A stretch of DNA of 62,779 nt, the filler included, from Candidatus Tectimicrobiota bacterium (lineage in GTDB: Bacteria; JACPSX01), in NCBI GenBank assembly GCA_016193065.1. It is 7 parts of 7 records of this genome, joined end to end, with 100 filler letters (N's around TTAATTAATTAA, not from the genome) between each part and the next. Parts side by side here need not be neighbours in the genome. Positions count along the whole stretch, not along the records: positions 30,852 to 43,963 come from JACPSX010000087.1; 6 more parts are not named here. One strand, given 5' to 3'. Positions 1 through 62,779 of the stretch are shown piece after piece (the first letter of the stretch is position 1; the number at the start of each line of letters is the position of its first letter). The notes under the pieces were generated by a model. It had not been told where the DNA came from, did no database searches, and was given only the letters and a program-made list of their open reading frames with translations. A program made the position numbers and the translations under genes.

Positions 1-87
1 CAAGAGGAACACCGCGGCGAAAACCACAAGTATCGCAAACAAGGAAAAAGTCCGACTCAGGTGTAGCGGAACTTTATGGTTCGGCAT
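1..87 (-). CDS. N-terminus (signal peptide/TM) of an exported protein, runs off the window edge
   Basis: ATG at 87 with AAGGAAGGGAG RBS; translates MPNHKVPLHLSRTFSLFAILVVFAAVFLL. Confidence 0.55.
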   Translation of the reverse strand, partial: MPNHKVPLHLSRTFSLFAILVVFAAVFLL

Positions 88-217
88 TCTCCGGCTCCCT
101 TCCTTTATACGAGCACAACCATATTTCTGAGGACCTCAGTCCCAGCTTGCCGCCCATTACTGCGTTTTCCACTCGGTCCCCTGCGATCCTTTCAAAGAAC
201 ACAGGAGCGATTCGGCC

Positions 218-379
218 TTACTCCCCTGATGGGGAGACAATTGCTGCATGCTCTTTCCTCAAAGGTTTTTTCTTGAGTGGCCTGTGCTCCTTCATAGCGG
301 GATCGTGTGTCCCCTCTTTTTCCCGGCCATCCCGAGAAATCTCTCCCCGTTCTCGATCCCCTTTCACTGGATCCTCCAT
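218..379 (-). CDS. small hypothetical protein (53 aa)
   Basis: ATG 14 nt after the LLM stop with AAGGGAG RBS; no recognisable family. Confidence 0.25.
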   Translation of the reverse strand: MEDPVKGDRERGEISRDGREKEGTHDPAMKEHRPLKKKPLRKEHAAIVSPSGE

Positions 380-392
380 GTCTACTTCTCCC

Positions 393-1427
393 TTAAGCCG
401 GCGACTCGTTCTGGCATTTGAGGCGGGGTACGACCTCCTTGTGAAACAGCTCCAGCTGCCGGAAGAAGTTGTTGGCATGGAAGACAATGATAAAACGCTC
501 CACTCCAGGAATGGACAGAAGAGTGTTTATCTTCCCGGCCAGCATCTCCGGAGTGCCTACCGCTCCGTATTTGACCCGCTCCTCTTGAGTCGGATCACCT
601 TGGGAGCGGAAGATCTTCCGCCCCTCCCGTTCAATGACCCAGCGGGAGTCGCAGGAGGCGGCGTCGGCCATCGCCTCCTCGGGGTCGGGGTTGATGTTCA
701 CCTCAAGGATACTGATCGTCATGAACTTCTCAGGCAGGGTGCGGCCATGCTCTGTCGCCAACTGACGAATGCGATGGTAACAGTCGGTAAAGATCCTCAC
801 GTCATCATCCGTCCGGGCCACTGGATTAAACGCATCCCCGTACTTTGCCGTCCGCTTAATTGCCGCGTCTGGATTCTGAGGCTTCGTCCCCGGCCACATG
901 ACCGTTCGCTGGCCCGATCCCATGCCCGGTCCCCCCGTGATAACAAAGGGAGGGTAAGGCCGCTGCACACAGGGTTCCAGTTTGGTGACCAGGCGGTTAA
1001 TTTTATAGAACCGACCTTCGTAAACAACATCTCCCTCTGTCAGCAGCGTTTTGAGAATTTCGAGCTGTTCGTCAAACATCGCCCCCCGCCGGTCGTAGCG
1101 CAGCCCTAGGTTTTCAAACTCGGGGGGCCGCCACCCCGCGCCCATGCCCAGGAGAACCCTTCCGTTGGAGAGGTGATCCAGGGTGACGATTTCGCGGGCC
1201 AGCAGCCAAGGCTGCCGGTAAGGAACGATTACCGCGCTGAAACCGATCTTGATCTTCTTGGTTTTTGCGGCCACCGCGGCCATCTGCATCATGGGCTCCA
1301 TCCCACCGGGCAGCCCTTCGGGGGTGTAGATCGCATCGTAGCCCAGTCGCTCCGCTTCTTGAGCAAACTCGGGAAGCTCCACAACCTGCCGCTTACTCCC
1401 TTCGGTCAAATAAAAGCCAAATTTCAT
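393..1427 (-). CDS. LLM-class (luciferase-like) oxidoreductase, probably F420-dependent
   Basis: AERLGYD, TKKIKIG, TLDHLSNGRVLLGMGAGW..EF, P.QRPYPP motifs; F420 biosynthesis genes on the same contig. Confidence 0.9.
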   Translation of the reverse strand: MKFGFYLTEGSKRQVVELPEFAQEAERLGYDAIYTPEGLPGGMEPMMQMAAVAAKTKKIKIGFSAVIVPYRQPWLLAREIVTLDHLSNGRVLLGMGAGWRPPEFENLGLRYDRRGAMFDEQLEILKTLLTEGDVVYEGRFYKINRLVTKLEPCVQRPYPPFVITGGPGMGSGQRTVMWPGTKPQNPDAAIKRTAKYGDAFNPVARTDDDVRIFTDCYHRIRQLATEHGRTLPEKFMTISILEVNINPDPEEAMADAASCDSRWVIEREGRKIFRSQGDPTQEERVKYGAVGTPEMLAGKINTLLSIPGVERFIIVFHANNFFRQLELFHKEVVPRLKCQNESPA

Positions 1428-1501
1428 TTGGCACTCCTTCCCTTTTCTTGAGATTGCTAGAGGTGAAATCCTGGCCCGAAAGGCGGGGCTTGGATCAGGT
1501 C

Positions 1502-2089
1502 TTACCTGAGGCCGTCCTCTTTCTTGGCCTCCTCCTTTTTCAGTCCGCCGACACGGGGATGCGGGCGACCGCCATCGCTCACAGCAACCGCCAGCAGGAT
1601 CTCGTTAGCCTTCGGTCCATCGGCCAACCGTATCTCCATGGCGTCGAAATGCGACCGGACGAAAGCTGCGTCTTTATAATGAAGTGGAATGTCGATAGAG
1701 GTCCCTGGACCCCCGAGTTTTTTCGCCGAAGGGATGATGGCCTTGCCGCCGCCCACAGCCTCGCGGAACGGCGTCCCCAACTTCGGGTGGAGCAACGCTG
1801 CGGCGTGCTCCAACTCACCATTGACCCCTACGATGGCCGCCTTGCCGTAGGACTCCACTTCAACATGCGTGCTGCCTCCTAGAGCATGGACGGCTCGCTC
1901 AGCCAGCATCTTGCCCAACTCCTCGCTCGCGTCTATGAGGGGGTTCAGATCTTCAATGAATTGGCCTGCGAACGGATTCTCAATGATGGCTGCTGCTGCC
2001 GCCCGCCGGATGGGCCGCGCCGTATGCCTGCCGCCGTCCATCAGCATCTCCTCCACCCACGTGACCACCTTCCGTATCTTCATACCCAT
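1502..2089 (-). CDS. amino acid synthesis family protein (DUF1185)
   Basis: NPFAG, ESYGKAAIVG.NGELEHAAA, IDIPLHYKDAAFVRSHFD, GRPHPRVGGL. Confidence 0.88.
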   Translation of the reverse strand: MGMKIRKVVTWVEEMLMDGGRHTARPIRRAAAAAIIENPFAGQFIEDLNPLIDASEELGKMLAERAVHALGGSTHVEVESYGKAAIVGVNGELEHAAALLHPKLGTPFREAVGGGKAIIPSAKKLGGPGTSIDIPLHYKDAAFVRSHFDAMEIRLADGPKANEILLAVAVSDGGRPHPRVGGLKKEEAKKEDGLR

Positions 2090-2109
2090 CTCCCTAAAAG
2101 CCTAGGACC

Positions 2110-2709
2110 TCACTTTTGTCCGTCTCCCACCTTCACATCTTCCTTCCGAAGCCCGCCCGAGCGCGCGTAAGGCCGTCCTGAGTCGCTTAGCACGATGACG
2201 GCCACAATCTCATCAGGAGCGGGGGCATCGTTGACCCCTATCTCGATCGTATCGAAATGCGAGCGAACATAGGAGGCATCCTTGTAATGCATGGGTACAT
2301 CCAGTCTGGCGCCAATACCGGCCACTTTCTCCGTCGAGGGAACGATGGCCTTCGCGCCGCCGAGAACCTCTCGCAGGGTATACCCCATCGGCGCATGCAT
2401 CGCACCTCCATGCTCAATCTCACCGGCCTCGCCGACGATCACCCCTTTGCCGTAGGACTCAGCCTGTTCAGCCTCAATCCCCATCGCCTGGATGAGGCGG
2501 ATCGTCAACTCCCGTCCCAGAAATTTATACATCGGATCCATCACGGACAGATCCTCAACGTATCGGCCTGCGCAGGGATTCTTCACTACCGCCAGCGCCG
2601 CCCCTTTTTTTTGCGGCTTCTCCAGAACAGGCCCTCCATCGTGGTACGTCTCCTCCACAATGGTCACGTATTTCCGCACGAAATAGATCCGCTCCTCCTC
2701 ACCCATCAT
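2110..2709 (-). CDS. amino acid synthesis family protein (DUF1185), second paralog
   Basis: NPCAGRY, ESYGKG.IVG..GEIEHG, LDVPMHYKDASYVRSHFD, GRPYARSGGL. Confidence 0.88.
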   Translation of the reverse strand: MMGEEERIYFVRKYVTIVEETYHDGGPVLEKPQKKGAALAVVKNPCAGRYVEDLSVMDPMYKFLGRELTIRLIQAMGIEAEQAESYGKGVIVGEAGEIEHGGAMHAPMGYTLREVLGGAKAIVPSTEKVAGIGARLDVPMHYKDASYVRSHFDTIEIGVNDAPAPDEIVAVIVLSDSGRPYARSGGLRKEDVKVGDGQK

Positions 2710-2791
2710 TTTCTCCTGTACGGTACCTCCAGGGGGAATCGTTCATGGGAGTATGGTTGCATCGAATGGACACGCGGTACTGCCTCGCACA

Positions 2792-3778
2792 TCAGCGGAG
2801 AGCGGTAACCAGATGCTTATGGATCAGGTCCAACTGATCAACCTCGTCAGTGACGGGATTTAGAATCGTGTACTGCAGCCCGATCTTCCGGAGACCATCG
2901 AGGCGAGCCACCATATCATCCACAGTGCCTGTCAGGTATGAGGCCTTTAGATCATCGAAGGACCGGTGCGTCCCAAAGATCTGCTGGAAAACCTCCCTTT
3001 GACGCGTGTACGCCTTTTCCCGGTCCGTCGTGTCAACGATGTGGAGAAACTGCGTGTGCGCGAAAAGAATGCTCGAGGGATCACGGCCGATAGACTGGGC
3101 CTGGGTTTGGATCTGCTCCCAATCGTTCCGCACATCCTCCTCGGCACTCCCGCTGGAGCGGGCAATCCATGCGTCGGCTTTCATGATCCGTCGCAGGACC
3201 CCTCGTGCTATGTAAGGTTTCTCCGGGGCTCCGGGCGCGTGAGTTACAGCACCACCGGCGACCCAGAGAGGCGGCCGGCGTGGCGGCATTGGTTCGATGG
3301 TGACGTTCTCAAATTGAAAGAACTTGCCCCGATGGGTAACATTTTTTTCGCTCAACAAGCGCAGGACCACGTCGAGAACTTCGTCCGTCCTGACTCCCCT
3401 ATCCTCCAGCCGGACGCCCAGGGCCCGGAATTCATCCGGATCCCATCCAGTGCCGACCCCGAAGAGAAACCGTCCACCGGAGAGATAGTCCAGCGTAGCA
3501 ATCTGCTTGGCCAGCAGAATGGGCTCTCGATATGGCAGGACTAGGATTGCCGTGCCGAGCTTGATTCGTTCAGTGCAACCCGCCGCGAAGGTGAGGGCCT
3601 GCAATGGATCAAGCCAGGAGACCGAATAGAGCACCGGGGTCGGAAGGTAATGATCGATGACCCAGATGGCATCGAACCCTAGGGCTTCCACCTTCTGGCA
3701 GTAGGTCTTTAGTGCCTGCGTGCGCTCGTAAGTGAGATTCGGCCACGCGATCGAAGGAATCCGTAATCCAAATTGCAT
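2792..3778 (-). CDS. LLM-class oxidoreductase, probably F420-dependent
   Basis: GFDAIWVIDH, TERIKLGTAILVLP, ATLDYLSGGRFLFGVGTGW..EF. Confidence 0.9.
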   Translation of the reverse strand: MQFGLRIPSIAWPNLTYERTQALKTYCQKVEALGFDAIWVIDHYLPTPVLYSVSWLDPLQALTFAAGCTERIKLGTAILVLPYREPILLAKQIATLDYLSGGRFLFGVGTGWDPDEFRALGVRLEDRGVRTDEVLDVVLRLLSEKNVTHRGKFFQFENVTIEPMPPRRPPLWVAGGAVTHAPGAPEKPYIARGVLRRIMKADAWIARSSGSAEEDVRNDWEQIQTQAQSIGRDPSSILFAHTQFLHIVDTTDREKAYTRQREVFQQIFGTHRSFDDLKASYLTGTVDDMVARLDGLRKIGLQYTILNPVTDEVDQLDLIHKHLVTALR

Positions 3779-3826
3779 CGCCCCTCCTCTTATAGATCTT
3801 AGGCACCTTTTTGAGTGATTGCGCCT

Positions 3827-3856
3827 ATCCTAGGCCGTCTTCCATCCGCGTGTCAA
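3827..3856 (-). promoter_or_regulatory. putative sigma70 promoter for the LLM/DUF1185 operon
   Basis: TTGACA-N18-TAGGAT on the minus strand, about 50 nt upstream of the ATG at 3778. Confidence 0.55.
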
Positions 3857-3980
3857 CACCTTTTTTAACGCTGCCAAAAGATATGCTGCTCGTGAGGGGG
3901 GAACTTATCGATTCTTAACCGTCGAACCTCTTCATCAATTGCCACCAGCGATGAAGCAGCCTACCCGCATTTGAGAACAG

Positions 3981-4009
3981 TTGCGCCAACGCTTCACCTG
4001 CTGTACTAT
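3981..4009 (+). promoter_or_regulatory. putative sigma70 promoter for the enamidase gene
   Basis: TTGCGC-N17-TACTAT, divergent from the promoter above. Confidence 0.5.
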
Positions 4010-4109
4010 CTTCCTGCTCAAAAGGGAAGCAAGACTCGATAGGGTTGCTGCGCATCAGGGTACGACGCAACGGCTTAGACACTTCAAGCCTATTAGAAGG
4101 AGGTGCTAA

Positions 4110-5303
4110 ATGAGCAAGGGACTCATAAGGAACATCGGCATCATCGTCTCAGGCGACCTAGAGAGTCCATTTTGCGATGGGGACGCGGTCCTCATCGTTG
4201 ACGGGAAGATTGCCGCCGTGGGTCGAGAGAAGGAACTCGACGCCGCCGGCGCGGATACGATCATCGATGCGATGGGGACCACCCTGATTCCCGGCCTCAT
4301 CGACTCCCACATCCACCCGGTTTTCGGGGATTTCACGCCGCGGCAACGAACCGTGGACTTCCTGGACTCCGAGCTGAACGGGGGAGTGACGACGATGATC
4401 TCGGCCGGCGAGGTGCACACGCCGGGACGACCCCGGGACATCGTGGGCCTCAAGGCCCTGGCCATCGCTGCCCAGCGCGCCTACGCGAACTTCCGCCCGA
4501 GCGGGGCGAAGATAATGGCGGGGGCGCCGGTCCCCGAGCCGGGGATGGAGGAACAAGACTTCGCCGACCTGGCGAGGGCAGGGGTGACATTGATCGGCGA
4601 GATCGGCCTCGGTGGAGTCAGGACACCTGACCTGGGCGCCCCCATGGTGAAGTGGGCCAAAAAGCATGGGATGATGGTGACGATCCACACGGGCGGGCCG
4701 TCCCTTCCCGGCTCCTCGGCTATCGACGCGGCCGCGGTCATTGAAATCGACCCGCACATCGTGGGACACATTAATGGAGGCACCACCTCCATGAGCAAGA
4801 CCGACATTGACAAGCTGGTCCGGGGGACGACCCTGGCTATCGAGATCGTGCACTGTGGCAACCCCCTCACCGCCCTCTACGCGATAGAAGCGGCCATGGA
4901 TGCGGGGGCGGTGCCGCGTGTGATCATTGGGAACGATGCGCCCTCCGGGACCGGGGTCGTCCCGCTGGGAATCTTGCGAACCCTCTGCCTGCTGACTGCT
5001 TGCACGAGCCTGCCGCCGGAGCAGGCCGTCGCACTGGCCGCTGGGAACACGGCCAAGCTGTACAAGCTCAACCGAGGCCTGATCGGGTTGGGAAGGGAAG
5101 CGGACCTAGTCCTCTGTGACGCCCCCTCCGGGTCCGTCGGCAAGGACGCCATCGCAGCACTGAAGGCCGGCGACATCCCGGGAATCTCCATGGTCATGAC
5201 CGATGGCGTCGTCCGCACCCTCCGATCCCGCAACACTCCCCCTGCAGCCCGAGCTGCGAAGCTGGAGAAGGGAAGCGTGGGCGGACTTCTGGGAGGACAC
5301 TAA
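4110..5303 (+). CDS. ena: enamidase-like amidohydrolase
   Basis: PGLIDSHIH metal motif, GDFTPRQ, GVTTMISAG, HTGG.S.PGS, HINGG.T, GNDAPSGTG, SRNTPPA; collinear, from memory, with Eubacterium barkeri enamidase; AGGAGG RBS. Confidence 0.8.
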   Translation: MSKGLIRNIGIIVSGDLESPFCDGDAVLIVDGKIAAVGREKELDAAGADTIIDAMGTTLIPGLIDSHIHPVFGDFTPRQRTVDFLDSELNGGVTTMISAGEVHTPGRPRDIVGLKALAIAAQRAYANFRPSGAKIMAGAPVPEPGMEEQDFADLARAGVTLIGEIGLGGVRTPDLGAPMVKWAKKHGMMVTIHTGGPSLPGSSAIDAAAVIEIDPHIVGHINGGTTSMSKTDIDKLVRGTTLAIEIVHCGNPLTALYAIEAAMDAGAVPRVIIGNDAPSGTGVVPLGILRTLCLLTACTSLPPEQAVALAAGNTAKLYKLNRGLIGLGREADLVLCDAPSGSVGKDAIAALKAGDIPGISMVMTDGVVRTLRSRNTPPAARAAKLEKGSVGGLLGGH

Positions 5304-5317
5304 GCGATCCTCGCCCC

Positions 5318-5479
5318 TCACTGCATCTCCACCGCAGCCGGGCGCGACGCCGAGGGAGCCGGGAAGCGCTTCAGGATCTCGTACGTCGTGCTGCGCTGGG
5401 CCGGAGTGCGGCCGATCTGCCAGATCAGATCCTGAAACTCCTCGGGGTCCATGTTTTGTCCCTCTTCGGAGCCTGCCAG
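5318..5479 (-). pseudogene. cofH: orphan duplicate of the cofH 3' end (last 53 codons plus stop)
   Basis: aligns without gaps to 7819-7980; 14 mismatches in 162 nt by manual count. Confidence 0.92.
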
Positions 5480-5570
5480 TGAGCTGCATATTGCCGAGGA
5501 TTGGTTTCGTCGGACCGCGTGGGAGGATGTGCTGGCCTTGCCTGTGGCCCTGGTCAACTAGGATCGGCTC
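5469..5570 (+). mobile_element. IS1634-family transposase fragment
   Basis: EPASELHIAEDWFRRTAWEDVL...VN*DRL resembles the SELHIAEDW.RRTALEDLL...NDDRL motif of IS1634 transposases. Confidence 0.6.
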
Positions 5571-5617
5571 AAGTCCATGACCTTAAAGCCCAGGAGTTCC
5601 TCCGGCGCTTTCTCCAG

Positions 5618-6594
5618 ATATGTGGCTAACCACATATGAGCAGCTATGCAGGGATGTGGCAAAGCAAACGATGTGGCGAGAGAGGTATAAGTGACGATTC
5701 CATCGCACCCTTGAGACAAGACCTCGCCACATAGTTGCTCACGGCCTGAGCTATAGTGAGTCAAGAAAAGCCATGAGATTGCGGTCCCGGTGCCACGCTG
5801 GAGGGCGCTCCAGGCTGCGCTCCGCTTGGGGTGGTAGTGCACACGTTTCCAAGGCTCTTGCTTTCATTTCCAGATCGACTTGAGCGTACCGGTTGGTGGT
5901 CTCCAGCGAGACATGACCCAGCCAAGCCCGTATCGTGTTAATATCGACCCCTGCCCGAAGCAGATGGACGGCGGTGGTGTGCCGTATCGTATGGGGGCTC
6001 CCCTTCCAGCGCCCGCTGCGACAGGTCGCTGCCGACTGCCATCGGTTCTGGCGCTGCTCTTCGAGGAAGGCTTCAACGTGACCCTCATAGCGCCCCGGGC
6101 TTGATACTGGTTCCAGGCGTAAGCGACCGAGGGAACGGAGAAACGCAACGGCCGCGATCCGAAATAGGAGCTGTGGATTTTTCGTCGCGGATGCCCGCCC
6201 TCTGGCCACGCTCTGAGCGGCCCAGGCAGCGGCCATGGCGTCGATCTCGGCTGGGGTGAAACGATGGTCCCGCGGCCAGTTCTCAACCTTCCTGGCAATC
6301 CGCAGGCAGTAGTGCGCCCGTATGCGCATTGTGGCGCGTGGTGTTCCTTGACCTGCAAGCGTCTCGAGGTACGCAGCGCGCTCAACGGCGAGGGGGCCGG
6401 CGCGATTGACGTTGGATGGCAGGCGGACGAGAAAAAAGTGTTTCGAACATGGTGTGCACCTCCTTGTTGGAGGATTGAAGCACACCAGTCGTCTCACCGT
6501 CTCGAACTATGTGGCTAAATCCACGTCAAGGGTACGGGAAAATCAATACTTGCGTCACCTTGACCACATAGTTTGCTTTGCCACATAGCTGCTC
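5618..6594 (-). mobile_element. internally deleted RIT (recombinase-in-trio)-like element
   Basis: imperfect terminal inverted repeats (GAGCAGCTATG..TGGCAAAGCAAAC.ATGTGG at 5638-5676 vs 6564-6594); removing it restores RRFLQ|HVLP of the IS91 transposase. Confidence 0.72.
5751..6450 (-). pseudogene. tyrosine recombinase pseudogene (RitA-like N-terminus fused to RitC-like C-terminus)
   Basis: MFETLFSRP..(fs)RAGPLAVERAAYL; then SPHTIRHTTAVHLLRAGVDINTIRAWLGHVSLETTNRY..W..D..LMAFL; the centre is missing. Confidence 0.8.
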
Positions 6595-7060
6595 CATGTG
6601 CTGCCTAAAGCCTTTATGCGCATCCGTCACTTCGGCTTCTAGGCGAACCGAACCAAGAAGCAGACCCTCCCTCGATGCCGAGAGCTTTTGGGACTTTTGG
6701 CTTCTTGGCCCCAAACGGCTCCCAAGAGCTCTCACGATCTCCTGCGGGAACTGACCGGTGGGGATCTCTCCCGCTGTCCCTCTTGTCAGCAAGGAGCCAT
6801 GGTCATCGTTGCCGAGCTGCCCGCTCTCCCCCGAGGGGACTCCTCGTGAGAACAAAGGCTTCGATCTCCAGGCTTCTCCTTTTTTCTTCTCCAAGTGCAG
6901 TCTGCGCACGGCTGTCTCCAGCGGCAGGGATAGGCTCTCCGGAAGCCCTCTCGACGCGCCTGGAGTCGTGCAGTACGATCCCAGAAAGGGTCCGCTCGGA
7001 CCCCTGTTCCTGCCATGCCTCCATCCGTCCCCTACCCCTTGCTTTCTGCTCTGTCCCCTT

Positions 7061-7198
7061 TCCGCTTTACAATCCCCATAGCAAGCAGTACATTCCCGCT
7101 CAGCAGTTTAGCCCAACACGTTTTATCCCCAAGGCTTTTCCAGGGTCTGGGTTGCCCCCATTTCCTTCCAAGGCGCCTCAGGGATAAAAAGCTATAAG
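7061..7198 (+). repeat. conserved terminal sequence of the IS91-like element with an attC-like hairpin (second copy at 50160-50298, minus strand)
   Basis: CCGCTTTACAATCCCCATAGCAAGCAGTA..CGCTCAGCAGTTTAGCCCAACACGTTTTATCCCC...GGGATAAA. Confidence 0.75.
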
Positions 7199-7217
7199 CT
7201 TCATTAGGAGAGATGAG

Positions 7218-7427
7218 ATGAAAACCAAGATGAAAGCCAAACTGAAGATGGTGTACTGGAAAGGGAAGAAGTTCTGGGTTGGCAAGCTGGTTGACCACCC
7301 GGAAATCATGACCCAGGGCGAGACGCTGGAAGAACTGGAAGAGAACATCATTGATGCGTACCGGCTGATCGTCTTTGATGACGTTCCGGCTGAACACGAG
7401 AGCAAGGAAATCGTTCTGATCGTATGA
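7218..7427 (+). CDS. hicB: HicB-family antitoxin
   Basis: WVGKL..HPEIMTQGETLEELEENIIDAY; AGGAG RBS; ATGA overlap with the toxin. Confidence 0.85.
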   Translation: MKTKMKAKLKMVYWKGKKFWVGKLVDHPEIMTQGETLEELEENIIDAYRLIVFDDVPAEHESKEIVLIV

Positions 7428-7597
7428 AGCGCCGGGAACTTATTAAGAAACTGCTAGCCGCTGGCTGCGTTTATGTGCGGCCGGGGTCCCGGCATGACCT
7501 ATACCTGAACCCCAAGACAGGGAAAAAGCAGGCCGTTCCCAGGCACAAGGAGATTGATGAACACCTTGCCAAGCATATCCTAAAGATTCTGACATAA
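7424..7597 (+). CDS. hicA: HicA-family toxin (57 aa, below the ORF-track cutoff)
   Basis: MKRRELIKKLLAAGCVYVRPGSRHDLYLNPKTGKKQAVPRHKEIDEHLAKHILKILT. Confidence 0.88.
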   Translation: MKRRELIKKLLAAGCVYVRPGSRHDLYLNPKTGKKQAVPRHKEIDEHLAKHILKILT

Positions 7598-7818
7598 CAC
7601 CCATGAGGCCCCCGGTTGTCAAGGGCAAGAAACTCCCTGCCAAACACCACCAAACCTTTATTCAAATTTAGGCCCCCCGTGCAGGCATAAGTACTTGAGT
7701 TGTCATAGTGCAAAAGGTATCGAAACCCGTTCCACCCACACACGCGGCAAGAGGAAAGAATGACGCTTCGGGTTTCTTTCGCCGGTGCCCTACTATTCCT
7801 GGAGTGCCTCGTCTCCCC

Positions 7819-9021
7819 TCACTGCACATCAACGGAAGCGGAACGGGAAGCCGAGGGAGCCGGGAAGCGCTTCAGGATCTCGTAAGTCGTGCTGCGCTGG
7901 GCCGGAGTGCGGCCGATCTGCCAGATCAGGTCCTGAAACTCCTCGGGGTCCATGTTTTGTCCCTCTTCCGAGCCGGCCAGCCGCGAAATGCTCTCTTCCA
8001 TCAAGGTGCCGCCAAAATCATCCGCTCCACCCCGCAGGCACCACTGGGAAACCGTGCGCCCCATTTTCACCCAGGCCACCTGCACGTGGTCGATCCAGCC
8101 CTTGAGGAGAATCCGGGACAGGGCATGGATCTTGAGATGCTCCTCCAGAGTAGCGCCCGGACGAGCCAGCCCCGAGCGGTACAGGTCCGTGTTGTGGTGG
8201 ATAAACCCCAGGGGCACGAACTCCGTGAATCCGCCCGTCTCCTGCTGGATCGATCGCAGCAGCAGTATGTGCCGCACCCAGTGCTCCGGCTTTTCAATAT
8301 GTCCGTACATGATCGTAGAGGTTGTGGGGATTCCCAACTCGTGAGCCGTCCGAATCACCTTCATCCACTGTTCCACGGTCACCTTGTTCTTCGAGAGCAC
8401 CTGGCGAATCTGCGGATCCAGGATCTCCGCTGCAGTGCCCGGAATGCTGTCCAGCCCCGCCTCGCGCAGCATCTTGAGGTAATCACGCAGATCCATCCCC
8501 GTCTTCTCGATTCCGTAGATGATTTCCATGGGGGAAAAGGCGTGAATGTGAATCTGCGGCACCGCTTCCCGAATCGCCCGCAAGATGTCACGATAGTAGT
8601 AGGGTTTTAGATCCCTCGGAAGCCCTCCTTGCACGCAGACCTCCGTGCCCCCTCGCTCCCATGCTTCCCTTGTCTTATTTCCAATATCCTGCAAAGAATG
8701 ATTCCAGGCGTCAGGACTCTTGGGGCCCGTCATGAAAGCACAGAACTTACAGCCGATGATACATACGTTGGTGAAGTTAATGTTACGCGTGATCACGTAG
8801 GTGATCGTGTCGCCCACCGCCCTCTTCCTCAACACGTCGGCGGCCAATAAGAGAGCGTGCAGCTCCTCGCCCTTTACCTGAGCCAATACCAGGCCATCGT
8901 TCTCGCTCAGGTCTTCCGGCCCCAGGGCTTTTTCCAGCAATCTCGCCACCGGACTCTCAATGTTTCCCAGGATCTGCCCTAACTCTTCTTCGCTGTCCTC
9001 GTGCTCAAACCACTCTTGCAT
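7819..9021 (-). CDS. cofH: FO synthase subunit CofH (radical SAM)
   Basis: NINFTNVCIIGCKFCAF, EVCVQGG, PGTAAEILD, TSTIMYGH, EFVPLGF, DFGGTLMEESISRLAG; likely start MQEWF. Confidence 0.93.
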   Translation of the reverse strand: MQEWFEHEDSEEELGQILGNIESPVARLLEKALGPEDLSENDGLVLAQVKGEELHALLLAADVLRKRAVGDTITYVITRNINFTNVCIIGCKFCAFMTGPKSPDAWNHSLQDIGNKTREAWERGGTEVCVQGGLPRDLKPYYYRDILRAIREAVPQIHIHAFSPMEIIYGIEKTGMDLRDYLKMLREAGLDSIPGTAAEILDPQIRQVLSKNKVTVEQWMKVIRTAHELGIPTTSTIMYGHIEKPEHWVRHILLLRSIQQETGGFTEFVPLGFIHHNTDLYRSGLARPGATLEEHLKIHALSRILLKGWIDHVQVAWVKMGRTVSQWCLRGGADDFGGTLMEESISRLAGSEEGQNMDPEEFQDLIWQIGRTPAQRSTTYEILKRFPAPSASRSASVDVQ

Positions 9022-10246
9022 CTCTTCCTCCTCGTTGGGAATCCGCGGTCCAGGCAGCTTCCTCCTTCGCATAGCCGTCCTGGCCGCAAAGCCTCTCCAC
9101 ATTGGGCCGCAATACCGGGGTGAGATACATCTGCTTGCGGGCGATGTATTCGGGATAGATGGCCAATCTCTCCCGGACCTGATAGCCGCATCCAGCCGTG
9201 CGTTCGTACAGCTCACGCAAGTGAGGCCACGGTGCCTCCGGATTGATATAGTCCTGGGTCAGCGGGGAGATCCCTCCCCAGTCGTTGATCCCGGCCGAAA
9301 TGAGCGTCGGGTAAGTGTCCGGGGTCAGGTTCGGAGGTGCCTGGAGATTCATTTCGCCTCCCAAGATGAGCCTGGCCACGGCGATCGTGCGTAAAAAATC
9401 CTCCAGCGTAGGATCGGGCCTATGACGCATGGGAATCGTGGGCTTGGCCCGGAAGTTCTGGATAATCACTTCCTGTATGTGCCCGTACCGCCGGTGCAGC
9501 CGGGCGATGGCGAGCAGTGAATCGACCCGCTCGGTCCAGGTTTCCCCGATGCCGATGAGAATCCCGGTCGTGAACGGAATGTTCAAGCGCCCCGCCTCTT
9601 CCAAAGTGCGTAGCCGCCGGGAGGGAACCTTATCGGGAGCCCTGTCGTGGGCTCCACCAGTTTCCAGCAAACGCGGGCTCACACTCTCCAGCATGAGACC
9701 TAGGCTCACGTTCACCTCCCGCAGCCTCCGCAAGTCCCGCGGTCCCATGAGACCCGGATTGGAATGCGGGAGAAGCGATGACTTCTCAATCACCAGGCGG
9801 CAAACGGCAGCCAGGTAGTCCAGTGTTCTGCGGAATCCGAGCCGCCGGAGTTCCTCCCGAGCCTCGGCAAACAGAGCCTCGGGCCGGTCTCCGAGACTGA
9901 AAAGGGCTTCCTTGCAACCCAATTCCGCCCCCCGGTTTACGACCTCCAAAACCTCATCAGGGGTCAGGGTCTTGGCTCCCACATCTCCAGGATCTTTGCG
10001 GAACGTGCAGTAGCCGCAGTAGTCCCGGCAAAGGTTCGTGAGGGGGATAAATACCTTGGGGGAATAGGTAATTGTCTTGCCCTTGTGCCGGTCGGCCAGT
10101 TCCCGCGCCGCTCTCAGCAAAGACGAAAACTCTTCCCCTTCCACGTCTGCCAGGAGAAGTGCCTCCTCCCGCGTGATCGTCTCCCCTTCTCCCGCCTTAC
10201 AGAGGATCTCTTCCACAGCCGGCTTGAACTTGACTGCGCTGGACAT
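9005..10246 (-). CDS. cofG: FO synthase subunit CofG (radical SAM)
   Basis: ITYSPKVFIPLTNLCRDYCGYCTF, EALFSLGDRPE, PHSNPG, PFTTGILIGIGE, QAPPNL, GINDWGGISP. Confidence 0.94.
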   Translation of the reverse strand: MSSAVKFKPAVEEILCKAGEGETITREEALLLADVEGEEFSSLLRAARELADRHKGKTITYSPKVFIPLTNLCRDYCGYCTFRKDPGDVGAKTLTPDEVLEVVNRGAELGCKEALFSLGDRPEALFAEAREELRRLGFRRTLDYLAAVCRLVIEKSSLLPHSNPGLMGPRDLRRLREVNVSLGLMLESVSPRLLETGGAHDRAPDKVPSRRLRTLEEAGRLNIPFTTGILIGIGETWTERVDSLLAIARLHRRYGHIQEVIIQNFRAKPTIPMRHRPDPTLEDFLRTIAVARLILGGEMNLQAPPNLTPDTYPTLISAGINDWGGISPLTQDYINPEAPWPHLRELYERTAGCGYQVRERLAIYPEYIARKQMYLTPVLRPNVERLCGQDGYAKEEAAWTADSQRGGRDARVV

Positions 10247-10259
10247 CTCTTCTCTTTCG

Positions 10260-10970
10260 TCAGTGACTCTTTTGCGAAAGCTGGGTACCCGGAAGCCGGG
10301 TGCCCACCGGCTTAAGCACGTGCGGTAATCCGCTGATCTCCACACATGCGGCTTTCACCCCATAGCGTCTGTTGATGCCGAGAAGAACCGCGGTCATTCC
10401 CTCCAGGAACACGGCGTTTTCCAGAGATCCCGCGTCGATGGCCCTCACCCCGAGCTCTCTTACGAGATCGAGAACAACTTGCTTCGCCCCGGCATCATCT
10501 CCGCACACCAGCGCGTCGCAATCGATTGGGTTCTCGGCTTCATCGTATCGATGAGCCGAAAGGTTGTGCAATGCCCCGACGACATTCACGTCCGGACCCA
10601 GGAGGGTCTGGGCTTCCTGTGCCGCCGAACCTTCCACGGGGAAAGCAAGCCGGGTCGGGTTTTGTGGGTGTAAGGGGACGGTGACATCAATCACCACCTT
10701 GCCCTGGACCCGATCCCGCATCTGCAACAACAGGCCACGATGCCCCCTGGAGGTAACAGCGAGAACGACCACTTCTCCTTTTTCCGCCGCTTCCTCGTTG
10801 GTTCCTCCCTCAAAACGCCCGCCCCGGATTTCCTGGGAAAGTTCCTCGGCAATACGGAGCGCCTTTTCACGCTGCCGCGAGCCAATGAAAATCGTGTTTC
10901 CCGCCAAGGCCCAGCGCCGGGCCAGAGCTTTGCCCTCCTTCCCCGTCCCTCCCAGAATGGCAATTTTCAT
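10260..10970 (-). CDS. npdG: NADPH-dependent F420 reductase (F420H2:NADP+ oxidoreductase, Fno)
   Basis: ILGGTGKEG.ALA.RWA, IGSR, DVTVPL, GSAAQEAQ, ALHNLSA, LVCGDD, INRRY. Confidence 0.92.
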   Translation of the reverse strand: MKIAILGGTGKEGKALARRWALAGNTIFIGSRQREKALRIAEELSQEIRGGRFEGGTNEEAAEKGEVVVLAVTSRGHRGLLLQMRDRVQGKVVIDVTVPLHPQNPTRLAFPVEGSAAQEAQTLLGPDVNVVGALHNLSAHRYDEAENPIDCDALVCGDDAGAKQVVLDLVRELGVRAIDAGSLENAVFLEGMTAVLLGINRRYGVKAACVEISGLPHVLKPVGTRLPGTQLSQKSH

Positions 10971-11013
10971 GGTCCCCCCCTATTGCCCGTTCCGTCGGAT
11001 GAACTGAGCTCTA

Positions 11014-11769
11014 CTAACGGAAAATATCCGCCTCAGGCGATCGAATGAGATGGCTTCCTTTCCCCGCTTCCCCTGAGGAAGAAAAGCCCTTCACCTGGGC
11101 AACGGGAATCCTCCGGGTCTTTCCCAGGACCAATTCCCCGGCCCCGGCGAGTTCATCGGCCACGGCGGCCAAGGAGGCTTTCATCTCATAGCCGAAGGTG
11201 TCCTCCTTCCCCCGGTAGTCGATCAGAGGCTCCAGCCCCGCGATCCCGAGGGCCACATCGACGGTCCCCTCCCGCCAGGGCCTTCCGAAGCTGTCACTGA
11301 TAATGACCGCCGGTTGCACGCCGGCCAGCTCCTGGAGCCCCCGCCGGATCTGCGCGGCCGATGCATCCGGCTCCTTGGGCAGCAGGGCCACCCGGCCGGG
11401 TCCCACGTTGGAGGCATCGACCCCTCCGTTCGCGCAGATAAAGCCGTGATGGGTCTCCACCACGAGAACACCCCGGTCCATCCGCACGATGCGGCGGCAC
11501 TCGCGCAAAACGACCTCCACGAGCCTGGGATCCTTCCCCGTCTGCTTGGCAACGGTGTGTGCAAAGGGCGATGGGGTCACCTCGCTGAGCTCGACGATCC
11601 GACCCTCCGCCTTGGAGACGATCTTGTGAGCCACCACCAGGATGTCGCTGGAGGAGAGGGTAAGCTGCCCCTTCCGGCAAGCCTCCACGATCAGCGCGGC
11701 GACGTTGTCGCCGTAGCGGACCTCGGGGATGTGCTCAACCCCGATCACTTCAAGTCGAAATGAGGCCAT
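11014..11769 (-). CDS. cofE: coenzyme F420-0:L-glutamate ligase (single domain)
   Basis: HKIVSKAEGR, GFICANGGVDASN, ISDSFGRPWREG, AVADELA. Confidence 0.94.
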   Translation of the reverse strand: MASFRLEVIGVEHIPEVRYGDNVAALIVEACRKGQLTLSSSDILVVAHKIVSKAEGRIVELSEVTPSPFAHTVAKQTGKDPRLVEVVLRECRRIVRMDRGVLVVETHHGFICANGGVDASNVGPGRVALLPKEPDASAAQIRRGLQELAGVQPAVIISDSFGRPWREGTVDVALGIAGLEPLIDYRGKEDTFGYEMKASLAAVADELAGAGELVLGKTRRIPVAQVKGFSSSGEAGKGSHLIRSPEADIFR

Positions 11770-12392
11770 TGTAAGTCCTCTGATCCGGGAGCGCCCGGAC
11801 CGTCAGTTCCAGCCGGGATACTCTTTTTCTCACCCCGATGGAGGTCAGATACCGGTACGTTTCACCACTGCGGGCTTCCTCGAGATAGGCAGCCACATCT
11901 TCGGGCCGGTCCAGGTCCAGGCCCAGGCGGGGCCGCTCAACTACGGAGCAGGGAATCCCAAGTCGAAGGGCCAGATCATGATGAGGGTGGAAGCTGTTGT
12001 TCCCAAACGTGAGAGGCATGACATCGCCGGGACAGCGCAAGGCCCCATTGGTCCCGCAGCCATCCCGGGCCGGACACAGGACAACCCGGGGAGAGCCGTC
12101 GGATTCCGCCACCAGGGCATCCACATCTTCCGGCCACACCAGGGGAACATCCGCAGGAATCACCAGCAGGCCGTCCACAGTGCCCGACAAGACCCGTGTT
12201 CCCCCGGCGACGGCCTCCGTCTCTCCCGAGGACGACAACGCGACTGATGCGGCTTGCCTCTGCCACCACGCTGACCACGTCCCTGAGCATCGCCAGGGCC
12301 AGTTGATAGCGCTCCGCGGCAGCCAGCAGCCCGGACAGGCGCTGTTTGGAGTGCTCGGGATCTTTCAAAGGAATCAGGGCTGCAATTCTCAT
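11750..12392 (-). pseudogene. cofC: 2-phospho-L-lactate/PEP guanylyltransferase, frameshifted by an internal deletion near 12220 (possibly an assembly error)
   Basis: IPLK....KQRLS.LL...ER..L..AMLRDV in one frame; IPADVPL, PARDG.GTN, FG.NSF..H, LDLDRPED in another. Confidence 0.85.
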
Positions 12393-13287
12393 TGCTGTTC
12401 CCGTTCTATCCTGGCCAGGATCTCTGTTGCCAGCCTCCTGCGCTCATCGCGATTCTTCATGATTGTTTCCGCCACCAGGACCTCAAGCCCCAGAGCTGAA
12501 ACAGCCGGGGCCAGGTCCCGATCGATTGAATCAATGACCACCAGATCGGCTACATCTTCCAGGGCTCGGGCCACCCCCAACGCCGAGACCTCCCAGCCCC
12601 GCGCCGCCATGAGCTTATGGGCAGGACCGCTGACCGCCGCCCCGCCCACAATAGGGCTCACGGCGAAAACGGGAGCCCGGGTATCTCTTAAAGCCTCGCG
12701 AATCCCGGGTACGGCCAGGATCGGCCCCAGGCTGGTCACCGGATTACTGGGACAAAGAATGACCGCCCGGGCTTCCAGGATGGCGGCAATTACCCCCGGG
12801 GCCGGTCGTGCCACCTCCACTCCTTTGAAATACACTGCATTGACATCTTCCTGCCAGGCTCCCTTGACAAAAAACTCCTGGAAGTGGCGGTCCCCTCCCG
12901 GAGTCACCACATGGGTCTCGACGCGGTCATTGCTCATGGGGAAAACCCTCGTCTCCACCCCCCAGGCGCGACGCAACGAATCAATGGCCTCGGCCAGCGT
13001 CCGGCCGCGCCGAAGCTCGAGAGTGCGGTGAATGTGGCTCGCCAGATCCCGGTCTCCGAGCCGGAACCAGGTCTCGTGCCCAAGCCGCCCCAGGGACTCC
13101 AGGCAACAAAAAGAATCCCCCGCAATCCCCCACCCCTTCTCCCAATCAATGATTCCGGCCGAAGCCCATAGAGATCAATATCATCCCCCGTGTTGCAGAT
13201 CAGGGTCAGAGCGGCAGGATCGCTCTCCTGGAGCAGCCCATCCACGAGTTTTGCAGCACCGGTTCCGCCCGCAAGCAGTGTAATCAC
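12389..13287 (-). pseudogene. cofD: 2-phospho-L-lactate transferase, frameshifted by a deletion near 13160 (possibly an assembly error)
   Basis: LAGGTGAAKL, NTGDD..LYGLR, then jumps frame to AGIID...WG..GDSF, WFRLGDRDLA, HFQEFFV, PSNPVTS, VSGPA; the conserved SPDLDT..YTL segment is missing. Confidence 0.88.
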
Positions 13288-13482
13288 TGGCCCCCCGGAA
13301 TTCCTTAAGACTTTTAGAGTTCCGCAGAAAAATGGCTACTGTGGGTCACTGATTCGGCGTAAGGATTATTTTAAAGGTTTCCCCTATCCACCGCAAGAGT
13401 AAATAGTTGCAGCAGGCAAGAGAACACCGCCTAACCCCTTCCTCGACCGCCGGACAATACACGACCAGAGCGCCCGGGTTGG

Positions 13483-14691
13483 TCACTTCTGCAGTGAAGG
13501 GGCAGGGCTGGCGGGCTCCCGGATAAAGGACTCATCCTTCCCCGGAGGGATCGGAACCCGCTCCCGCTGCTTCCGGGTCAGACGCACCACAATCTTGCGA
13601 TTGCGTTCATATTCCTCAATGGGATGGATCTCGAGCAGTCCCTCGCTTTCGAGTTGGGAAAATGCCTCTTCGCCTCTGGGCGTCCGGATCACTACGATGG
13701 TCCATCCCATGAGGCCCGCGCCGCCAAAGGAAATGTCCGCCAGCTCGGCGGAAAAGTCGGCACAGTGATGGCACTCGGGCCGCACGTATTCCTGAGATTC
13801 CTTCAGGCTCACCTTCGCCACGTCGCCGTCTTTTTTGTAGATGAGCACCTCGCCCTTGACGTTAAACTTCCGGACGTCTTCCAGGGGGATGCCCATCTCC
13901 CCCTCAATCTTTCCCACCATCAGCCCTTCGTAACTGAACACCTCGGTGCAAAACAGACCCAGGTTCAAACGGACAATCTCGGAAAACCCCTTGAGAAACT
14001 TGCGCTGCTGGCTTATGTGTTTCTCTTTCTTGCGGCCGTTGTCCAGAAAGCCCGGGTCCACCGTCTCCAGCTTGCGCAACGGGGTCACCTGACAGGGAAC
14101 CCCCACAAAGGCCACCTTCTTCAACCCCCGCTCCATTGCATCGGCCAGAGCCAGGTTGTTGGGCACATAGGTGTACCAGGAACCTCCCGCCGCGATGATC
14201 TCCTCCTCCGTGGTCACCACCTTGGGAACCGGATTGCAGCGCGTGTTCCCATCGAGAGCCGAGACCACCGCGCCGTCAATGATTCCCTTCCGCAAGGCCC
14301 ACACCAGCAGCGCCGTGACGACTCCGCCGTCCTGGCAAAGCTTCAGGATTCCGGAATCGTTGCAGCGGGCCACCACGATCCGCCGGTAAACTCCGAAGTT
14401 CGCCTGGTACGGCTTGTCCGCGCCGAAGACCGCATCGCGGAGGTGGTGCTCCCGGGGATAGAGCCGGGGACAGGCCTGGGCACAGACATCGCACCCGATC
14501 CCCTCGCTGATTCCGCAGTAGTCAAAGGGGGCGCTCTTCTTGGCCACTTGCTGGGGCTTGGAATTGATGTAATCAATCACGTTGTGGGGGCACACTAGAA
14601 CGCAGGTGCCGCATTCGCAGCAGCTCCCGTAAGCCACCACTTCGTTCATCATGTCTTTGAAGCTTGGATTGTTCATGTTCCCTCTGCTCAT
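13483..14691 (-). CDS. coenzyme F420 hydrogenase/dehydrogenase beta-subunit family (FrhB/FpoF-like) with N-terminal ferredoxin domain
   Basis: CCECGTCVLVCP, C..CDVCAQACP, QDGGVVTALL, VGVPCQ, GLFC, CHHCADFSAELADIS.G. Confidence 0.9.
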   Translation of the reverse strand: MSRGNMNNPSFKDMMNEVVAYGSCCECGTCVLVCPHNVIDYINSKPQQVAKKSAPFDYCGISEGIGCDVCAQACPRLYPREHHLRDAVFGADKPYQANFGVYRRIVVARCNDSGILKLCQDGGVVTALLVWALRKGIIDGAVVSALDGNTRCNPVPKVVTTEEEIIAAGGSWYTYVPNNLALADAMERGLKKVAFVGVPCQVTPLRKLETVDPGFLDNGRKKEKHISQQRKFLKGFSEIVRLNLGLFCTEVFSYEGLMVGKIEGEMGIPLEDVRKFNVKGEVLIYKKDGDVAKVSLKESQEYVRPECHHCADFSAELADISFGGAGLMGWTIVVIRTPRGEEAFSQLESEGLLEIHPIEEYERNRKIVVRLTRKQRERVPIPPGKDESFIREPASPAPSLQK

Positions 14692-14731
14692 GGGGGGACC
14701 TTCTTCCCCGAACCCGTTGCCAGCCTATAGT

Positions 14732-15691
14732 TTAGCTCATGTATCGGTTCTCGCGGTAGTAGCGTTCGGCGCCCCGGTGCAGGGGGGCTCCGAGTCCCTT
14801 CCACATCGAATAAGGATCAATGGGATAGGTCATCGGGCTGCGCTCGGGAGGCTGATGGCGGTAGCGGGACTCCAACTCACCTCGTTCTTCCACCATTACC
14901 GCCGTGATCAGATACGCAAGTTCCTCGGGCATGTCCTCGCGGACGACAATCGCCCAGTGAGACCAGTCCAGACAGGAGACGTCCTGTTCCGCGTTGAACC
15001 GTTCCTTTTTGAGAACGGCGGGACGCAGGCCGCAATTCGACTCCAACTCGCGGAGCGCTCCCGCCTCCATGGGCACGAACCGCATCGGAACGGTCTTCAC
15101 CATTTCATACCATTGCGGGACCATGATCCCCTCGTTGAAAGCCGCATCCGCTTCGCCGCGAGTCACCCAGGGGAGACATTTGCGCGGATGATCGTGCTCC
15201 AGCCACTTCCCGCCCCAAGCCTCGATATCTGCGGGGTCGATTCCATGAGCCCGAAACACCTGCTCGACCGCGTAACTCATCAGATTGAGTGGATCCCGGC
15301 AGGTGGTGGCGAGCCGCAGAGGGTAATGACGGTTTTTCAGATCCGCGAAGGAGGTGATCCCCGTGTCCGCCCGCACTGCGAAGACGAGACGATCATCTTG
15401 AGGAATATATCCCAGGGCACGCAGGTGCGGATACGGCGTCCCCGCGAAGAAATGTTCGCCCGCCCTCGCCCACTCCAGAGCAACATCCGCCGGCGTGGTG
15501 ACGGCAAGATCGACCAGCCCTTTCGCCACCGCGTCTATGTTGTCGCGATAGCCGGTACCCGTATAAATGAGGAATTGCGACCCCGGGGCGCTGCGCCAGC
15601 GCAAGTTCGCGGCGATCCACCCGACGATCATATGAAAGTTCGCGTTACCCCAGTCACCCATTAATTTTAAATTTAGCCGAGGTTTCATCAA
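14732..15691 (-). CDS. TAXI-family solute-binding-fold protein lacking a signal peptide
   Basis: TGYRDNIDAVAKG.VDLA, FAVRADTGITSFADL, VREDMPEELAY.IT, PLHRGAERYYRE. Confidence 0.75.
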   Translation of the reverse strand: MMKPRLNLKLMGDWGNANFHMIVGWIAANLRWRSAPGSQFLIYTGTGYRDNIDAVAKGLVDLAVTTPADVALEWARAGEHFFAGTPYPHLRALGYIPQDDRLVFAVRADTGITSFADLKNRHYPLRLATTCRDPLNLMSYAVEQVFRAHGIDPADIEAWGGKWLEHDHPRKCLPWVTRGEADAAFNEGIMVPQWYEMVKTVPMRFVPMEAGALRELESNCGLRPAVLKKERFNAEQDVSCLDWSHWAIVVREDMPEELAYLITAVMVEERGELESRYRHQPPERSPMTYPIDPYSMWKGLGAPLHRGAERYYRENRYMS

Positions 15692-15703
15692 CGCGCGCCG
15701 TCC

Positions 15704-16741
15704 TTAGAGTTCCAGCAGGGGTTTCACCTGCGTGTTGAATTTTTCCAATTGCCACAGCGGATCGAGCGAGGCGAACAAAATCGCGATCCTCTTTGCCGCC
15801 GGCACTTCATTCATGAGACGAAGCCAGCGGTTGAGGACCTTCGCCACCACCTCCGGCGACCCGAACCCGCCGGACTTTTCCAGTCCCTCCAGGCTCGGGT
15901 TCCCCTGGACTTGATGGTATCCTCTCGCCACCCGCGCGTTGTACCAGTCCGAAACTTCCCTGCGCACCTGGTTCATATCCTCGTTGATATTGAACAAGCC
16001 GAAGCAGGCTACCGTGAGATCGTAGTCCTCATCCTTGATCGTACGGCCGTTTGCCTGGGCGACCGTCTTGATTTGTTTCACCCCTTCCTTGAGAGTCTGC
16101 GCGTCCTGCTCGCTGAGCGTCAGGGGACCGCCCGGGAGCCAGCCGTCCCAGCGGGCGGCGCGCTTCAGCCAGCGGCTGGCAAAGCCTCCCGAAAGTCCCG
16201 CACCCGGGGCGAAGCGGGCCGCGGATCCATGAAAGCCGCCCCCGACGATGATCTTGGGATGCGGTTTCTGAATCGGTTTCGGCTTTTGCACCACACCTTT
16301 TAGCTCGTAGAATTCTCCCTTAAAGTCGACTTCCTCCTCCGTCCAGAGCCGCCGCATGATCTCCAACATTTCATCCGTCCTCCGGCCCCGCGATTCATAG
16401 GGAACTCCCATGTGCTCAAATTCCGTCGGATGCCCGCCGACGCCGACGCCGAAGATAAAGCGGCCGTTGGAGAGGTGGTCCACGGTGACGATGCGCCGGG
16501 CCAGATCGACGGGATGATACAGCGGTACCTGCAAGACGATGGTTCCCAGCTTGATGCGCTTGGTGCGCACCGCGAGCGCCGAGAGGATGTCCAGCATGTC
16601 GTAGCCGTGGATCTCACGGGAGATGAATCCGGGAATCCACATTGAGTTGTAGCCCATCTCCTCCATGGTCACAGCAAAGTCCTGCCGCATCGGCTCGTCG
16701 ATGTTGCTGCCGATTGTAAACGCAAAACCGATCTCCACCAT
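15704..16741 (-). CDS. LLM-class oxidoreductase, probably F420-dependent
   Basis: TKRIKLGT.VL, TVDHLSNGRFIFGVGVGG..EF, PKPIQKPHP; GGAGG RBS before MVEIG. Confidence 0.9.
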   Translation of the reverse strand: MVEIGFAFTIGSNIDEPMRQDFAVTMEEMGYNSMWIPGFISREIHGYDMLDILSALAVRTKRIKLGTIVLQVPLYHPVDLARRIVTVDHLSNGRFIFGVGVGGHPTEFEHMGVPYESRGRRTDEMLEIMRRLWTEEEVDFKGEFYELKGVVQKPKPIQKPHPKIIVGGGFHGSAARFAPGAGLSGGFASRWLKRAARWDGWLPGGPLTLSEQDAQTLKEGVKQIKTVAQANGRTIKDEDYDLTVACFGLFNINEDMNQVRREVSDWYNARVARGYHQVQGNPSLEGLEKSGGFGSPEVVAKVLNRWLRLMNEVPAAKRIAILFASLDPLWQLEKFNTQVKPLLEL

Positions 16742-16770
16742 TTGCCTTCCTCCGTTCTGAATAGTCAAAT

Positions 16771-17868
16771 TTATTTTTTGCTCCCGCTCAACAGCATTCC
16801 CCGGTATTTCGCCAGAAGCTTTTGCAGGCGGTCTCCATGCTCGACCAGGTACTCCGCCGTGAATACCTTGATGTTCTTTACGTCTTTGAATTCCTTCTCG
16901 AACCAGAGCGCGTAATTCGAATCCTTGACAAGGTGGGATCCCGACCGGGAGAAATTCCAGACGATGTCCTGCCCTTCCTTGGTCTGCAAGGCCGCCATGT
17001 AAAGCATGGCCACATTGGGATGAGCCGCGTGCTTGGGAATCGCCATGTAGAAGGGGGACAAACTGGCCGCGTCTTTGGGAATCACATAATCGATCGGCGC
17101 CCCGGCTTCTTTCAGGAGTAGAACCTCATTGTTGGAGCAGTTAAACAGGAACATGGCAAACTCGCCCCGCGCCACTCTCTCTTCTTCTCCGGCGCAGCGA
17201 ATGAGCCCTCTCACATACTCCTTGGTAAATACCTGCATGAAGGCGTCCACCTTCTCCTCGCCGATCATATCCGCCCAGCGATCAAAACCCGCCGCATACG
17301 GCGTGGAGGCGATTTTCCCTTTCCATTTGGGTTTCAGAACGTCGGTTGTATTCCTGGGGACTTCCGCGGGGGAAACGAGATTCGTGTTGTAGTCGATCCC
17401 GCGGTCTCCGGACCAAACCCATACGGCCCGTCCCCCCAGCTCGACCGACTTATCCGGAAAATGAGGGAACACTTTTTTCCAATCCACGGCGAGCAAAACA
17501 TCCGCCTTATACAAAGGCGCATACAGAGCAGCGTTTCCGAGATAGACGTCGCTCGTCGCGGCAACACCCGCCTTGTTTTCCTGGAGGACCTTGGTGGCCA
17601 TCAGAGTCATATCCGGCCCGGCCGTAAAATTAAACTTGAGATTCAAGCCGTACTTCTGGTTGATGAGCTTCTCGAGAGCCGCCGTCCCCTTGAATCCTCC
17701 CATGGAGCTCTCGGACCAAACCAGGTCCAGACGCCCTTCGCGCCGGGCCCCCGCAATAATACTGTCCAGCGTGGGCGCGGCGGACTTGGAAGGAACCTGG
17801 GCCTGTGCGTACACAACTCCGGGCAGCAGACACACGAAAAGAACCCATAATGCGATTTTCCGACTCAT
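16771..17868 (-). CDS. ABC transporter substrate-binding protein (Fe3+/polyamine/thiamine-like cluster)
   Basis: signal peptide MSRKIALW..VYA; ARREGRL, YNTNLV, PKWKGKI, GAPIDY, AAHPN.A. Confidence 0.85.
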   Translation of the reverse strand: MSRKIALWVLFVCLLPGVVYAQAQVPSKSAAPTLDSIIAGARREGRLDLVWSESSMGGFKGTAALEKLINQKYGLNLKFNFTAGPDMTLMATKVLQENKAGVAATSDVYLGNAALYAPLYKADVLLAVDWKKVFPHFPDKSVELGGRAVWVWSGDRGIDYNTNLVSPAEVPRNTTDVLKPKWKGKIASTPYAAGFDRWADMIGEEKVDAFMQVFTKEYVRGLIRCAGEEERVARGEFAMFLFNCSNNEVLLLKEAGAPIDYVIPKDAASLSPFYMAIPKHAAHPNVAMLYMAALQTKEGQDIVWNFSRSGSHLVKDSNYALWFEKEFKDVKNIKVFTAEYLVEHGDRLQKLLAKYRGMLLSGSKK

Positions 17869-17965
17869 TGAACCTCTCCTTCTGCAAGCCGTTTCAAACG
17901 GCTTTGTCTCCGGACGAACAAGGCGATTTTCTTCTGCGCTCGCTGCGCGACCACCGATCCGAATT

Positions 17966-19057
17966 TCATCTGCCCGCAAAAACCAATATTTTTTCTTTCG
18001 GGAGCCTGGCGTAGACGGTTTTGGGCAGATCGATATCGTGAAACGTTTTCCATACCATCCGTGTCGGGCCGACGCGAAGGTGATACCAGATCTGATCGCC
18101 CAAAAACGTTTGCGATATCACCTCGGCCGGAAATTCGTTTTCGCCCGCCGCGGCGGACGAAGCGACACACAGATGTTCGAGCCGGATCCCCAATAAAATC
18201 TCATCGTCGTTTCCAAGCCCCTGCGTGCCGATCCGAACTTCTCCGATGGGAGTCTCCACGAGACCGTCGCGAATGACCCGCCCCGACAGCCAGTTCATCG
18301 TCCCCAGAAGGGTGGCCACTTCGTGACTCGCGGGCTTCTTATAGACTTCCCTCGGCAAGGACACTTGCTTGACTTCCCCGTTGGCCAGAACCGCGATGCG
18401 GCTGGCCAGAGCCATTGCTTCGATCTGATCATGGGTGATGTAGAGCACCGTGATGCCGATTTGCCGGGTCAGGTTCTTGATTTCTTCCCGCACTTCTTCC
18501 CGCAGGCGCGCATCCAGGTTGCTCAAAGGCTCGTCCATGAGGAGGACTTTCGGTTCTATGGACAAGGCGCGGGCCACGGCGACTCTTTGCTGCTGGCCGC
18601 CGCTCAGCAGCGAAGCGGGCCTATCCATGAGTGCGTCCATTTGCACGAGCTTGAGAACTTCCCGGCCCTTCTCGACGGCCAGACGCCTGGGCATGCGTCT
18701 TTTCCCGCGGATGAGCGGCAACGTGACGTTATCAAGCACGCTCAGGTGAGGCCAGATCGCGTAGGACTGAAACACCATCCCGATTCCCCGGTCCGCGGGA
18801 TCCAGGGCGATCCTCTTCGATTTGGAGAAAACCACGCGGCCGTCCAACGAAATCTCCCCCTCGTCGGGTTCTTCCAATCCGCTCACACAGCGGAGCAGCG
18901 TGCTTTTTCCGGAACCGCTGGGCCCCAGGAGAACGAAGAACTCGCCTTCCCGGACCTCCAGCGTCACGTTTCGCAGCGGCTGAACCTGCCTCGTCCCCAC
19001 GTTAAAGATCTTGCTCACGCCCCGGATTTCAATCACGCCCGGTCCTTCTCTCCCCAA
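17966..19057 (-). CDS. ABC transporter ATP-binding protein (FbpC/PotA-like, TOBE domain)
   Basis: GPSGSGKS, VFQSYAIWPH, LSGGQQQR, LMDEPLSNLDARLR. Confidence 0.93.
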   Translation of the reverse strand: MGREGPGVIEIRGVSKIFNVGTRQVQPLRNVTLEVREGEFFVLLGPSGSGKSTLLRCVSGLEEPDEGEISLDGRVVFSKSKRIALDPADRGIGMVFQSYAIWPHLSVLDNVTLPLIRGKRRMPRRLAVEKGREVLKLVQMDALMDRPASLLSGGQQQRVAVARALSIEPKVLLMDEPLSNLDARLREEVREEIKNLTRQIGITVLYITHDQIEAMALASRIAVLANGEVKQVSLPREVYKKPASHEVATLLGTMNWLSGRVIRDGLVETPIGEVRIGTQGLGNDDEILLGIRLEHLCVASSAAAGENEFPAEVISQTFLGDQIWYHLRVGPTRMVWKTFHDIDLPKTVYARLPKEKILVFAGR

Positions 19058-19094
19058 TTAAAACCGCATCGATCGCCTCTCCAGGGATCACGCC

Positions 19095-20867
19095 TTACGC
19101 CCTTGTCGCGCCAAGGACCGCAAACCGCCGGCCGGCGATCCAGTAGGCGGCCACCATCGGCACCAGAATCAGGAATCCGATCAGCGCCACCGCGGAGGCC
19201 CGGCCGCTCTGCCCGCCGCTCCAGTAGGACCAGATCACGATGGGCAGCGTTATGTTACCGCGCGTCGTGGCCAGCATGGCGGCCATGGTGAATTCTCTGA
19301 AGGTGAGAAGGGCCATCCACAGCCAGCTGGATAAAATCGCGGGCCGCAAGAGGGGGAGCAGGATTTTCCACAGGATGACTCGACCCGGAATGCCGCTCAC
19401 GCGTCCCACTTCTTCGAGCTCTTTGTGGAGCTGTACCAGGGAACTGCTCAGGACGCGCGTGCCGAAGGCCAGCCAGGCCAGGGTGTACACGATGATGAGA
19501 ATCGCGAGTTTGCCGTAAATCGGCAGGATTTTCTGTAAAAGAAACAAAGCCGCGACCAGAATGCTGAATGCAAAAATGATATGCGGGACCGCATGGGGGA
19601 CGAACGCGCTGAAATCGAGCACCACTTTTCCTTGAAAGCGCGAACGCACGACGATCCAGGCGATCGCGCCGCCGAAAACGAGCACCAAAGTCGGTACGAC
19701 CAGCATCAGCACGGCGGAATTCTTTGCCCCCGCAAGAACCATGCTCCAATCGACGTCATGGAGATTCGCCAGGGAGGCGAGCTTCAGGGCGGAAAGCGAC
19801 GGCGGCTGGAACCAGCGCATCACTGAAGCCCAAACGAGAACGAGCAGCGGCATGACAATGGTGAAAAGGAAATAGAGGCCGATCAAAAGCCAAACGCCGA
19901 CCACCGTCTTGCTGCGCAGTTTTACCAGCCGGGAGCTGTACCCCTGCCCGGTCACGACCGCGTACTTGTAAGAGCGCTTGAGCACGCTCACGTACATCCA
20001 GCAGGACAGCAGAGCGAACACGATCATCACGCTGCTGATCGCGCCCACCAGACCGTAATTCGGCAAACCCTCGCGCGGGTTCGCGCTGATATAGACAAAA
20101 GTGCTGAAAGTAAGTATCCGGTTCGACAATCCGATAATGGCGGGGATGTCGAAAGCGGCAATGGCAATGGTGATCACGTAGAGGAACGCCCCGAGAAGCG
20201 AAGGCAGGAGCAGAGGGAGAGAAATCCGGCGCAGCGTCCCCAGTAAGCTCAGGCCGTGAACCCGCGCCGCTTCTTCCACCGCAGGATTCATCGCCCTGTA
20301 GCTCGGCCCCAGGGTAATGAAAACGACGGGAACCAGATTGAGTCCCTGGATAATGCCCATTCCGGGTACGGAGACAATATTCACCAGGCTGTGATCCAAC
20401 CCCAGCAGGTTCTTGAAGGCCATGTTGATGATGCCGATCTCCGGATGAAAAAGAAACACCCATCCCATGGCGATGAAGACGCCCGGCAGAAGCAATCCGG
20501 AGACCATGAGAACATAAATGATCCCCTTCCCCGGCAAATTGGAGCGTTCGGCCAGCCAGGCCAGGGGAACGCCCATTCCGAAAGCCACCGCCATGGCGAT
20601 CAAGGCGAACTGCGCCGTGTTGAAAAGAGCCCGGTAGAGGAGAGGGTCCGCCCATAGAGCGCGGTAATGATCCAATGTGACGCCGGTGCTGAAGATTCCG
20701 GAATTCACGTCTCTGACCAGACCCACCCACAGGATCAACCCTACAAGAAAAAGGATGACGAAAGCCGGTGCCGTACTGAGGATCAACAGGACGTGCCGGG
20801 TGCTGAATCTAAGATGGGGGATCATGCCGATCCGGGCCGGCCGGAGTTCGGCGCTCATTTCTTCCAT
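19095..20867 (-). CDS. ABC transporter permease (FbpB-like, two fused TMDs)
   Basis: about 12 hydrophobic segments with two EAA loops (VEEAARVHG, LEEVGRVSG). Confidence 0.9.
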   Translation of the reverse strand: MEEMSAELRPARIGMIPHLRFSTRHVLLILSTAPAFVILFLVGLILWVGLVRDVNSGIFSTGVTLDHYRALWADPLLYRALFNTAQFALIAMAVAFGMGVPLAWLAERSNLPGKGIIYVLMVSGLLLPGVFIAMGWVFLFHPEIGIINMAFKNLLGLDHSLVNIVSVPGMGIIQGLNLVPVVFITLGPSYRAMNPAVEEAARVHGLSLLGTLRRISLPLLLPSLLGAFLYVITIAIAAFDIPAIIGLSNRILTFSTFVYISANPREGLPNYGLVGAISSVMIVFALLSCWMYVSVLKRSYKYAVVTGQGYSSRLVKLRSKTVVGVWLLIGLYFLFTIVMPLLVLVWASVMRWFQPPSLSALKLASLANLHDVDWSMVLAGAKNSAVLMLVVPTLVLVFGGAIAWIVVRSRFQGKVVLDFSAFVPHAVPHIIFAFSILVAALFLLQKILPIYGKLAILIIVYTLAWLAFGTRVLSSSLVQLHKELEEVGRVSGIPGRVILWKILLPLLRPAILSSWLWMALLTFREFTMAAMLATTRGNITLPIVIWSYWSGGQSGRASAVALIGFLILVPMVAAYWIAGRRFAVLGATRA

Positions 20868-20938
20868 ATCGCTTGTCTCAGGCTTCCCGTTCGATCACCA
20901 CCGATGAGAAAAAAACGCCGCCGCGTGCTGCGAGCCCG

Positions 20939-21709
20939 TTAAGCGATCATCCCTCCGAAGAGCTCGCTGATGTGGTTGCCGATCTCTTCGGCCGTGCGGC
21001 TGGTCAGATTCCGCGGCCTGCTCAAGGGAACCCGAACTTCCTCCAGGAGAGCGGTCGGTTTGTCGGAAAACACCAGGATCCGATCGGAGAGGTAAACTGC
21101 CTCGCTCACCGAATGAGTCACATAGACAACGGTCTTGCGCTTCACCTCCCAGAGGTGCGCGATCTCGTTCATCAGTTGCCTCTTTTCCGTAATCTCGTTC
21201 AAGCTGGCCAGGGGCTCATCCATCAGCATGATATCGGCGTCCAGGACCAAGGCCCTGGCCAGGTTGATCCGCTGGCGCATGCCGCCGCTCAACTGCCGGG
21301 GCAGGTGGTCGGCAAAATCCAGCAGACCCACAAACTTGATAGCTTCTCTTGCTCGCCTTCCGGCCTCCTCTTTCGAGACCTCCGGGTAGCGCATCTCCAG
21401 GGCAAAAGTGACGTTTTGCAGCGCGGTGCGCCAGGGCAGCAGCCGGGGATCCTGCCATACCAGGCTGATCTTGCCCTTGTACTCCTCGTGCCGGGCAAAG
21501 CCGTCCACGCCGTTCACCTCGATGGTCCCCCGGTCCGGTTGCTCCAGAGTCGCCAGGATCCGCAACAGTGTCGTTTTGCCGCACCCGGAAGGGCCGAAGA
21601 TCGTGACGAATTCTCCCTGGGCCACCCGGAAAGAGAGGCTGTTGAGCACCTGCAGAGAGCCAAAGCACTTGCTCAACCGGCTCACTTCGATCATTTCTCG
21701 GTCTGCCAT
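20939..21709 (-). CDS. NitT/TauT-family ABC ATP-binding protein
   Basis: GPSGCGKT, QDPRLLPW, LSGGMRQR, LMDEP, VTHSVSEAVYLSDR. Confidence 0.92.
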   Translation of the reverse strand: MADREMIEVSRLSKCFGSLQVLNSLSFRVAQGEFVTIFGPSGCGKTTLLRILATLEQPDRGTIEVNGVDGFARHEEYKGKISLVWQDPRLLPWRTALQNVTFALEMRYPEVSKEEAGRRAREAIKFVGLLDFADHLPRQLSGGMRQRINLARALVLDADIMLMDEPLASLNEITEKRQLMNEIAHLWEVKRKTVVYVTHSVSEAVYLSDRILVFSDKPTALLEEVRVPLSRPRNLTSRTAEEIGNHISELFGGMIA

Positions 21710-22515
21710 TTGTAGAGGTATTTTCTCTCGGTGACGTCAAAAACATAGTACTCAAAGAAGACCACCAGCATGACCAGAAGGAAGGTCCAGGCAAAGACCA
21801 TGTCCGTCTTGTACTCCTGCTGGGACAGGTAGACCATGAACCCCATGCCGCTGGTCGCCCCCAGCAACTCGCCCACCAGGGCCAGCTTGAAGGCCACCGA
21901 GAATGAGAGTTTGGTGGAAGCGAAGAGCACCGGCACGAGCATTGGCAGAACCACCTTCTTGAGAATGCGGGTGCGGTTGCTGGTGAGCACGGTGGCCATC
22001 TCCACCAGCGTGGAATCAATCACCTTCATTCCTTCCCACAGGTCGATCATGTAAATCGGCAACACCGTGATCACGATGACGAAGATCACTGTGCCTGAGC
22101 CCAGGCCGAACCAGACGATGGCCAGAAGTGCAACGGCCACCGGCGGGATGGCCCGCATTCCCGGATAAAACACCTTCAAGAAGTAATAGCGGAAGGGGCT
22201 CCAGTATCTCGCTGCAATGACCGCCGCGGCGGCAATGAACATGGAGACCAGCACGCCGGCCACCGTGCGGCCGAAGGTGATCCCCACGTGCTTGATCAGA
22301 TTCACGTTGCTGAGGATCTTGCCGACAGCCACCAGGGTTCTCAGGGGGTTCGGAAAAATATCCGGGCCCATCCGTAATCCCAGGACATACCACAGGAGAA
22401 CCGTAATGGCATAGGAGATCACCAGGCCGCGGATCCCCTTCCCCACCTGAGCCCAGCCGCGGGATCTCCCTTCGCCAGTCGTTATTGGCAACTGCATTTG
22501 CAATGCCCCACCCAT
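21691..22515 (-). CDS. NitT/TauT-family ABC permease
   Basis: IPPVA..LLAIVWFGLG, LVEMA, VGELLGATSGMG. Confidence 0.9.
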   Translation of the reverse strand: MGGALQMQLPITTGEGRSRGWAQVGKGIRGLVISYAITVLLWYVLGLRMGPDIFPNPLRTLVAVGKILSNVNLIKHVGITFGRTVAGVLVSMFIAAAAVIAARYWSPFRYYFLKVFYPGMRAIPPVAVALLAIVWFGLGSGTVIFVIVITVLPIYMIDLWEGMKVIDSTLVEMATVLTSNRTRILKKVVLPMLVPVLFASTKLSFSVAFKLALVGELLGATSGMGFMVYLSQQEYKTDMVFAWTFLLVMLVVFFEYYVFDVTERKYLYKWQTEK

Positions 22516-22593
22516 GCGCTCAAGTGCTCCCCCCTCTCCCCGCCCTCTCTCCCTAGAAGGGGGAGAGGATGAAGGTGAGGGGGTGGGTCACCC

Positions 22594-23607
22594 TTAGCGC
22601 GCCGGCTCTCCCAGGTTGGCAAACAGTGTGGCCGGGTCGAGTTCTTTGTCGATCAACTTCAGCTCCACCGCGTACTTCAGGAGGAGCTTCATGCTGTCCC
22701 GATCTTTCGGGCTCACGTCAAAGGGGAAGTACGCGGTCCCCATGCCCCGCTTCAAATGGTCCTTGCTGAAACCCAGTTTCTTGGCGGCGCTCTCCAGGAC
22801 CTGATCCGTGTGCTGCAAGCCGTATTCCCTGGATTTTTGCAGAGCCGACAGGACGCTCTTCAAAGCCTTGGGATACTTTTCGACGGTGCTTTTTTTAGCC
22901 ACAATGAGAGTGGTAATTGTCGTAGCGCCCGTCATGGCTTCCCACTCATCTGGAGTGACAAGGAGCACTTTGATCGAGGGATCGCGCTGGGCCCGGTAGC
23001 TGGGCTCCCCATACAAGTTGGTGGCGTCGATTTCACCTGACTGGAGGAGCTGGTAGAGAATGGGAGGGGGTTTATCCACCCAGGTGATCTTGCTGAGATC
23101 CACTCCGAATTTATCCCTGAGGATCGCCTGAGTATAAAGAGCGGAAGCGGACCTCAGCAAGGGCAAGCCGATCTTCTTTCCTTCCAGCTTCTTCGGATGA
23201 TCGATTCCCGCGGCGGCTCGGACGTAGAGCGCGTTCGCCGGAGTGCCGGAACGCTCGGTCTTTTGCAGGTGTTGCTCCACCGCGATGGCAACCAGAGGCA
23301 ATCCCCGGGCCCGGGCAGTGAAGTAGGCAAGAAAAGCCATGATTCCCAAATCGCGCTGGCCCGCCATCATCAGGCGCTCGGCAGCGTCGATGGGGGAATG
23401 CATGATTTGGAGATCCACCCCCTCCGGCTTGACAATCCCTTCGTACAAAGCCTGGTAGCTAATGACAGCGTTGGCCGCATAACCGTAGGGGTAGTCCCCG
23501 AAAGTCAGGGGTACTTTCTCCTGCCCCATGGCCGGCCAGCCCCCGACCACCAGCCAGGAGGCCAACGCGACCAGGAGCGGAATCCATCTGCGATTTGCGC
23601 TTCTCAC
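22594..23607 (-). CDS. NitT/TauT (SsuA/NMT1-like) substrate-binding protein
   Basis: signal peptide; LEGKKIG, LQSGEIDA, VEKYP. Confidence 0.85.
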   Translation of the reverse strand: MRSANRRWIPLLVALASWLVVGGWPAMGQEKVPLTFGDYPYGYAANAVISYQALYEGIVKPEGVDLQIMHSPIDAAERLMMAGQRDLGIMAFLAYFTARARGLPLVAIAVEQHLQKTERSGTPANALYVRAAAGIDHPKKLEGKKIGLPLLRSASALYTQAILRDKFGVDLSKITWVDKPPPILYQLLQSGEIDATNLYGEPSYRAQRDPSIKVLLVTPDEWEAMTGATTITTLIVAKKSTVEKYPKALKSVLSALQKSREYGLQHTDQVLESAAKKLGFSKDHLKRGMGTAYFPFDVSPKDRDSMKLLLKYAVELKLIDKELDPATLFANLGEPAR

Positions 23608-23661
23608 GTTCTTCTCTCCTTCTTCCCTCGAACCGACTCCTTGCGAATCCGCATGTGATGA

Positions 23662-24663
23662 TCAGCCCAGGTTGAAAAACAAGGTCGACGGGTCCAGCTC
23701 TTTGTCGATCATCTTCAGCTCCACGGCGTACTTCATGAGAAGCTTGAGGCTCTCGCGGTCCTTGGGGCTGACCTCAAAGGCGAAGTACGCCGTCCCCACC
23801 CCCTGCTTCAAATGTTCCTTGCTGAGGCCCAATTTCTTGGCGGCAATGTCCAGGATCTGGTCCGTGTTCTGCAAACCGTACTCCCGCGACTTCTGCATGG
23901 CGGAGAGGACGCTCTTCACCGCCTTCGGATATTTCTCCACGATGCTCGTTTTGGCCACGATCAGAGTGGTAATCGTCGTAGTACCCGTCCAGGCTTCCCA
24001 GGTATCGGGGGTGACGAAGGATACCTTCAAAGAGGGCTCCCGCAAGGCCCGGTAGCTGGGTTCGCCGTACAGAACCGCCGCGTCGATCTCCCCCGACTGC
24101 AGTATCTGGTAGAGGATGGGAGGCGGTTTATCCACCCAGGTGATCCTGCTCAAATCCACTCCGTACCGATCCTTGAGAATCGCCTGCGTGTAGAGGGAGG
24201 AGGCCGAGCGCAGCAGGGGCAATCCGACCTTTTTCCCTTCCAGCTTTTTCGGATTGTCGACTCCGGCGGCGACTCGAACGTATAGAGCATTGGCCGGAGT
24301 GCCGGTACGCTCGGTTTGCTGCAGCCGCTGTTCGACGGCCACGGCGACCAGTGGGACTCCCCGGGCCCGGGCGGTGAAATAGGCGAGGAACGACATGGTC
24401 CCCAGGTCACGCTGGCCGGCCATCATGAGGCGCTCATTAGCGTCGATGGGGGCGTGCAGGACTTTGAAGTCCACCCGTTCCGGTTTGACGATGCCCTCAT
24501 AGAGGGCCGTGTAGCTGAGGACGGCGTTGGCCGCATAGCCGTAAGGATTGTCCCCGAATGTCAGAGCTGCTTTCTCTTGCCCCATGGCCGGCGGGATCCC
24601 GATCGCCAGCCAGGCGACGACGGCAGCCCATAAGAACTTCTTTGGTCGCATTCCGCAGATCAC
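23662..24663 (-). CDS. NitT/TauT substrate-binding protein, close tandem paralog of the preceding gene
   Basis: long identical stretches with 22594-23607 (PYGYAANAV, ERLMMAGQRDLG, GTPANALYVR, ITWVDKPPPILYQ); probable GTG start with GGAGGG RBS. Confidence 0.85.
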   Translation of the reverse strand: MICGMRPKKFLWAAVVAWLAIGIPPAMGQEKAALTFGDNPYGYAANAVLSYTALYEGIVKPERVDFKVLHAPIDANERLMMAGQRDLGTMSFLAYFTARARGVPLVAVAVEQRLQQTERTGTPANALYVRVAAGVDNPKKLEGKKVGLPLLRSASSLYTQAILKDRYGVDLSRITWVDKPPPILYQILQSGEIDAAVLYGEPSYRALREPSLKVSFVTPDTWEAWTGTTTITTLIVAKTSIVEKYPKAVKSVLSAMQKSREYGLQNTDQILDIAAKKLGLSKEHLKQGVGTAYFAFEVSPKDRESLKLLMKYAVELKMIDKELDPSTLFFNLG

Positions 24664-25048
24664 GTTTCGTCCCTCCCCCGCTGAAAAGGATGCCGGCCTA
24701 CCCTTTCCCCGCACAGCATGGTAGACACCTACTGATTGACTCTCGCTCAAACCCAGTTGGAAAACTTAATGTTTGATGTTTGTATCATATGAGTGGGGGA
24801 AAAATCAAGCAAAACGCCGGCACCGGAATTCGCATCAGGCGGAGCGCAGACTGTAGACAAACTGCCCCGCCGCCAGGAGCTGCAGCGAGGCATCGTGCCC
24901 CTCTTTTCTGACCTGAAGACCATTGGCCGAAAGTCCTTCCGGAAACTTCGTGGCTCTCTCCTCTCCCCAGGATCCTGGAGTTGAGCGTACCCCCGTTCCC
25001 GAATGCATCGAAGAGAACAGAAATCGATGCCGGATGCCGGGATTCGCG

Positions 25049-26305
25049 TTAACCGCGCTCGCACATGAAAGTAGGCAACCTGTTGAGCTCTTCCGCCCCC
25101 TGGGCGGTCACAATCACGGTGCCGCCGATGTTCACCCGGTGCTTTCCCTGGCACGCGTTGGGCTCAAAGGCAAAAACCATCCCTTCCTTTAAGGTCATAT
25201 CGGCGTCTCTTAGGGCCGGCACTTCGGGGGCCACCCCCTTATACCGATCGATTCCGGGAAGCGCGCTGATCCCCACCCCGGTGAGGCCGATCCAGAAGAG
25301 AGGATTCAGGCTGTGGATGAGGGGCGTCAGTTGCCAGGCTCCCGCCTCAGCCAATGGGGCCCCCATGGCCTTCACGACTTCGCCAAACGTGTTTCCCGGC
25401 CGCAGCATCTGGAGCCCGGCTTCGTACGCGCGCCGCGCCACCCCCGCCAACTCCCGATTCACCGGATGGACGGGAGGAATGGCAACACACATCTGGATCT
25501 GCACCTCCAAACCGCCGTAGCGGGGAAAGATCTCGGCCAGAACCAGATCGCCTTCCTTGAGGATCCGCGGAGGCTGAGGCCGAAACAGCCACATGGGGGC
25601 ACCCCAGCTCGGATTGTCGGGCCCGGAATGGAGAATCAACGGACTTATGTAAGGGGACGTACTGCCGCTGGCGCCGTTTCGGTAGAGTATATTCATGACC
25701 CCCGCGTAGACCTCGGCCTCACTCGCCCCCGGTTTGCAGAGGCGCAACATCTCCTGGGAAGCTTCCTCGCCGATCTCGGCGGCCCTCCGCACCAGCGCCA
25801 GCTCCTCGGCGCTTTTCGGCCAAATCCGCTTGAGAAACGGCACGGTCACCTCCCGGAAGCGAGCCTTCGGCAACGCATCGAGTACATACTTCCACGTTGC
25901 GTAGGGCGCCCATCCTTCGAATTCCCCGGGACCACCGGCCTGGGTACCGATCACGCCGATCGCGGCATTCTCGCAGCCCTTCTCGCGGAGCACGCCCACA
26001 ATGCCGGGCCCGCTGGCGCCGACCCGCATGTCGCTGACCCAACTGGCTTCCCCGCGCAGAGAGCTCTCCAGGTGGGAAGCCAGGTCGAAAACCGCCCAGG
26101 CGAGATGAACCAACTCCCCTTCCAGGGGAAAAATCACGATCCCACCGGAGCGATCATTGGTCAGATAGCGGTCCAACTGTTCCCGACCCTTCGAGCCGAA
26201 GAGGATCAGGCAGTCGAGCCCTTCCTCTCTCATCAGGCTTCTGGCCAGAGCCCAACGACGATCCCGTTCCGCCAGGGAAAGGGCAGGATAGCGGGCGGTG
26301 TTCAT
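25049..26305 (-). CDS. M24 (Xaa-Pro peptidase/creatinase fold) hydrolase with non-canonical metal ligands
   Basis: SLAERDRRW..M...GLD, KSAEEL..VRRAA, KPG.SE, L.EGD.V, LKEGMVFAFEPN, IVTAQGAE. Confidence 0.82.
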   Translation of the reverse strand: MNTARYPALSLAERDRRWALARSLMREEGLDCLILFGSKGREQLDRYLTNDRSGGIVIFPLEGELVHLAWAVFDLASHLESSLRGEASWVSDMRVGASGPGIVGVLREKGCENAAIGVIGTQAGGPGEFEGWAPYATWKYVLDALPKARFREVTVPFLKRIWPKSAEELALVRRAAEIGEEASQEMLRLCKPGASEAEVYAGVMNILYRNGASGSTSPYISPLILHSGPDNPSWGAPMWLFRPQPPRILKEGDLVLAEIFPRYGGLEVQIQMCVAIPPVHPVNRELAGVARRAYEAGLQMLRPGNTFGEVVKAMGAPLAEAGAWQLTPLIHSLNPLFWIGLTGVGISALPGIDRYKGVAPEVPALRDADMTLKEGMVFAFEPNACQGKHRVNIGGTVIVTAQGAEELNRLPTFMCERG

Positions 26306-26311
26306 GAGATC

Positions 26312-27074
26312 TTACCTCCTCAAGAGGGGAGCAACCTGGACATGGAATCTCCTGAGCTGCTCCACGGGGTTCAGGGAAGCAAACATGATGAATATCCTTC
26401 GGAGCGCCGGCACTTTCTTTTTCCAGGACAACCAGGTACTGACCAGCTCGGCAACCGCCTCGGGCGGCCCAAAGGTGCCTCGTTCCTTCAGCAAATCAAA
26501 GGGCGGAGCCCCTTGCACCTGATAGTAGCCTTTGCGGATCCGGGACGCATAGAACCGCTGCGCCTCCTCCAGCGCCTTCTTAGGGTCGTTGTTGATGTTT
26601 ATGGAACCGTAGGAATTGAGCGTAATGTCCCACTTGTCGTCGGCAATCGTTCGCCCGAACTCCTTGCCCGCAGCCTTGATGCGCTCCATGCCCTCGACAA
26701 GCTCCGCCTCACCAACGCTGTCAAGGTCGGGGAGCCAACCGTCACAAAAACGGGCAATCCTGCGAATGACGGAATCAATGAACCCACTGGGTTGCTTCAC
26801 GTCGGGATGCCACTCCTTTTCCGCTTTCCAATATCCCCCGCCCCACAGGATCGGAGGGTGCGGCTTCTTGACAGGCTTCGGCTCAAAGTAGTAATCCTTA
26901 AGCTGGAAGTACTTCCCCTGGTAAGAGACCTCCCCGTCCTCTGTCCACAACTTCTTCAAGCACTCCAGCATCTCGTCCGCCCGACCGGCTCGTTCTTTGT
27001 AAGAAACCCCCATCATCTCGAACTCGGAAGGGATCCATCCAACGCCGGCCCCCAGAATGAACCGCCCCTTTGAG
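26312..27074 (-). CDS. LLM-class oxidoreductase, 5'-truncated by the contig end
   Basis: GRFILGAGVGW..EF, PKPVKKPHPP; shares RI.KGY.QVQG.P and FASL.P with 15704-16741. Confidence 0.88.
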
Positions 27075-27174
27075 NNNNNNNNNNNNNNNNNNNNNNNNNN
27101 NNNNNNNNNNNNNNNNNNTTAATTAATTAANNNNNNNNNNNNNNNNNNNNNNNNNNNNNNNNNNNNNNNNNNNN
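27075..27174. other. artificial contig-join linker
   Basis: N44-TTAATTAATTAA-N44, stops in all six frames. Confidence 0.98.
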
Positions 27175-27587
27175 TCGTCGTGGGGGATGCGGCCCTCGTC
27201 CGACGGATCGTACACCCCAGACGTGACGTAGATCAGGTGGGCGGGGCCGCTGAGGCACTTGCAGCCGTGGGCGACGCCGGGGGGGATCTTCAGGACTTGC
27301 GCCGGCTGGTTGTCCCCCATGAGGAACTCCATCGTCTTCCGGTGCGTGGGTGAGCCGGGCCGCCGATCGTGCAGGGCAACCCGCAACACCCCGCAGACCA
27401 CATACCACCAGTCCACCTGCCTCTGGTGGATGTGCCAGGCCTTCGCCACACCCGGGTACATCAGGGAGTGGCTGCATTGGCCGAACCCTTCGCCGAAGAA
27501 CTCGTCGGTCACGCGGATGATCTCCCGGAAAAACCCCCGCTCATCCACATGGGTGACCAGCGGCTTCAACACCACGTCCTCAATCAC
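27175..27587 (-). CDS. dTDP-4-dehydrorhamnose 3,5-epimerase (RmlC-like) family, 3'-truncated
   Basis: [35 protein letters not shown]. Confidence 0.88.
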
Positions 27588-28535
27588 GGGATTGCTCCTG
27601 GAATGCGTGAACCGCCTTCACCACGGCTTGGACGTCGTCCTCGAACATCTCGGGATAGATGGGAAGGGACAGGACCTCCCGGGCCGCCCGCTCGCTCTCC
27701 GGCAACCGGTCCGCGCCCCGGAGACGGTCGCGGTAAGCCGGTTGCATGTGGACGGGTACTGGATAGTGGATCAAGGCGCCGATCTGCCGAGAGGCCAGGA
27801 ATCCCTGAAGGGCATCCCGCCGGTTGGCTCGGACCACGTACAGATGATAGACGTGCGTCACCCCGGGCCGGCACCGGGGCAGGCCCAGGCCGGTCCCAGA
27901 CAGGCCTTCCCCGTACAGCGCGGCCAGACGGGCCCGGCGGGCGTTGTCCGCGTCCAGGTGGCCGAGCTTGACCCGCAGGATGGCCGCCTGCAGCTCATCC
28001 AGCCGCGAGTTCAGGCCGGGAAGCCGGCTCACATACCGCTCCGCCCACCCGTATTCCCGCAGGAGGCGCGCCCGCTCGGCCAGTACGGGGTCAGCCGTCA
28101 CGATGATGCCGCCGTCCCCCATCGCCCCCAGATTCTTGGTGGGATAGAAGCTGAAGCATCGATTACGCGGATACCCTGCCGTCGCGCAACCTCCAGAATG
28201 GGATTCAGGTCCACGGGCTGGCCATAGAGATGGACGGGGACGATCGCCTTCGTCTTCGGGCCGATGGCGGCTTCCAGTTTCTCCGGATTCATCGTGTAAT
28301 AGTCGGGCTCGATATCCACGAGCACCGGCGTAGCCCCGCACAGCTCGATGGCAGCAACTGTCGCCACCGCCGTGTGCGAGACCGTGATGACCTCATCCCC
28401 GGCGAACTCCGCCTCAAACGACTGGACCTCCGTACCGAGGATGTATCGGCCACCAGCCAGCACGCGCTGAATGGCCGCATCAATCTCGCCCCTGTGTGCC
28501 TCATACTGGGCCAGGGGATTGGCGCACGGAATCAT
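27580..28535 (-). pseudogene. DegT/DnrJ/EryC1/StrS sugar aminotransferase with two internal deletions (possibly assembly errors)
   Basis: YILG.EV..FEAEFA^[17 protein letters not shown], then frameshift to [35 protein letters not shown]. Confidence 0.85.
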
Positions 28536-28722
28536 CCCAGCACCTGAACCTTGGGCACGTACACGATCCACTTCCCGCCGGCTGCCTTGAGTGCCTGCTC
28601 TTTCGCCATGATCTCTTCGGCATGATTCCAGCCGAACAGCAGCGCGTAGTCCGGATAGCGGGTCTTAAAGTCCTCGTACGGTCTGATGGGGATATGCGCA
28701 CCGGGGCTGAGCTTGCCCTGCT
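28532..28722 (-). pseudogene. C-terminal fragment of a sugar C-methyltransferase
   Basis: QGKLSPGAHIPI...PDYALLFGWNHAEEI..KE....GGKWIVYVP; upstream sequence is unrelated. Confidence 0.75.
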
Positions 28723-29199
28723 GGTCGGCGTGGTTACCTGGCAGGGAGCAGAACCGGTTTGCCTCAGTAGTCAAAATCTCGTCGGACCCCACTTTCATCA
28801 GTTGAATGGTCAGTGAGCCGCTGCCGCTGGCGGTCGAAGTAGTAGCCGAGCCGCTGTTATGCACTCGCCGCACGCTGCATCGAAGTGGGCCGCCTTCTCG
28901 CGGGAAGAAGAGCCTCGTCAGAAAGTCCGTTTCGTTTAAGGTGACCGTGTGGTAGCGGGCTACCTGGGCGGCACACGGCTGACACCGCATCGACTCGACA
29001 TTGAACCGCTGCTGATCGCTAAGGAGAGGGTGGCGCCAGACGAGAGGGGGCGGCAGGGCAGCGCCACGATCGCGCCACGGCTGAAGAGGCGCGATGAAGG
29101 TCCGCGTTAACACCACCGTGCCGAGTTCACAGACCACGAGGCGGTTTTGACTCGATCTCAGGAGCTAGCCCACCGCGTCGCCGTCAGAGGGACGGATTT

Positions 29200-30751
29200 T
29201 TACCTTGACACCGAAAAGACCGCCGGACCCCCTTTATGCAGCGCTTGGCGAGTGTCCTGTGAGTCAAGACCTGATTGATCGACCGAACGGCAGCGTCGCC
29301 ACATTTCGCACACTGGCTTTGCTTCCAGCAGACGCGACGACCATCGCAGCATATCCATTCCGTAAAGCCGATTCATCGCAGCCACCGCCCGCTCGATTCC
29401 TTGTCGGTCAGCCGTAGCCTCATAGCGAACCGACCGGCTGAAATCACTAATTGGCCGGTTTCCACCCCCGCCGTACCAGGCTTCGATATCATATTCCAAT
29501 TCGAAGGTGACGGGCTCGAAGGAATGCAGTTGTAACTCGAGCATTGGGAAGATATCGCGCACGGCGCGCGACCATGTTGATACGGCGCCCAACCACGCTA
29601 CCGGTTCAGCTCTCGTCTGCGCTAGCAAGAGCATAAGGTCCGCAGCTTCGCAAAAGTGGTTGACCACCACCTTCGGTACGAAATTGCGCATTACGTTTTC
29701 GCCGAGCTCCCCACTGAGAAGGCGCGCATAATTTTCGTCGGCGGCGATAAAGCGGCGCATGTCCTCAACTGAGTCGAACAGCTGTGTTTCCGCCGCTATA
29801 AAGTCGGCATAGATCGACCCGAGCGGTCCGTCTGAAACCTTAATGGCCTGCCAAAACTGGAGCAGCACGTCGAACCAGTCCACGCCAAGTTCACGACAGA
29901 CCGGACGGAGAAAATCGAATTGGGTCGACGACATAACTAGAAACACGAAGGACACCCCTCGACATTCGATGTAGTCTTCGAAACTCATTGTATTAGTGGC
30001 AACGCAGACCTCGTCAAATTCGAAAACACGCTCTCCGAGATATTCCCCGAATTGCCTCGGCAGCATACGAAATCGCGTTACCATCGCGTGACGCTGGCGG
30101 CTTTCTTTTGAAGCCAGCGCCGTCCCTTTCAGCAACATAGTCGTATACGCTAATGGCTGCTCCACGTGTGACTCCGCTAAACTGCGAAGCCCTGCGATGT
30201 AACTTTCCTTCGTCTCCTCTGGAAGGGGAACAATAATGGCTGCGTTTGTGGTAATACCGTTCCGCTTCATCTGCTCATAGACCTCGCGCACGTTTGACCC
30301 ACCGAGATTCGTGCGCTTTATCGTCTTCAGCGTATCTATGTTCATCGATTGAGGCGAGATCGACATAGAGATCCGGCGGTTCAACTTCTTCGCCACCTCG
30401 ATCAATCGTTGCAGCTGCGACTTTCCGGTGTCTACAATAAATGAGCGAGGCCAATCGAACTCCCGCTGTAGCTCGGCGATAGCCTCCGCGGTCTTGACGT
30501 CGTGCGGGTACATCCCGAAATTCGAATCGGCCAGAGCCAACGGTACGTCAGGAAACTTGGCCATACGTTCTGCAATATACCGCAGTTCTTCTGTAATCCG
30601 ATCAGTACTGAAGCGCGCAATCGTGCTATACCATTCGTCGCCCTGAACACAAAAAGTGCATGCATAAGGGCATCCGCGCGTCGTCTCAAGAAATGGCATG
30701 AAGTCGCCATAAAGGAAGCGATCCATCATCCCGGAGAGGATTGGTGATGGT
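29200..30751 (-). CDS. cobalamin-dependent-type radical SAM protein, 5'-truncated
   Basis: PSPIL.G, ETTRGCPYACTFC, LADSNFG, QS.N..TL..IKR.N, LPEETKES, L.GT.L. Confidence 0.82.
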
Positions 30752-30851
30752 NNNNNNNNNNNNNNNNNNNNNNNNNNNNNNNNNNNNNNNNNNNNTTAAT
30801 TAATTAANNNNNNNNNNNNNNNNNNNNNNNNNNNNNNNNNNNNNNNNNNNN
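30752..30851. other. artificial contig-join linker
   Basis: N44-TTAATTAATTAA-N44. Confidence 0.98.
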
Positions 30852-31271
30852 ATCCACTGTGACTTCCGTGGCCATGGAGTTCGAGATCAGACAGTACTGC
30901 TTGGCTTTTTGCAGAAGCCTCCCGACCGGCTCCTGATCCTCAGGACGGGAGAGCCAGACTTTGGGAGTCAGGTGAATCCGGGTCATCTTGAATTTGCCGT
31001 CAACGAATTCCAAAGTTCCCTCTGCCTGACTTTCAAACCCGATGAGGTTGACCTTGGCCTTTTCGGCCAGATAGAGGAAGGTCGTCATGAAGCAGCCGTT
31101 GGCTGAGGCGACGTAGAGGTCCTCGGGGCTCCAGAACCCCTCGGGTCCACCAAACTCCGGCGGGGTGGCCACCGGCAAGTCCGGCTTTCCTGCGCTGGAG
31201 AGAAGTCCCTTCTTGCCGTCCTGCCAGTAGATTGAGGATTGGTAAACGTGAGTTTTTGCCTGGATGCTCAT
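30852..31271 (-). CDS. OsmC-family protein, 3'-truncated
   Basis: PPEFGG..G.WSPEDL..AS..GCFM, AKQYCLISNS (two conserved Cys). Confidence 0.88.
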
Positions 31272-31407
31272 GTCATCCTCCTGTCGGCTGTCCCCCTCGC
31301 CTGTAGTGAGCCCGTTTCAACCAAAAGGGTGCGCGGGAAGCAATTTCCTTGACTGCAAGGCAAGGGGTTCAGTACAAGAGAGAGGGGGCGGAAAAACGGG
31401 GAACCGG

Positions 31408-33302
31408 ATGAGAGAATTTTTCAAGCCTCGCGCTGTGGCCGTCGTCGGCGCTTCCCGCGTGGAAGGCAAGGTGGGCCACAGCATCCTGCTGAATCTCCTG
31501 CGCGGCGGTTTTCCCGGAGCCATTTATCCCATCAACCCCGGTTCCCCGGACATCCTTGGAGTCAAGGCGTATCCGGACGTCTCTGCAATTCCCGCAGAAA
31601 TTGATCTGGCCGTATTGGTCATTCCCGCACCCCAAATCCTATCGGCTCTGGAAGCCTGCGTGGCCAAGGGGGCCCGGGGGGCCGTCGTCATATCGGCCGG
31701 CTTCAAGGAGATCGGTGGAGAAGGAGCCGCCCTGGAGCGTGAGCTGAAAAAGTGCGCCCGGGAGCTCGGGATTCGAGTCCTGGGACCCAACTGTCTTGGA
31801 GTCATCTCAACTCAGGGGCGCCTGAACGCGAGTTTTTCCCCCGGTATGCCTCCCGAAGGAGGCATCGGTTTTTTTTCTCAATCAGGAGCCCTGGGGACGG
31901 CGATCCTGGATTGGGCCGTGGGGCAGCGGATCGGGCTCTCCAGGTTCTTGAGCCTCGGCAACAAAATGGACCTCTCCGAAGTGGACGCGGTGCGGGCCAT
32001 GGCCGAGGATCCGGACACGAAGGTGATCCTGGGTTATGTGGAGGGAATTGAGCAGGGGCGGGAGTTCATGGCAGCGGCCCTGGCCGCCTCCCGTAAAAAA
32101 CCCCTGATCATGTATAAAGCAGGAACCACCTCGGCGGGAGCCAGAGCGGCCTCCTCCCATACGGGGGCCCTGGTGGGCTCCGACAAGGCGGTGGAGGCGG
32201 CCTTCCGGCAATCCGGGGTTTTTCGAGTATATTCTCTGGAGGACCTCTTTGATCTGGCTCAGGCCTTCAGCTCCCAACCACTCCCCTCGGGGCCCCGCCT
32301 TTTGATCTTGACGAACGCGGGAGGTCCGGGGATCATCGCGGCCGACGCGGTCGAGAAGGCCCGGGTGGAGCTTGCCCGGCTCTCCGACGAAACCGTTGCC
32401 CGCTTGCGTCAGTTTATGCCCCCGACGGCGGCCCTTTATAATCCGGTGGACGTCATCGGAGACGCCCGGGCGGATCGCTATCAGAAGGCGCTGGAAGTGC
32501 TGCTGCCGGACCCCGGGGTGGACGGGGTCCTGGTTCTGTTGACTCCCCAGGCAATGACCGAGATTGACAAGACCGCGCAACTTATCGGGCAGGCGTCTGC
32601 GGCCTCGGGAAAACCGATTCTGACTTCCTTTATGGGGGAGGCCAGCATGGGAGAGGCCCGCGAGATTCTACGGCGCTATCACGTACCGGACTACCCATAT
32701 CCCGAAGAAGCCGTCAAGGCGTTTGAGGCGCTGGCTGTTTACCGGAGCCGGCGGGATTCTCCGAGCGAGCATCCCGTCACGTTTCCCTGCCGCGGGCAGG
32801 AGGCCAGGGAAAGGATCCGGAAGGCTCGAAGGCAAGGCAGAATCAATCTTGGAGAGTCCGAAGCCCGCTTTGTCGCCGAGGCCTTCGGTTTCCGGTTTCC
32901 GCGCAGCGTGGTCGCTCAGACGGCGGATGAAGCTGTCAACGCCGCGGAAGAGACGGGGTATCCCGTGGTGCTCAAGATCGTCTCTCCGGAGATTCTTCAC
33001 AAGACCGACGTGGGTGGGGTGAAAGTCGGCCTGCGTGGCCCGAAAGAGGTCCGTGAAGGGTTCCTGGAAATCACCACCCGCGTGAGACGCCTGTTTCCCG
33101 ACCCTTGCTGCTCGGAGTGCGAGGAGAGAAGCCTGCGGATCTGCAGGCCCTCGTTGAAAGCCTGCAGCGTCTCTCCCAGCTTGCTATGGAACTTCCCGAG
33201 GTTTTGGAGATGGATATCAATCCACTCATTGTCCGGCCGGCCGGAGAAGGTGCCGTGGCCATTGACGTGCGGATGTCGCTCGTCCACGAGGAGGCCCCAT
33301 GA
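31408..33302 (+). pseudogene. acetate--CoA ligase (ADP-forming), fused alpha-beta, with a deletion/frameshift near 33100 (possibly an assembly error)
   Basis: AVVGAS, GPNCLG, SQSGA, SLGNK.D, AASSHTGAL (phospho-His), TNAGGPG, NPVD, KIVSP.I.HKTDVGGV; C-terminal L.GVRG..D..EMDINPL in another frame. Confidence 0.88.
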
Positions 33303-34360
33303 AATCGCTATACATTGGTTCCACGGGAGATTATTCGGGAAAGACCCTGGTCACGATGGGGTTGGCGATGGCTCTGCAGAAACAGGGTTTTAGCGTCGGG
33401 TATCTGAAGCCTCTGGGAAGGCTCCCCATTGTTGTGGAAGGGGAAGCCGTTGACGGCGATGCGGAATTTCTCAAGAAGATCCTGCATCTGACGGATCCTC
33501 TGAGCCTGATCTCTCCTGTTGTCCTCACTCACGAGCTCGTCGTGCAGCACTACAAAGGGGCTCTGCCGGATCTGCTCCCGAAGGTGGTGGCGGCCCATGC
33601 CCAGGTCTCTCGGGACAAGGACCTGGTCCTGATCGGAGGAGCCGGGAATTTCATGGGAGGGACCTTTCTGGATCTGGAGATTACCCGGGTCTGCGAGGCC
33701 CTTGCTTCCCAGGTTCTACTGGTTGATTCTTCCGATCCGCAGCGCGGCTATGACGCGCTCTTTGTGGCGCGGGAGATCCTGGGAGACCGCCTGATCGGCG
33801 TGATCCTCAATCGGGTTTCCTCCTTACTGCATAACATGGTGGAGGAGATGGCGATTCCCTTCCTGACTAAGTCGGGGTTCCGGATCCTGGGTGTTCTCCC
33901 TCACGACCCGCTTCTTGACGCCATCACCGTAGGCCAGCTCCAGGAGCTGTTGGATGGGAAGATCCTGTGCGCCGCGGATCGACTGGATGAGCTGGTTGCC
34001 AACTTCAGCGTCGGGGCCATGGATCTGGACAAGGCCATGAGCTACTTTCGCAAGCTCCCCAACAAGGCCGTCATCACCGGAGCAAACCGTCCCGACCTGC
34101 AGCTTGCCGCTCTGGAGACAGCCACCAAATGCCTCATCCTCACCGGGAATCAATCTCCCAACGAGATCATTATTTCACGGGCCCGGGAGCTGCGGGTTCC
34201 CATCATCGTGGTCCCCTACGATACCTTCACGACGGTGGATCGGGTCGAGCATTTCATGGGCCGGATCCGCATCCGGGAGCAGCAGAAAGTGGAGAAGGCC
34301 CGCCAGCTTCTGGAAGAGCGCCTGGACTACCGCGCTCTCCTGCAGGCGCTGCAACTGTAG
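33299..34360 (+). CDS. phosphotransacetylase-family protein (BioD-like N-domain plus DRTGG domain)
   Basis: YSGKT..GL, GYLKP, VGAM, ITGANRPDLQLAALE, CLILTG; ATGA-coupled to the CoA ligase. Confidence 0.85.
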   Translation: MKSLYIGSTGDYSGKTLVTMGLAMALQKQGFSVGYLKPLGRLPIVVEGEAVDGDAEFLKKILHLTDPLSLISPVVLTHELVVQHYKGALPDLLPKVVAAHAQVSRDKDLVLIGGAGNFMGGTFLDLEITRVCEALASQVLLVDSSDPQRGYDALFVAREILGDRLIGVILNRVSSLLHNMVEEMAIPFLTKSGFRILGVLPHDPLLDAITVGQLQELLDGKILCAADRLDELVANFSVGAMDLDKAMSYFRKLPNKAVITGANRPDLQLAALETATKCLILTGNQSPNEIIISRARELRVPIIVVPYDTFTTVDRVEHFMGRIRIREQQKVEKARQLLEERLDYRALLQALQL

Positions 34361-34401
34361 CTGAGAGCCTAGAGCTAAGTGCTGAGGGCTGAGTGCCTAT
34401 T

Positions 34402-34427
34402 GTCATTCCCGCGCAGGCGGGAATGAC
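34402..34427. repeat. REP-like palindrome
   Basis: GTCATTCCCGC-GCAG-GCGGGAATGAC. Confidence 0.7.
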
Positions 34428-34564
34428 GAAAGCGCAGCAATTGTGACACCATATCCAAACGTCCCGAGTAATAATTTTCGATGCCAATGCCGTTGACGGG
34501 GGATGAAGACTGCGGTACAAGGGAGATTGTTCGGGCCGGGCCTGTTGCGGAGAAGGAGGGGGAA

Positions 34565-35158
34565 TTGGTCGATTCTTCGGATCAACAGATCATTGAGCGG
34601 GTCAATCAAGGCGATCCGGCCGCCTTTGAAGAACTCCTGGAACGATATGAAGAGAAGATCTTCCACTTCGGCATGCGCATGTGCGGCCAGGTGGAGGACG
34701 CCCGCGATTTGCTGCAGGAGACCTTCCTGAACGCCTTCCGGTACCTGAAGGGTTTTCGGGGGGAGGCCCAGTTCAAGAACTGGCTTTACAAGATCGCCAG
34801 CAGCGTGTGCATCAAGATGCGGCGCAAGGGGAAGTTCGAGCCGGACTTTGAAATTTCCCTTGACCAGCTTGTTCCCACGGAAGATGGAGAAGTCCCTCAG
34901 GAAATTCCCGATTGGGCTTTAGAGCCCCTGGAGAACGTGCTGAGCAAGGAGGTCCGCCGGCGCCTTTCGGAGGCTCTGGCCCTCCTTCCCAAGGAGTACC
35001 GCATTGTCCTGGTCCTGAGGGACATGGAAGGCTTTTCCACGGAAGAGACAGCGGAGACCCTGGGCATTAGCGAGGCGGCCGTCAAGTCGCGCTTGCACAG
35101 GGCGCGGCTGTTTGTGCGGCACAAGCTCCACGAGTATTTTCAAGGAAGGAAACCGTGA
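34565..35158 (+). CDS. ECF sigma-70 factor
   Basis: GD..AFEEL, DLLQETF, FKNWLYKIA, LP..YR.V.VLRDMEG.S..E.A..LG.S..AVKSRLHRAR; probable TTG start with AGGAGG RBS. Confidence 0.92.
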   Translation: MVDSSDQQIIERVNQGDPAAFEELLERYEEKIFHFGMRMCGQVEDARDLLQETFLNAFRYLKGFRGEAQFKNWLYKIASSVCIKMRRKGKFEPDFEISLDQLVPTEDGEVPQEIPDWALEPLENVLSKEVRRRLSEALALLPKEYRIVLVLRDMEGFSTEETAETLGISEAAVKSRLHRARLFVRHKLHEYFQGRKP

Positions 35159-35391
35159 TGGACGAGGGCTGCCGAAAACTCTTTGAGCGCATGTCGGAGT
35201 ACCTGGACGGCGAGCTTGATCTCAAGGAGCTGGCCGATATCGAGTCCCACCTGCATCTCTGTCATCACTGCGAGGCGTGCCTGGCGGCTCTGCGCCGCAC
35301 CATCGAGGTTTGCCGTTCGCACAGCGTCCCCTCCATGCCCACGGAAGTCCGCCGGGAACTGCACGAGCTGATTCGCAAAAACCTGTCTTGA
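35155..35391 (+). CDS. soluble zinc-finger (zf-HC2/ZAS) anti-sigma factor
   Basis: C...MSEYLDGEL...HLHLCHHC (HxxxCxxC); no TM helix; overlaps the sigma stop. Confidence 0.88.
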   Translation: MMDEGCRKLFERMSEYLDGELDLKELADIESHLHLCHHCEACLAALRRTIEVCRSHSVPSMPTEVRRELHELIRKNLS

Positions 35392-35548
35392 GCAAAGCCT
35401 GCCCTGAGCAGAGCCGAAGGGTCGAAGGACCTGCGCTGAGCTCCCTCTTGCTCCTCTTGTGAAAAATAATGCAACTGACCTATTGCACCACAGAACCCCT
35501 GGGCCAAGGTTAAAGGTGTAGCTGGAAGTATTTGATTTACTACAAGTT

Positions 35549-35562
35549 CTAGCGATCGCTCG
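35549..35562. promoter_or_regulatory. putative TetR operator
   Basis: near-perfect 14-bp palindrome CTAGCGATCGCTCG about 50 nt upstream of tetR. Confidence 0.45.
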
Positions 35563-35614
35563 GAAGTCCTGGGGGCGGGCGACTTCCGGTTCTCAGTCAC
35601 AATTGGCGGTAGTC

Positions 35615-36259
35615 ATGGAATACCAGGGTCGGTTGCAGGAAGTCCTGCGTCAGGCCGCAGCTCTCTTTTCCGAGAAAGGGTACCCGTCCGCTTCGATCCG
35701 GGACCTGTCGCGGGTTTCCGGCCGGAGCATGGCGGGCCTTTACTACTATTTCGCGGGGAAGGAGGAACTGCTCTACCGGATCTGCGCTCAAAGCCTCCAG
35801 GAGATTCTCGAGGAGCTCGACCGATCTCTACCCCAAATCGCCCCCCCTCAGGAAAAGCTCCGCTACCTCGTCGCGGTTCACCTGGACTATTTCCTCAACC
35901 ACCGGGACGAGATGCGGGTCCTCTCTCAGGATTCGGAATTTCTCCAGGGAGAGCATAAGGAAAAGCTGGCTGAGCAGCAAAAGGGCTATTACCTGCTCTG
36001 TCAACAGGTGTTGCGAGAGGTTTGGGAAGAAGCCGGAAGCGGCCAGGAGATTTCCCGAGAGGAGCTGCGGCTCTCGACCCTGGCCCTTTTCGGGATGATC
36101 AACTGGGTTTACAAATGGTACGAGCCGGGCAAGGACCTCTCCTCCAGAGATCTTGCGGACTGGATGACGCGGTTCTTTCTGGAAGGGTACCTGGGGAGCC
36201 CAGCAACTTCTCCGTTTCCGGAACAGAGTCTCCGGGGGATCGACAGTCGGATGGAATGA
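35615..36259 (+). CDS. TetR-family regulator (KstR2/PaaR-like C-terminus)
   Basis: AAALFSEKGY..ASIRDL...S.AGLYYYF.GKEELL; GMINWVYKWYEP. Confidence 0.92.
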   Translation: MEYQGRLQEVLRQAAALFSEKGYPSASIRDLSRVSGRSMAGLYYYFAGKEELLYRICAQSLQEILEELDRSLPQIAPPQEKLRYLVAVHLDYFLNHRDEMRVLSQDSEFLQGEHKEKLAEQQKGYYLLCQQVLREVWEEAGSGQEISREELRLSTLALFGMINWVYKWYEPGKDLSSRDLADWMTRFFLEGYLGSPATSPFPEQSLRGIDSRME

Positions 36260-36266
36260 ATCGGTC

Positions 36267-36290
36267 GGGCGCAATGAATTGCGCCCCTAC
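36267..36290 (-). repeat. GTAG-type REP palindrome
   Basis: GTAGGGGCGCAATTCATTGCGCCC on the minus strand. Confidence 0.7.
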
Positions 36291-36358
36291 TATAGATTCA
36301 CGTCCACAAAGCGACAGGTCTTGTTACGGGTTCCCGGCGGGGCAGAGGTCAACGGGCC

Positions 36359-37783
36359 ATGCAATCCAGCCAGTGTCCCGGGTTTCAAGGCTACAGACTC
36401 CATTTCGACGCGCCCAGCGAGTCCTTGCGCCGGCGCATTGACGACCATCCCTGTTACAGCGAGGAAGCACATTGCTTCTTTGCCCGAATTCATCTGGCCG
36501 TGGCGCCTCGCTGCAATGTTTTTTGCAACTACTGCAACCGCAAGTTTGACTGTCCCAACGAGAGCAGGCCTGGAGTTGCCAGCACGGTCTTAAACCCGAA
36601 AGAGGCCGTGAGGCAAGTTGAACTTGTCCTGGAGAGGGTTCCCTGGACTACGGTCGTGGGAATTGCCGGACCCGGGGATCCGCTGGCCAACCCCCAAGAA
36701 TCCCTACAGACCTTCCGGCTGGTGCACCGTGAATTTCCCGATCTGATGCTCTGCCTTTCGACGAATGGGCTCGCGCTAACGGACCACCTGGATGAACTCG
36801 TCGAATTGGGGGTCAGCCATGTCACTCTCACCATCAACATGGTTGACCCGGAGGTCGGCCGGAGCATTTACTCCTGGGTGCGCTATGGAGGCATTGTGTA
36901 TCGGGGGTGGGAGGGGGCTGAACTGCTTCGCATCCAGCAGATGCGGGCCCTCGAAGAGCTCCGTCGCCGGGATATTCTTACCAAGGTGAACATTGTCCTC
37001 ATTCCGGAGGTCAATGACTTCCATCTCCCGGAAGTCGTCAAGGAAGTTCAGAGAAGGGGAGCTTTTCTCGTCAACGTGATCCCGCTCCTTCTGGTTCCCG
37101 GGAGCAAGTTTGAGAAGCAAGAGGTCCGGGAGCCCAGCCTGGAGGAGCGGAGAGTCATTCAGGACCTTTGTGAACGGAAGCTGGGCGTGCAAGTCATGCG
37201 TCACTGCCGCCTGTGCCGGGCTGATGCCGCCGGATTTTTGGGACAACAAGAAGAGACAAGTCCACGACCTGCCCGGACTCCGCAAGATCGGGGAGCCTTC
37301 CTGGCAGAAGCGAGACGCCGGCGTGACCGGGTGCGCCGGGTCCGGGAAGAAGTTCTCGAAACTCTCGTCGTCCTGGATGGCCGATCCCTGCGGGTGGCCG
37401 TTGCCTCTCGGGGAGGGAGGCTTGTAAACGAACATTTCGGGAGGACCCGGGAGTTTTTAATCTTTGAGGTGACCTCCGGGGCCATCCGGCTCCTGGAGAT
37501 CCGGCCCGTGGCAGGATATTGCACTGGACCCCAGAGCTGCGGAGACGAACCACAAAGTCTTAGTTCCTTGATTTCTTTGCTGAGCGACTGCCACATGGTG
37601 CTGTGCAGTCGGATCGGGCTGGATCCGGTCAAGGCTTTGAGGCAGGCAGGCATACGTCCCGTAGAAGCTTACGGTTTCATTGACCGGGCCATCGCCGGCG
37701 CCGTCAGCGCCCACGTAGGGGTACCCGCCGGAAACTACGTCACTGCAGGGAAGGAGGTTGATGAGCCATCGGGGAATCTCTAG
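36359..37783 (+). CDS. nifB: nitrogenase cofactor biosynthesis radical SAM protein NifB with C-terminal NifX-like domain
   Basis: HPCYS..AH..FARIHLAVAP.CNVFCNYCNRKFDCPNESRPG, GIAGPGDPLAN, LCLSTNGL, HCRLCRADA, VAVAS.GG.LVNEHFG. Confidence 0.95.
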   Translation: MQSSQCPGFQGYRLHFDAPSESLRRRIDDHPCYSEEAHCFFARIHLAVAPRCNVFCNYCNRKFDCPNESRPGVASTVLNPKEAVRQVELVLERVPWTTVVGIAGPGDPLANPQESLQTFRLVHREFPDLMLCLSTNGLALTDHLDELVELGVSHVTLTINMVDPEVGRSIYSWVRYGGIVYRGWEGAELLRIQQMRALEELRRRDILTKVNIVLIPEVNDFHLPEVVKEVQRRGAFLVNVIPLLLVPGSKFEKQEVREPSLEERRVIQDLCERKLGVQVMRHCRLCRADAAGFLGQQEETSPRPARTPQDRGAFLAEARRRRDRVRRVREEVLETLVVLDGRSLRVAVASRGGRLVNEHFGRTREFLIFEVTSGAIRLLEIRPVAGYCTGPQSCGDEPQSLSSLISLLSDCHMVLCSRIGLDPVKALRQAGIRPVEAYGFIDRAIAGAVSAHVGVPAGNYVTAGKEVDEPSGNL

Positions 37784-37844
37784 CCAGTTAGACCGCGAAG
37801 CGAAGGTTGGGGGGCCGTAAAACAGAGAAGGGAGGTGGAGAAAG

Positions 37845-38699
37845 ATGCCGCCGGCAATGAGACAAATCTCGATCTACGGAAAGGGAGGGGTAGGAAAATC
37901 CACGGTTGCCAGCAACACCTCGGTCGCCCTGGCGGAAATGGGCCGCCGGGTCATGCAGATGGGATGTTCTCCGAAAGCCGACTCGACCTATCTGTTGTTG
38001 GGTCACATGTGTCACCCCACAGTCCTCGATCAGGTCCGGGCCAAAGGCTATCGCAAACCCGAGTACATCGATGAGTGCCTGCAGATCGGGCACAAGGGGA
38101 TCGTGTGCGCCGAGGCGGGGGGGCCCGAACCTGCTCTGGGCTGCGCGGGGCGCGGGGTTTTGTTGGTCCTGGAACTGCTGCGCAAGTATCGTCTTCCGGA
38201 AAAGCACGAGGTGGATTTCCTGGTCTTCGATGTCATTGCGGACGTGGTCTGCGGCGGGTTTGCCCAGCCCATCCGCAGGGGGTATGCCAAGGAAACCTAT
38301 ATTGTCACCAGCGGGGAGCTCATGGCTCTGTACGCGGCCAACAACATCTGTAATGCGGTGAAGACCATGAACGAGCTCAAGGGGGCCCAGGTTTTCGTGG
38401 GTGGGCTCATCAACAACATGCGCGGGGTTCCCGGAGAGTTGGAGTTGGTGAGGGAGTTCGGGGAGATCATCGGAGTTCCGGTGGTTGCCAACATCCCCCA
38501 TTCCGATCTGATGCAGCGCGCGGAAACCCAGAAAAAGACTCTGGTGGAGAATTTCCCGGATTCCGCAGAGGCCCAGGAATTCCGCAGCTTTGCCCAACAG
38601 ATCCTGGAACCCCGGGGGATTATTCCCCAGCCGCTGGACCCCAAGGACAGTATTTCGGTAATTCGAGACCTCCTACGGAAGTACCAGGTCTTCGATTGA
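37845..38699 (+). CDS. NifH-like nitrogenase-family Fe protein 1
   Basis: YGKGGVGKST, GCSPKADST, EAGGPEP..GCAGRGV, FDVIADVVCGGFAQPIR, SGELMALYAANNI. Confidence 0.93.
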   Translation: MPPAMRQISIYGKGGVGKSTVASNTSVALAEMGRRVMQMGCSPKADSTYLLLGHMCHPTVLDQVRAKGYRKPEYIDECLQIGHKGIVCAEAGGPEPALGCAGRGVLLVLELLRKYRLPEKHEVDFLVFDVIADVVCGGFAQPIRRGYAKETYIVTSGELMALYAANNICNAVKTMNELKGAQVFVGGLINNMRGVPGELELVREFGEIIGVPVVANIPHSDLMQRAETQKKTLVENFPDSAEAQEFRSFAQQILEPRGIIPQPLDPKDSISVIRDLLRKYQVFD

Positions 38700-38713
38700 G
38701 GGAGGTGAACGCC

Positions 38714-39613
38714 ATGATTGAACGATTTGAAGTCCCCAAGGAAGTGCCGCGCAAGATCGCTATTTACGGCAAGGCCGGCATTGGCAAGTCCATTACCTCC
38801 TCTCACATCAGCGCCGCCCTCTCGGAGATGGGGGAGAAGGTGGGTCTCATGCAAGTGGGCTGCGATCCCAAGCGGGATTCCATCGCCCTGCTGTGCGGGG
38901 GGATCATGCCTACAGTCCTGGAAAAGCTGCGCATGATCGAGAGCGACAGCCTGGGCGACGAAGATACGGGACCTGTGGAGCTGACCGACGTGAAACTCGA
39001 CGAGGTGATCTTCTCGGGTTACAACGGCATCGTGTGCTGCGAGGCCGGGGGGCCGAGGCCGGGGATGGGCTGCGCCGGGCGCGGGGTCCTGGTAGCCATC
39101 AACATCCTGGACGAGTTCAAGGTCTACGAGCGCAACAACGTGGGGTTTGCGATCTTTGACGTGCTGGGGGACGTGGTTTGCGGCGGGTTCGCCCAGCCCA
39201 TGCGGGCCGGGCAGGCTCACGAAATCTACATCGTCACTTGCGGCGAGATTCTGGCCCTCTACATCAGCAACGAGATCATGAGAGCGGTGAACCGGATCCG
39301 CAGCGAGGGGGTCAACGTGGGGCTGGCGGGGCTCATTGACAATCAGCGCAACGTCCCCTTCGAGAGGGAAATCGTGGAGGAGTTTGCCCGCCGCACCGGG
39401 GTTCCCGTCATTCTGCACGTGCCCAGGTCCCCCAAGGTCCAGGAGGCCGAGATCATGTGCAAGACCGTGATCGAGGCCTTTCCGGAGTCGGATCAGGCGT
39501 TGGTCTACCGGTCTCTGGCCAGGAAAGTGTATGAGAACCAGTACATTTACGCGCCCGCACCCCTAAACGGGCTCGATGAGGTGGTTGATGTGGTCCGCAC
39601 CTACATCCATTAG
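38714..39613 (+). CDS. NifH-like nitrogenase-family Fe protein 2
   Basis: YGKAGIGKSI, GCDPKRDS, EAGGPRPG.GCAGRGV, FDVLGDVVCGGFAQPMR; GGAGG RBS at 38701. Confidence 0.93.
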   Translation: MIERFEVPKEVPRKIAIYGKAGIGKSITSSHISAALSEMGEKVGLMQVGCDPKRDSIALLCGGIMPTVLEKLRMIESDSLGDEDTGPVELTDVKLDEVIFSGYNGIVCCEAGGPRPGMGCAGRGVLVAINILDEFKVYERNNVGFAIFDVLGDVVCGGFAQPMRAGQAHEIYIVTCGEILALYISNEIMRAVNRIRSEGVNVGLAGLIDNQRNVPFEREIVEEFARRTGVPVILHVPRSPKVQEAEIMCKTVIEAFPESDQALVYRSLARKVYENQYIYAPAPLNGLDEVVDVVRTYIH

Positions 39614-39660
39614 CCCTGAGAAATCGTTCTTCTCTGATCGATCAGGGGAAAGGAGGAGAG

Positions 39661-41301
39661 ATGAACTGGCCTGTCTGTGACCAAGTCATGCCATGGGATA
39701 AGGTGGATCGCACCCGGGAGCCCTGGGAGATTGCCCGGGACTACCTGGAGATGCGTGCCAAGAAACAGTTTGAGATCGTCACCTTCAGGGATTTGCTGGA
39801 GAAGACGGAAGACACGGCAGCCTCGGACTGGTGGGAAAAAATCGTCCCCGGATACGGCAGCGGGCTCTGGTGCCCCGCTTATTATTCGATCCAGACCTGG
39901 GCCGGGTTGCCCAACTCCGTCGTGGTCTTCCACGGACCGACCCACTGCGTTTCCGCGGCCCGCTTTTTCCAGATCTCCTACGGCGGCGGCGGGGGCGGAA
40001 GCTACTACTGGGGCGGTCCGTTCTGTTTTGTCCCCAGCACGGAGATGAACGAGCGGGACGCGATCCTTGGGGCTCCCGAGAAGCTCAAGAAAGCGATCCT
40101 GGAGATCGATGCAGTGGCCAAGCCGGAGATCATCATCGTGGCGCCGGCCTGCGCCCCCAGCATGATCGGAGAGCCCATGGAGGAGGTCATCGAAGACGTG
40201 CGGGGGCAGATTCAGTCCGAGATCATCTTCGTGGATGCGCCGGGGTTTAAGTGCATTGACGAAGGAGACATGATCCGGTTGGTCACCAGCAAGTACTGCA
40301 CCGACTTAATGGAAGAACCCAAGACCAAGGACAAAGGGGCGGTCAATGCGGTGGGGGATTGGCGCACAAGCGCCTGGGAGGAGCGCTACGGCGTCAAGTG
40401 CAATTTCCCAACGGCCTACGATGAGCTGAACAGGATCCTCAAGAGGATGGGCCTCAAGCTGAAGACGGTTCTGCCGCAGGCCCCGCTGGCGGACATCCGG
40501 CGGGCTCCCGAGGCGGAGTTCAACGTCTGCACCTGCCCCATGTTTGCCTACCCGATCTGCGAGGAGATGAAAGCCAAGTTCGGTGTCCCGTACAGCAACC
40601 ACGTGTACCCCCTGGGGATAGAAGCAACCCGAAACTACATCATGGCCATCGCGGACTTCTTCGGCAAACAAAACGAGGCGGAAGCTCTCCTACGGGAGGA
40701 GTTTGGGAAGCTTCAGCCCTTGTGGGACGAGGCCAGGAGAAAGATCGCCGGCAAGGTGGCCCTCATGGATTCTTCCATCGCCATGACTTCCGTGAACCGG
40801 CAGATGGGTTATGCACGCATGCTCATCGAGTTGGGGATCGAGGACGTGATCTTCTTCAACATCGCCCCCTCGGAAGTTCTGGGCCGCAGGGAAGGGGTCG
40901 AATACTACCTGAGCCAGACGATCAATGGAGTTCCCTACAACCCCAAGTTCCTCTGGTGGCCGGCTCCCCACGCCATCAAGTTAAGTCCTGTGGAGGTCAT
41001 GGAATTCCTGGGCTTGAAGCCGCAAGATGTCCTCTACCTGTACGGAGATCTGGGGTGGTATGCCAAGGCTCCCGACATCGATCCCGCCAACACGGCCCAG
41101 GTGCAATCGGGGATCCACTGGCGCAGGCGCCGCAACGTGTGCTCCCGGTCCATCTTCTTTAGCGGCATCCGGGGGCTCTTGCGGGACATCATCAATGCGG
41201 TGAATACTTCTAGCCGCGGCAGGAACTTCACCCTCTATGGCCGGGTCATCGGGGAGTGGGCCATTGGGGATGGGGCTGCCGGAGCTGCGGAAAGGGGGTG
41301 A
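39661..41301 (+). CDS. nitrogenase component-1 family, alpha (NifD-like) subunit, highly divergent
   Basis: WCPAY..(25)..HGPTHC, STEMNERDAILG..EKL..AI, PACAPSMIG, APGF, AEFNVCTCP, GVPY..PLGIEAT. Confidence 0.88.
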   Translation: MNWPVCDQVMPWDKVDRTREPWEIARDYLEMRAKKQFEIVTFRDLLEKTEDTAASDWWEKIVPGYGSGLWCPAYYSIQTWAGLPNSVVVFHGPTHCVSAARFFQISYGGGGGGSYYWGGPFCFVPSTEMNERDAILGAPEKLKKAILEIDAVAKPEIIIVAPACAPSMIGEPMEEVIEDVRGQIQSEIIFVDAPGFKCIDEGDMIRLVTSKYCTDLMEEPKTKDKGAVNAVGDWRTSAWEERYGVKCNFPTAYDELNRILKRMGLKLKTVLPQAPLADIRRAPEAEFNVCTCPMFAYPICEEMKAKFGVPYSNHVYPLGIEATRNYIMAIADFFGKQNEAEALLREEFGKLQPLWDEARRKIAGKVALMDSSIAMTSVNRQMGYARMLIELGIEDVIFFNIAPSEVLGRREGVEYYLSQTINGVPYNPKFLWWPAPHAIKLSPVEVMEFLGLKPQDVLYLYGDLGWYAKAPDIDPANTAQVQSGIHWRRRRNVCSRSIFFSGIRGLLRDIINAVNTSSRGRNFTLYGRVIGEWAIGDGAAGAAERG

Positions 41302-41307
41302 GGAGAA

Positions 41308-42684
41308 ATGCCGGTCATCGAGAAAAAAATGCGCACGGCGAACGACGCGTTCCAGCCCAGCGCCATGATGGGAGCCGTCCTGGCCCTGTCGGGAATCGAG
41401 GGCGTGGAAATCGCCTTTCACGGGCCTTCGGGGTGTTACACCATTGCTGGGCACTATCGCACCGATCAGGCCCCCATGGGAGTCTATTCCTCCATGCGTC
41501 CCAGTGGAGTAACGGAAGACAATCTGGTCATGGGGACCAGCATGGAGAAGCTGAGCCAGCTCATCAAGTTCATGAAGATGACCTTCAAGAAGGACCGCTC
41601 GCGGCTGTTCGCGATCGTCAACACGGACTCTACGGCGATCACGGGTGATGACATCTTGGGCGCGGCGCGGCGCTTCGAGAAGGAGATGGGGTTTCCCGCC
41701 ATTGCGGTAGATGCCCCTGGATTCAAGGGGTGGGACGTGGTGGGATATGACCTTTCCTACCGGGCCTTGCTCGGGAAGTTTGCCCCCGGGGATTCCTTGG
41801 CGAAGATTCCCGACAGCGTCAACATCATCGCCCCCTATATGCTGCACTCCCAGAACTGGATCTTCGACTTCGAGGAGATCAGGAGCCTCTTGGCCAGACT
41901 GGGAATCCGGATCAACTGCGTTCTCACTCGAAATACCCGCATCGAGGACATCAAAAACTTCAGCGCGGCCCAGTGGAACCTGCACCTGAGCGCCGAGGAT
42001 TTTCCAAGCTTCCAGAAGGAGGCCGACCGGCTGGCGGTGCCCTCTTTCGGCGCGGATCTCCCCTTGCCTTACGGGATCGCCAACACGGAGGCCTGGTTCC
42101 TGGGGGTGGCCCGGCAGTTCGGCAAAGAGGAGAAAGCGCGAGAAATCCTGACCGAGGACAGCAAGCGGGTCAAGTCCATCCTGGGGTTCAACTACACTTA
42201 CACCTGGCTGGCGAACCTTCTGATGCAGAAGAGGGTGGCGGTTATCGGCCGCGAGAAGTTTGCCGCCAGCATCGCCCGCGCGCTGTTCTACGACTTCGAT
42301 GCCTATCCCGACGTGGTAATCCTCCAGGGTTCCGGCCGCTCTGCCTTTGAACGCTCCAAGGCCCTGCTGGCGGACATTGAAAAGGACGGGTATTCCGTCA
42401 AGATCATGGAGAACCCGTCCTATATCGAAGTGGCCCGCCTGATCCAGGAGAGCGAGGTTGACTTCGTCATCGGCTCCCGGATCGAGAAGCCGCTCATCGA
42501 GGGGATGCGGTTCCCTCACCTGAGCCTGGGGAGCGCAGGCTACTTCCAGAGCTTCCGGTTTGTCCCCTACCCCTATGTGGGCTACAACGGGGTCCTCTAC
42601 CTTCTCCAGGAGTTGGGGCTGGTGATGCACGACATGATGACCGAGAAGGAGATGTGGCGAGGCCTGCGCTTCAAGAACATTTGA
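41308..42684 (+). CDS. nitrogenase component-1 family, beta (NifK-like) subunit, highly divergent
   Basis: GAVLAL.GI...FHGPSGC, TEDNLVMG, TAITGDDI, APGFKG, VNII, LPYGIANT..W, DFVIGS..E, PYVGYNG. Confidence 0.88.
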   Translation: MPVIEKKMRTANDAFQPSAMMGAVLALSGIEGVEIAFHGPSGCYTIAGHYRTDQAPMGVYSSMRPSGVTEDNLVMGTSMEKLSQLIKFMKMTFKKDRSRLFAIVNTDSTAITGDDILGAARRFEKEMGFPAIAVDAPGFKGWDVVGYDLSYRALLGKFAPGDSLAKIPDSVNIIAPYMLHSQNWIFDFEEIRSLLARLGIRINCVLTRNTRIEDIKNFSAAQWNLHLSAEDFPSFQKEADRLAVPSFGADLPLPYGIANTEAWFLGVARQFGKEEKAREILTEDSKRVKSILGFNYTYTWLANLLMQKRVAVIGREKFAASIARALFYDFDAYPDVVILQGSGRSAFERSKALLADIEKDGYSVKIMENPSYIEVARLIQESEVDFVIGSRIEKPLIEGMRFPHLSLGSAGYFQSFRFVPYPYVGYNGVLYLLQELGLVMHDMMTEKEMWRGLRFKNI

Positions 42685-42711
42685 ATCCGAACGGCCCCGT
42701 GGGCCCGCGCC

Positions 42712-42765
42712 AGACCCTGTCCGGGAGACCCGATTCGGGACATCCCGGGCAGGGTCTTGCTTTTT
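42712..42765 (+). terminator. rho-independent terminator closing the nitrogenase-like operon
   Basis: AGACCCTGTCCGGGA...TCCCGGGCAGGGTCT stem followed by TGCTTTTT. Confidence 0.7.
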
Positions 42766-42871
42766 ACGGGATGTTCTCCTCAGGATTCCAGGGCGCTGGA
42801 ACATATGCAGATTGATTTTCGGACGGCATCTGTGTAGTATAAGAAAAGCCTTGATGAGGCGGAGAGCGACG

Positions 42872-43144
42872 ATGATTTGCATTGATCACACGGTTCAGAT
42901 TTGGCAAGAGGGGGACACCTATGTCGCCCACGCTCATCCTCTGGATGTCATGAGCTGTGGCGAATCCCCTGAGGAGGCCCGTCGGAATTTGGAAGAAGCG
43001 GTCCGCCTTTTCTTGAAGGTGGCTGAAGAGCAGGGGACCTTAGAGGAGGTCCTTCGTGAGGCTGGTTATATCCTCAAGGACCACCACTGGAGCGCTCCCG
43101 AAATCATTTCCTCAGAGCGCGTTTCCCTCTCGCTTTCGGCGTAA
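42872..43144 (+). CDS. hicB: HicB-family antitoxin
   Basis: WQEGDTYVA....LDVMSCGESPEEARRNLEEAVRLFL. Confidence 0.85.
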   Translation: MICIDHTVQIWQEGDTYVAHAHPLDVMSCGESPEEARRNLEEAVRLFLKVAEEQGTLEEVLREAGYILKDHHWSAPEIISSERVSLSLSA

Positions 43145-43374
43145 TGCCGAAGATCACCCCAACCCACTGGTCTGTTCAGGAGAAGATCTTCCAGGCGGAT
43201 GGATTTATTTTTGTTCGCCAGGAGGGGAGCCACCGCGCCTATATAAAGCCTGGAATCCCCAGGCCTGTCATTATTCCCGTGTATCGGGAGGTTCCTGTCT
43301 CCATCATTCGAAATAATATGAAAACTGCCGGGATGACCCGCGAGCGCTATTTTAGCCTGCTGGCCCAGGTCTAG
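43144..43374 (+). CDS. hicA: HicA-family toxin
   Basis: GF.FVRQEGSH..Y.KPG..RPVIIP; TAATG overlap with hicB. Confidence 0.88.
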   Translation: MPKITPTHWSVQEKIFQADGFIFVRQEGSHRAYIKPGIPRPVIIPVYREVPVSIIRNNMKTAGMTRERYFSLLAQV

Positions 43375-43425
43375 TTCGAAGGACCTCGGGCACAAATTTT
43401 GGATGCTCCCCGCCTACCCTGCGGA

Positions 43426-43455
43426 TTGACCGGATCACCTGAGAGGGGATACAAT
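43426..43455 (+). promoter_or_regulatory. putative sigma70 promoter
   Basis: TTGACC-N18-TACAAT upstream of the VKOR gene. Confidence 0.5.
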
Positions 43456-43508
43456 ACCGTGGAGTTTTCTGGGTGGGGAACCGACGAGCGTAAGTTAGGA
43501 TTGGCCTA

Positions 43509-43963
43509 GTGAACGAGAACCGCTGGCCGTTGCAGGGGATTCTGGTGTTGGCGCTGGCCGGGGTGGGAGTCAGTTCCTATCTCTCCTACCTGGACGTGCA
43601 GATCTCCAGAGCTCCCAACAAGGCCTTTTGCAGCATCTCCCAGCTCTTCTCCTGTGACGTGGTCATTCGCAGCCCTTACGCCCATTTCTTCGGCATCCCC
43701 GTGGCCTATCTGGGGGTGGCCGGGTTTCTGCTGTTTTTGATCCTGGCGGTATGGGCCCTCGCTTGCCGGGATCGTTCAACGACACGCTGGCCAATTTTGG
43801 GATTGGTGAGCCTGTCCTGGATCGCCCTGGTATTTGAATGTTATTTAACCTCGGTGGAAGCTTTTGTCCTCAAAACGTTTTGTCCGTACTGCCTGACGGT
43901 TTTCGCATTCATTATTGCTATTTTCCTGTTATCCTTGCGGGCGACCTCCCGGGTTCCGAGCAC
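43509..43963 (+). CDS. vitamin K epoxide reductase (VKOR) family disulfide-bond protein, 3'-truncated
   Basis: CSIS...SCD.V..SPYA..FGIPVA.LG, CPYC. Confidence 0.9.
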
Positions 43964-44063
43964 NNNNNNNNNNNNNNNNNNNNNNNNNNNNNNNNNNNNN
44001 NNNNNNNTTAATTAATTAANNNNNNNNNNNNNNNNNNNNNNNNNNNNNNNNNNNNNNNNNNNN
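43964..44063. other. artificial contig-join linker
   Basis: N44-TTAATTAATTAA-N44. Confidence 0.98.
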
Positions 44064-45398
44064 GGTTCGGCGCTCACCGTGAATGTACTCGAGCCCGTAC
44101 CAGAGTCCGGGGACGTTTTTGGGAAACGGCTTGTAAAAGACGTTCGCGTGCCCCGACCACAGGCGATGGTTGGGATCTCCAGTAAATCCCTGCGGGGGGT
44201 TGTCCATTTCGATGCCGCCGGACACGTTCGACTCGATCTGGTCGCTGAAGACGTGCTTGTAGCCGAGCTTGGCACCCCACTGGTCGCTCGGCTCGATGTC
44301 GCCGCTGACGAGGTGTCCGCTCTTGAAGGAGAAGTCCAGATAGTGCCCGAGCCCTTGACCCGCAACCGTTTGCACGAAGGCGGCGTCCTTCCCCCAGGTG
44401 TTGATCCGGGCATTCGCGGTGACCCCCCAGCCATATTCCGTCTGGTTCACTCCGGCCCGATCCACCCGCAGGAAACGGCTCAGCCAGGCGACATCCGCGA
44501 GCCCCCATTTCCCCTTCCAGCGCGCCTTGGCGACCACATCCGGATAGAGGTCGTTCAAGTCACCCGAGCCCGTCGGGGCGTTCCCGATGTCGGTCTCGGG
44601 GTTTTCGAGGGCGAACTGAAGCTCCGTCGCTCCCACCTTTCGGGTATAGCGGATCTGCGGCTGCCGGGCAAAGGTTCCTCCCGCCCCTCCTACCCAGGAG
44701 AGGGTGTCCGCCGCCGTACCCAGGCTGAAGAACGTGCTCCAGGTCTGCCCGAAGAGCAGGGGGCCGGTCTCCACGTAGGCATGACGCAGGCGAGGCGCTT
44801 CGGCGTTCGTAGTGGCCTGGTTTCCTTGTGCTCCCCGAAAGTCAAACTCGAAGAAGCCCTTGACATCGCCCCAGGGGGAGGGGGTCAGGCTGGTGAAGTT
44901 GAGACGGGTGTTCCTGGCGGTCAGGCGCAGGTGTTCCGTGCGGCCTCCACCTCCTTGCGTGTCAGGTAACTTTTTCAACGGGATGTTCGAGGCCGAGAAG
45001 GTGTCGCCCGAGTCCCCGGTAAAATCCAGCTGAGTGTCGAACTGAACGAAGCCGCCGAATTTGATGGCCGTATTGGTCCCCGGCACGACGAAGGAGCCCG
45101 GGATGGGGCCTTTCTTCAGGACGACTTCCTCCTTTTTCTCCGCTTCCAGCTTCTCGACCCTGCGCTGCAGTCTTTCCTTCTCGACTTTCTCGGACTCGAG
45201 CGTCTCGATCCTCTTTTGCAGCGTCCCAAGCTGTTGCTTCAGATCCTGGAGTTCGTCGGCCCGTACAGGCGCTCCTGTAAAGGCCAGGATCCAGAAGGTC
45301 GCCCCGCACAGAGCCGCAACGAGACCGAATCTTGGAATGTGGCTGCGTACCGGCCATCGCGGCTGCTTTGGAAAAAACTCCGTCGTCTGCATAGACAT
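44064..45398 (-). CDS. DcaP-family trimeric outer-membrane porin, 3'-truncated
   Basis: signal peptide plus coiled coil; PGT.T.IKFGGFV, TARNTRL, FFEFDF, RLRHAY, GQTWSTF, RQPQIRY, ALENP. Confidence 0.85.
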
Positions 45399-45667
45399 GA
45401 CTCGTCCCTCCTCTTTATAGGTTCCGTTTACCTACCTTCTTGGAACACTCCGGAGATCCCTGATCCGCAGGGGAAAATTCTCTCTCCAACCTCCAGACCT
45501 CATCATTGCCCCTCCTTTTCCGGTTCGCGTGTCGCAACCCCGTAGTTGGAATAGCGTCGATCTTACCGGGGAACCAACTCGCAAACTGTAAGGGAGCCTA
45601 CAGGCCGATCCTTAATTTCCCATGATCTACCGGACGGATCGGTCCCTAAAACACCCCTGGTAGAAGT

Positions 45668-46499
45668 TCACGTTGTTTCGCTCCCTCGCCCCGCGAGCCG
45701 AAAGCCCAGGGGTCCCCCCAGGACCGTTCCCAGGATCGCCCCCGCCGTCCAGACCGCCGCCACGGGGAAGGAAAGCGACAGACACTGGAGATAGATGGCC
45801 GGGGCGATGACCAAGGCGTAGAGGAGCGAGTGCGTCGCCCCGTGGCTTACCCAGCAATCCGGCCGCGGGCGGCCGAACACCGCGCCGCCGACAAGCAGCG
45901 GGCCGACCGTATAGCCGGCGGCCAGGAGCAGGAGCACCAGGGAAACCGAGACGGACCCCGCAGCTGCCTGGACTAGGCGGATGCAGGTCTCCACGACCCG
46001 GGGGATGGAGAGGGGCGCGGCGAGGATCAAGCTAACCCCGACACTCGTCAAAGCCGCCCGGGAAGCCGGCCCGAGCTCGCGGTGGGAGGAGAGCAGGAAG
46101 AGCCCTGTGTACAGGAGGGTCCAGAACGTCCCGAGGATCCCGATCGCCGGAGCTGAAGTCTCTCCCTCGGCGATGCCGAGGACCAGAAGGAGGGAGAGAG
46201 CGGCGGCTCCGGCTCCCAGGAGCACGCGCGAGAAGATCTGCGCTGGCGACAGGTAGGGCCACGCGTGCCTTCCTTCCCGGGCCTGCTCGCTGNNNNNNNN
46301 NNNNNNCGGGGAGTGCGGGGGGGGTCCAGAGGTCGGCGGCCGCGGCAGCCTCCTGAAGGCGGTCCCAGCGCTCCTTGCACACGTTGCACTGCTCCAGATG
46401 GGCCGCGAACCGGGCTCGATCCTCCGTCTCCAGCTCTTCGTAGAGGAAGTCCACCAGGGATGCCTGAACATCGGAGCATTTCACTTGCTGATCATTCAC
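45668..46499 (-). CDS. membrane-anchored zf-HC2 anti-sigma factor (spans a 14-N scaffold gap)
   Basis: C..VQ.SLVDFLY.EL...HLEQCNVC; multi-TM C-terminal part after the gap. Confidence 0.75.
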
Positions 46500-46502
46500 G
46501 AG

Positions 46503-47072
46503 CTATCCTCTATTCCTCCGCCAGCGGGCGAGCAGGGATTCAAGGCGTCGCATCGCCTCGTGGATCCGCCACTTCACCGTCCCCAGCGGGGCCTCAAGGG
46601 CTTGAGCGATCTCCTCATAACTCAGGCCGTGATAGTGCCTCAGAATGAAGGCTTCCTTTTGATCCTCCGGCATCTGCTCAATGGCCCGACGGATCATGTC
46701 TGTTTTTTCTCGCGCCTCGACGACGCGGGCGGGACCGGGGTCACTCGATTGTGCGTTCCTGGCCGCTTCGAGAGATTCAATGCGGTGGCCCCCACGCTTG
46801 CTGTGACGAAGGTGATCGTTCCACACCAGACGGGCGATCCCGAAGATCCAGGGGGCAAACGGACGATTGGTATCGTAGCGGTTTCTCCTCCGATAGAGGG
46901 ACACCAGAACCTCCTCCGTGAGATCCTCGATCCAGCTCGGAGGGCAGCCCTTGCGGTAGAAAAAGGCAAAGAGAGGACCCTCCCATTTCGCAAAGAGGAG
47001 TTCCAGAGCGGTCTCCTCGCCCTCCTTGACCCTGGCCATCAGCTTCTGATCGTCACTCAATGTTGCGTTCAC
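46503..47072 (-). CDS. ECF sigma-70 factor
   Basis: DQKLMARV.EG..ALE.L, F.PWIF.IAR, QKEAFILRHYHGLSYEEIA.AL..PLGTVK.R. Confidence 0.9.
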   Translation of the reverse strand: MNATLSDDQKLMARVKEGEETALELLFAKWEGPLFAFFYRKGCPPSWIEDLTEEVLVSLYRRRNRYDTNRPFAPWIFGIARLVWNDHLRHSKRGGHRIESLEAARNAQSSDPGPARVVEAREKTDMIRRAIEQMPEDQKEAFILRHYHGLSYEEIAQALEAPLGTVKWRIHEAMRRLESLLARWRRNRG

Positions 47073-47105
47073 GCAAAATGCACGGCCTGGACCTCACATC
47101 GATAT

Positions 47106-47130
47106 ATCCGCTGGATGTTCCTAAAAAGTT
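47106..47130 (-). promoter_or_regulatory. putative ECF promoter (AAC-N17-CGGAT) upstream of the sigma gene
   Basis: same motif and spacing at 47679-47703. Confidence 0.45.
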
Positions 47131-47141
47131 TGAGCCATCTT

Positions 47142-47170
47142 AAAAAAAAGAGGGTCCCGCAGGACCCTCT
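47142..47170 (-). terminator. rho-independent terminator after the repeat-protein gene
   Basis: AGAGGGTCC-TGC-GGGACCCTCT followed by a T-tract on the minus strand. Confidence 0.8.
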
Positions 47171-47206
47171 GGAGCACGGTTTAGACGGCCGCGGTACGGC
47201 GTTTCC

Positions 47207-47617
47207 CTAGGGTTTCCGCACGACTGCTCTCGGAACGCTTTCCTGCTCGGGAAGGACCGGAACCGGAGAATTGATTTCCCGGTCCAGTCTTGCCTGGGCG
47301 ATGCTGCCCGGGGCCCGATCCGGATCCATGCTTTCGGCGACGGGGGCGCTGCCCGTGAACGCGACTTCTGGCGAGCGGATCTCCCGGTCCAATCTCGCCT
47401 GGGCAATGCTGCCCGGGGCCTGGTTCTCGCGATTCCAGGCCGTGCTCTCTTGCCCCGTATACGCAGGAACCGCCGGAGAATTGATTTCCCGATCCAGCCT
47501 TGCCTGGGCAATGCTGCCCGGAGCCCGATCCGGGTTGTCTTGTGCGTGCGCGACGGTGACGCCGAGAAAGAGGATCGAAACCGCCGCCAAACCCATCAGA
47601 ATTGTTCCCCTCTTCAT
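47207..47617 (-). CDS. secreted protein with three APGSIAQARLDREI repeats
   Basis: Sec signal ending AHA/QD; AGGAGG RBS; three repeats with synonymous variation. Confidence 0.8.
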   Translation of the reverse strand: MKRGTILMGLAAVSILFLGVTVAHAQDNPDRAPGSIAQARLDREINSPAVPAYTGQESTAWNRENQAPGSIAQARLDREIRSPEVAFTGSAPVAESMDPDRAPGSIAQARLDREINSPVPVLPEQESVPRAVVRKP

Positions 47618-47678
47618 TGAATTCCTCCTCGTAGTTTGAATCTGAGCCGCCTGATACGGCCCGTTGCTCTGATTAGTA

Positions 47679-47703
47679 ATCCGCCCGCTTGCTCAGATTG
47701 GTT
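47679..47703 (-). promoter_or_regulatory. putative ECF promoter (AAC-N17-CGGAT) upstream of the repeat protein
   Basis: matches the motif upstream of the ECF sigma gene. Confidence 0.45.
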
Positions 47704-47861
47704 GGGATTTTCCGAAATCAGGTGCATCGCACCTGTGGCAGGACCTGAGGACCTATTCCGGAGAAGGACGGCCTGTGGGGACCGTTTTGGACATGGGTTT
47801 CTGATGAACTCGGCGGGGTGTTACACTCGCAGATCGGATTCGCTCCCCGCTTTTTGAGGCT

Positions 47862-48137
47862 TTATCCCGTTTTCTGCTCCGGGTTCTCCTGCCTTGCGGT
47901 CTTCAGCGTCTTGAGACCGCTCCGCAAGAAAAAGACGAAGACCGCTGTAAGAACGAGAAACGCGGTCCAGAAGTTCTGGGTCAAAAAGCCGGCCACACCG
48001 GTACCTGCCAGCAGGATCAGGAAAACCGGCAGATGGCATGGACAGGTCAGGGCCGCCCCGGCCAGCAGGAGATAACCCCTGAAGGTTCTCCTCTCAGCTC
48101 CTGCTGACGTGGGTTTCTGTTTGACCAGAATGTTCAT
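47862..48137 (-). CDS. merE: MerE-like mercury transporter
   Basis: LTCPCHLP....LAGT..AGFL; downstream of merA. Confidence 0.78.
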   Translation of the reverse strand: MNILVKQKPTSAGAERRTFRGYLLLAGAALTCPCHLPVFLILLAGTGVAGFLTQNFWTAFLVLTAVFVFFLRSGLKTLKTARQENPEQKTG

Positions 48138-48582
48138 CGCCGGGGTACCTTCCCTTACGATCCAGGGACCGGTTGTGGCATTTTCCCGTCCTGACAGCCC
48201 AAAAGGAGGCCACGAGGAGGAGGATCAGACCCCCGGCCAACAGGATCCGAAACAGCGTCACGTCGAGCGCTTGATAAAACGGGAAGAGGAGGATTCCGGC
48301 ACCTGCAATGCCCGGGAGTAATGGATACCCGTTTCGGTTCCGATAGGCCTGGGCGGCAAGACTCGCCAGCGTGCCTCCGATGCCAAGGTAGAGCACTGGG
48401 GTTGCAATAGATGGGTCTTCCAGAAAGCCAAGGCCCACGCCGGAAAGGAGAGTCAGGCCGGACGCTACGAAGGCCGGAGCACAGCAGCCCAGGGAGACTC
48501 CAGTTCCGAGCAGCGTCCCGGCTAGGCCGAAAAAACCCATGTGAGGCTTTTTCAGGATCCGCAAATGCCAAAGCAAGACCAT
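48094..48582 (-). CDS. MerC-like mercury transporter
   Basis: SLGCCAP, L.GVGLGFL, about four TM helices, between merA and merE. Confidence 0.62.
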   Translation of the reverse strand: MVLLWHLRILKKPHMGFFGLAGTLLGTGVSLGCCAPAFVASGLTLLSGVGLGFLEDPSIATPVLYLGIGGTLASLAAQAYRNRNGYPLLPGIAGAGILLFPFYQALDVTLFRILLAGGLILLLVASFWAVRTGKCHNRSLDRKGRYPGDEHSGQTETHVSRS

Positions 48583-48586
48583 ATTC

Positions 48587-48999
48587 CTACACCGCGCAGC
48601 AGGAGAGCTTCGTCACGTCTTTGTCGAACGTAAGGGCGGCCAGTTTGAGCCCCTCGACCATGGTGAGATAGGGGTGGAAAGTCTCCACCAGGTCCTGAAC
48701 CCGCAGGCCGAACCTTACAGCCAGCGTGGCGGCCTGGATTACCTCCCCCGCCTGATCTGCCAAAACATGGGCGCCGAGGAGCTTACCCGTTCCCTCGTCA
48801 GCCACGAGCTTGATGAGCCCTCGGGTGTCCCGCGCCGCCAGCGCGCGGGGGACGTCCTTGAGATGCAGCACCGCCGTCTTGACCCGCTTGCCCTGGGCCC
48901 GGGCTGTAGCCTCGGTGAGTCCTACGCTAGCCACCTGTGGATCCGTGAAGATCACGTGGGGGAGCGCGGAGAGATCATAGACCCGCCCAGCCCCGGTCA
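48587..48999 (-). CDS. merA: mercuric reductase, C-terminal part (5'-truncated)
   Basis: [53 protein letters not shown]. Confidence 0.95.
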
Positions 49000-49099
49000 N
49001 NNNNNNNNNNNNNNNNNNNNNNNNNNNNNNNNNNNNNNNNNNNTTAATTAATTAANNNNNNNNNNNNNNNNNNNNNNNNNNNNNNNNNNNNNNNNNNNN
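49000..49099. other. artificial contig-join linker
   Basis: N44-TTAATTAATTAA-N44. Confidence 0.98.
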
Positions 49100-49107
49100 A
49101 AGCAGGC

Positions 49108-49352
49108 AGTCGGGTACGAAGGGGAGGGCTGGCCCGTAATTGTTATTCCGGGTTTGACCCGGATCCAGTTTTTGGGCTGGATTCCCGCTTCCGCGGGAAC
49201 GACGGATTCGGAACTAATGTAAAGAAGCGTTGGACGCACTACATTAGGAAATCCCTCCGTTCATCCTTCGACACGCTCAGGACGAAGGGAGGAGTTGAAG
49301 GGCTCACTACGAACGGAAGTACTATGAGGGACCCCTCACCCGCACCCTCTCC
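49108..49352 (+). repeat. composite REP-rich direct repeat, copy 1 (copy 2 at 50323-50569)
   Basis: shared GGTACGAAGGGGA, GTAATTGTTATTCCGGGTTTGACCCGGA, TTCGGAACTAATGTAAAGAAGCGTTGGACGC, CCGTTCATCC, GGGACCCCTCACCCGC. Confidence 0.85.
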
Positions 49353-49435
49353 CCCTCCGGGGGCGAGGGAATTCAAAGAGATCCTCCCCCGTCAGGGGAG
49401 GAGATAATAAACGGGAGAGGGGAGGTGAAGCGGGG

Positions 49436-49675
49436 TTAGGTGACGCGCGACTTGTCCTTTGCCCCCCCAACCGGTGTGGTACGGGAGCCCTCGGCGGGCC
49501 GGGGCGGGCGTCGCACCGGGTGCCTCCCTGCCGCCGCTTGATGGGAGCGCAATAGCTCGCACAGGGCGTGTAGATCGTAGCCCACCTGGGCGAGCAGCTC
49601 CTGGCGGGCAGCTCGCACCTCCGCCACGATGGGATCCTGCCAGGGGCGGTCTTTGTCTCGACTGCGCTCAGACAT
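49436..49675 (-). CDS. small protein coupled to the PIN toxin (putative antitoxin)
   Basis: WQDPIVAEVRAARQEL...GYDL; GGAGGAAGGAG RBS; stop lies inside ACCTAAC (attC R''-like). Confidence 0.7.
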   Translation of the reverse strand: MSERSRDKDRPWQDPIVAEVRAARQELLAQVGYDLHALCELLRSHQAAAGRHPVRRPPRPAEGSRTTPVGGAKDKSRVT

Positions 49676-50099
49676 CTCCTTCCTCCTCCCCCAGTAACTC
49701 ATCTGGGGTGCACAAGACGGGTGGCTCATAGCCCGCCGTGCGGCACGCACGCTCCACTAGAGGCCGGCACTCTGCGTTCGCGATGTGCGTTACATTCCAC
49801 GTCATGAGGTACTCAACCCCTTGGGACGCGGCGATCGCAATGTGGAGCGCGTCCGCCCGAGCACTCACGGGCAGGCTGGCACCGCGCAAGATCTCGTCGG
49901 CCAGGCTCTCGGCCAAGGGCGTGATGTCCAAGGTCTCGATACCCTCAAGAATCCCCGCTCGGCGACTCGCCGCCTCCGGATCACCGACCGCACACTCGAG
50001 GTGCACAAGCTCTGAGACCACCACTTCGAAGTCGCCCCGTCGGGTCTCCCACCACCGGTGGGTGATGATCGACGTCTCAAGGTACACGCTCTTCGCCAT
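49668..50099 (-). CDS. PIN-domain (VapC-like) toxin with an apparent in-frame deletion
   Basis: SVYLETSII^THRWWE, SELV..E...GD, DALHIA.A...G.EYL.TWN..HIAN, TPDEL. Confidence 0.85.
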   Translation of the reverse strand: MAKSVYLETSIITHRWWETRRGDFEVVVSELVHLECAVGDPEAASRRAGILEGIETLDITPLAESLADEILRGASLPVSARADALHIAIAASQGVEYLMTWNVTHIANAECRPLVERACRTAGYEPPVLCTPDELLGEEEGDV

Positions 50100-50159
50100 C
50101 GCCTGGCTCTATTCTACCACGACGTCGCGAGTATCGCCCACGGTAGTGACTCACCTGAC

Positions 50160-50298
50160 GTATAACGGTTTATCCCTAATGCCGAAGGCGGAAAAGGAGC
50201 TACGGTCTCTCTCCCCCTCGGGGGCATTGGGGTTAAAACGCGTTGGACTAAACCGCTGAGCGAGAATCTACTGCTTCCTATGGGAATTGTAAAGCGGG
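50160..50298 (-). repeat. second copy of the IS91-like terminal hairpin sequence
   Basis: reverse complement aligns with 7061-7198 (CCGCTTTACAATTCCCATAGGAAGCAGTAG..CGCTCAGCGGTTTAGTCCAAC..GGGATAAACCGTTATAC). Confidence 0.75.
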
Positions 50299-50322
50299 AA
50301 GGCGATGGAGGAGGATGCAGGA

Positions 50323-50569
50323 AGTCCGGTACGAAGGGGAAGGTTGGCCGGTAATTGTTATTCCGGGTTTGACCCGGACCCAGTTTTTAGGCTGGATCCC
50401 CACTCACCGATTACTACTTTCGTGGACAAACTTCGCGAGAATGACGGCTTCGGAACTAATGTAAAGAAGCGTTGGACGCGCTAACACCAGGAAAACGTTC
50501 CGTTCATCCGGTTCGACAGGCTCACCACGAACGGAAGGTATCTTGGGACCCCTCACCCGCGCCCTCTCC
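50323..50569 (+). repeat. composite REP-rich direct repeat, copy 2
   Basis: aligns with 49108-49352. Confidence 0.85.
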
Positions 50570-50687
50570 GCACCCACAGGGTACCCGAGGGCAAGGGGAT
50601 TTGAGCATAGTAAGCTTCCGAGGGACGCCTCACCCTGGTCCTTTCACCCCCACCTTCATCCTCCCCCATAAGGGGGAGGAGATAAAA

Positions 50688-51209
50688 TTAGAGGCCCAGG
50701 GCCTCCTTGATACTGGCGCGGGACCGCAGGGTATTCGCGTAGCGCCGCAGGCCCAGCAGATACTCCTTTCCTTCGAGCTCTTGATCCAGCACTTTCAGGT
50801 GGTCCAGGATCTCGCGGCGCTTGGTTTCCAGGAGTCCCGTATCCCGTTCCCCTTCGGGCTTCTGGAACTCCAGGCGATACGCGGTGTATGGAATGTTCAA
50901 GTGATGGTCGAAGAAATCCATGAGGATCCGCATCTTGGCCCGGCGGGCCGGATCCGTGGGGCGCAGGGCCGGAGTGGGATACTTCTCGTCGAGGTACTCG
51001 TTGATAATCGCCGATTCGTAAAGCACGGCGTCCCCGTCGACAAAAACCGGGACCTGGCCGTAGGGGCAAAGCTTCAAGTATTCCGGGGTACGTGCTTCCC
51101 CCTTGCGGATGTCCGTGGGAATCTTCTCATAGGGAAGTTTCTTCTCGGCCAACACGATCCGCACCCGCTGGCAATAGGGACTGCCGTCGTAATCGTATAG
51201 CTTGATCAT
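50688..51209 (-). CDS. glutathione S-transferase family protein (C-terminal segment apparently deleted in frame)
   Basis: SPYCQRVRIVLAEK, P.GQVP.F.DG, LYESAIINEYLDEKYP, YLLG^LRRY (F(S/T)LAD motif absent). Confidence 0.88.
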   Translation of the reverse strand: MIKLYDYDGSPYCQRVRIVLAEKKLPYEKIPTDIRKGEARTPEYLKLCPYGQVPVFVDGDAVLYESAIINEYLDEKYPTPALRPTDPARRAKMRILMDFFDHHLNIPYTAYRLEFQKPEGERDTGLLETKRREILDHLKVLDQELEGKEYLLGLRRYANTLRSRASIKEALGL

Positions 51210-51219
51210 CTCTATCCTC

Positions 51220-52674
<1,455 letters not shown>

Positions 52675-52826
52675 GTCCGATCCTCCCCTCTCCAACAGCG
52701 CCGAGAAGCTATCCGTTCACCCTTCGACCGGGTACCCGGTTTCCGGGTGAGGGCGGACGGAAGAGAAGTCAGCGCAATGATCATTTTCCGTTCGTGGTGA
52801 GCTAGTCGAACCACGAAAAGGACGTT

Positions 52827-52926
52827 NNNNNNNNNNNNNNNNNNNNNNNNNNNNNNNNNNNNNNNNNNNNTTAATTAATTAANNNNNNNNNNNNNNNNNN
52901 NNNNNNNNNNNNNNNNNNNNNNNNNN
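52827..52926. other. artificial contig-join linker
   Basis: N44-TTAATTAATTAA-N44. Confidence 0.98.
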
Positions 52927-52960
52927 CCCGATCCACGCCTTCATCCGCAAGCAGGTTCAC
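52927..52960 (-). CDS. start of a DUF5615 PIN-like toxin, cut by the contig end
   Basis: GTG start overlapping the DUF433 stop; MNLLADEGVDR. Confidence 0.65.
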
Positions 52961-53193
52961 GCTGACGGCGCGCCCACTGGGTAGACCGCTTCACCCCGAA
53001 GCGCCTGGGCAGCGAACCGCAGGGCGGCTAGGATTGCCTCACGGGTCAGGCGCGGGTGGGACTCCAGCACCTGCTCGATGGATTCGCCGCTACCTAGCTT
53101 TTCCAGGATAAGCTCAACGGTGACGCGGGTTCCGGCAATCACCGGTTTGCCCATCATGACCTTGGGGTCCGAGATGATCAGGGACTCACCCAT
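52957..53193 (-). CDS. DUF433-family antitoxin
   Basis: I.SDP.VM.GKPVI.GTRVTVELIL..L..G.S.E.VL..HP.LT.E.I.AAL.FA. Confidence 0.92.
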   Translation of the reverse strand: MGESLIISDPKVMMGKPVIAGTRVTVELILEKLGSGESIEQVLESHPRLTREAILAALRFAAQALRGEAVYPVGAPSA

Positions 53194-53509
53194 TGCCCAC
53201 CTCCTGAAGCCAATCTATCACATCTCCGACGTAACGAATAAGTTTCTTTCCGGAGTCTCCTGCCGAAATGACGCTTGGCAACCTGCAGCCCGAGATTCCG
53301 GGAAGAAACTGTTGAACAAAACCGCTTGCCCAATTATGGGAATTGTATCACGCGAAGGGCTTCCAAGGAAGGTGCCGCCAGTGGTTGGTCAGTAGCGTCA
53401 ATTACGCGACCCTGACCCCTATGCGCCCTATCGACCCCGAACTTCTATCACCAATCCCATGAGACCCCGCTCTCGAACGAGCCAATCAGCAGTGCTCAGC
53501 TTTGAATGA

Positions 53510-53680
53510 TACCGACACCAAGCCAAAAAATTCGACGAGTGTTTCGAAGCCGACTGAGATAACAGACTGAGGTATCCTTGTCGATCGTCAGCGGAGAAAA
53601 GCAAATCCACTCTGCGCGCGCCTGCGCTACACCACGTGATGCGGGAAATCCGGTACCACCACTCGGGAAATCCTCGCCAT
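53510..53680 (-). pseudogene. REP-associated tyrosine (Y1) transposase N-terminal remnant
   Basis: MARISRVVVPDFPHHVV*R then (fs) FSADDRQGYLSLL....LAWC. Confidence 0.7.
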
Positions 53681-53758
53681 GACTGGAGCCTTTGCCACTG
53701 TCTCATGTCATCTGTCAATTGCTGTATACTGTCCCCGGAATTCCAGTCCCCTATGCAG

Positions 53759-53833
53759 GTCGAACGCTCAGCTTAACCGGCGGGCTTTGGAGCGCAGCGG
53801 AAAAGCTGGTCCGAGTTGAAGCTGTTGTTAGAT
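53759..53833 (-). mobile_element. integron attC site
   Basis: minus strand ATCTAAC-aacag-CTTCAAC...GGTTAAG-ctgagc-GTTCGAC, 4 nt after the stop of the upstream ORF. Confidence 0.85.
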
Positions 53834-53837
53834 GACA

Positions 53838-54524
53838 TTAGAATCCGCCTCTCACTTGTGCCCCTAACCATGCTCCGTACATAAACACTGGGATAAAGCC
53901 GAATATTGCCCCGATTGGAAACATAATGAGTTGGCCTAAACCCTCTTGAGCCATGTCGATTGCCGTTACTATAAGTGCTGCTACCATCATGCCTATCCAC
54001 GACATGACGCCACCAATTACGAGCAACCCTACCGAGAACCAAAATCCCGGAACAAAGTCTATGCGCCCTTTAACCACGCCCGGGTTAATTGAGTCGAGCA
54101 GGCCAAGAACAAACATCAGGGCGATACCACCAAGGACAAGGGTATGAAGTGATTGCAGGCGCCCAAGAATTGGTATGAATGCTAGAACGATCGCGGCGAC
54201 AACAAGCACACCCACCAATTTGAAGAATGCCCCCGGAGCTAGCGTTATAACTTTCCAAGGAAAACTCCCAGCGGCTTCGCCGGAAAAACCGAAAATAACC
54301 GGCGCCAAGGTTAGAACGAAAACAGCCATAGCAGCTACCTGCAACACGGGCAGGAAAAACATGCTGAGGCATCCCACAGCACCACCAATACGTTCATTTT
54401 TCTCCATAATCATCCCAATGACGATCATCGGGATGAAGAAAATGGCAAGGTATTCAAGTCCAGCGACGTACGTCTGCCAGTACGTAAGAACTTTCAGGCC
54501 AGCCACCACAGAGTCCCAAAACAT
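53838..54524 (-). CDS. multi-TM hypothetical protein (integron gene cassette)
   Basis: AAGGGAG RBS, MFWDSVV start, several TM helices, lower GC than flanks, followed by attC. Confidence 0.8.
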   Translation of the reverse strand: MFWDSVVAGLKVLTYWQTYVAGLEYLAIFFIPMIVIGMIMEKNERIGGAVGCLSMFFLPVLQVAAMAVFVLTLAPVIFGFSGEAAGSFPWKVITLAPGAFFKLVGVLVVAAIVLAFIPILGRLQSLHTLVLGGIALMFVLGLLDSINPGVVKGRIDFVPGFWFSVGLLVIGGVMSWIGMMVAALIVTAIDMAQEGLGQLIMFPIGAIFGFIPVFMYGAWLGAQVRGGF

Positions 54525-54649
54525 CGCTGTTCTCCCTTTTTTCGTCCGAAAAATACCGCCAGTCTGGCAGCCTACCCGGCTATCGGCCCGCAGCCTATTT
54601 CCGGGCGAGCCGTGCGAAAGCCTCTCCAATCCNNNNNNNNNNNNNNNNN

Positions 54650-55310
54650 AATCCGAGCTGATCCGCAGGGCTGTAGACCCCACGACCGCCCCGATTCAAG
54701 ACATGGGTGTAAATCGTGGTGCTCACGTCCTTGTGTCCTAACAGCCCCTGAACCGTCAGGATGTCGTAGTTGTCTTCCAGCAAGTGGGTGGCAAACGAGT
54801 GGCGCGGTGGGCGTTGGGATACTTGGGCTCAAGTGCATCGGGTAAGGCAACACGGCCTGGCTGATAATGGCTTGCTCACCCCCACCCCGACCCTCCCCCA
54901 TCGGAGACTGTGTCATAAGTCCGTTCATGGTTCGACAGGCTCACCACGAACGGACAAGGAGACCCAGAAATTCCATCACTTAACCGTTCGTCCTGAGCTC
55001 GTCGAAGGGCGAACGGCGGATTGCGACACAATCTCTCGAGGGGGAGGGATTCTTAATTTCTCGCTCCCCTCTATGAGGAGGGATTCGCAATTTGTTCCCG
55101 TCTCTCCACTGAGAGGGAGGGGTGGGGGATATTTTCGTGATGCGAGGAATTGGCCGATCTCTGCTTCGCCCATCTCGGCGGGGTAGCGCTTGTTGTGGAA
55201 AAAGATGAAACGCTTAATCCAGTGGACATACGCCTTTTCGGTCCTGTAGCTGTAATGGCGCGTGCGGATCGCCTGGCGGACCTGGTCCAGCGGCTTCGGC
55301 TGCCGGCCAC
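54650..55310 (-). pseudogene. intI: integron integrase remnant
   Basis: LDQVRQAIRTRHYSYRTEKAYVHWIKRFIFFH.KR.P.EMG (55140-55310); IntI-specific [14 protein letters not shown] and RHSFATHLL...[30 protein letters not shown] (54650-54860); the middle is replaced by REP arrays. Confidence 0.9.
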
Positions 55311-55694
55311 GGGGTGACACTGTGGTCGGATGAAAATGAGAACTGCCCGAGGCCACCATGGCTTTGCCCTCCCCTTCGCCAGACAGGGAGTGTTTCGGAG
55401 CAGACTGCCTATTGTGTGCACAGGTGAGATGGCACAAGAATAAGCCCGGCCTGCTACGGGAGTCAAGGAAAAAGAGGCAGCCTTCCGGCTACCTGCGAAA
55501 CGGGGTTCGGCCATGACTCCTGGCGGTCGGCAGGGTCCAGAAGGCGTGCTTGTAATGGTAGCCGGCCAGGAAATGCCGCCGCAGGGGGGCAAATCCGGTG
55601 ACTTGGACGATCTCATTTCTTAAAAAGTTCGCCGTGCGTGCCGGTCCGTTCAAGTCGAAGTGAGTCTCTTTCTGCCTGGTCTGCGAGACCTTCT

Positions 55695-55952
55695 TCATTT
55701 CTCCCAATTCTTGAACATGGCCTCTAAAGAATCGAATTCCTGAAGGTCTTCGCCGCGACGGCTCTTCTCCAGAGTGGACACCGTAAGCTCGTTTGGAATC
55801 ACGACCGGGAAAGGCAGACCGCCCCGAAGGGATATTTGTCTGTAGAAGATACGGATAGCCTCCGCTGGAGTAAGGCCAAGTTTTCGAAGGACCTCTTCCG
55901 CCTTTTGCTTCGTTTTCGGTTCTATGCGGACGTGGACGACCGAAGTTTTCAT
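55695..55952 (-). CDS. RelB/DinJ-family antitoxin (cognate YafQ-like toxin truncated after about 9 codons)
   Basis: V.VRIE...K..AE.VL..LGLT..EAIRIF..QI....GLPF.V.IPN..T; ATGA-coupled MKKVSQTRQ then unrelated sequence. Confidence 0.88.
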   Translation of the reverse strand: MKTSVVHVRIEPKTKQKAEEVLRKLGLTPAEAIRIFYRQISLRGGLPFPVVIPNELTVSTLEKSRRGEDLQEFDSLEAMFKNWEK

Positions 55953-56087
55953 GGTTTTACTGTGTTACATTCGCAACACAGATGCAAGGTTTTTTCCATT
56001 TAGCCCGAGATGCGGGAGTAGCGGCGGGCGATGGCGACCAGAATCGCCGAGACCAGGCTCACCAGTGTCGGGTTAGGCCGCGTCTGC

Positions 56088-56489
56088 CTAGGGGAAAAGG
56101 CCGATTCGCATCCACTGCTGCCGCGCCGCTACCTGTGCCGCGCTGTTCATCCCCAAGCGAGCCACCGTTGCCCGGCCGATTGCGGTACGGCCCGCAATCT
56201 CTCCGCTCTCGGTAACGATCTGGAAATGGCTCTCCCACTGATCTTCCCGTGGATGGAACAGACGGACTGCCGCATGGCTCTCGGGATCACTGCCGTTGAC
56301 GTGGCTGGCTTTATAGAGATTGCAGGCGCGGCAGGCCAGCGCCCAGTTCACTGCGGCATCGTCCCCACCACCGGAGATAGGGACGATGTGTTCGATTTCA
56401 AATGGAAAGTTGAACGCGGCTTCCGGCGCATGGCAATACTCACACCGATGTCCGGCCCGGAGCGCCACCTGGGCATAGCGCGGGTTCAT
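56088..56489 (-). CDS. HNH endonuclease
   Basis: RAGHRCEYC, EIEHIVP.S.GG...N.ALACRACN..K, LFHPR..W..HF, GRAT...L.MN. Confidence 0.9.
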   Translation of the reverse strand: MNPRYAQVALRAGHRCEYCHAPEAAFNFPFEIEHIVPISGGGDDAAVNWALACRACNLYKASHVNGSDPESHAAVRLFHPREDQWESHFQIVTESGEIAGRTAIGRATVARLGMNSAAQVAARQQWMRIGLFP

Positions 56490-56848
56490 CGCCCCAAGGC
56501 ATCAGCAAGTGCGGAAGTCCGAGCTGCCGCCGCGCGTAACTCCGCTTCAATCAACGCCTCCAGCTCAGTCTGCTCATCAATAGGCAGGGATTGCCCCTGG
56601 TCTCGCGCGGTCCGCCAGCGGGCCATCAGCGTGGCTAGTCGCTCCTGCTGAGCCGCCGTGAAGAAGCGGTCTGGGCGCAGGCTTTGTACAATGACCAGCG
56701 TAGTCGCCTCGTCCGCAGATAATTGTGCTGTGAGGGCGTCCAACGCTTGCCCAGCCGTTTTGCCCTGTGCGTGCTTCGCACCAGCTATGGCATGGTAGGA
56801 AAGGGCGCCTTGCTCGGTTGGTATAGGCAAGATGGCTACCTTTGTCAT
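56486..56848 (-). CDS. hypothetical protein coupled to the HNH nuclease (putative antitoxin)
   Basis: AGGAGG RBS, GKTAGQALDAL, PDRFF...QQ.RL..LM..WR; ATGA overlap. Confidence 0.7.
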   Translation of the reverse strand: MTKVAILPIPTEQGALSYHAIAGAKHAQGKTAGQALDALTAQLSADEATTLVIVQSLRPDRFFTAAQQERLATLMARWRTARDQGQSLPIDEQTELEALIEAELRAAAARTSALADALGR

Positions 56849-57096
56849 GGGGATGACCTCCTGCTGATCATTGTAACACGTTCGAGCACTGTTTTCTCCC
56901 GTCAAAGGTTTTACCCATCCACATATTGCGACACATTCGCCTGCGGAGCAGAGATGCCTGCCTGTGCGTCGCACGCAGACAGACGCCGCGGCGCAGGCAG
57001 GGGTGGGGGGCAATTCATGAGGCCTATCCCTCTCATGGCTCGCCTCTACCACCCTCAAACAAGAATTAGATTGTTAAATGCCTCATCCCATTCTGA

Positions 57097-57247
57097 TTAC
57101 TCGATGACATCGTGGGTACCAACACGGAGGAGAATGTAGGTGTCTCCTTCGGGCGTGAATGTGAACCGGTACTGGAGTGTAACGCGGCCCTCCCAGCGGT
57201 TTTCGTACCCTCTCAATTCGAAACTGCTCCGTGGGCTGAAGTTTCAT
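57097..57247 (-). pseudogene. RelE/YafQ-like toxin with a frameshifting internal deletion
   Basis: MKLQPTEQF then (fs) GYENRWEGRVTLQYRFTF....YILLRVGTHDVIE; 151 nt. Confidence 0.72.
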
Positions 57248-57660
57248 GCGTGGGCGCCAGACTTCTTCAGCCCCTCCTTGAATGCCTCGACTGTGGCGAA
57301 TGGCCCCCGGAGCCTACCGGCGCGGCGGTCCGCTTCGGCGGCGCGTTCTCCCTTCTGCCAAGCTTCGGTCCACCAGTACTTCTGGTCGGGATCGATAAGG
57401 CCGGCCTTGGCCGCCACCCGGGCTTCTTCCTCTGTAAGGCCCTTGGCGTGGCTCATATCTTGCTGGATACGTTCAATCTTTGCCTTGGCCCGGGCGAGTA
57501 TTCGCTGCTCGGCAGGAGTTAGGCGAGAGGCTGGAGCCTTTGCGGCCAGCTGCTTGGGGGTGAGGACGATGCGACCGCCCTCGGCAGTTGCTTCCAGAAA
57601 ATCTCCCACATCGAGGTCCAGAGTCTCGAAAACGTCCTTGGGAATGGTGACCTGGTGCTT
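57244..57660 (-). CDS. AbrB/MazE/SpoVT-domain antitoxin, 5'-truncated
   Basis: KHQVTIPK.V...L.L.VGDFLE....GRIVLTP, IDPDQ.YWWT..WQ.GER.A..D. Confidence 0.85.
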   Translation of the reverse strand, partial: KHQVTIPKDVFETLDLDVGDFLEATAEGGRIVLTPKQLAAKAPASRLTPAEQRILARAKAKIERIQQDMSHAKGLTEEEARVAAKAGLIDPDQKYWWTEAWQKGERAAEADRRAGRLRGPFATVEAFKEGLKKSGAHA

Positions 57661-57760
57661 NNNNNNNNNNNNNNNNNNNNNNNNNNNNNNNNNNNNNNNN
57701 NNNNTTAATTAATTAANNNNNNNNNNNNNNNNNNNNNNNNNNNNNNNNNNNNNNNNNNNN
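57661..57760. other. artificial contig-join linker
   Basis: N44-TTAATTAATTAA-N44. Confidence 0.98.
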
Positions 57761-59457
57761 ACCCCGGAATCGAACCAGACATCGAGGATGTCCATCTCCT
57801 TGTAAAACGTCTGGCCGTCGCAGTATTGGCAATGCGTCCCCGGCAACAGGAGTTGGTCAGCATCCTGCTCGAACCACACATCAGCCCCATGCTGCTCTAC
57901 CAGAGCAGCCACACGTTCTGCCACCTCCTGGCTGGCTAAAGGCGCGTCGCAGCCCCGACAATAAAACACCGTGATCGGAACTCCCCAGGCCCGCTGCCGG
58001 GAGATACACCAGTCGGGGCGGGTGGCGATCATGTTGGAGATCCGCTCCTCTCCCCACGCGGGGATCCACTGCACCCGCTTGATTTCCTCCAGGGAGTTAC
58101 GGCGCAGGTCGTCTTTTTCCATCGAAATGAACCATTGGGAAGTAGCGCGATAGATAACCGGATTCTTGCAGCGCCAGCAATGGGGGTAAGAGTGGGTAAT
58201 CGTCTCTTCCAGCAGCAGGTGTCCCGAATCTTTCAGTCTCTTGATGATAACGGGGTTGGCATCCCACACGCTCTTGCCCTCCAGCCAGCTCCCCGCTTCC
58301 CGGGTAAAGCACCCACGGTCATCGACAGGGCTATAAACCGCCAGATCGTACTTGTCCGCGATCTCGTAGTCTTCCTGGCCATGCCCGGGGGCCGTGTGAA
58401 CGCAGCCGGTTCCCTGGTCCAACGTCACATGAGTTCCAAGGACCAATGAAGAAAGCCGGTGGCCAGACGAATTTACGTTCCCTCGCGCCCTCAGCCGATT
58501 AGAAGGCGAAGGAAGAAGGGGGTGATCCCCACTCACAAACGGATGCTGCGTTTCGATCCCCTCCAGAACCGTCCCTTTCCAGGTTCCGAGAATTTCATAA
58601 TCCCCAAACCCGAGCTTGCGGGCCACCTCGGCAACAAGCTCCTTGGCAATCAGGTACACTTCCTCCCCTACAGCCACGGCGCTGTACTCGAAGTCCGGGT
58701 GGAGGCAGATGGCTAGATTTGCAGGGAGGGTCCAAGGGGTCGTGGTCCAGATGATGACAGAAACCTTTTTCCCCTTTAGCTCCGGCAGTCTTGCATTGAC
58801 GGCGGAATCTTCCACGGGGAATTTCACGTAAATGGAGGGGGAGGTGTGCTCGTCGTACTCAACTTCGGCTTCGGCCAGTGCTGTCACGCATTCCGGGCAC
58901 CAGTGCACGGGCTTCTTGCCGCGGTAAACGCTCCCCTTCCCGATGAATTTCCCGAGCTCCCGCACGATCGTGGCTTCGTATCCGTAGCTCATGGTGAGAT
59001 AAGGATGATCCCAGTCGGCAAACCCGCCGAGGCGCTTGAACTCCTCGCGCTGGATGTCGATATAGGAATTGGCGAACTCCCGGCAGTGCTGGCGGATCTC
59101 TTTCTTGCTCAGCTCCCGCTTCCGGGGCCCCAGCTCCTGGTCGACCTGGTGCTCGATCGGCAACCCATGGCAATCCCAGCCGGGCACAAAGACCGCGTCC
59201 TGCCCTTCCATGGTTTTCACTTTCACCACAAAGTCTTTGAGAATCTTGTTAAGGGCCGTGCCGATGTGAATATGGCCGTTGGCGTACGGGGGGCCGTCGT
59301 GGAGAATGTACAGCGGGCGGCCCCGGGCCGCGCGCCGGATTCTTCCGTAAACATCCATCTCGTCCCAGCGCCGGAGCAGTTCAGGCTCCTTTTTGACCAG
59401 ATTGGCTTTCATGGGGAAGTCGGTGCGGGGAAGATTCAAGGTATCCTTCACGTCCAT
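57761..59457 (-). CDS. ileS: isoleucine--tRNA ligase, 3'-truncated
   Basis: [79 protein letters not shown]. Confidence 0.97.
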
Positions 59458-59477
59458 GCTGACCCTTCCTGCATAAT

Positions 59478-59509
59478 AAAAAACCTCCCAGACCATGAGG
59501 CTGAGAGGT
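59478..59509 (-). terminator. terminator-like hairpin in the ileS 5' leader
   Basis: ACCTCTCAG-cctcatggt-CTGGGAGGT-TTTTT, between a TTGACA-N18-TATCCA promoter (59549-59578) and the ileS start. Confidence 0.55.
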
Positions 59510-59597
59510 CCCTTTTGCTGTGGCCTGAGGCGCTTCTAAGCAACACTTTGGATACCACAGGGCCTGGAGCTCTGTCAAGGTGGATTTAATGCTCCAG

Positions 59598-60750
59598 CTA
59601 TAGGCAGGAAACGCGGTCCTGGCAGTATTGCTGCAATTTAGTCTGGTCGACCGTAACCCCCAGGCCAGGGAAGTTCAGAACCGGCGCGCGTCCCCGGGCT
59701 CCAAAGGTGAGATCTTCCCGAACAATATCTTCCGTAAGGACGTAACGGTTAAAGGAGCCTTCGGCAAAGAGAAGGTCCGGGGTCCGGGCGGCAAAGTGCC
59801 GGCCCGCTGCCGACAGGATCCCCGTTTCCCCCACCTGGCAACCCAGTTGGCAGGGGATTCCCGAGGCCCGGGCAAAGCCGTAAATCCGCAAGGCAGCCAA
59901 GAGCCCGCCGCACTTGGAAATCCTCAGATTGAAGCCCCCGCAGGCCCCGGCAGCGATCAGGCTCCGGGCATCTTCGAGGGAAACCACTGATTCATCGGCA
60001 ATGACCCGAATGGGGACGGATTCGCTGACTGCCCGCAACCCTTGCCAATCCCCTTTGGGAACCGGCTGCTCGATGGCATCAATCCCGTATCCCTCCAGCA
60101 CCTTAAGTTTCGCGATCGCGTCGCGAGAGTTCCAGGCCCCATTGGCATCCAGGCGCAGGGAGATTTCCTCTCCCAACTTCCGGCGCACGCTCATGACCGT
60201 GTCCAGGTCCCGGGATCTCCCCACCTTCACCTTTACACTGCGCACCTCCTGAGCCCTGACCATATCCAGGATTATTTCCAGTGAACCGGGCTCCTCAAAC
60301 GGGATCACGGCGCTGTACTCGACCGAGTCTCTGCGGCTCCCTCCCAACATATCCGCGCCGGACAGCCAGCTCCACGGCACAGCGGGCCGAGGGATACGCC
60401 GTAACCCGCGGATTTCTATCCAGTCGTTCCAGGTCGTTCAGCAAGTCACCGGCAGTCTGCCAGCACCTGTCAGCGAGCCCCTGGAGCAGGAAGCGGGCGG
60501 CCGCCGCTGCCGTCGCCATATTCTCCCCAGTCAGGTATTCCCGGGGCACTGCTTCCCCGAACCCCTCAACCCCGGCTCTATTCACGACCCGGACCACGAG
60601 GTTGTCCGAAGTACTGCGCACCGCCTGGAAGTGACCCACGGTTCGTCGCAGGGGAATCTGCAACTTCCAGAGCTCGGCCTTGGCAATTTCCACTGGGATG
60701 GTTTGGGGCCGGACTAGAAGATGCGAAAAGACGGGTAAAAAAGGGTTCAT
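59598..60750 (-). pseudogene. enolase-superfamily (dipeptide epimerase/MLE-like) protein, frameshifted near 60360 (possibly an assembly error)
   Basis: GFGE.VPREY.TGE, ARCAVELA; then KVKVG, RLDANGAW, EQP, ADES, NLRISKCGG, GCQVGE, PGLGV. Confidence 0.82.
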
Positions 60751-61766
60751 GCAGCCGTTCCAGGCATGCGGTGCTCCGGTTGAACCCCGCGAACCCCAGG
60801 TCGCGAGTACCCTTGCCTGCGGGGGTGAGACGGAACTTGATGAGATATGAAATCAGCACCTGCCCGCAAACGCTTCCAATTCTTCCACTGGTACCATTGA
60901 TCCGGATACTGCAGGATGTATTTTTCCAAAAGGTTCAGGAGACCGCAAGTAACCGAACCCGGGGAGAATTCAGATGCTTCCAGAGGTTCAACGCTGAGAT
61001 GGTATCCTCCGAGGCCGTTTCTGATCAAAAAAATTCCCAGGACCTGAGCTCCAGTTTTTCTCTGCCAGCGATCGATGCTGCGGTCTATGTACTGCAAGAG
61101 ATCGATGCTGCGGTCTATGTAAACAGGAACACCGAACATACTCCCACAGCCGGCTGTGGAGGGATTAATACTCTCCACCTCATCACACTCGGTAATAACG
61201 ATCTTGTTCCGCTTCAAGATCTTCGCCAGTCGGAAGAACGAGGTTCCCTCGTCGGCGTCGACCGGGGTAATCCCAACCCTGGCCGCTCTCTCTTCAAGGC
61301 TTCGTCTTAGAGAAGGGGTTTTGAACTTGACCACCATGTAAGGATGGTAGTGCTGTAAAGCCAGCACCGCGGGCAGAAATTCGACTCCACCAAAGTGGGC
61401 TGTAACCAAGAGAACCCCTCTTCCTTGCTTCAATGCACGGTCGATATGCTCCATGCCCGAAATGCGAACCTTTTTCCGGAGGTAGGTGACGACCCCCTCG
61501 TACTCGTGATAGGCCTGGAAGAGTTTTTCGGCATAATGATGAAAGATGCCTCGAAAGGTGGCCCGGATGATCCGTTCCAGGTCGCCGGCTGTCTTCCGGC
61601 CTTGCAAAACTTCTAGGATGTTTTCCACGACGAGGCGGCGCTCCCCCGGCCGCAGCCAGAAATAGATTTTCCCCAATAGTAGGAGATACGTGTAAGACAA
61701 CAGGGGGGAAAGGAAAGAAAAAATAAAGCGGTTTAGAGGGAGCTGAAAGAACTCACTGATGCCCAT
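60747..61766 (-). CDS. lysophospholipid acyltransferase (LpxL/HtrB-like)
   Basis: G.EHI..AL..GRGVLLVTAHFGGVE, YPDQWYQW. Confidence 0.85.
   Translation of the reverse strand: MGISEFFQLPLNRFIFSFLSPLLSYTYLLLLGKIYFWLRPGERRLVVENILEVLQGRKTAGDLERIIRATFRGIFHHYAEKLFQAYHEYEGVVTYLRKKVRISGMEHIDRALKQGRGVLLVTAHFGGVEFLPAVLALQHYHPYMVVKFKTPSLRRSLEERAARVGITPVDADEGTSFFRLAKILKRNKIVITECDEVESINPSTAGCGSMFGVPVYIDRSIDLLQYIDRSIDRWQRKTGAQVLGIFLIRNGLGGYHLSVEPLEASEFSPGSVTCGLLNLLEKYILQYPDQWYQWKNWKRLRAGADFISHQVPSHPRRQGYSRPGVRGVQPEHRMPGTAA
61070..61121. repeat. 22-bp direct repeat with a 30-bp period inside the acyltransferase
   Basis: GATCGATGCTGCGGTCTATGTA at 61070-61091 and 61100-61121 (YIDRSID twice). Confidence 0.9.
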
Positions 61767-62010
61767 GCGGCCCTCCATGGCCACCACGGATCCGAAATCA
61801 CTTCCCCCCAATTATGGAAAAGAAAACGACGGTGAGAAACGAACCGTCCCCTGCGATCCGGGGATCGCCCCTGTAGAAAAAAGCAAAGGAGAATTATTCT
61901 CAAACTACTTTCGCTCGAAGGATCGCCCGGAGTCTGGGAGACTCATGGGCAACAAGCGTGTCCTTCGAGAAACGAGATGAGTAAAAGGCAAAGGGGAGGT
62001 CCCCTCAGCC

Positions 62011-62779
62011 TCAACTCCCAACCGTTCGGTGTTGGTGAATGGGTATGACTCGCGCGGGAGTCGCAGAGCCATCTTCTACCAACCCGAGAAGTACCCTGGC
62101 AACTTCCGGATCAAATTGCTTGCCTGAGTTCACCCTGAGCTCCCGGCAGGCGTCTCGTAACGCTAAAGCTCTCCGGTAAGGTCGATCAGTGGTCATGGCG
62201 TCAAATGCGTCCGCCACGGATACAATGCGGGCTTCAATGGGAATCTCTTCTCCTGCCAACCCTTCCGGGTAACCTTTGCCGTCTATGCGCTCGTGGTGGC
62301 TCTTGATGATGGCAATCTCATTCTTGGGGAGGTGAAGGGGGTCGATGATTTTAGCTCCCACAGTCGTGTGCCGGCAAATGAGATCCCATTCATTTGGGCT
62401 CAACTTCCCCGGCTTCACGAGAATCGTCTCCGGAACGCCGATCTTCCCGATATCATGCATCATGCTCATCTGTCCCAGCCTCTCGCATTCCGTTTCGGAC
62501 AGGCCAAGACGCCTGGCAATTTCCGTGGCATGCCGGGTAACCCGCTCCGAATGACCTTTCGTGTAGGAATCCTTGGCTTCCAGGGCGAGGGCGAGCGACT
62601 GGATACTTCTCATGTAGCTCGCGTTAATGTCGTGATAAAGCTTGGCATTATCGAGAGCGACTGCAATCTGGTTGGCGTAGCTGAAGAGGTAGTCTCGATC
62701 TTCCTGCGAAATCCGCCCCTCGCTCTTCCCTTTGTCGGCTCCCAGGACTCCGATAACCCGGTTGCGGCTGATCAAAGGG
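62011..62779 (-). CDS. GAF plus HD-GYP c-di-GMP phosphodiesterase, 5'-truncated
   Basis: ANQIAVALDNA.LY, EAKDSYT.GHSERV, HDIGKIG, HHER.DG.GYP.GL, ADAFDAMT..RPYR. Confidence 0.93.
   Translation of the reverse strand, partial: PLISRNRVIGVLGADKGKSEGRISQEDRDYLFSYANQIAVALDNAKLYHDINASYMRSIQSLALALEAKDSYTKGHSERVTRHATEIARRLGLSETECERLGQMSMMHDIGKIGVPETILVKPGKLSPNEWDLICRHTTVGAKIIDPLHLPKNEIAIIKSHHERIDGKGYPEGLAGEEIPIEARIVSVADAFDAMTTDRPYRRALALRDACRELRVNSGKQFDPEVARVLLGLVEDGSATPARVIPIHQHRTVGS

Follow-up and report, generated by a model that had tools for sequence, protein, structure and literature searches.

Gene organization of the locus

The window, i.e., the whole stretch of 62,779 nucleotides that was analysed, derives from a groundwater bacterium (Candidatus Tectimicrobiota) and carries a five-gene relative of nitrogenase, in which nifB, two NifH-like genes (H1 and H2), and the component-1 genes D and K are co-oriented on the + strand, with a hairpin and five U residues 3' of K (36359-42765). 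The features are the following:

35603-36259, + strand: TetR-family regulator (PF17932 TetR_C_24, 84.1 bits; PF00440 TetR_N, 41.8 bits)
36359-37783, + strand: nifB, cluster maturase of the radical-SAM type carrying a NifX-like domain at its C terminus, 474 aa (PF04055 and PF02579)
37845-38699, + strand: H1, NifH-like ATPase, 284 aa (PF00142, 290.5 bits)
38714-39613, + strand: H2, NifH-like ATPase (PF00142, 281.2 bits)
39661-41301, + strand: D, alpha-type component-1 subunit, 546 aa (PF00148, 170.5 bits)
41308-42684, + strand: K, beta-type component-1 subunit, 458 aa (PF00148, 194.7 bits)
42712-42765, + strand: intrinsic-terminator-like hairpin with U5 (fold of 42685-42790)

The H2 reading frame opens at a TTG (38696), while the ATG at 38714 is likely the true start, given the Shine-Dalgarno sequence GGGAGGTG in front of it and its agreement with the start positions of the orthologues. 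Folding of 42685-42790 yielded a stem of 15 bp at 42712-42757 and UUUUU at 42761-42765, a run that stops precisely at the end coordinate of the preliminary description, with a free energy of -55.5 kcal/mol (z -3.81; 1 of 200 shuffles folding as well); a simple consensus terminator scan flagged nothing 3' of K. The gene calls, the stem with its U5 run, and the PF00148 matches of D and K agree with the earlier account of five co-oriented genes closed by a terminator and including one alpha-like and one beta-like component-1 subunit. The TetR gene directly upstream of nifB is a possible regulator of the operon; it is not kept in the orthologous loci, and an HTH-GNAT protein takes its place in L001, L002, and L004.

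The maturase scored 505.7 bits against the NCBI NifB model (TIGR01290, cut-off 343.65) and combines a Radical_SAM domain with a Nitro_FeMo-Co/NifX-like domain at residues 353-446, as expected of the full NifB with a NifX-like domain described before. H1, H2, D, and K fell under all curated nitrogenase, NifEN, DPOR, COR, and CfbCD cut-offs. H1 reached 303.7 bits with the nifH model (cut-off 394.35), and both H1 and H2 scored much nearer NifH and CfbC than BchL or BchX. The NCBIfam BchL/N/B/X/Y/Z and CfbC/D models were far under cut-off on all five operon proteins, as were all NCBIfam equivalogs on D. The best NCBIfam model for D and for K was nifE (95.1 and 89 bits; nifE cut-off 505.1), with the nifD and nifK models at 66.5 and 52.5 bits against cut-offs of 653.55 and 427.3. 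In tblastn searches, NifD/K/E/N/H/B/X/V, NifI1/I2, ModA, and AnfO queries from one NFL plasmid and three plasmids with annotated nif genes matched the window only at 36422-42702 and, as one weak radical-SAM match, at 9653-10057. No NifV, PII/NifI, or Mo-uptake match was obtained in the window, in line with the reported lack of nifE/N/V/I and Mo-uptake genes on the contig.

The B-H1-H2-D-K order, whose search across genomes had been proposed, was recovered at only five loci among 185,579 species genomes and was conserved in all five, and ten close relatives of D were present in an index of 5.8 billion proteins. At each of these loci, H1 is immediately preceded by a NifB gene; the L003 copy is cut by the contig end, L001, L002, and L004 encode a short form of 273-276 aa (328.3 bits for the NifB core in L001), and the 392-aa copy of L005 scored 347.0 bits. 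In the five orthologue-bearing genomes, which include one complete 2.69-Mb chromosome, PF00148 exceeded its cut-off in the operon D and K only, with no further NifD/K/E/N-type gene, and the only full-length NifH matches were H1 and H2. The link to a true NifB and, for these five genomes, the lack of NifEN were thereby upheld. A layout lacking NifEN is by itself nothing out of the ordinary: according to the available text of an mBio 2026 paper (PMC13753814), nflBHDK clusters of this kind belonging to Groups IV-A, IV-D, IV-E, and IV-F were tested.

The two Fe-protein paralogues

H1 and H2 share 45% identity over 290 aa, and H2 contains some 15 inserted residues that H1 lacks. H1-type proteins formed one clade (96/92) and H2-type proteins another (97/94), and the tandem-fused NifH-NifH proteins of sister lineages were split between them, their N halves falling in the H1 clade and their C halves in the H2 clade. 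Judging from sequence, the two genes are paralogues that separated long ago, which is a new result. At switch I, GCSPK (Ser for the NifH Asp) occurred in 15/15 H1-type rows and GCDPK in 15/15 H2-type rows; the trans-acting signature Lys was kept in 15/15 H1-type rows and lost in all seven fused C halves. Two NifH domains were present in 89 of the best 120 relatives listed for one fused protein, with Lys and Ser in 80/89 N halves, and with Asp in 89/89 and loss of Lys in 59/89 C halves. The H2 of the window clade still has the signature Lys and its H1 most of switch I, so the asymmetry of the sites is milder than in the fused forms. One natural H2-D fusion was also found (P0002, 72% identity to H2).

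The separate old clades, the natural H1-H2 fusions, and the complementary decay of the nucleotide sites point to a single heterodimeric Fe protein, with a degenerate site in H1 and an intact one in H2. The two Fe proteins of the preliminary description therefore stand as two PF00142 genes, but are better read, from the clades and the N-to-C fusions, as halves of one heterodimer. Two separate homodimers with different jobs, e.g., catalysis and cluster maturation, would suit NifH, which serves in catalysis as well as in cofactor or P-cluster maturation, and would also suit the retention of both cluster Cys and the Walker A motif in H1 and H2 and the single H gene beside D-K in one family subgroup. 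However, single-chain proteins exist whose halves are orthologous to H1 and H2, the Ser-for-Asp change is confined to the H1 type and the Lys loss to the H2 type, and both genes are retained in 5/5 orthologous loci. Complementary decay would be sensible only if the halves pair with each other, and we regard two homodimers as improbable.

Phylogeny and cluster ligands of D and K

In the main tree (58 rows), the D family and the K family each formed a clade of their own (100/100 for both), outside NifD+NifE (100/100), NifK+NifN (100/100), and a Mar-related clade of 10 rows (100/99), to which Chlorohelix NflD and P0106 (238.5 bits to MarD, 9fmg_A) belong; a quick tree of 110 rows gave the same picture. 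The sister clade contains methanogen proteins annotated as 'nitrogenase associated protein E' or VnfE, and the sister lineages share approximately 25-35% identity with D. The D family profile scored nearly alike with C. pasteurianum NifD (158 bits), MarD (157.6), and fused NifEN (156.2), and the AlphaFold model of D (pLDDT 84.4, pTM 0.87) gave tied structural matches to holo-NifEN (Z 25.3), DPOR (25.1), MarD (25.0), and NifD (about 23-24). Both trees, together with the NCBIfam cut-offs, agree with the earlier claim of a distinct nitrogenase-superfamily enzyme and set it apart from Nif/Vnf/Anf and NifEN as well as from the Mar-related clade; neither subunit fell inside the latter, nesting within MarDK having been named there as a refutation. 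The claim that the D/K clade fits none of the known groups is partly supported: the tree covers NifD/E, NifK/N, and the Mar-related clade, Group VI was compared by description, and a separation from Nfa (IV-A), IV-D/E, ISR (IV-F), CfbD, BchNB/YZ, and Group VI is putative.

A profile-to-PDB alignment placed D Cys71, Cys96, Cys164, and Cys292 at NifD C62, C88, C154, and C275, the first three being invariant in 42/42 family rows. In K, the positions of NifK C70, C95, and C153 are taken by Ser18, Cys43, and Asp107, which leaves one of the three P-cluster Cys; Cys204 of K is invariant. D and K together have four of the six P-cluster Cys. D His486 lies five residues off NifD His442 in the global profile alignment, within a low-confidence stretch. 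Three subgroups keep the Cys292 position, and NifB was not found in the 4-8 kb flanks on each side (13-17 kb loci). The ligand positions of D and K make up a NifEN-like 3+1 set instead of that of a P-cluster, and the ligand count (three Cys of D and one of K) predicts a [4Fe-4S]-type cluster rather than an [8Fe-7S] P-cluster.

Gene neighbours, alternatives, and proposed function

One sister group has a gene for a 3-hydroxyacyl-CoA dehydrogenase that separates K from the fused HH, with overlaps of 4 nt, and genes for UbiD, aldehyde dehydrogenase, and PaaK-like CoA ligase enzymes lie on its flanks; another shows the order D-K-HH-acyl-CoA dehydrogenase-ECH-ECH (BadI/MenB-like)-NifB-ECH (Oah/MenB-like). 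In L035, and likewise in L005, a close orthologue, the gene 3' of K encodes a Zn-dehydrogenase, and in L005 an acyl-CoA dehydrogenase comes next; the best model for the Zn-dehydrogenase was 6-hydroxycyclohex-1-ene-1-carbonyl-CoA dehydrogenase (279.2 and 272.5 bits, cut-off 338.65), and all benzoyl-CoA-pathway-like neighbours were under curated cut-offs. Such genes are generally common in the phyla concerned. Upstream of the window operon lie the TetR regulator and, 3 kb away, an NDP-forming acyl-CoA synthetase, with no hydratase or dehydrogenase among its neighbours, and no CoA enzymes were found at four of the five close orthologue loci; the operon's own neighbours thus lend little support to a CoA substrate, and the sister lineages may act on different substrates from the window enzyme. 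The benzoyl-CoA-pathway-like genes embedded in sister operons nevertheless suggest an organic substrate rather than N2, with a hard-to-reduce acyl- or aryl-CoA thioester as the leading candidate.

A sulfur-compound (C-S bond) reductase like methylthio-alkane or isethionate reductase, of the kind that most Group IV nitrogenase-like systems are proposed to be, is an unlikely alternative. MarBHDK (Group IV-C NFL; R. rubrum, PDB 9FMG, 9D9U) resembles the operon in its NifB-type maturase, Fe protein, and D/K without NifEN, in the Cys at the cofactor position on D, and in overall fold; the available text of PMC13753814 gives this minimal nflBHDK arrangement as the MAR layout and places sulfur genes beside nearly all Group IV-A/D/E/F systems. 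NMT1/SsuA-like binding proteins are encoded 12-14 kb upstream in the window (two) and in L018 (one). However, D scored only 53.7 bits to MarD and, like K, fell outside the Mar-related clade, the P-like cluster of MAR uses all six Cys (PMC13474568), two of which are missing in K, and MAR employs a single MarH homodimer in place of two paralogues. No sulfur-assimilation genes adjoin the operon, and no cysteine or methionine synthase adjoins it or the five orthologous loci; the Mar-like locus of Chlorohelix differs in encoding an O-acetylhomoserine sulfhydrylase together with a single NifH. Still more doubtful is a true minimal N2-fixing nitrogenase without NifEN, like Nfa or the NifEN-less Group III enzymes, which we consider highly improbable. 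NifEN-less nitrogenases and N2-fixing Nfa are on record (PMC13474568), L-cluster-bound assembly proteins are reported, in the available text of PMC13245594, to reduce N2, and the operon supplies NifB, Fe protein genes, and a Cys at the Cys275 position, but the nitrogenase equivalog scores, the four of six P-cluster Cys, the position of D and K outside the NifD/NifK clades, the lack of NifV, PII/NifI, and Mo-uptake matches in the window, and regulators of TetR or HTH-GNAT type count against it.

A cofactor-building or tetrapyrrole-type role, as a NifEN-like scaffold for another enzyme or a Group VI-like cofactor-synthesis reductase, is quite unlikely, though several features fit it. The 3+1 Cys and the Cys275-position Cys reproduce the NifE/NifN reference rows, nifE was the best model for both subunits, holo-NifEN was the top, if tied, structural match, and the sister clade bears NifE and VnfE annotations; NifEN (PDB 3PDI, 9I0G, 9ONK) likewise has a NifH-type partner and would correspond in holding a NifB-made L-cluster. 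In contrast, D lies outside NifD+NifE and far under the nifE cut-off, the Asp conserved in K corresponds to Ala in the NifN row from Rhizobium, and a NifDK or other component-1-type client is absent from the five orthologue genomes. Group VI NFL (Elusimicrobia, Gracilibacteria, Myxococcales) similarly comes from groundwater/sediment MAGs and has strongly divergent D/K that retain no more than four of six P-cluster Cys (PMC13474568; Meheust et al. 2020, bioRxiv 10.1101/765248). By the available description, the sister subgroup g29, without the Cys275-position Cys or a nearby NifB, matches Group VI, for which both are given as missing, whereas the operon clade has both, H proteins nearer NifH/CfbC than BchL/BchX, and a context of CoA-ester genes instead of many radical-SAM genes. 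DPOR (BchL/BchNB) and COR resemble the predicted enzyme in having a bridging cluster of the [4Fe-4S] type, with fewer than six Cys and, on the B/K-type subunit, a carboxylate, and DPOR also in the tied fold match, but the Bch models were far under cut-off, DPOR has no NifB or Cys275-position cofactor site, and BchL is a homodimer. Small-molecule-type regulators precede the operon, no bch genes were found near it, and no tetrapyrrole genes were seen around it or the orthologous loci.

The reading we prefer, with a confidence of roughly 0.6, is a self-contained, ATP-driven nitrogenase-like reductase of a rare, unnamed clade. From its family membership and operon linkage, NifB would make an L-cluster-type Fe-S-carbide cofactor, to be loaded straight onto D at Cys292 without NifEN. 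A bridging cluster of the predicted type would be shared by D and K, with the conserved Asp of K near it, and an H1/H2 heterodimer would bridge a [4Fe-4S] cluster through two Cys per half, as phylogeny, fusions, and motif decay suggest. Since the H1 site is degenerate and the H2 site intact, probably only one ATP would be hydrolysed per cycle. Class I benzoyl-CoA reductase BcrABCD also has an ATP-hydrolysing module of unlike subunits, BcrA and BcrD, bridging one [4Fe-4S], and its pathway continues with dienoyl-CoA hydratase, Had dehydrogenase, and Oah hydrolase, paralogues of which flank sister operons; the likeness is a functional analogy only, as the protein families are unrelated (ASKHA-type ATPase, BcrBC core) and no sequence relation was seen. 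The enzyme would reduce an organic substrate, foremost an acyl- or aryl-CoA thioester to judge from the sister operons only, and the ATP-driven C=C reduction in a conjugated ring by DPOR/COR would be the nearest chemical precedent for this substrate class.

Operon structure and distribution

The operon consists of five genes on one strand and a hairpin behind the last of them, with the following features:

36359-42684, plus strand: five co-oriented genes, nifB, H1, H2, D and K
H1, plus strand: 284 aa, NifH family, 303.7 bits on the nifH model (cut-off 394.35)
H2, plus strand: start probably at ATG 38714, NifH family, 300.5 bits on the nifH model (cut-off 394.35)
D, plus strand: alpha-type component-1 subunit, 546 aa, PF00148
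K, plus strand: beta-type component-1 subunit, 458 aa, PF00148
42712-42757: hairpin of 15 bp, then a U5 run at 42761-42765, closing the operon

The nifB product reached the NifB equivalog score, with 505.7 bits on TIGR01290 against a cut-off of 343.65, and is composed of a radical-SAM domain (PF04055, residues 48-229) and a NifX-like domain (PF02579, residues 353-446). The NifH-like ATPases H1 and H2 are 45% identical across 290 aa. The true start of H2 is most likely the ATG at 38714, situated behind a GGGAGGTG Shine-Dalgarno, and less so the TTG at 38696 chosen by the ORF lister; the orthologues and a fusion protein start at the same residue as this ATG. Gene calls, profile scores and folding confirmed the nifB-H1-H2-D-K unit and its closing terminator-like hairpin, which was not flagged by a simple consensus terminator scan. 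Other nif-type genes had been described as absent, and tblastn with annotated Nif, NifV, NifI, ModA and AnfO proteins gave window matches confined to the operon; the operon contents, the hairpin and this result therefore uphold the preliminary description. The gene directly 5' of the operon encodes a TetR regulator whose YsiA-like match is weak, and the one for an NDP-forming acyl-CoA synthetase lies 3 kb upstream; a wider Pfam scan of the window around the operon detected no CoA hydratase or dehydrogenase genes. The operon stretch is contained in four groundwater metagenome DNA runs from one study, with no RNA run among the runs listed.

The operon is real and rare. A word-indexed search of 5.8 billion proteins returned 10 close D relatives (49-70% identity), and an exhaustive HMMER search of 1.84 billion cluster representatives gave 685 matches at E <= 1e-3, 24 of them at E <= 1e-30. 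A scan of one genome per species (185,579 species), built on 8 close sequences, found five operon loci, in MAGs labelled Eubacteriales (3) and Cloacimonadota and in a complete Candidatus Eiseniibacteriota chromosome, and the order nifB-H1-H2-D-K was kept in all five. H1 shares 67-71% identity with the H1 orthologues and 44-47% with the H2 orthologues, and the reverse applies to H2. Three of these loci encode a short NifB of 273-276 aa, preceded by an HTH-GNAT protein and still scoring 328 bits on the NifB core; no accessory gene is conserved with the five operon genes in the window's clade. In the five orthologue genomes, no PF00148 match over the cut-off was found beyond the operon's D and K, and the full-length NifH matches were H1 and H2 alone, so these relatives carry no nifDK or nifEN elsewhere, and the absence of nifEN noted earlier for the contig extends to them. 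Additionally, searching metagenomes with the wider D family yielded 40 family loci (L012-L051), including the subgroups g29 (L012-L032) and g44.

Two further gene sets were observed in the window:

27580-30729, minus strand: 509-aa radical-SAM protein, best matched by the model for KedN5-family B12-dependent C-methyltransferases (113.6 bits, cut-off 700), adjoining a DegT-type aminotransferase fragment and a C-methyltransferase domain
22594-24750, minus strand: a side-by-side pair of substrate-binding proteins, NMT1/SsuA-like and of the MqnA fold; an ABC permease is encoded nearby, at 19095-20867

Several ORFs of the former look truncated, and the set looks like a sugar- or natural-product-modifying one, unrelated to the operon. 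A binding protein related to the latter pair occurs in a g29 locus (L018:5190-6302).

Placement and cluster ligands of D and K

In PMC13474568, Groups I-III, MSL and VII are listed as nitrogenases, and the nitrogenase-like (NFL) enzymes comprise IV-A (Nfa), IV-B (CfbCD), IV-C (methylthio-alkane reductase, MAR), IV-D and IV-E (function unknown), IV-F (ISR), V (DPOR/COR) and VI. According to PMC13753814, MAR activity is confined to IV-C, and Groups IV-A, D, E and F contain nflBHDK clusters that lack NifEN; the bare gene layout is therefore not new. The curated models separate D and K from Nif, Vnf, Anf, NifEN, Bch and CfbD, as the preliminary description had proposed, every cut-off lying far above the scores. 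For a Mo, V or Fe nitrogenase, the scores were 66.5 bits on nifD (cut-off 653.55) and 52.5 on nifK (427.3), with VnfD, AnfD, VnfK and AnfK all far under their cut-offs. For a NifEN scaffold, the scores were 95.1 bits on nifE (505.1) and, for K, 25.4 on nifN (326.8); D and K fall outside the NifE and NifN clades of a 58-row tree, and a scaffold serving a NifDK client would require a further PF00148 gene, of which none exceeded the cut-off in the five orthologue genomes. For DPOR/COR, the values were 195 bits on BchL (345.15) and 75.2 and 79.6 on BchB (490.35), and for CfbCD 291.6 and 295.8 on CfbC (402) and 39.6 and 25.1 on CfbD (268.4), H1 and H2 scoring about as well on CfbC as on nifH. None of 20 exemplar relatives reached an equivalog cut-off in an NCBIfam scan.

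The 58-row tree was obtained by a careful IQ-TREE analysis of 466 columns under a PMSF model, with rows that include neither R. rubrum MarD nor labelled sequences of Groups IV-A, IV-B, IV-D, IV-E, IV-F, V and VI. The D family forms a clade with 100/100 support and groups (100/98) with a small clade that comprises a Ruminiclostridium protein and methanogen proteins whose sources call them 'nitrogenase associated protein E' or VnfE. Nesting of D inside MarDK, the outcome that would have spoken for a known enzyme, was not recovered: this 18-row group stands apart from a 10-row Mar-related clade (100/99) anchored by P0106, a relative with 238.5 bits to MarD (9fmg_A), and by Chlorohelix NflD, in whose locus a single nifH occurs together with a short NifB and a sulfhydrylase gene. 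The NifD+NifE clade (100/100), anchored by three annotated plasmid nif clusters, excludes D, and the K family (100/100) is apart from NifK+NifN (100/100) and from Chlorohelix NflK. A quick tree of 110 rows agrees with the 58-row tree. The D-family profile scored C. pasteurianum NifD (158 bits), MarD (157.6) and fused NifEN (156.2) similarly, its alignment ending near position 365 of 501. The AlphaFold model of D (pLDDT 84.4, pTM 0.87) gave tied structural matches to NifEN (Z 25.3), DPOR (25.1), MarD (25.0) and NifD (about 23-24), and these alignments reach approximately residue 540, so the C-terminal third of D is a normal domain III with a diverged sequence. The ESM Atlas returned only generic Oxidored_nitro clusters, and among 30 cluster-member proteins checked by name there was no Elusimicrobia, Endomicrobium or Rhodobacter; these names supplied one anchor, a methanogen 'nitrogenase associated protein E'.

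When considering the cluster ligands, Cys71, Cys96, Cys164 and Cys292 of D align with NifD Cys62, Cys88, Cys154 and Cys275; the aligned columns were computed, and the Nif residue numbers (those four and His442 in NifD; Cys70, Cys95 and Cys153 in NifK) are the ones we take to be standard. Cys71, Cys96 and Cys164 are invariant in all 42 family rows. In K, the sole P-cluster Cys kept is Cys43, at the NifK Cys95 position; Ser18 is found at the Cys70 position and a conserved Asp107 at the Cys153 position. Cys is present at 4 of 6 P-cluster positions (D 3/3, K 1/3), a count that argues against both the six-Cys P-cluster of nitrogenase and the P-like mar1 cluster of MAR, for which PMC13753814 and PMC13474568 give six-Cys coordination. 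MAR requires a linked MarB/NifB, and the window operon includes a NifB above the TIGR01290 cut-off. The 3+1 pattern of D and K differs from the six-Cys sets of nitrogenase and MAR. The NifE/NifN reference rows display the same 3+1 pattern plus a Cys at the Cys275 position, a likeness of positions only. His486 of D, within a conserved H-x-R-R-R-R stretch, lies 5 residues off the His442 column, where the global profile alignment is of low confidence.

Cys occupies the Cys292 position in 7/7 rows of the window's clade and in most subgroups; in g29 it gives way to Thr, Met or Ser (21/21 rows). NifB is encoded in the locus in the window, in 5/5 orthologous loci (the L003 copy being cut by the contig end) and in two of four g44 loci; g29 (e.g., L018:6196-13532) showed no NifB within flanking stretches up to 8 kb long. 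Group VI, as described in PMC13474568, is without NifB and the Cys275 position and has at most four of the six Cys, a description from which the operon departs by its in-operon NifB and Cys292. The description suits g29, not the window's clade, and thus the family may touch Group VI; g29 may be a simpler-cofactor version overlapping the so-called Group VI of Myxococcales.

Other features of the subunits were observed as well. K Cys204 (window 41917-41919) matches no known Nif ligand position, is invariant in a 23-row K alignment and is also Cys in g44. D contains a Cys-x-Cys at residues 290-292 (window 40624-40626) and, in the close clade only, a glycine-rich loop at residues 101-118 (window 39961-40014) with a six-Gly run followed by aromatics, the least confident part of the D model (pLDDT 34-43). 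A divergent member, L051:4898-8518, encodes a K with Cys at all three P-cluster positions, which may mark an ancestral six-Cys state, and an H protein with an N-terminal extension of about 150 aa.

H1 and H2 as a putative two-part Fe protein

To our knowledge, every studied NifH-type Fe protein (NifH, VnfH, AnfH, BchL, BchX, CfbC, MarH) is a homodimer using 2 ATP per electron. In many family loci, D and K are followed by one gene of 584-638 aa encoding two NifH domains (HH); two separate H genes were found in L042 and L048, and a single H gene is located upstream in one subgroup (L035, L038-L040). In a careful tree of 35 H domains, the window H1 and its orthologues group with the first H of L042 and L048 and with the N halves of fused proteins (H1 clade, 96/92), and the window H2 and its orthologues group with the second H of those loci and with the C halves (H2 clade, 97/94). 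The two clades are joined with 97/92 support and are sister to the single-H group. Each spans the window, the orthologues and the fused halves, and the duplication is therefore older than the spread of the family; the gene order H1-H2 is also the domain order in the fused chain.

The sequence motifs of the two halves differ in a consistent manner. Both cluster Cys positions are kept in 30/30 H rows, and the switch-I Asp (NifH GCDPK) is Ser in 15/15 H1-type rows and Asp in 15/15 H2-type rows. Within the deviant Walker A motif, the first Lys acts on the partner's nucleotide in this ATPase class; it is kept in 15/15 H1-type rows and is Thr or Asn in 7/7 fused C halves. A search for relatives of a fused protein gave 2640 matches at E <= 1e-3; among the best 120, two NifH domains were present in 89, with Lys and Ser in the N half of 80/89, Asp in the C half of 89/89 and loss of the C-half Lys in 59/89. 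Judging from these motifs, the H1 site would be without its own switch residue and, in the fused forms, without the partner's Lys, and the H2 site would retain both. Such decay is what one expects for an obligate H1-H2 pair having one working and one degenerate ATP site. The asymmetry is milder in the window's clade, where H1 carries the switch-I Ser and an Ala for the switch-II Gly and H2 keeps the Lys. The preliminary description had named two Fe proteins: two NifH-family genes are indeed present, and the clades, fusions and motif decay point to a single heterodimer as their product instead of two separate proteins. In the limited library searched, no natural heterodimeric or tandem-fused NifH was found, one engineered plant fusion being relevant.

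Single-chain tandem NifH-NifH proteins, about 580-640 aa long, occur fairly commonly (L012-L031, L044-L047 and the search relatives P0262-P0354; e.g., L018:11775-13532, L044:10510-12300) in MAGs of Deltaproteobacteria, Binatia, Myxococcales, Chloroflexota, Dehalococcoidia and Thermodesulfobacteriota. Public names of the fused proteins include 'hypothetical protein', 'AAA family ATPase', 'ArsA-related P-loop ATPase' and 'nitrogenase iron protein NifH'. Four relatives among the best 120 exceed 700 aa, three of them with an added PF00148 domain; the NifH-NifH plus component-1 chains observed are P0349 (948 aa), P0350 (1010 aa) and P0356 (986 aa). P0002 (853 aa), in which H2 and D are naturally fused through a Pro/Val/Glu-rich linker, hints that H2 may lie close to the D N-terminus. 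This fusion is represented by one sequence from one contig of 12.8 kb and may therefore be an assembly or gene-call artefact.

Neighbouring genes, candidate substrates and implications

The neighbourhoods of some sister lineages contain CoA-type enzymes. In g29, a 3-hydroxyacyl-CoA dehydrogenase gene separates K from the fused HH, overlapping its neighbours by 4 nt; flanking genes encode a UbiD-family enzyme that is divergent (13 loci), a PaaK-like CoA ligase and, in 11 loci, an aldehyde dehydrogenase. One tight array of g44 runs D, K, HH, an acyl-CoA dehydrogenase and an enoyl-CoA hydratase, then a hydratase-family enzyme resembling BadI/MenB (313 and 339 bits), NifB and an enzyme resembling Oah/MenB. 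In L035 and L005, the latter closely orthologous to the window operon, K is followed by a Zn-dehydrogenase that scores best on the model for 6-hydroxycyclohex-1-ene-1-carbonyl-CoA dehydrogenase (279.2 and 272.5 bits, cut-off 338.65), and in L005 an acyl-CoA dehydrogenase follows directly. Other subgroups have transporter or housekeeping neighbours. All of the CoA-type neighbours score under the curated cut-offs and are paralogues of benzoyl-CoA-pathway enzymes rather than those enzymes proper.

With modest probability, a CoA thioester that is hard to reduce, in a ring or conjugated C=C, is the leading candidate substrate; DPOR provides a chemical precedent for ring or conjugated C=C reduction inside the superfamily. 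We know of no nitrogenase-like enzyme that uses CoA thioesters of the benzoyl-CoA-pathway type. A more specific proposal, which we consider unlikely at about one chance in five, is that the family represents a nitrogenase-derived, third ATP-driven 'biological Birch' route, namely a NifB-dependent, L-cluster-type aromatic or alicyclic acyl-CoA ring reductase with a heterodimeric Fe protein. That protein, a single chain in the relatives, would be the first known heterodimeric NifH-type Fe protein, with one catalytic and one degenerate ATP site, so that about 1 ATP per electron would be spent instead of two. Within the limited library searched, no nitrogenase-like enzyme was tied to aryl- or acyl-CoA metabolism and the family was not described; a benzene-cluster paper (PMC13101534) contained no nitrogenase terms, and a methanogen NifB preprint no NflD terms.

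The operon is nitrogenase-like, NifB-linked and NifEN-free, with a NifEN-like ligand set, the probable two-part Fe protein being its most notable feature. The main idea of the preliminary description, a distinct nitrogenase-superfamily enzyme, stands in outline, with one likely heterodimer in place of separate Fe proteins. It would represent another NifB client outside nitrogen fixation, in which a NifEN-like cluster set is apparently used in catalysis. As a testable class of substrates, the gene neighbourhoods found in sister lineages suggest CoA thioesters of the benzoyl-CoA-pathway type. In groundwater nifH surveys, H1- and H2-like sequences are not markers of nitrogen fixation. If the pair is a natural Fe-protein heterodimer with one decayed site, it would provide a handle on the ATP need of electron gating, a long-standing question of nitrogenase energetics that bears on the engineering of cheaper nitrogenases.

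Follow-up and report, generated by a model that had tools for sequence, protein, structure and literature searches.

Two adjacent NifH-like genes that most likely encode an asymmetric nitrogenase-like Fe protein with one normal and one impaired ATP site

Two neighbouring NifH-like genes, H1 and H2, most likely form the two unlike subunits of a single electron-donor ATPase, a design not described for nitrogenase-type enzymes in the literature we searched. The genes lie in a window of 62,779 nucleotides (the whole stretch of DNA analysed, seven joined parts with filler between them) from Candidatus Tectimicrobiota bacterium (GCA_016193065.1), in the part derived from JACPSX010000087.1 (positions 30,852 to 43,963), and they belong to a gene set ordered nifB-H1-H2-D-K (Table 1). 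A preliminary description, made from the sequence alone, had noted that H1 departs from nitrogenase Fe proteins at switch I Asp39 and switch II Gly128 while H2 keeps both but has an altered P-loop and an acidic insertion, and our analysis confirms this observation. Its interpretation is supported in part. The core idea of an H1:H2 heterodimer with one hydrolytic and one impaired site is well supported, whereas the idea that the two proteins carry complementary ATPase defects is not.

Table 1. Features of the nifB-H1-H2-D-K region (positions along the window; residue numbers 10 to 132 of H1 and H2 follow A. vinelandii NifH unless a codon is given).
Feature	Position	Strand	Size	Description and support
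TetR-family regulator	35603..36259	+		Just upstream; PF00440 and PF17932; link to the operon inferred from position only; not conserved in the related loci
NifB-like radical SAM enzyme	36359..37783	+	474 aa	C-terminal NifX-like domain; TIGR01290 (nifB) 505.7 bits, above the curated cut-off of 343.65; PF04055 and PF02579 both match; a NifB homologue lies upstream of H1 in 10 related loci
H1	37845..38699	+	284 aa	NifH-like subunit with a degenerate ATP site (Ser for Asp39, Ala for Gly128, Ala for Gly94); keeps the P-loop, Lys10 and both cluster cysteines; GGAGG site precedes ATG 37845; stop at 38697-38699
H1 switch I codon	37968..37970	+		TCT, Ser42, the Asp39 position
H1 switch II codon	38238..38240	+		GCG, Ala132, the Gly128 position (DxxG)
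H2	38714..39613	+	299 aa	NifH-like subunit with canonical switch I and switch II, Ala11 next to the signature Lys10, Arg at position 92, Arg42 and Ile45 in switch I, and an acidic insert; ORF also open from TTG 38696
H2 P-loop codon	38774..38776	+		GCC, Ala21, the Gly11 position (the invariant glycine after the signature lysine)
H2 acidic insert	38939..38971	+		ESDSLGDEDTG, inside the region termed switch I (residues 39-69) in a review; gap columns against the A. vinelandii chain
D-like catalytic subunit	39661..41301	+	546 aa	Very divergent; PF00148 170.5 bits; three P-cluster-type Cys (71, 96, 164), Cys292 aligned with the cofactor Cys of AnfD, invariant His486
K-like subunit	41308..42684	+	458 aa	PF00148 194.7 bits; of its conserved Cys (43 and 204), only Cys43 lies in the HGPxGC motif shared with D and with Fe-nitrogenase AnfK

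Two NifH-like proteins with unequal ATP-site motifs

We first examined the two proteins against known Fe proteins. The open reading frame of H2 begins at a TTG, but its likely start is the downstream ATG, which lies 14 nt after the H1 stop, is preceded by a GGGAGGTG Shine-Dalgarno site and matches the position where the orthologues start. Both proteins are full-length members of PF00142 (290.5 bits for H1 and 281.2 bits for H2 against a cut-off of 25) and are 45% identical to each other, with best PDB matches 8oie_D for H1 and 9fmg_D for H2. Both score below the NCBIfam cut-offs for NifH proper (TIGR01287, 303.7 and 300.5 bits against 394.35) and for CfbC (NF033200, 291.6 and 295.8 bits against 402).

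The HMMER alignment of H2 to an A. vinelandii Fe-protein chain (4wzb_E) fixes the residue numbering. H2 has Lys10, Ala11 (for Gly), Lys15, Ser16, Ile17 (for Thr), Asp39, Cys97, Arg100, Asp125, Gly128, Asp129 and Cys132, as well as 12 extra residues which include the acidic insert. Its P-loop reads GKAGIGKS, so that Lys10 and the GxxxxGKS pattern of Walker A are kept. H1 was aligned to three other Fe proteins and to H2. It has the P-loop GKGGVGKS, with GCSPKADS in switch I (Asp39 to Ser) and DVIADVVCGGF in switch II (Gly128 to Ala), and keeps Lys10, Lys15, Cys97, Arg100, Asp129 and Cys132. The switch I aspartate and the switch II glycine typical of the family are missing in H1 only.

Conservation of the substitutions

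Next, we asked whether these residues are conserved in orthologues or could be sequencing errors. Ser39 is present in 10 of 10 H1 orthologues that cover the site and Ala128 in 11 of 11, while Ala11, Asp39 and Gly128 are present in 12 of 12 H2 orthologues. Position 17 of H2 is Ile in 10 of 12 (one Val, one Thr), and the insert is shorter in 11 orthologues and absent in the most distant one (from locus L015). A FastTree phylogeny of 250 sequences resolved an H1 clade of 90 and an H2 clade of 118 (support 0.915 and 0.995), leaving 42 other NifH-family sequences. IQ-TREE in quick mode on 99 sequences likewise gave an H1 clade of 39 and an H2 clade of 35, both with SH-aLRT 99.

In the larger tree, position 39 is Ser or Asn in 90 of 90 H1-clade proteins and Asp in 118 of 118 H2-clade and 42 of 42 other sequences. 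Position 128 is Ala in 51 of 90 H1-clade proteins and Gly in 118 of 118 H2-clade and 42 of 42 other sequences. Both cluster-ligand cysteines, Cys97 and Cys132, are invariant in both clades (90 of 90 and 118 of 118). Position 11 is Ala in 71 and Gly in 46 of 117 H2-clade sequences, and Gly in 90 of 90 H1-clade and 42 of 42 other sequences, while Ile17 occurs in 51 of 117 H2-clade sequences. We therefore considered and dropped the reading of Ala11 and Ile17 as ATPase defects of H2, because neither defines its clade, its P-loop still fits the Walker A pattern and its own switches are canonical throughout. The defining change is the replacement of Asp39, which, like that of Gly128, lies in H1's own site, so that one composite site is degenerate and the other is intact. 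The degree of asymmetry nonetheless varies across the clades, given the partial distribution of Ala128 and Ala11.

The possibility that H1 is a decaying duplicate, or that the odd codons are sequencing or assembly errors, has nothing in its favour beyond the unusual residues themselves and is contradicted by these data. The same residues appear in independent assemblies, the P-loop, cluster cysteines and Lys10 of H1 are invariant or nearly so, and H1 diverges no faster than H2 (mean distances 0.417 and 0.399). These are traits of the lineage.

Gene order, co-divergence and natural fusions

We then asked whether H1 and H2 occur as partners. Among related loci, 12 of 12 with at least 0.9 kb upstream of D have H2 directly before D, and 11 of 11 with at least 1.8 kb upstream have H1 before H2; three further loci are cut at D and say nothing. 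The loci with this order include L015, whose D is only 31% identical. Over 33 pairs the distance matrices of H1 and H2 are strongly correlated (Mantel r 0.934, with 0 of 2000 permutations as high), and the partners diverge at equal rates. Five carrier genomes were searched and each has exactly two full-length PF00142 matches and two PF00148 matches, that is, no other Fe protein and no other D/K pair; neither H serves another enzyme. When Ser/Asn39 proteins were matched to H2-type proteins located on contigs of the same length, only 25 of 76 found a partner, the other 51 being unresolved because both lists were limited to 120 rows and many contigs are short. A search across the phyla of two carrier genomes found the pair only in the carriers (1 of 206 and 1 of 401 genomes), and two other genomes had ordinary NifH or a NifH-D fusion.

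The strongest evidence comes from natural single-chain H1-H2 fusions. The four best of 2209 hits of H1 against 1.84 billion representative proteins are chains of 571-596 aa with two NifH stretches, and a fifth follows (P0134-P0137 and P0139). In these proteins the N-half is of the Ser39 type and falls in the H1 clade, whereas the C-half is of the H2 type and falls in the H2 clade, always in this order. The halves of P0134 sit beside an unfused pair (P0046 and P0356), so there were at least two fusion events. The 90% clusters of the five fusions hold 12, 3, 4, 1 and 21 members from separate assemblies. These fusions come from relatives 41-51% identical to H1 and not from the D family of the window, where H1 and H2 are two genes separated by a stop. 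In addition, one H2-D fusion exists (P0002, 853 aa), a single sequence on a single contig, and an H1 orthologue sits on a contig of the same length. This lone fusion suggests that H2 sits over D.

AlphaFold2 models of two fusions place both halves confidently (pLDDT 89.2 with pTM 0.87, and pLDDT 87.9 with pTM 0.83), with only the linker disordered. The N-half of both models rests on a shallow alignment, because MAFFT placed all single-domain homologues on the C-half. A Foldseek search against the PDB returned only single NifH chains covering half of the model (TMq 0.42-0.45), so that a packing of the two halves like ArsA or a NifH dimer remains an inference. An ESM Atlas look-up of P0139 gave only ordinary single-domain NifH clusters. 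A fused chain could in principle also pair H1 with H1 and H2 with H2 between two chains. A complex prediction for H1 plus H2 with paired alignments, run without controls, gave a score of 0.29 against a mark of 0.32 and counts neither for nor against binding.

In the P0139 lineage the H2-half has Thr in place of Lys10, and the H1-half has also lost Asp43 and Ser44. By contrast, Lys10 of H1 is kept in 90 of 90 H1-clade sequences. Since Lys10 acts across the dimer (PMC13474568), this is the pattern expected if the H1 site is the dispensable one.

These observations also bear on an alternative in which H1 and H2 are separate homodimers with divided labour, related to the split between catalysis and cluster maturation raised in the preliminary description. 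For example, an H2 homodimer would be the catalytic reductase and an H1 homodimer an ATP-binding but non-hydrolysing maturase or cluster-insertion factor for D/K. NifH has separate roles in electron donation, P-cluster maturation and cofactor assembly (PMC13385145), and both proteins keep both cluster cysteines and a nucleotide-binding P-loop. However, we consider this alternative unlikely given the repeated fusions in one fixed order, the strict 1:1 adjacency and the correlated distances, and the unequal fate of Lys10 in the two proteins is hard to explain for two homodimers.

The associated D/K partner

The D-like protein has only 11 close homologues among 5.8 billion proteins, and its best PDB match reaches only 60.3 bits. 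The D/K pair does not qualify as N2-fixing NifDK, which has six P-cluster cysteines (three in D, three in K): D keeps three P-cluster-type Cys but K only one in the cluster-type motif, and the nifD and nifK profiles score 66.5 against 653.55 and 52.5 against 427.3, respectively. Nor does the system match methylthio-alkane reductase (Group IV-C, MarBHDK) in sequence and gene content, as D matches the Mar chains 9fmg_A and 9d9u_A at only 53.7 bits and there are two H genes instead of one. Group VI nitrogenase-like systems are described as having no NifB in the genome and no Cys275-type cofactor ligand (PMC13474568), while here NifB is present and the invariant Cys292 of D aligns with the cofactor Cys position of AnfD. 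Gene neighbourhoods gave no consistent clue to the substrate.

A model for an asymmetric Fe protein

We propose with reasonable confidence that H1 and H2 form an obligate heterodimer, the reductase component of a rare, uncharacterised nitrogenase-like enzyme. The motifs and their conservation, the gene order, the two clades and their co-divergence, the fusions and their predicted models, the losses in the P0139 lineage and the gene content of the carrier genomes are results of the analysis, whereas the assembly, cluster content, nucleotide binding, hydrolysis and ATP use of the dimer are inferred from sequence. In this view, each subunit would give Cys97 and Cys132 to one bridging [4Fe-4S] cluster and, as in all intradimeric-Walker-A ATPases, each ATP site would be built from the P-loop and switches of one subunit plus Lys10 of its partner. 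The site on H2 would be fully canonical (Asp39, Gly128 and Asp129 of H2 with Lys10-Gly11 of H1) and would perform the hydrolysis that gates electron transfer. The site on H1 would still bind nucleotide, because its P-loop, Lys15, Ser16, Lys41, Asp43 and Asp125 are conserved, but it has lost the switch I aspartate that holds the attacking water and, in this lineage, the switch II glycine. It would therefore hydrolyse slowly or not at all and probably serve as a nucleotide latch for dimer closure. More speculatively, the unequal dimer would dock in one fixed orientation on the unequal D/K pair and may then spend one ATP per electron rather than two, the lower cost also suggested in the preliminary description.

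Work on related ATPases is consistent with an impaired H1 site. The switch I Asp anchors the catalytic water in ArsA (PMC12415280), and changing it to Ala in ParA-type relatives gives ATP-trap mutants that do not hydrolyse (PMC8684754). Ser at position 39 could still allow slow hydrolysis. A second alternative is a heterodimer in which both sites turn over, the asymmetry serving only to orient the reductase on D/K at an unchanged cost of two ATP per electron. In favour of this, many clade-specific differences lie outside the catalytic residues: position 92 is acidic in 77 of 90 H1-clade and basic in 104 of 118 H2-clade sequences, position 94 is Ala in 73 of 90 H1-clade sequences, and H2 has its own switch I motif and insert. 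The acceptor site is itself lopsided, with one cluster-type Cys in K against three in D. We nevertheless regard it as unlikely, because Asp39 is replaced in every H1-clade sequence and the H1 site decays further in the P0139 lineage.

Comparison with known systems

Literature searches found no description of a heterodimeric or naturally fused Fe protein. The Fe proteins of nitrogenase and nitrogenase-like enzymes (NifH, AnfH, MarH, BchL, CfbC) share with H1 and H2 the fold and family, two cysteines per subunit for a bridging [4Fe-4S] cluster, a P-loop with a signature lysine and an encoding next to D/K-type partners and NifB. All described ones are treated as homodimers of one gene product, while here two diverged paralogues are always paired and one lacks the switch I aspartate.

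ArsA, the arsenite-pump ATPase, belongs to the same intradimeric-Walker-A class and has two homologous, unequal nucleotide-binding halves, one site being more active than the other. The H1-H2 fusions have the same architecture of two halves joined by a flexible linker. ArsA binds a metalloid at the interface rather than an Fe-S cluster and both of its switch I aspartates are present. It has been called the only known pseudodimeric member of the family (PMC12415280), and the fusions found here would be a second case. Engineered head-to-tail NifH-NifH fusions with a 25-residue linker are reported to be functional (PMC13385145), but these join two identical subunits, whereas the natural fusions join two diverged paralogues. 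In heterodimeric ABC exporters with one consensus and one degenerate site, composite ATP sites are likewise built from two subunits, and one site has lost its catalytic residue but still binds ATP while the other hydrolyses; their ATPase fold and function are unrelated, and the analogy is of logic only. Nbp35-Cfd1 consists of paralogous P-loop ATPases of the same broad class that form a mixed complex bridging a [4Fe-4S] cluster, but it is a scaffold for cluster transfer and not an ATP-gated electron donor to a nitrogenase-type partner.

Tentatively, the evidence leaves room for a whole, previously unrecognised branch of nitrogenase-like enzymes that uses a hard-wired asymmetric Fe protein, as two genes or as one fused chain, in which only one of the two ATP sites hydrolyses. 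Electron delivery would then cost one ATP per electron, and the reductase would sit in a fixed orientation, perhaps permanently, on an unequal D/K pair carrying a NifB-made cofactor.

Every described nitrogenase-type reductase is treated as a homodimer that burns two ATP per electron, and whether both hydrolysis events are needed, and whether the two sites fire together or in turn, is a long-standing question. The natural single-chain versions matter for engineering, where NifH-NifH fusions are already built by hand. A natural Fe protein with one intact and one degenerate site, as inferred here, is a ready-made test of that question and could also serve as a template for cheaper ATP-gated electron donors.

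A conserved operon with two divergent NifH-like genes

ORF calling of the window reveals five co-directional genes, in the order NifB-like, H1, H2, D-like and K-like. Each of H1, H2 and D is preceded by a GGAGG-type ribosome-binding site, and the site for H2 overlaps the end of H1, with only 14 nt separating the two genes. The NifB-like protein passes the curated NCBIfam cut-off (505.7 bits against 343.65). H1 and H2 are full-length PF00142 proteins but fall below the cut-offs for NifH proper and for CfbC, and D and K match nitrogenase component 1 only distantly. D keeps three P-cluster-type cysteines, a cysteine (Cys292) aligned with the cofactor ligand of AnfD and an invariant histidine (His486). 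Of the two conserved cysteines of K, only Cys43 lies in the cluster-type HGPxGC motif. This suggests a lopsided inter-subunit cluster, with three Cys from D and one from K, together with a NifB-made cofactor. The window also contains runs of N, mostly as pairs of 44 bases, which interrupt several ORFs, for example a porin-like gene, but none touches the nifB-H1-H2-D-K genes.

Coordinates of the features in the window and in related loci (L numbers denote loci retrieved by scans with an alignment of D homologues)
Sequence	Coordinates	Feature
Window	29200-34360	Radical SAM protein (minus strand), ADP-forming acetyl-CoA synthetase-like protein and DRTGG/AAA_26 protein
Window	36359-37783	NifB-like gene
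Window	37845-38699	H1
Window	from 38696	H2 ORF; likely start ATG 38714
Window	39661-41301	D-like gene
Window	41308-42684	K-like gene
Window	44016-45398	Porin-like gene, interrupted by N
Window	27075-27174, 30752-30851, 43964-44063, 46293-46306, 49000-49099, 52827-52926, 54633-54649, 57661-57760	Runs of N
L001	6739-8223	Short NifB preceded by a MarR-GNAT ORF
L003	1432-2313	H2 orthologue with Pro for Lys41 (GCDPPRDS)
L005	13166-21563	Genes downstream of K
L015	2-1042	Acyl-CoA dehydrogenase directly before H1

We next examined the residues that the preliminary description had singled out in the two proteins. HMMER was used to align H2 to an A. vinelandii Fe-protein chain whose residue numbers equal the classical numbering. 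H2 has Ala11, Ile17 and a 12-residue acidic insertion, and keeps Lys10, Lys15, Asp39, Cys97, Arg100, Gly128, Asp129 and Cys132. H1 was aligned to three other Fe proteins and to H2. It has Ser for Asp39 and Ala for Gly128, and keeps Lys10, Lys15, Cys97, Arg100, Asp129 and Cys132. The codons and their coordinates were checked in the DNA sequence. The observation made in the preliminary description is thus confirmed.

The substitutions are lineage traits

To determine whether these substitutions are conserved, we searched 5.8 billion proteins with D and found only 11 close homologues. Scans with an alignment of these homologues returned 15 loci, three of which are cut at the start of D. In all 12 of the remaining 12 loci, H2 lies directly before D, and in 11 of the 11 loci with enough DNA, H1 lies before H2, including L015, whose D is only 31% identical. 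In these orthologues, Ser39 is present in 10 of 10 H1 sequences and Ala128 in 11 of 11, while Ala11, Asp39 and Gly128 are present in 12 of 12 H2 sequences and Ile17 in 10 of 12. The H2 orthologue of L003 has Pro for Lys41 in switch I, which may be an error as it comes from a low-coverage assembly.

The pair is much older and wider than this operon type. Searches with H1 and H2, taking the best 120 hits of each, gave 219 distinct proteins, of which 76 have Ser or Asn at position 39. Of these 76, 25 (the pair of the window included) have a longest contig as long as that of an Asp39 protein, and 24 of those 25 mates have Lys or Arg at position 92. For the other 51, no mate was found among these best 120 hits per query, and many of their contigs are short. 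In a tree of 99 rows, every Ser39 row falls on one side of a branch (39 rows, SH-aLRT 99) and every mate falls in a second clade (35 rows, SH-aLRT 99). A FastTree tree of 250 rows gives an H1 clade of 90, an H2 clade of 118 and 42 other sequences, a sample that is biased towards relatives of the window and contains near-duplicates. H1 retains conserved Lys15, Ser16, Lys41, Asp43 and Asp125, so that H1 looks like a nucleotide binder. The distance matrices of 33 H1/H2 pairs correlate at r 0.934, with 0 of 2000 permutations as high, and H1 diverges no faster than H2.

Residues at diagnostic positions in the 250-row FastTree tree (number of sequences; A. vinelandii numbering)
Position	H1 clade	H2 clade	Other
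39	Ser 87, Asn 3	Asp 118	Asp 42
128	Ala 51, Gly 39	Gly 118	Gly 42
11	Gly 90	Ala 71, Gly 46	Gly 42
10	Lys 90	Lys 115, Thr 2	Lys 42
92	Glu 65, Asp 12	Arg 65, Lys 39	

Natural fusions of H1-type and H2-type proteins

An exhaustive search of 1.84 billion representative proteins with H1 gave 2209 hits. The four best hits are proteins of 571-596 aa with two NifH stretches, and a fifth such protein follows. In all five, the N-half is of the Ser39 type and the C-half of the H2 type, and two of the C-halves carry Ala11. Pfam identifies two PF00142 stretches in the one fusion scanned (P0135). The halves fall in the H1 and H2 clades, respectively, and the two halves of another fusion, P0134, are sisters of an unfused pair, so fusion happened at least twice. 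The 90% identity clusters of the five fusions hold 12, 3, 4, 1 and 21 members from separate assemblies, and one NCBI record is named an ArsA-related ATPase.

AlphaFold2 models of two fusions give pLDDT 89.2 with pTM 0.87 and pLDDT 87.9 with pTM 0.83, and only the linker of 20-30 residues is predicted to be disordered. No two-domain structural match was obtained, and the packing of the two halves against each other is therefore inferred. Engineered NifH-NifH fusions with a 25-residue linker are reported to be functional (PMC13385145). A head-to-tail chain can therefore fold back into a dimer.

The same search uncovered a different lineage of covalently doubled Fe proteins. P0138 (807 aa) and P0140 (1081 aa) have two canonical NifH halves, both with Asp39, and in P0140 the two halves are followed by a nitrogenase component 1 domain in the same chain. 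The two halves of P0138 and P0140 group together, apart from the H1 and H2 clades. P0141 (609 aa) looks related, but its second half is disrupted. In addition, dozens of the 150 best representative hits are long proteins of about 700-960 aa with an N-terminal NifH stretch. All four that were scanned (P0146, P0150, P0228 and P0277) are NifH plus Oxidored_nitro fusions, and fusions of reductase and catalytic subunit therefore seem common in other nitrogenase-like groups.

Genomic context

Five carrier genomes, one of them a complete chromosome, each have exactly two full-length PF00142 matches and two PF00148 matches. The pair does not serve a second enzyme. One H2-D fusion of 853 aa exists as a single sequence, and an H1 orthologue lies on a contig of the same length. 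The system is rare and was found in 1 of 206 and 1 of 401 genomes in the phyla of two carriers.

Neighboring genes differ between loci. In L005, the genes downstream of K are a Zn alcohol dehydrogenase, an acyl-CoA dehydrogenase, EtfB, EtfA, a CCG-domain Fe-S oxidoreductase and a 2-oxoacid:ferredoxin oxidoreductase, and the homologous ORFs lie in the same order in L014. Together with the acyl-CoA dehydrogenase of L015, these may be an electron supply or a hint to the substrate. In five loci (L001, L002, L004, L006 and L013), NifB is short (270-276 aa) and is preceded by a conserved ORF that Pfam, run on L001, reads as a MarR-GNAT fusion, whereas NifB of the window is 474 aa with a NifX-like tail. 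The window has a TetR gene, and its genes further upstream are not conserved beside the operon in related loci.

Comparison with known Fe proteins and ATPases

The closest known proteins are the homodimeric Fe proteins and, among ATPases of the same class, ArsA, which a 2025 paper calls the only known pseudodimeric member (PMC12415280). A 2026 review of nitrogenase-like systems describes all reductases as homodimers, and no mention of two H genes was found in it (PMC13474568). Two 2026 papers on methylthio-alkane reductases use a gene set with one H. Full-text searches for heterodimeric, tandem or fused NifH found nothing relevant, although a prior mention in the listed gene sets of Groups IV-D and IV-E or in Meheust et al. 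2020 cannot be excluded.

Inferred asymmetry of the two ATP sites

Published work on related proteins indicates which site is degenerate. Lys10 of one NifH subunit acts on the nucleotide of the other (PMC13474568), and the switch I aspartates of ArsA hold the attacking water (PMC12415280). In ParA-type relatives, replacing that aspartate gives ATP-bound dimers that do not hydrolyse, and replacing the glycine after the signature lysine with valine blocks dimerisation by bulk (PMC8684754). It follows that the site of H1 itself has lost its catalytic aspartate. It has often also lost the switch II glycine, the gamma-phosphate sensor of DxxG motifs. The site on H2, completed by the invariant Lys10-Gly11 of H1, is canonical. 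The lineage of the fusion P0139 fits this reading, as its H2-half has Thr for Lys10 and its H1-half has also lost Asp43 and Ser44. Ala11 of H2 sits at the P-loop contact between the subunits, and two alanines facing each other might disfavour an H2 homodimer, but this is an inference and Ala11 is not universal.

The motifs, gene order, clades, co-divergence and fusions are results of the sequence analysis, while nucleotide binding by H1, the assembly of H1 with H2 and the hydrolytic state of either site are inferred from them. The interpretation put forward in the preliminary description, an H1:H2 heterodimer with complementary ATPase defects, is partly supported, and the lower ATP cost that it also suggested stays a hypothesis. 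The heterodimer is well supported by comparative evidence. The defects are not complementary but converge on one composite site, and the idea of complementary defects is replaced by one degenerate and one canonical site.

Follow-up and report, generated by a model that had tools for sequence, protein, structure and literature searches.

The stretch of DNA analysed here (62,779 nucleotides, referred to as the window) carries on its plus strand an operon of five genes in the order nifB, nifH-like H1, nifH-like H2, alpha and beta, an order that is conserved in related loci. The operon lies on a 13-kb contig of a metagenome-assembled genome, to which the contig is presumed to belong. Directly upstream there is a gene for a TetR-family regulator (35603..36259; Pfam TetR_N and TetR_C_24), whose place is held by an HTH-GNAT gene in four related loci (L003, L004, L005 and L028). 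The first operon gene (36359..37783) encodes a radical SAM protein with a C-terminal NifX-like domain (Pfam Radical_SAM and Nitro_FeMo-Co). With a TIGR01290 score of 505.7 against a cut-off of 343.65, the protein is, judged by its profile match, a true NifB equivalog, the enzyme that builds the [8Fe-9S-C] L-cluster. The genome has no second NifB match, and a NifB gene occupies the adjacent place in the window as well as in all seven family loci that have sequence upstream of H1.

Two NifH-like Fe protein paralogs, H1 (37845..38699; PF00142, 290.5 bits) and H2 (38696..39613; PF00142, 281.2 bits), follow with an overlap of 4 nt, and the pair is kept in related loci. H1 scored 303.7 bits with the nifH model, below its cut-off of 394.35; it has the P-loop and both cluster cysteines, with Ser replacing the Asp of the NifH motif 'GCDPK'. 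H2 also has both cluster cysteines, and its P-loop is changed to 'GKAGIGKSI'. The genome, which is 86% complete, contains two PF00148 genes, two strong NifH-like genes and one NifB gene, all of them in this operon, and no other nitrogenase-family system or NifB client was found in it. The beta gene was absent from the one other genome of the same genus that was searched.

The last two genes encode the alpha (NifD/NifE-type) subunit (39661..41301; PF00148, 170.5 bits) and, after a gap of 6 nt and directly 3′ of a GGAGG-like purine-rich stretch, the beta (NifK/NifN-type) subunit (41308..42684; 458 amino acids). The beta ORF belongs to the PF00148 nitrogenase component 1 superfamily: it matches Oxidored_nitro with 194.7 bits, against a gathering cut-off of 28.6, and the match spans positions 1-394 of the 399 in the profile. 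Its top structural matches in Foldseek were beta chains, AnfK (8boq_B, TM 0.76) and NifK (4wes_B, TM 0.75). None of the equivalog models of nitrogenase beta subunits was reached, the scores being 52.5 for nifK (cut-off 427.3), 61.6 for anfK (853.85) and 54.6 for vnfK (873.95). The best NCBIfam match of both the alpha and the beta subunit was nifE (95.1 and 89 bits, cut-off 505.1). By its profile and structural matches the ORF is a subunit of an uncharacterised nitrogenase-like enzyme. A swap of the alpha and beta assignments was ruled out, the beta ORF matching beta chains and its partner having the Cys275-type cysteine. Decay into a pseudogene was ruled out as well: the ORFs are intact, they show conservation over 22 orthologs, and the operon order is kept.

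In a true nitrogenase the beta subunit supplies three conserved cysteines, the beta half of the P-cluster, as set out in section 2.4 of the Chem Rev article. The initial annotation, which used NifK numbering, had claimed that two of these were lost here (Cys70 to Ser and Cys153 to Asp), and three independent alignments agreed on the residue equivalences and thereby with the claim. In the numbering of the ORF itself, Ser18 (codon AGC, 41359..41361) takes the position of NifK Cys70, where NifN also has Ser; Cys43 (TGT, 41434..41436) that of NifK Cys95, which corresponds to NifN Cys44, the BchZ Cys and the BchB Asp in the Chem Rev account; Asp107 (GAC, 41626..41628) that of Cys153; and Gly138 (GGA, 41719..41721) that of Ser188. 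The beta subunit thus carries Ser18, Cys43 and Asp107 in place of the three P-cluster cysteines of a true nitrogenase. The distance of 25 residues between Ser18 and Cys43 is as originally noted. In phmmer alignments with solved AnfK and MarD, the Asp of 'ntdstaitgdd' faces the Cys of 'ttcsteiigdd' and of 'atscptaiigdd'. MAFFT alignment with the annotated NifK of Rhizobium johnstonii and VnfK of Nostoc matched Ser18 with the Cys of 'KACQPLGAV', Cys43 with that of 'HGSQGC' and Asp107 with that of 'STTCMAEVIGDD', and a 166-sequence MAFFT alignment (14 of the 172 database proteins were left out, their length falling outside 380-600 amino acids) gave identical columns for Ser18, Cys43 and Asp107. 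The Gly reported at the Ser188 position is indeed there, but because this position is variable among the references (Ala in R. johnstonii NifK, Ser in Nostoc VnfK), Gly138 is not diagnostic.

The whole beta subunit contains two cysteines, Cys43 and Cys204, and these are also the only conserved Cys columns among the 22 family members, so no other alignment can provide the missing thiolates. Cys204 would lie away from the interface, judging by the placement of its strand in domain II. The AF2 monomer model has low confidence near Cys43, with a mean pLDDT of 56 over residues 41-50.

The alpha subunit was said to keep all three of its P-cluster cysteines, and it does: Cys71 (39871..39873), Cys96 (39946..39948) and Cys164 (40150..40152) align with NifD Cys62, Cys88 and Cys154. 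A fourth cysteine, Cys292 (40534..40536), aligns with the cofactor ligand, Cys275 in NifD and Cys250 in NifE (the latter as described in PMC13031127). All four columns are invariant in comparison with NifD, NifE and VnfD, and the P-site trio is present in each of the 37 clade loci that cover it. The column of NifD His442 has Gly in a poorly aligned region of the alpha C-terminal domain, so the cofactor site is only half defined.

Conservation was analysed in a family comprising the window protein and 21 relatives (P0001-P0021; 55-92% identity, n = 22). Cys43, Asp107 and Gly138 are present in all 22 members and Ser18 in all 19 that cover the site, the remaining three being truncated at the N-terminus; the orthologs thus bore out both substitutions. 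In the larger clade of 59 members Cys43 is invariant. The Asp107 column contains Asp in 45 members, Cys in 13 and Thr in one, with at least five changes on the tree, and position 18 is Gly in 34 of the 59. Beta genes that were incomplete or frameshifted (L006, L007, L033, L045, L047, L049, L050 and L051) were left out of the tree, as were the distant L054-L056, and seven of the 21 close orthologs stood for the family. As the outgroups and the basal clade member have Cys-Cys-Cys at the three beta positions, the Ser/Asp state seems to be a derived simplification rather than an ancestral one; the tree suggests that the cysteines were lost secondarily. Close relatives with five or six cysteines exist.

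Taken together, one beta and three alpha thiolates, the co-encoded NifB and alpha Cys292 make the combination proposed in the initial annotation, a [4Fe-4S]-type relay with a NifB-derived cluster, a reasonable one, although the architecture itself is not unseen, being that of NifEN. Our preferred reading, to which we assign a probability of about 0.55, is that the operon encodes a stand-alone nitrogenase-like (NFL) reductase with an interface [4Fe-4S] relay, an L-cluster-like cofactor and an ATP-driven Fe protein. The Fe protein, which may be a heterodimer of H1 and H2, would pass electrons with ATP to the interface cluster, most likely a plain [4Fe-4S] rather than an [8Fe-7S] P-cluster, with alpha Cys71, Cys96 and Cys164 and beta Cys43 as predicted ligands. 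From there electrons would reach an L-cluster-like [8Fe-9S-C] cofactor, made by NifB and held at alpha Cys292, which would reduce a substrate. We infer the cluster types (by counting ligands in the sequences), the route of the electrons and that the complex is a catalyst, not a scaffold.

The closest known parallel is NifEN. According to PMC13031127, its [Fe4S4] O-cluster is bound by NifE Cys37, Cys62 and Cys124, with NifN Cys44 alongside as a hydrogen-bonding residue, and its L-cluster is bound by NifE Cys250. As Cys44 there forms a hydrogen bond rather than ligating the cluster, NifEN as described is not a clean precedent for a four-Cys site. Features common to the two systems are three alpha cysteines with a lone beta cysteine in the NifK Cys95 column, Ser in the Cys70 column, a cofactor Cys at the Cys275 position together with a residue other than His at the His442 position (for NifEN as given in PMC13031127), and dependence on NifB. 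R. johnstonii NifN has Ser, Cys and Ala at the positions of NifK Cys70, Cys95 and Cys153 (MAFFT), and Ser19 and Cys44 of Azotobacter vinelandii NifN paired with Ser18 and Cys43 in a PDB search with residues 14-61 that gave NifN as its sole match, one that with an E-value of about 1 is not significant alone; the solved NifN 3pdi_B matched the beta ORF with an E-value of 1.8e-4. The beta ORF has the single Cys of NifN at the Cys95 position, but it scored 25.4 against the nifN cut-off of 326.8, and the nifE scores of 95.1 and 89 are likewise far from 505.1. The system further differs from NifEN in having Asp instead of Ala at the Cys153 position, two dedicated NifH paralogs and an alpha subunit with a distinct C-terminal tail, and the two PF00148 genes of this 86%-complete genome leave no nitrogenase found there for it to serve.

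The last point bears directly on whether the complex might be a NifEN-type scaffold or maturase that takes up the NifB product and hands it to another protein, instead of being an enzyme. The NifN-like beta pattern, the nifE model as best match of both subunits and the non-His residue in the alpha His442 column are what one would see in such a protein, and the nearest annotated plasmid relative, a Nostoc gene (27% identity, E 5e-30), follows vnfD, vnfK and one more component-1 gene, in the place expected for vnfEN. A recipient was not found, however, in a genome with only two PF00148 genes; no second alpha/beta pair was seen with these queries in the related loci examined; and the operon has two Fe-protein genes of its own. 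Moreover, NifEN itself reduces substrates according to PMC13031127, so ligands of the scaffold type are compatible with catalysis. We consider a pure scaffold role very unlikely.

A different kind of departure from the stand-alone reductase would be an enzyme of the DPOR/COR type, in which the interface [4Fe-4S] itself reduces an organic substrate without an L-cluster, NifB and Cys292 being dispensable or otherwise used. It draws on a sister subclade in which the alpha Cys275-equivalent is lost (Thr or Met in 8 of the 37 loci) and no NifB was seen in the flanks examined, while the beta triad Gly-Cys-Asp is kept, so that the core machine apparently works without the cofactor site. Sister loci also lie among acyl-CoA and aromatic-type catabolic genes, which fits an organic substrate. 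The joint absence of the cysteine and of NifB in the examined flanks also fits a link between this Cys and the NifB product. In the family itself NifB adjoins wherever upstream sequence is available, alpha Cys292 is invariant, and no further nitrogenase-family client for NifB was found in the genome. For this family the DPOR/COR-like mechanism is therefore quite unlikely in our judgement. DPOR and COR are not known to have a NifB partner. Another alternative places at the interface a P-cluster-like 8Fe or other non-standard cluster with both S and O ligands, in which Asp107 would replace the Cys153-type and, in this family, Ser18 the Cys70-type thiolate. Asp107 is clearly under strong constraint as far as the alignments go, more than expected of a filler residue, whereas NifN has Ala at the same position, and this counts against the plain [4Fe-4S] reading that we prefer. 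The site admits Asp, Cys or, once, Thr; an exchange of Cys (TGY) for Asp (GAY) takes two base changes, and its repetition would point to selection for a ligand-capable side chain. Such ligand-like behaviour may point to a cluster that is larger or has mixed ligands, Ser18 is constant in all covering family members, and oxygen ligation of a [4Fe-4S] by Asp is established in DPOR in the Chem Rev account. Against it stands the frequent Gly at position 18, which would leave one Fe of the second cubane without a protein ligand in most Asp107 forms and which weakens the O-ligated P-cluster offered as an option in the initial annotation. In none of the solved family members matched by phmmer or Foldseek has a cluster of this kind been seen. 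NifN shares the Ser and its O-cluster is still [Fe4S4] (PMC13031127), and conservation at the Cys153 position does not by itself imply ligation: BchB has Cys there, whereas Chem Rev gives as its ligand the Asp of the Cys95 site. We regard the mixed-ligand cluster as unlikely, and Asp107 probably tunes the interface cluster or ligates it transiently.

Comparison with DPOR and COR, whose subunit pairs are BchN/BchB and BchY/BchZ, also helps to place Cys43. In the Chem Rev account three alpha cysteines and a beta residue in the NifK Cys95 column bind the interface [4Fe-4S] of both enzymes, with mutagenesis as the evidence for COR; the DPOR Asp and the BchZ Cys of COR both occupy this position. 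The retained Cys43 therefore sits where those enzymes have their beta-subunit ligand. The analogy to DPOR drawn in the initial annotation does not hold by position, as the DPOR Asp belongs to the Cys95 site and Asp107 to the Cys153 site. Both enzymes differ, in the same account, by lacking conserved cofactor-coordinating residues in the Cys275/His442 region. The beta ORF scored 79.6 with BchB (cut-off 490.35), whose Asp at the Cys95 position it does not share, and 41.4 with BchZ (cut-off 529), with which it has the single Cys at that position in common.

Other NFL enzymes show parts of the pattern. The operon of the methylthio-alkane reductase MarBHDK (Group IV-C) includes a NifB-type maturase; the enzyme carries an L-like cluster bound by a cysteine of the Cys275 type, and it is a stand-alone NFL enzyme whose hosts need not fix nitrogen (PMC13753814; PMC13474568). 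It has one MarH, and solved MarD and MarK matched the beta ORF with only 57 and 48 bits. MarDK, as described in PMC13753814, has a His ligand and six-Cys ligation of a P-cluster shared between MarD and MarK, in contrast to the 3+1 Cys of the present system. The isethionate reductase IsrDK (Group IV-F) and the Group VI NFL proteins resemble the present system in having at most four cysteines at the six P-site positions, for which reason sections 9.4 and 7 of Chem Rev predict a [4Fe-4S]. The IsrDK arrangement is the mirror image, with one alpha and three beta cysteines, and is described there as lacking cofactor ligands. Group VI is characterised in section 7 by the lack of NifB and of Cys275 and His442 equivalents; here NifB adjoins and alpha Cys292 is present, and only the non-His residue in the His442 column agrees with that group.

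A 3+1 Cys site beside a NifB-made cluster is already known from NifEN, as documented in PMC13031127, and the proposal of an intermediate architecture relevant to nitrogenase evolution loses force accordingly: the Ser/Asp pattern does not demonstrate an ancestral intermediate, and the tree with its Cys-Cys-Cys outgroups and basal member suggests secondary loss. The two substitutions probably give the enzyme a simpler Fe-S relay of the kind known from NifEN. New elements appear to be an uncultured stand-alone family whose ligands resemble those of NifEN (members of the clade may already stand in published trees), the strictly conserved Asp107 in this family, in exchange with Cys among relatives apart from the single Thr, and the two paired NifH paralogs. 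The family broadens the NFL ligand patterns given in the 2026 review, where those described are six Cys, three Cys plus Asp, 1+3 Cys, and up to four Cys without NifB. PMC8890362 raises the question whether nitrogenases descend from maturase-like proteins whose clusters were simpler. A widespread natural stand-alone system in which a NifEN-type 3+1 site occurs together with a NifB of its own would make a good test case, revealing what an L-cluster enzyme is capable of without a P-cluster, with the close relatives that keep five or six cysteines as built-in controls. A bolder version, which we hold to be doubtful, makes the complex a catalytic free-standing relative of NifEN driven by an H1/H2 heterodimer, with the Asp107 carboxylate as a ligand of a mixed S/O interface cluster. 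If true, such an Asp107-ligated cluster would be unseen in any solved family member, and the repeated Cys/Asp exchange within the clade would amount to a switch, made repeatedly in nature, between electron relays of the P type and the 4Fe type.

Alignments place Ser18, Cys43 and Asp107 of the beta-type ORF (41308-42684, plus strand, 458 aa) at the positions of NifK Cys70, Cys95 and Cys153, which confirms the observation of the initial annotation that two of the three P-cluster cysteines are missing. The phmmer alignments (AnfK, MarD) agreed with a MAFFT alignment that included NifK and NifN of R. johnstonii and VnfK of Nostoc, and the three residues occupied the same columns in a 166-sequence alignment. 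Gly138 corresponds to NifK Ser188; because R. johnstonii NifK itself has Ala there, this site does not discriminate. Cys43 and Cys204 are the only cysteines of the protein and also the only conserved cysteine columns in the family of 22 orthologs (the window protein and P0001-P0021, 55-92% identity), so no realignment can recover a three-cysteine site. Asp107, Cys43 and Gly138 are each present in 22/22 members, and Ser18 in all 19 that cover the site.

The alpha-type partner (39661-41301) retains all three P-site cysteines (Cys71, Cys96 and Cys164), again as annotated, as well as Cys292 at the position of NifD Cys275. Cys300, eight residues past Cys292, is present in all five orthologs aligned. 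Two further conserved features, a Gly-rich stretch after Cys96 (residues ~100-125) and a C-terminal motif (residues ~486-500) comprising His486, four Arg and Cys494, had no counterpart in the NifD, NifE and VnfD of the alignment.

The closest precedent for this arrangement is NifEN, which the initial annotation had overlooked. R. johnstonii NifN has Ser, Cys and Ala at beta sites 18, 43 and 107, and Ser19 and Cys44 of A. vinelandii NifN pair with Ser18 and Cys43 in a short-fragment match (E ~1), to be read for residue pairing only; the full-length match has an E value of 1.8e-4. In the 2026 cryo-EM study of NifEN (PMC13031127) the [Fe4S4] O-cluster is held by NifE Cys37, Cys62 and Cys124 with NifN Cys44 adjacent, the L-cluster sits on NifE Cys250, the Cys275 equivalent, and electrons supplied by NifH reach the L-cluster via the O-cluster. 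North and Shafaat, in their review (PMC13474568), put the Asp of DPOR and the implicated Cys of COR BchZ at the NifK Cys95 position. NifN Cys44, the DPOR Asp and the COR Cys thus share one place, and the known [4Fe-4S] members all use the very beta position at which this protein keeps its cysteine. The interpretation in the initial annotation, which compared the site with COR and DPOR and proposed an intermediate architecture, was supported in part. Asp107 is at the Cys153 position and is not the counterpart of the DPOR Asp.

Neither alpha nor beta reached an equivalog cut-off (NCBIfam); the top match for both was nifE, with 95.1 and 89 bits vs 505.1. In phmmer comparison with solved structures the beta ORF scored 59.7 bits with AnfK, 57.2 with MarD, 57.1 with fused NifEN, 52 with NifE and 42 with BchB, and these near-equal scores make it a deep branch of the superfamily. 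Its AF2 model (pLDDT 82.2, pTM 0.85) was closest to the beta chains of AnfK (8boq_B, TM 0.76) and NifK (4wes_B, TM 0.75); the monomer model has low confidence near Cys43 (mean pLDDT 56, residues 41-50).

The contigs of the window are joined by pairs of 44-base N runs (27075-27174, 30752-30851, 43964-44063, 49000-49099, 52827-52926 and 57661-57760). Only 30852-43963 (contig C45) is physically linked to the beta ORF, so genes past the N marks are not neighbours. This piece carries a closely packed operon: a TetR regulator (35603-36259, Pfam TetR domains), NifB (36359-37783, TIGR01290 505.7 bits vs a cut-off of 343.65, with a NifX-like domain), the NifH-like genes H1 (37845-38699, nifH ~300 bits, below the cut-off of 394) and H2 (38696-39613, likewise ~300 bits and below the nifH cut-off, overlapping H1 by 4 nt), alpha (PF00148, 170.5 bits) and, starting 6 nt past alpha, beta (PF00148, 194.7 bits). 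The operon accounts for every PF00148 gene (two), strong NifH-like gene (two) and NifB (one) of the source genome (2.9 Mb, 86% complete), which leaves NifB there without another nitrogenase-family client.

The gene order B-H1-H2-alpha-beta is shared by metagenome contigs and by genome contigs that carry the labels Cloacimonadota, Eiseniibacteriota and 'uncultured Eubacteriales', and by our count NifB is upstream in 7/7 family loci with sequence before H1. The beta gene was not found in the single same-genus genome searched (91% complete) or in 39 more distant genomes; the system is patchily distributed. In one locus nifB is separated from H1 by a DDE transposase gene (L028, 2888-4186). In another the beta gene matched as two pieces abutting at 2958 (L033, 2755-4136), which suggests a frameshift or a sequencing error.

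Searching 1.84 billion representatives with a profile returned 194 proteins with E ≤ 1e-30, and trees nested the family in a well-separated clade, of which 59 sequences were analysed. The pattern at sites 18, 43 and 107 was Gly-Cys-Asp in 25, Ser-Cys-Asp in 20, Gly-Cys-Cys in eight, Cys-Cys-Cys in five and Gly-Cys-Thr in one. Cys43 is invariant (59/59); site 107 holds Asp (45), Cys (13) or Thr (1) and no other residue, with at least five changes on the tree. Cys-Cys-Cys also occurs in the outgroups NifK and VnfK, in the Nostoc vnfN-position gene and its relatives, and in the basal clade member P0026, so the one-cysteine state is most simply read as a derived loss; the root state within the clade is ambiguous by parsimony and some inner nodes are poorly supported. 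The Nostoc genes, two 'nitrogenase component 1' genes on a plasmid of Nostoc sp. C057 (L010, 7071-10335), follow vnfD and vnfK at the expected place of vnfEN. They are the nearest annotated relatives among plasmids (27% identity for beta by tblastn, 25% for alpha), and the beta-like gene has all three cysteines. An early-diverging origin is mentioned for one set of vanadium maturases (PMC8890362).

By our count the alpha partners have three P-site cysteines in 37/37 clade loci covering them; the Cys275 position is Thr or Met in 8/37, and NifB was not seen in the fetched flanks of any of these eight. The subclade with Thr or Met at this position and no NifB in the fetched flanks (L015, L018, L019, L021, L023, L025, L027, L034 and L050) still has all three P-site cysteines in alpha and Gly-Cys-Asp in beta.

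We favour, with a probability of about 0.55, a NifEN/COR-type [4Fe-4S] relay that would feed electrons to an L-like cluster on alpha Cys292, alpha/beta acting as an enzyme on a substrate of its own. The striking restriction of site 107 to Cys or Asp would also fit an interface cluster that is of 8Fe type with mixed S/O ligation or is unusual in some other way, but we consider this unlikely, as site 18 is Gly in 34/59 relatives and NifN has an equal Ser beside an [Fe4S4] cluster. A DPOR-like enzyme working without an L-cluster is somewhat less probable again: the subclade lacking the cofactor cysteine suggests such a form, whereas the invariant alpha Cys292 and the adjacent NifB of the family argue against it. 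Least probable is a pure scaffold role of alpha/beta, since no recipient was found in the 86% complete genome.

Paired, adjacent and distinct NifH-like genes lie beside alpha/beta in 24/53 related loci (our count). Besides the window (37845-39613), two such genes were seen in L003-L008, L011, L012, L015, L021, L023-L025, L027, L028, L030, L031, L033, L034, L040, L042-L044, L046 and L048. H1 and H2 of the window cross-match each other's gene at ~43-48% identity (tblastn, orthologous loci), and both have both cluster cysteines. In H1 a Ser replaces the Asp of NifH 'GCDPK'; the P-loop of H2 is altered to 'GKAGIGKSI' (window and two family orthologs aligned). The changes in H1 and H2 complement each other, which suggests that the Fe protein is an obligate heterodimer. 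An 853-aa metagenome protein (P0194), 67% identical to the window alpha, joins a NifH domain to an alpha-type PF00148 domain; it is a natural fusion of the Fe protein with alpha, or else a read-through gene call.

The sole flanking feature common to the family is a regulator, TetR in the window and HTH-GNAT in L003, L004, L005 and L028. Sister-clade flanks contain enoyl-CoA hydratases, acyl-CoA and 3-hydroxyacyl-CoA dehydrogenases, thiolase, an AMP-forming ligase, UbiD and aldehyde:ferredoxin oxidoreductase. Three sister operons are embedded among catabolic genes of acyl-CoA and aromatic type. In L011 the upstream genes encode enoyl-CoA hydratase, aldehyde:ferredoxin oxidoreductase and 3-hydroxyacyl-CoA dehydrogenase, and the downstream genes amidohydrolase_2 and a Liv-type ABC transporter. 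L046 has an acyl-CoA dehydrogenase, three enoyl-CoA hydratases, NifB and thiolase, and L027 a set of molybdopterin oxidoreductase genes with an AMP-binding ligase and UbiD. These neighbours hint that the wider clade acts on organic acids or CoA esters, and suggest that the three sister operons encode an ATP-driven reductase acting on such compounds.

Literature searches turned up no paper on a NifB-linked nitrogenase-like system that combines two NifH paralogs with a Ser/Gly-Cys-Asp beta subunit, and no description of one was found in the portions compared of PMC13474568 (sections 2.4, 7 and 9.4), PMC13753814, 10.1101/765248, 10.64898/2026.08.20.746119, PMC8890362 and PMC13031127, whose supplementary trees or alignments may include members. 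The operon is chiefly of interest as a NifEN-like system that occurs naturally on its own and has a conserved Asp107. On a separate contig piece, unrelated to the beta ORF, a 136-aa ORF (47207-47617, minus strand) contains three copies of a ~20-residue motif, 'PGSIAQARLDREI.SP'.
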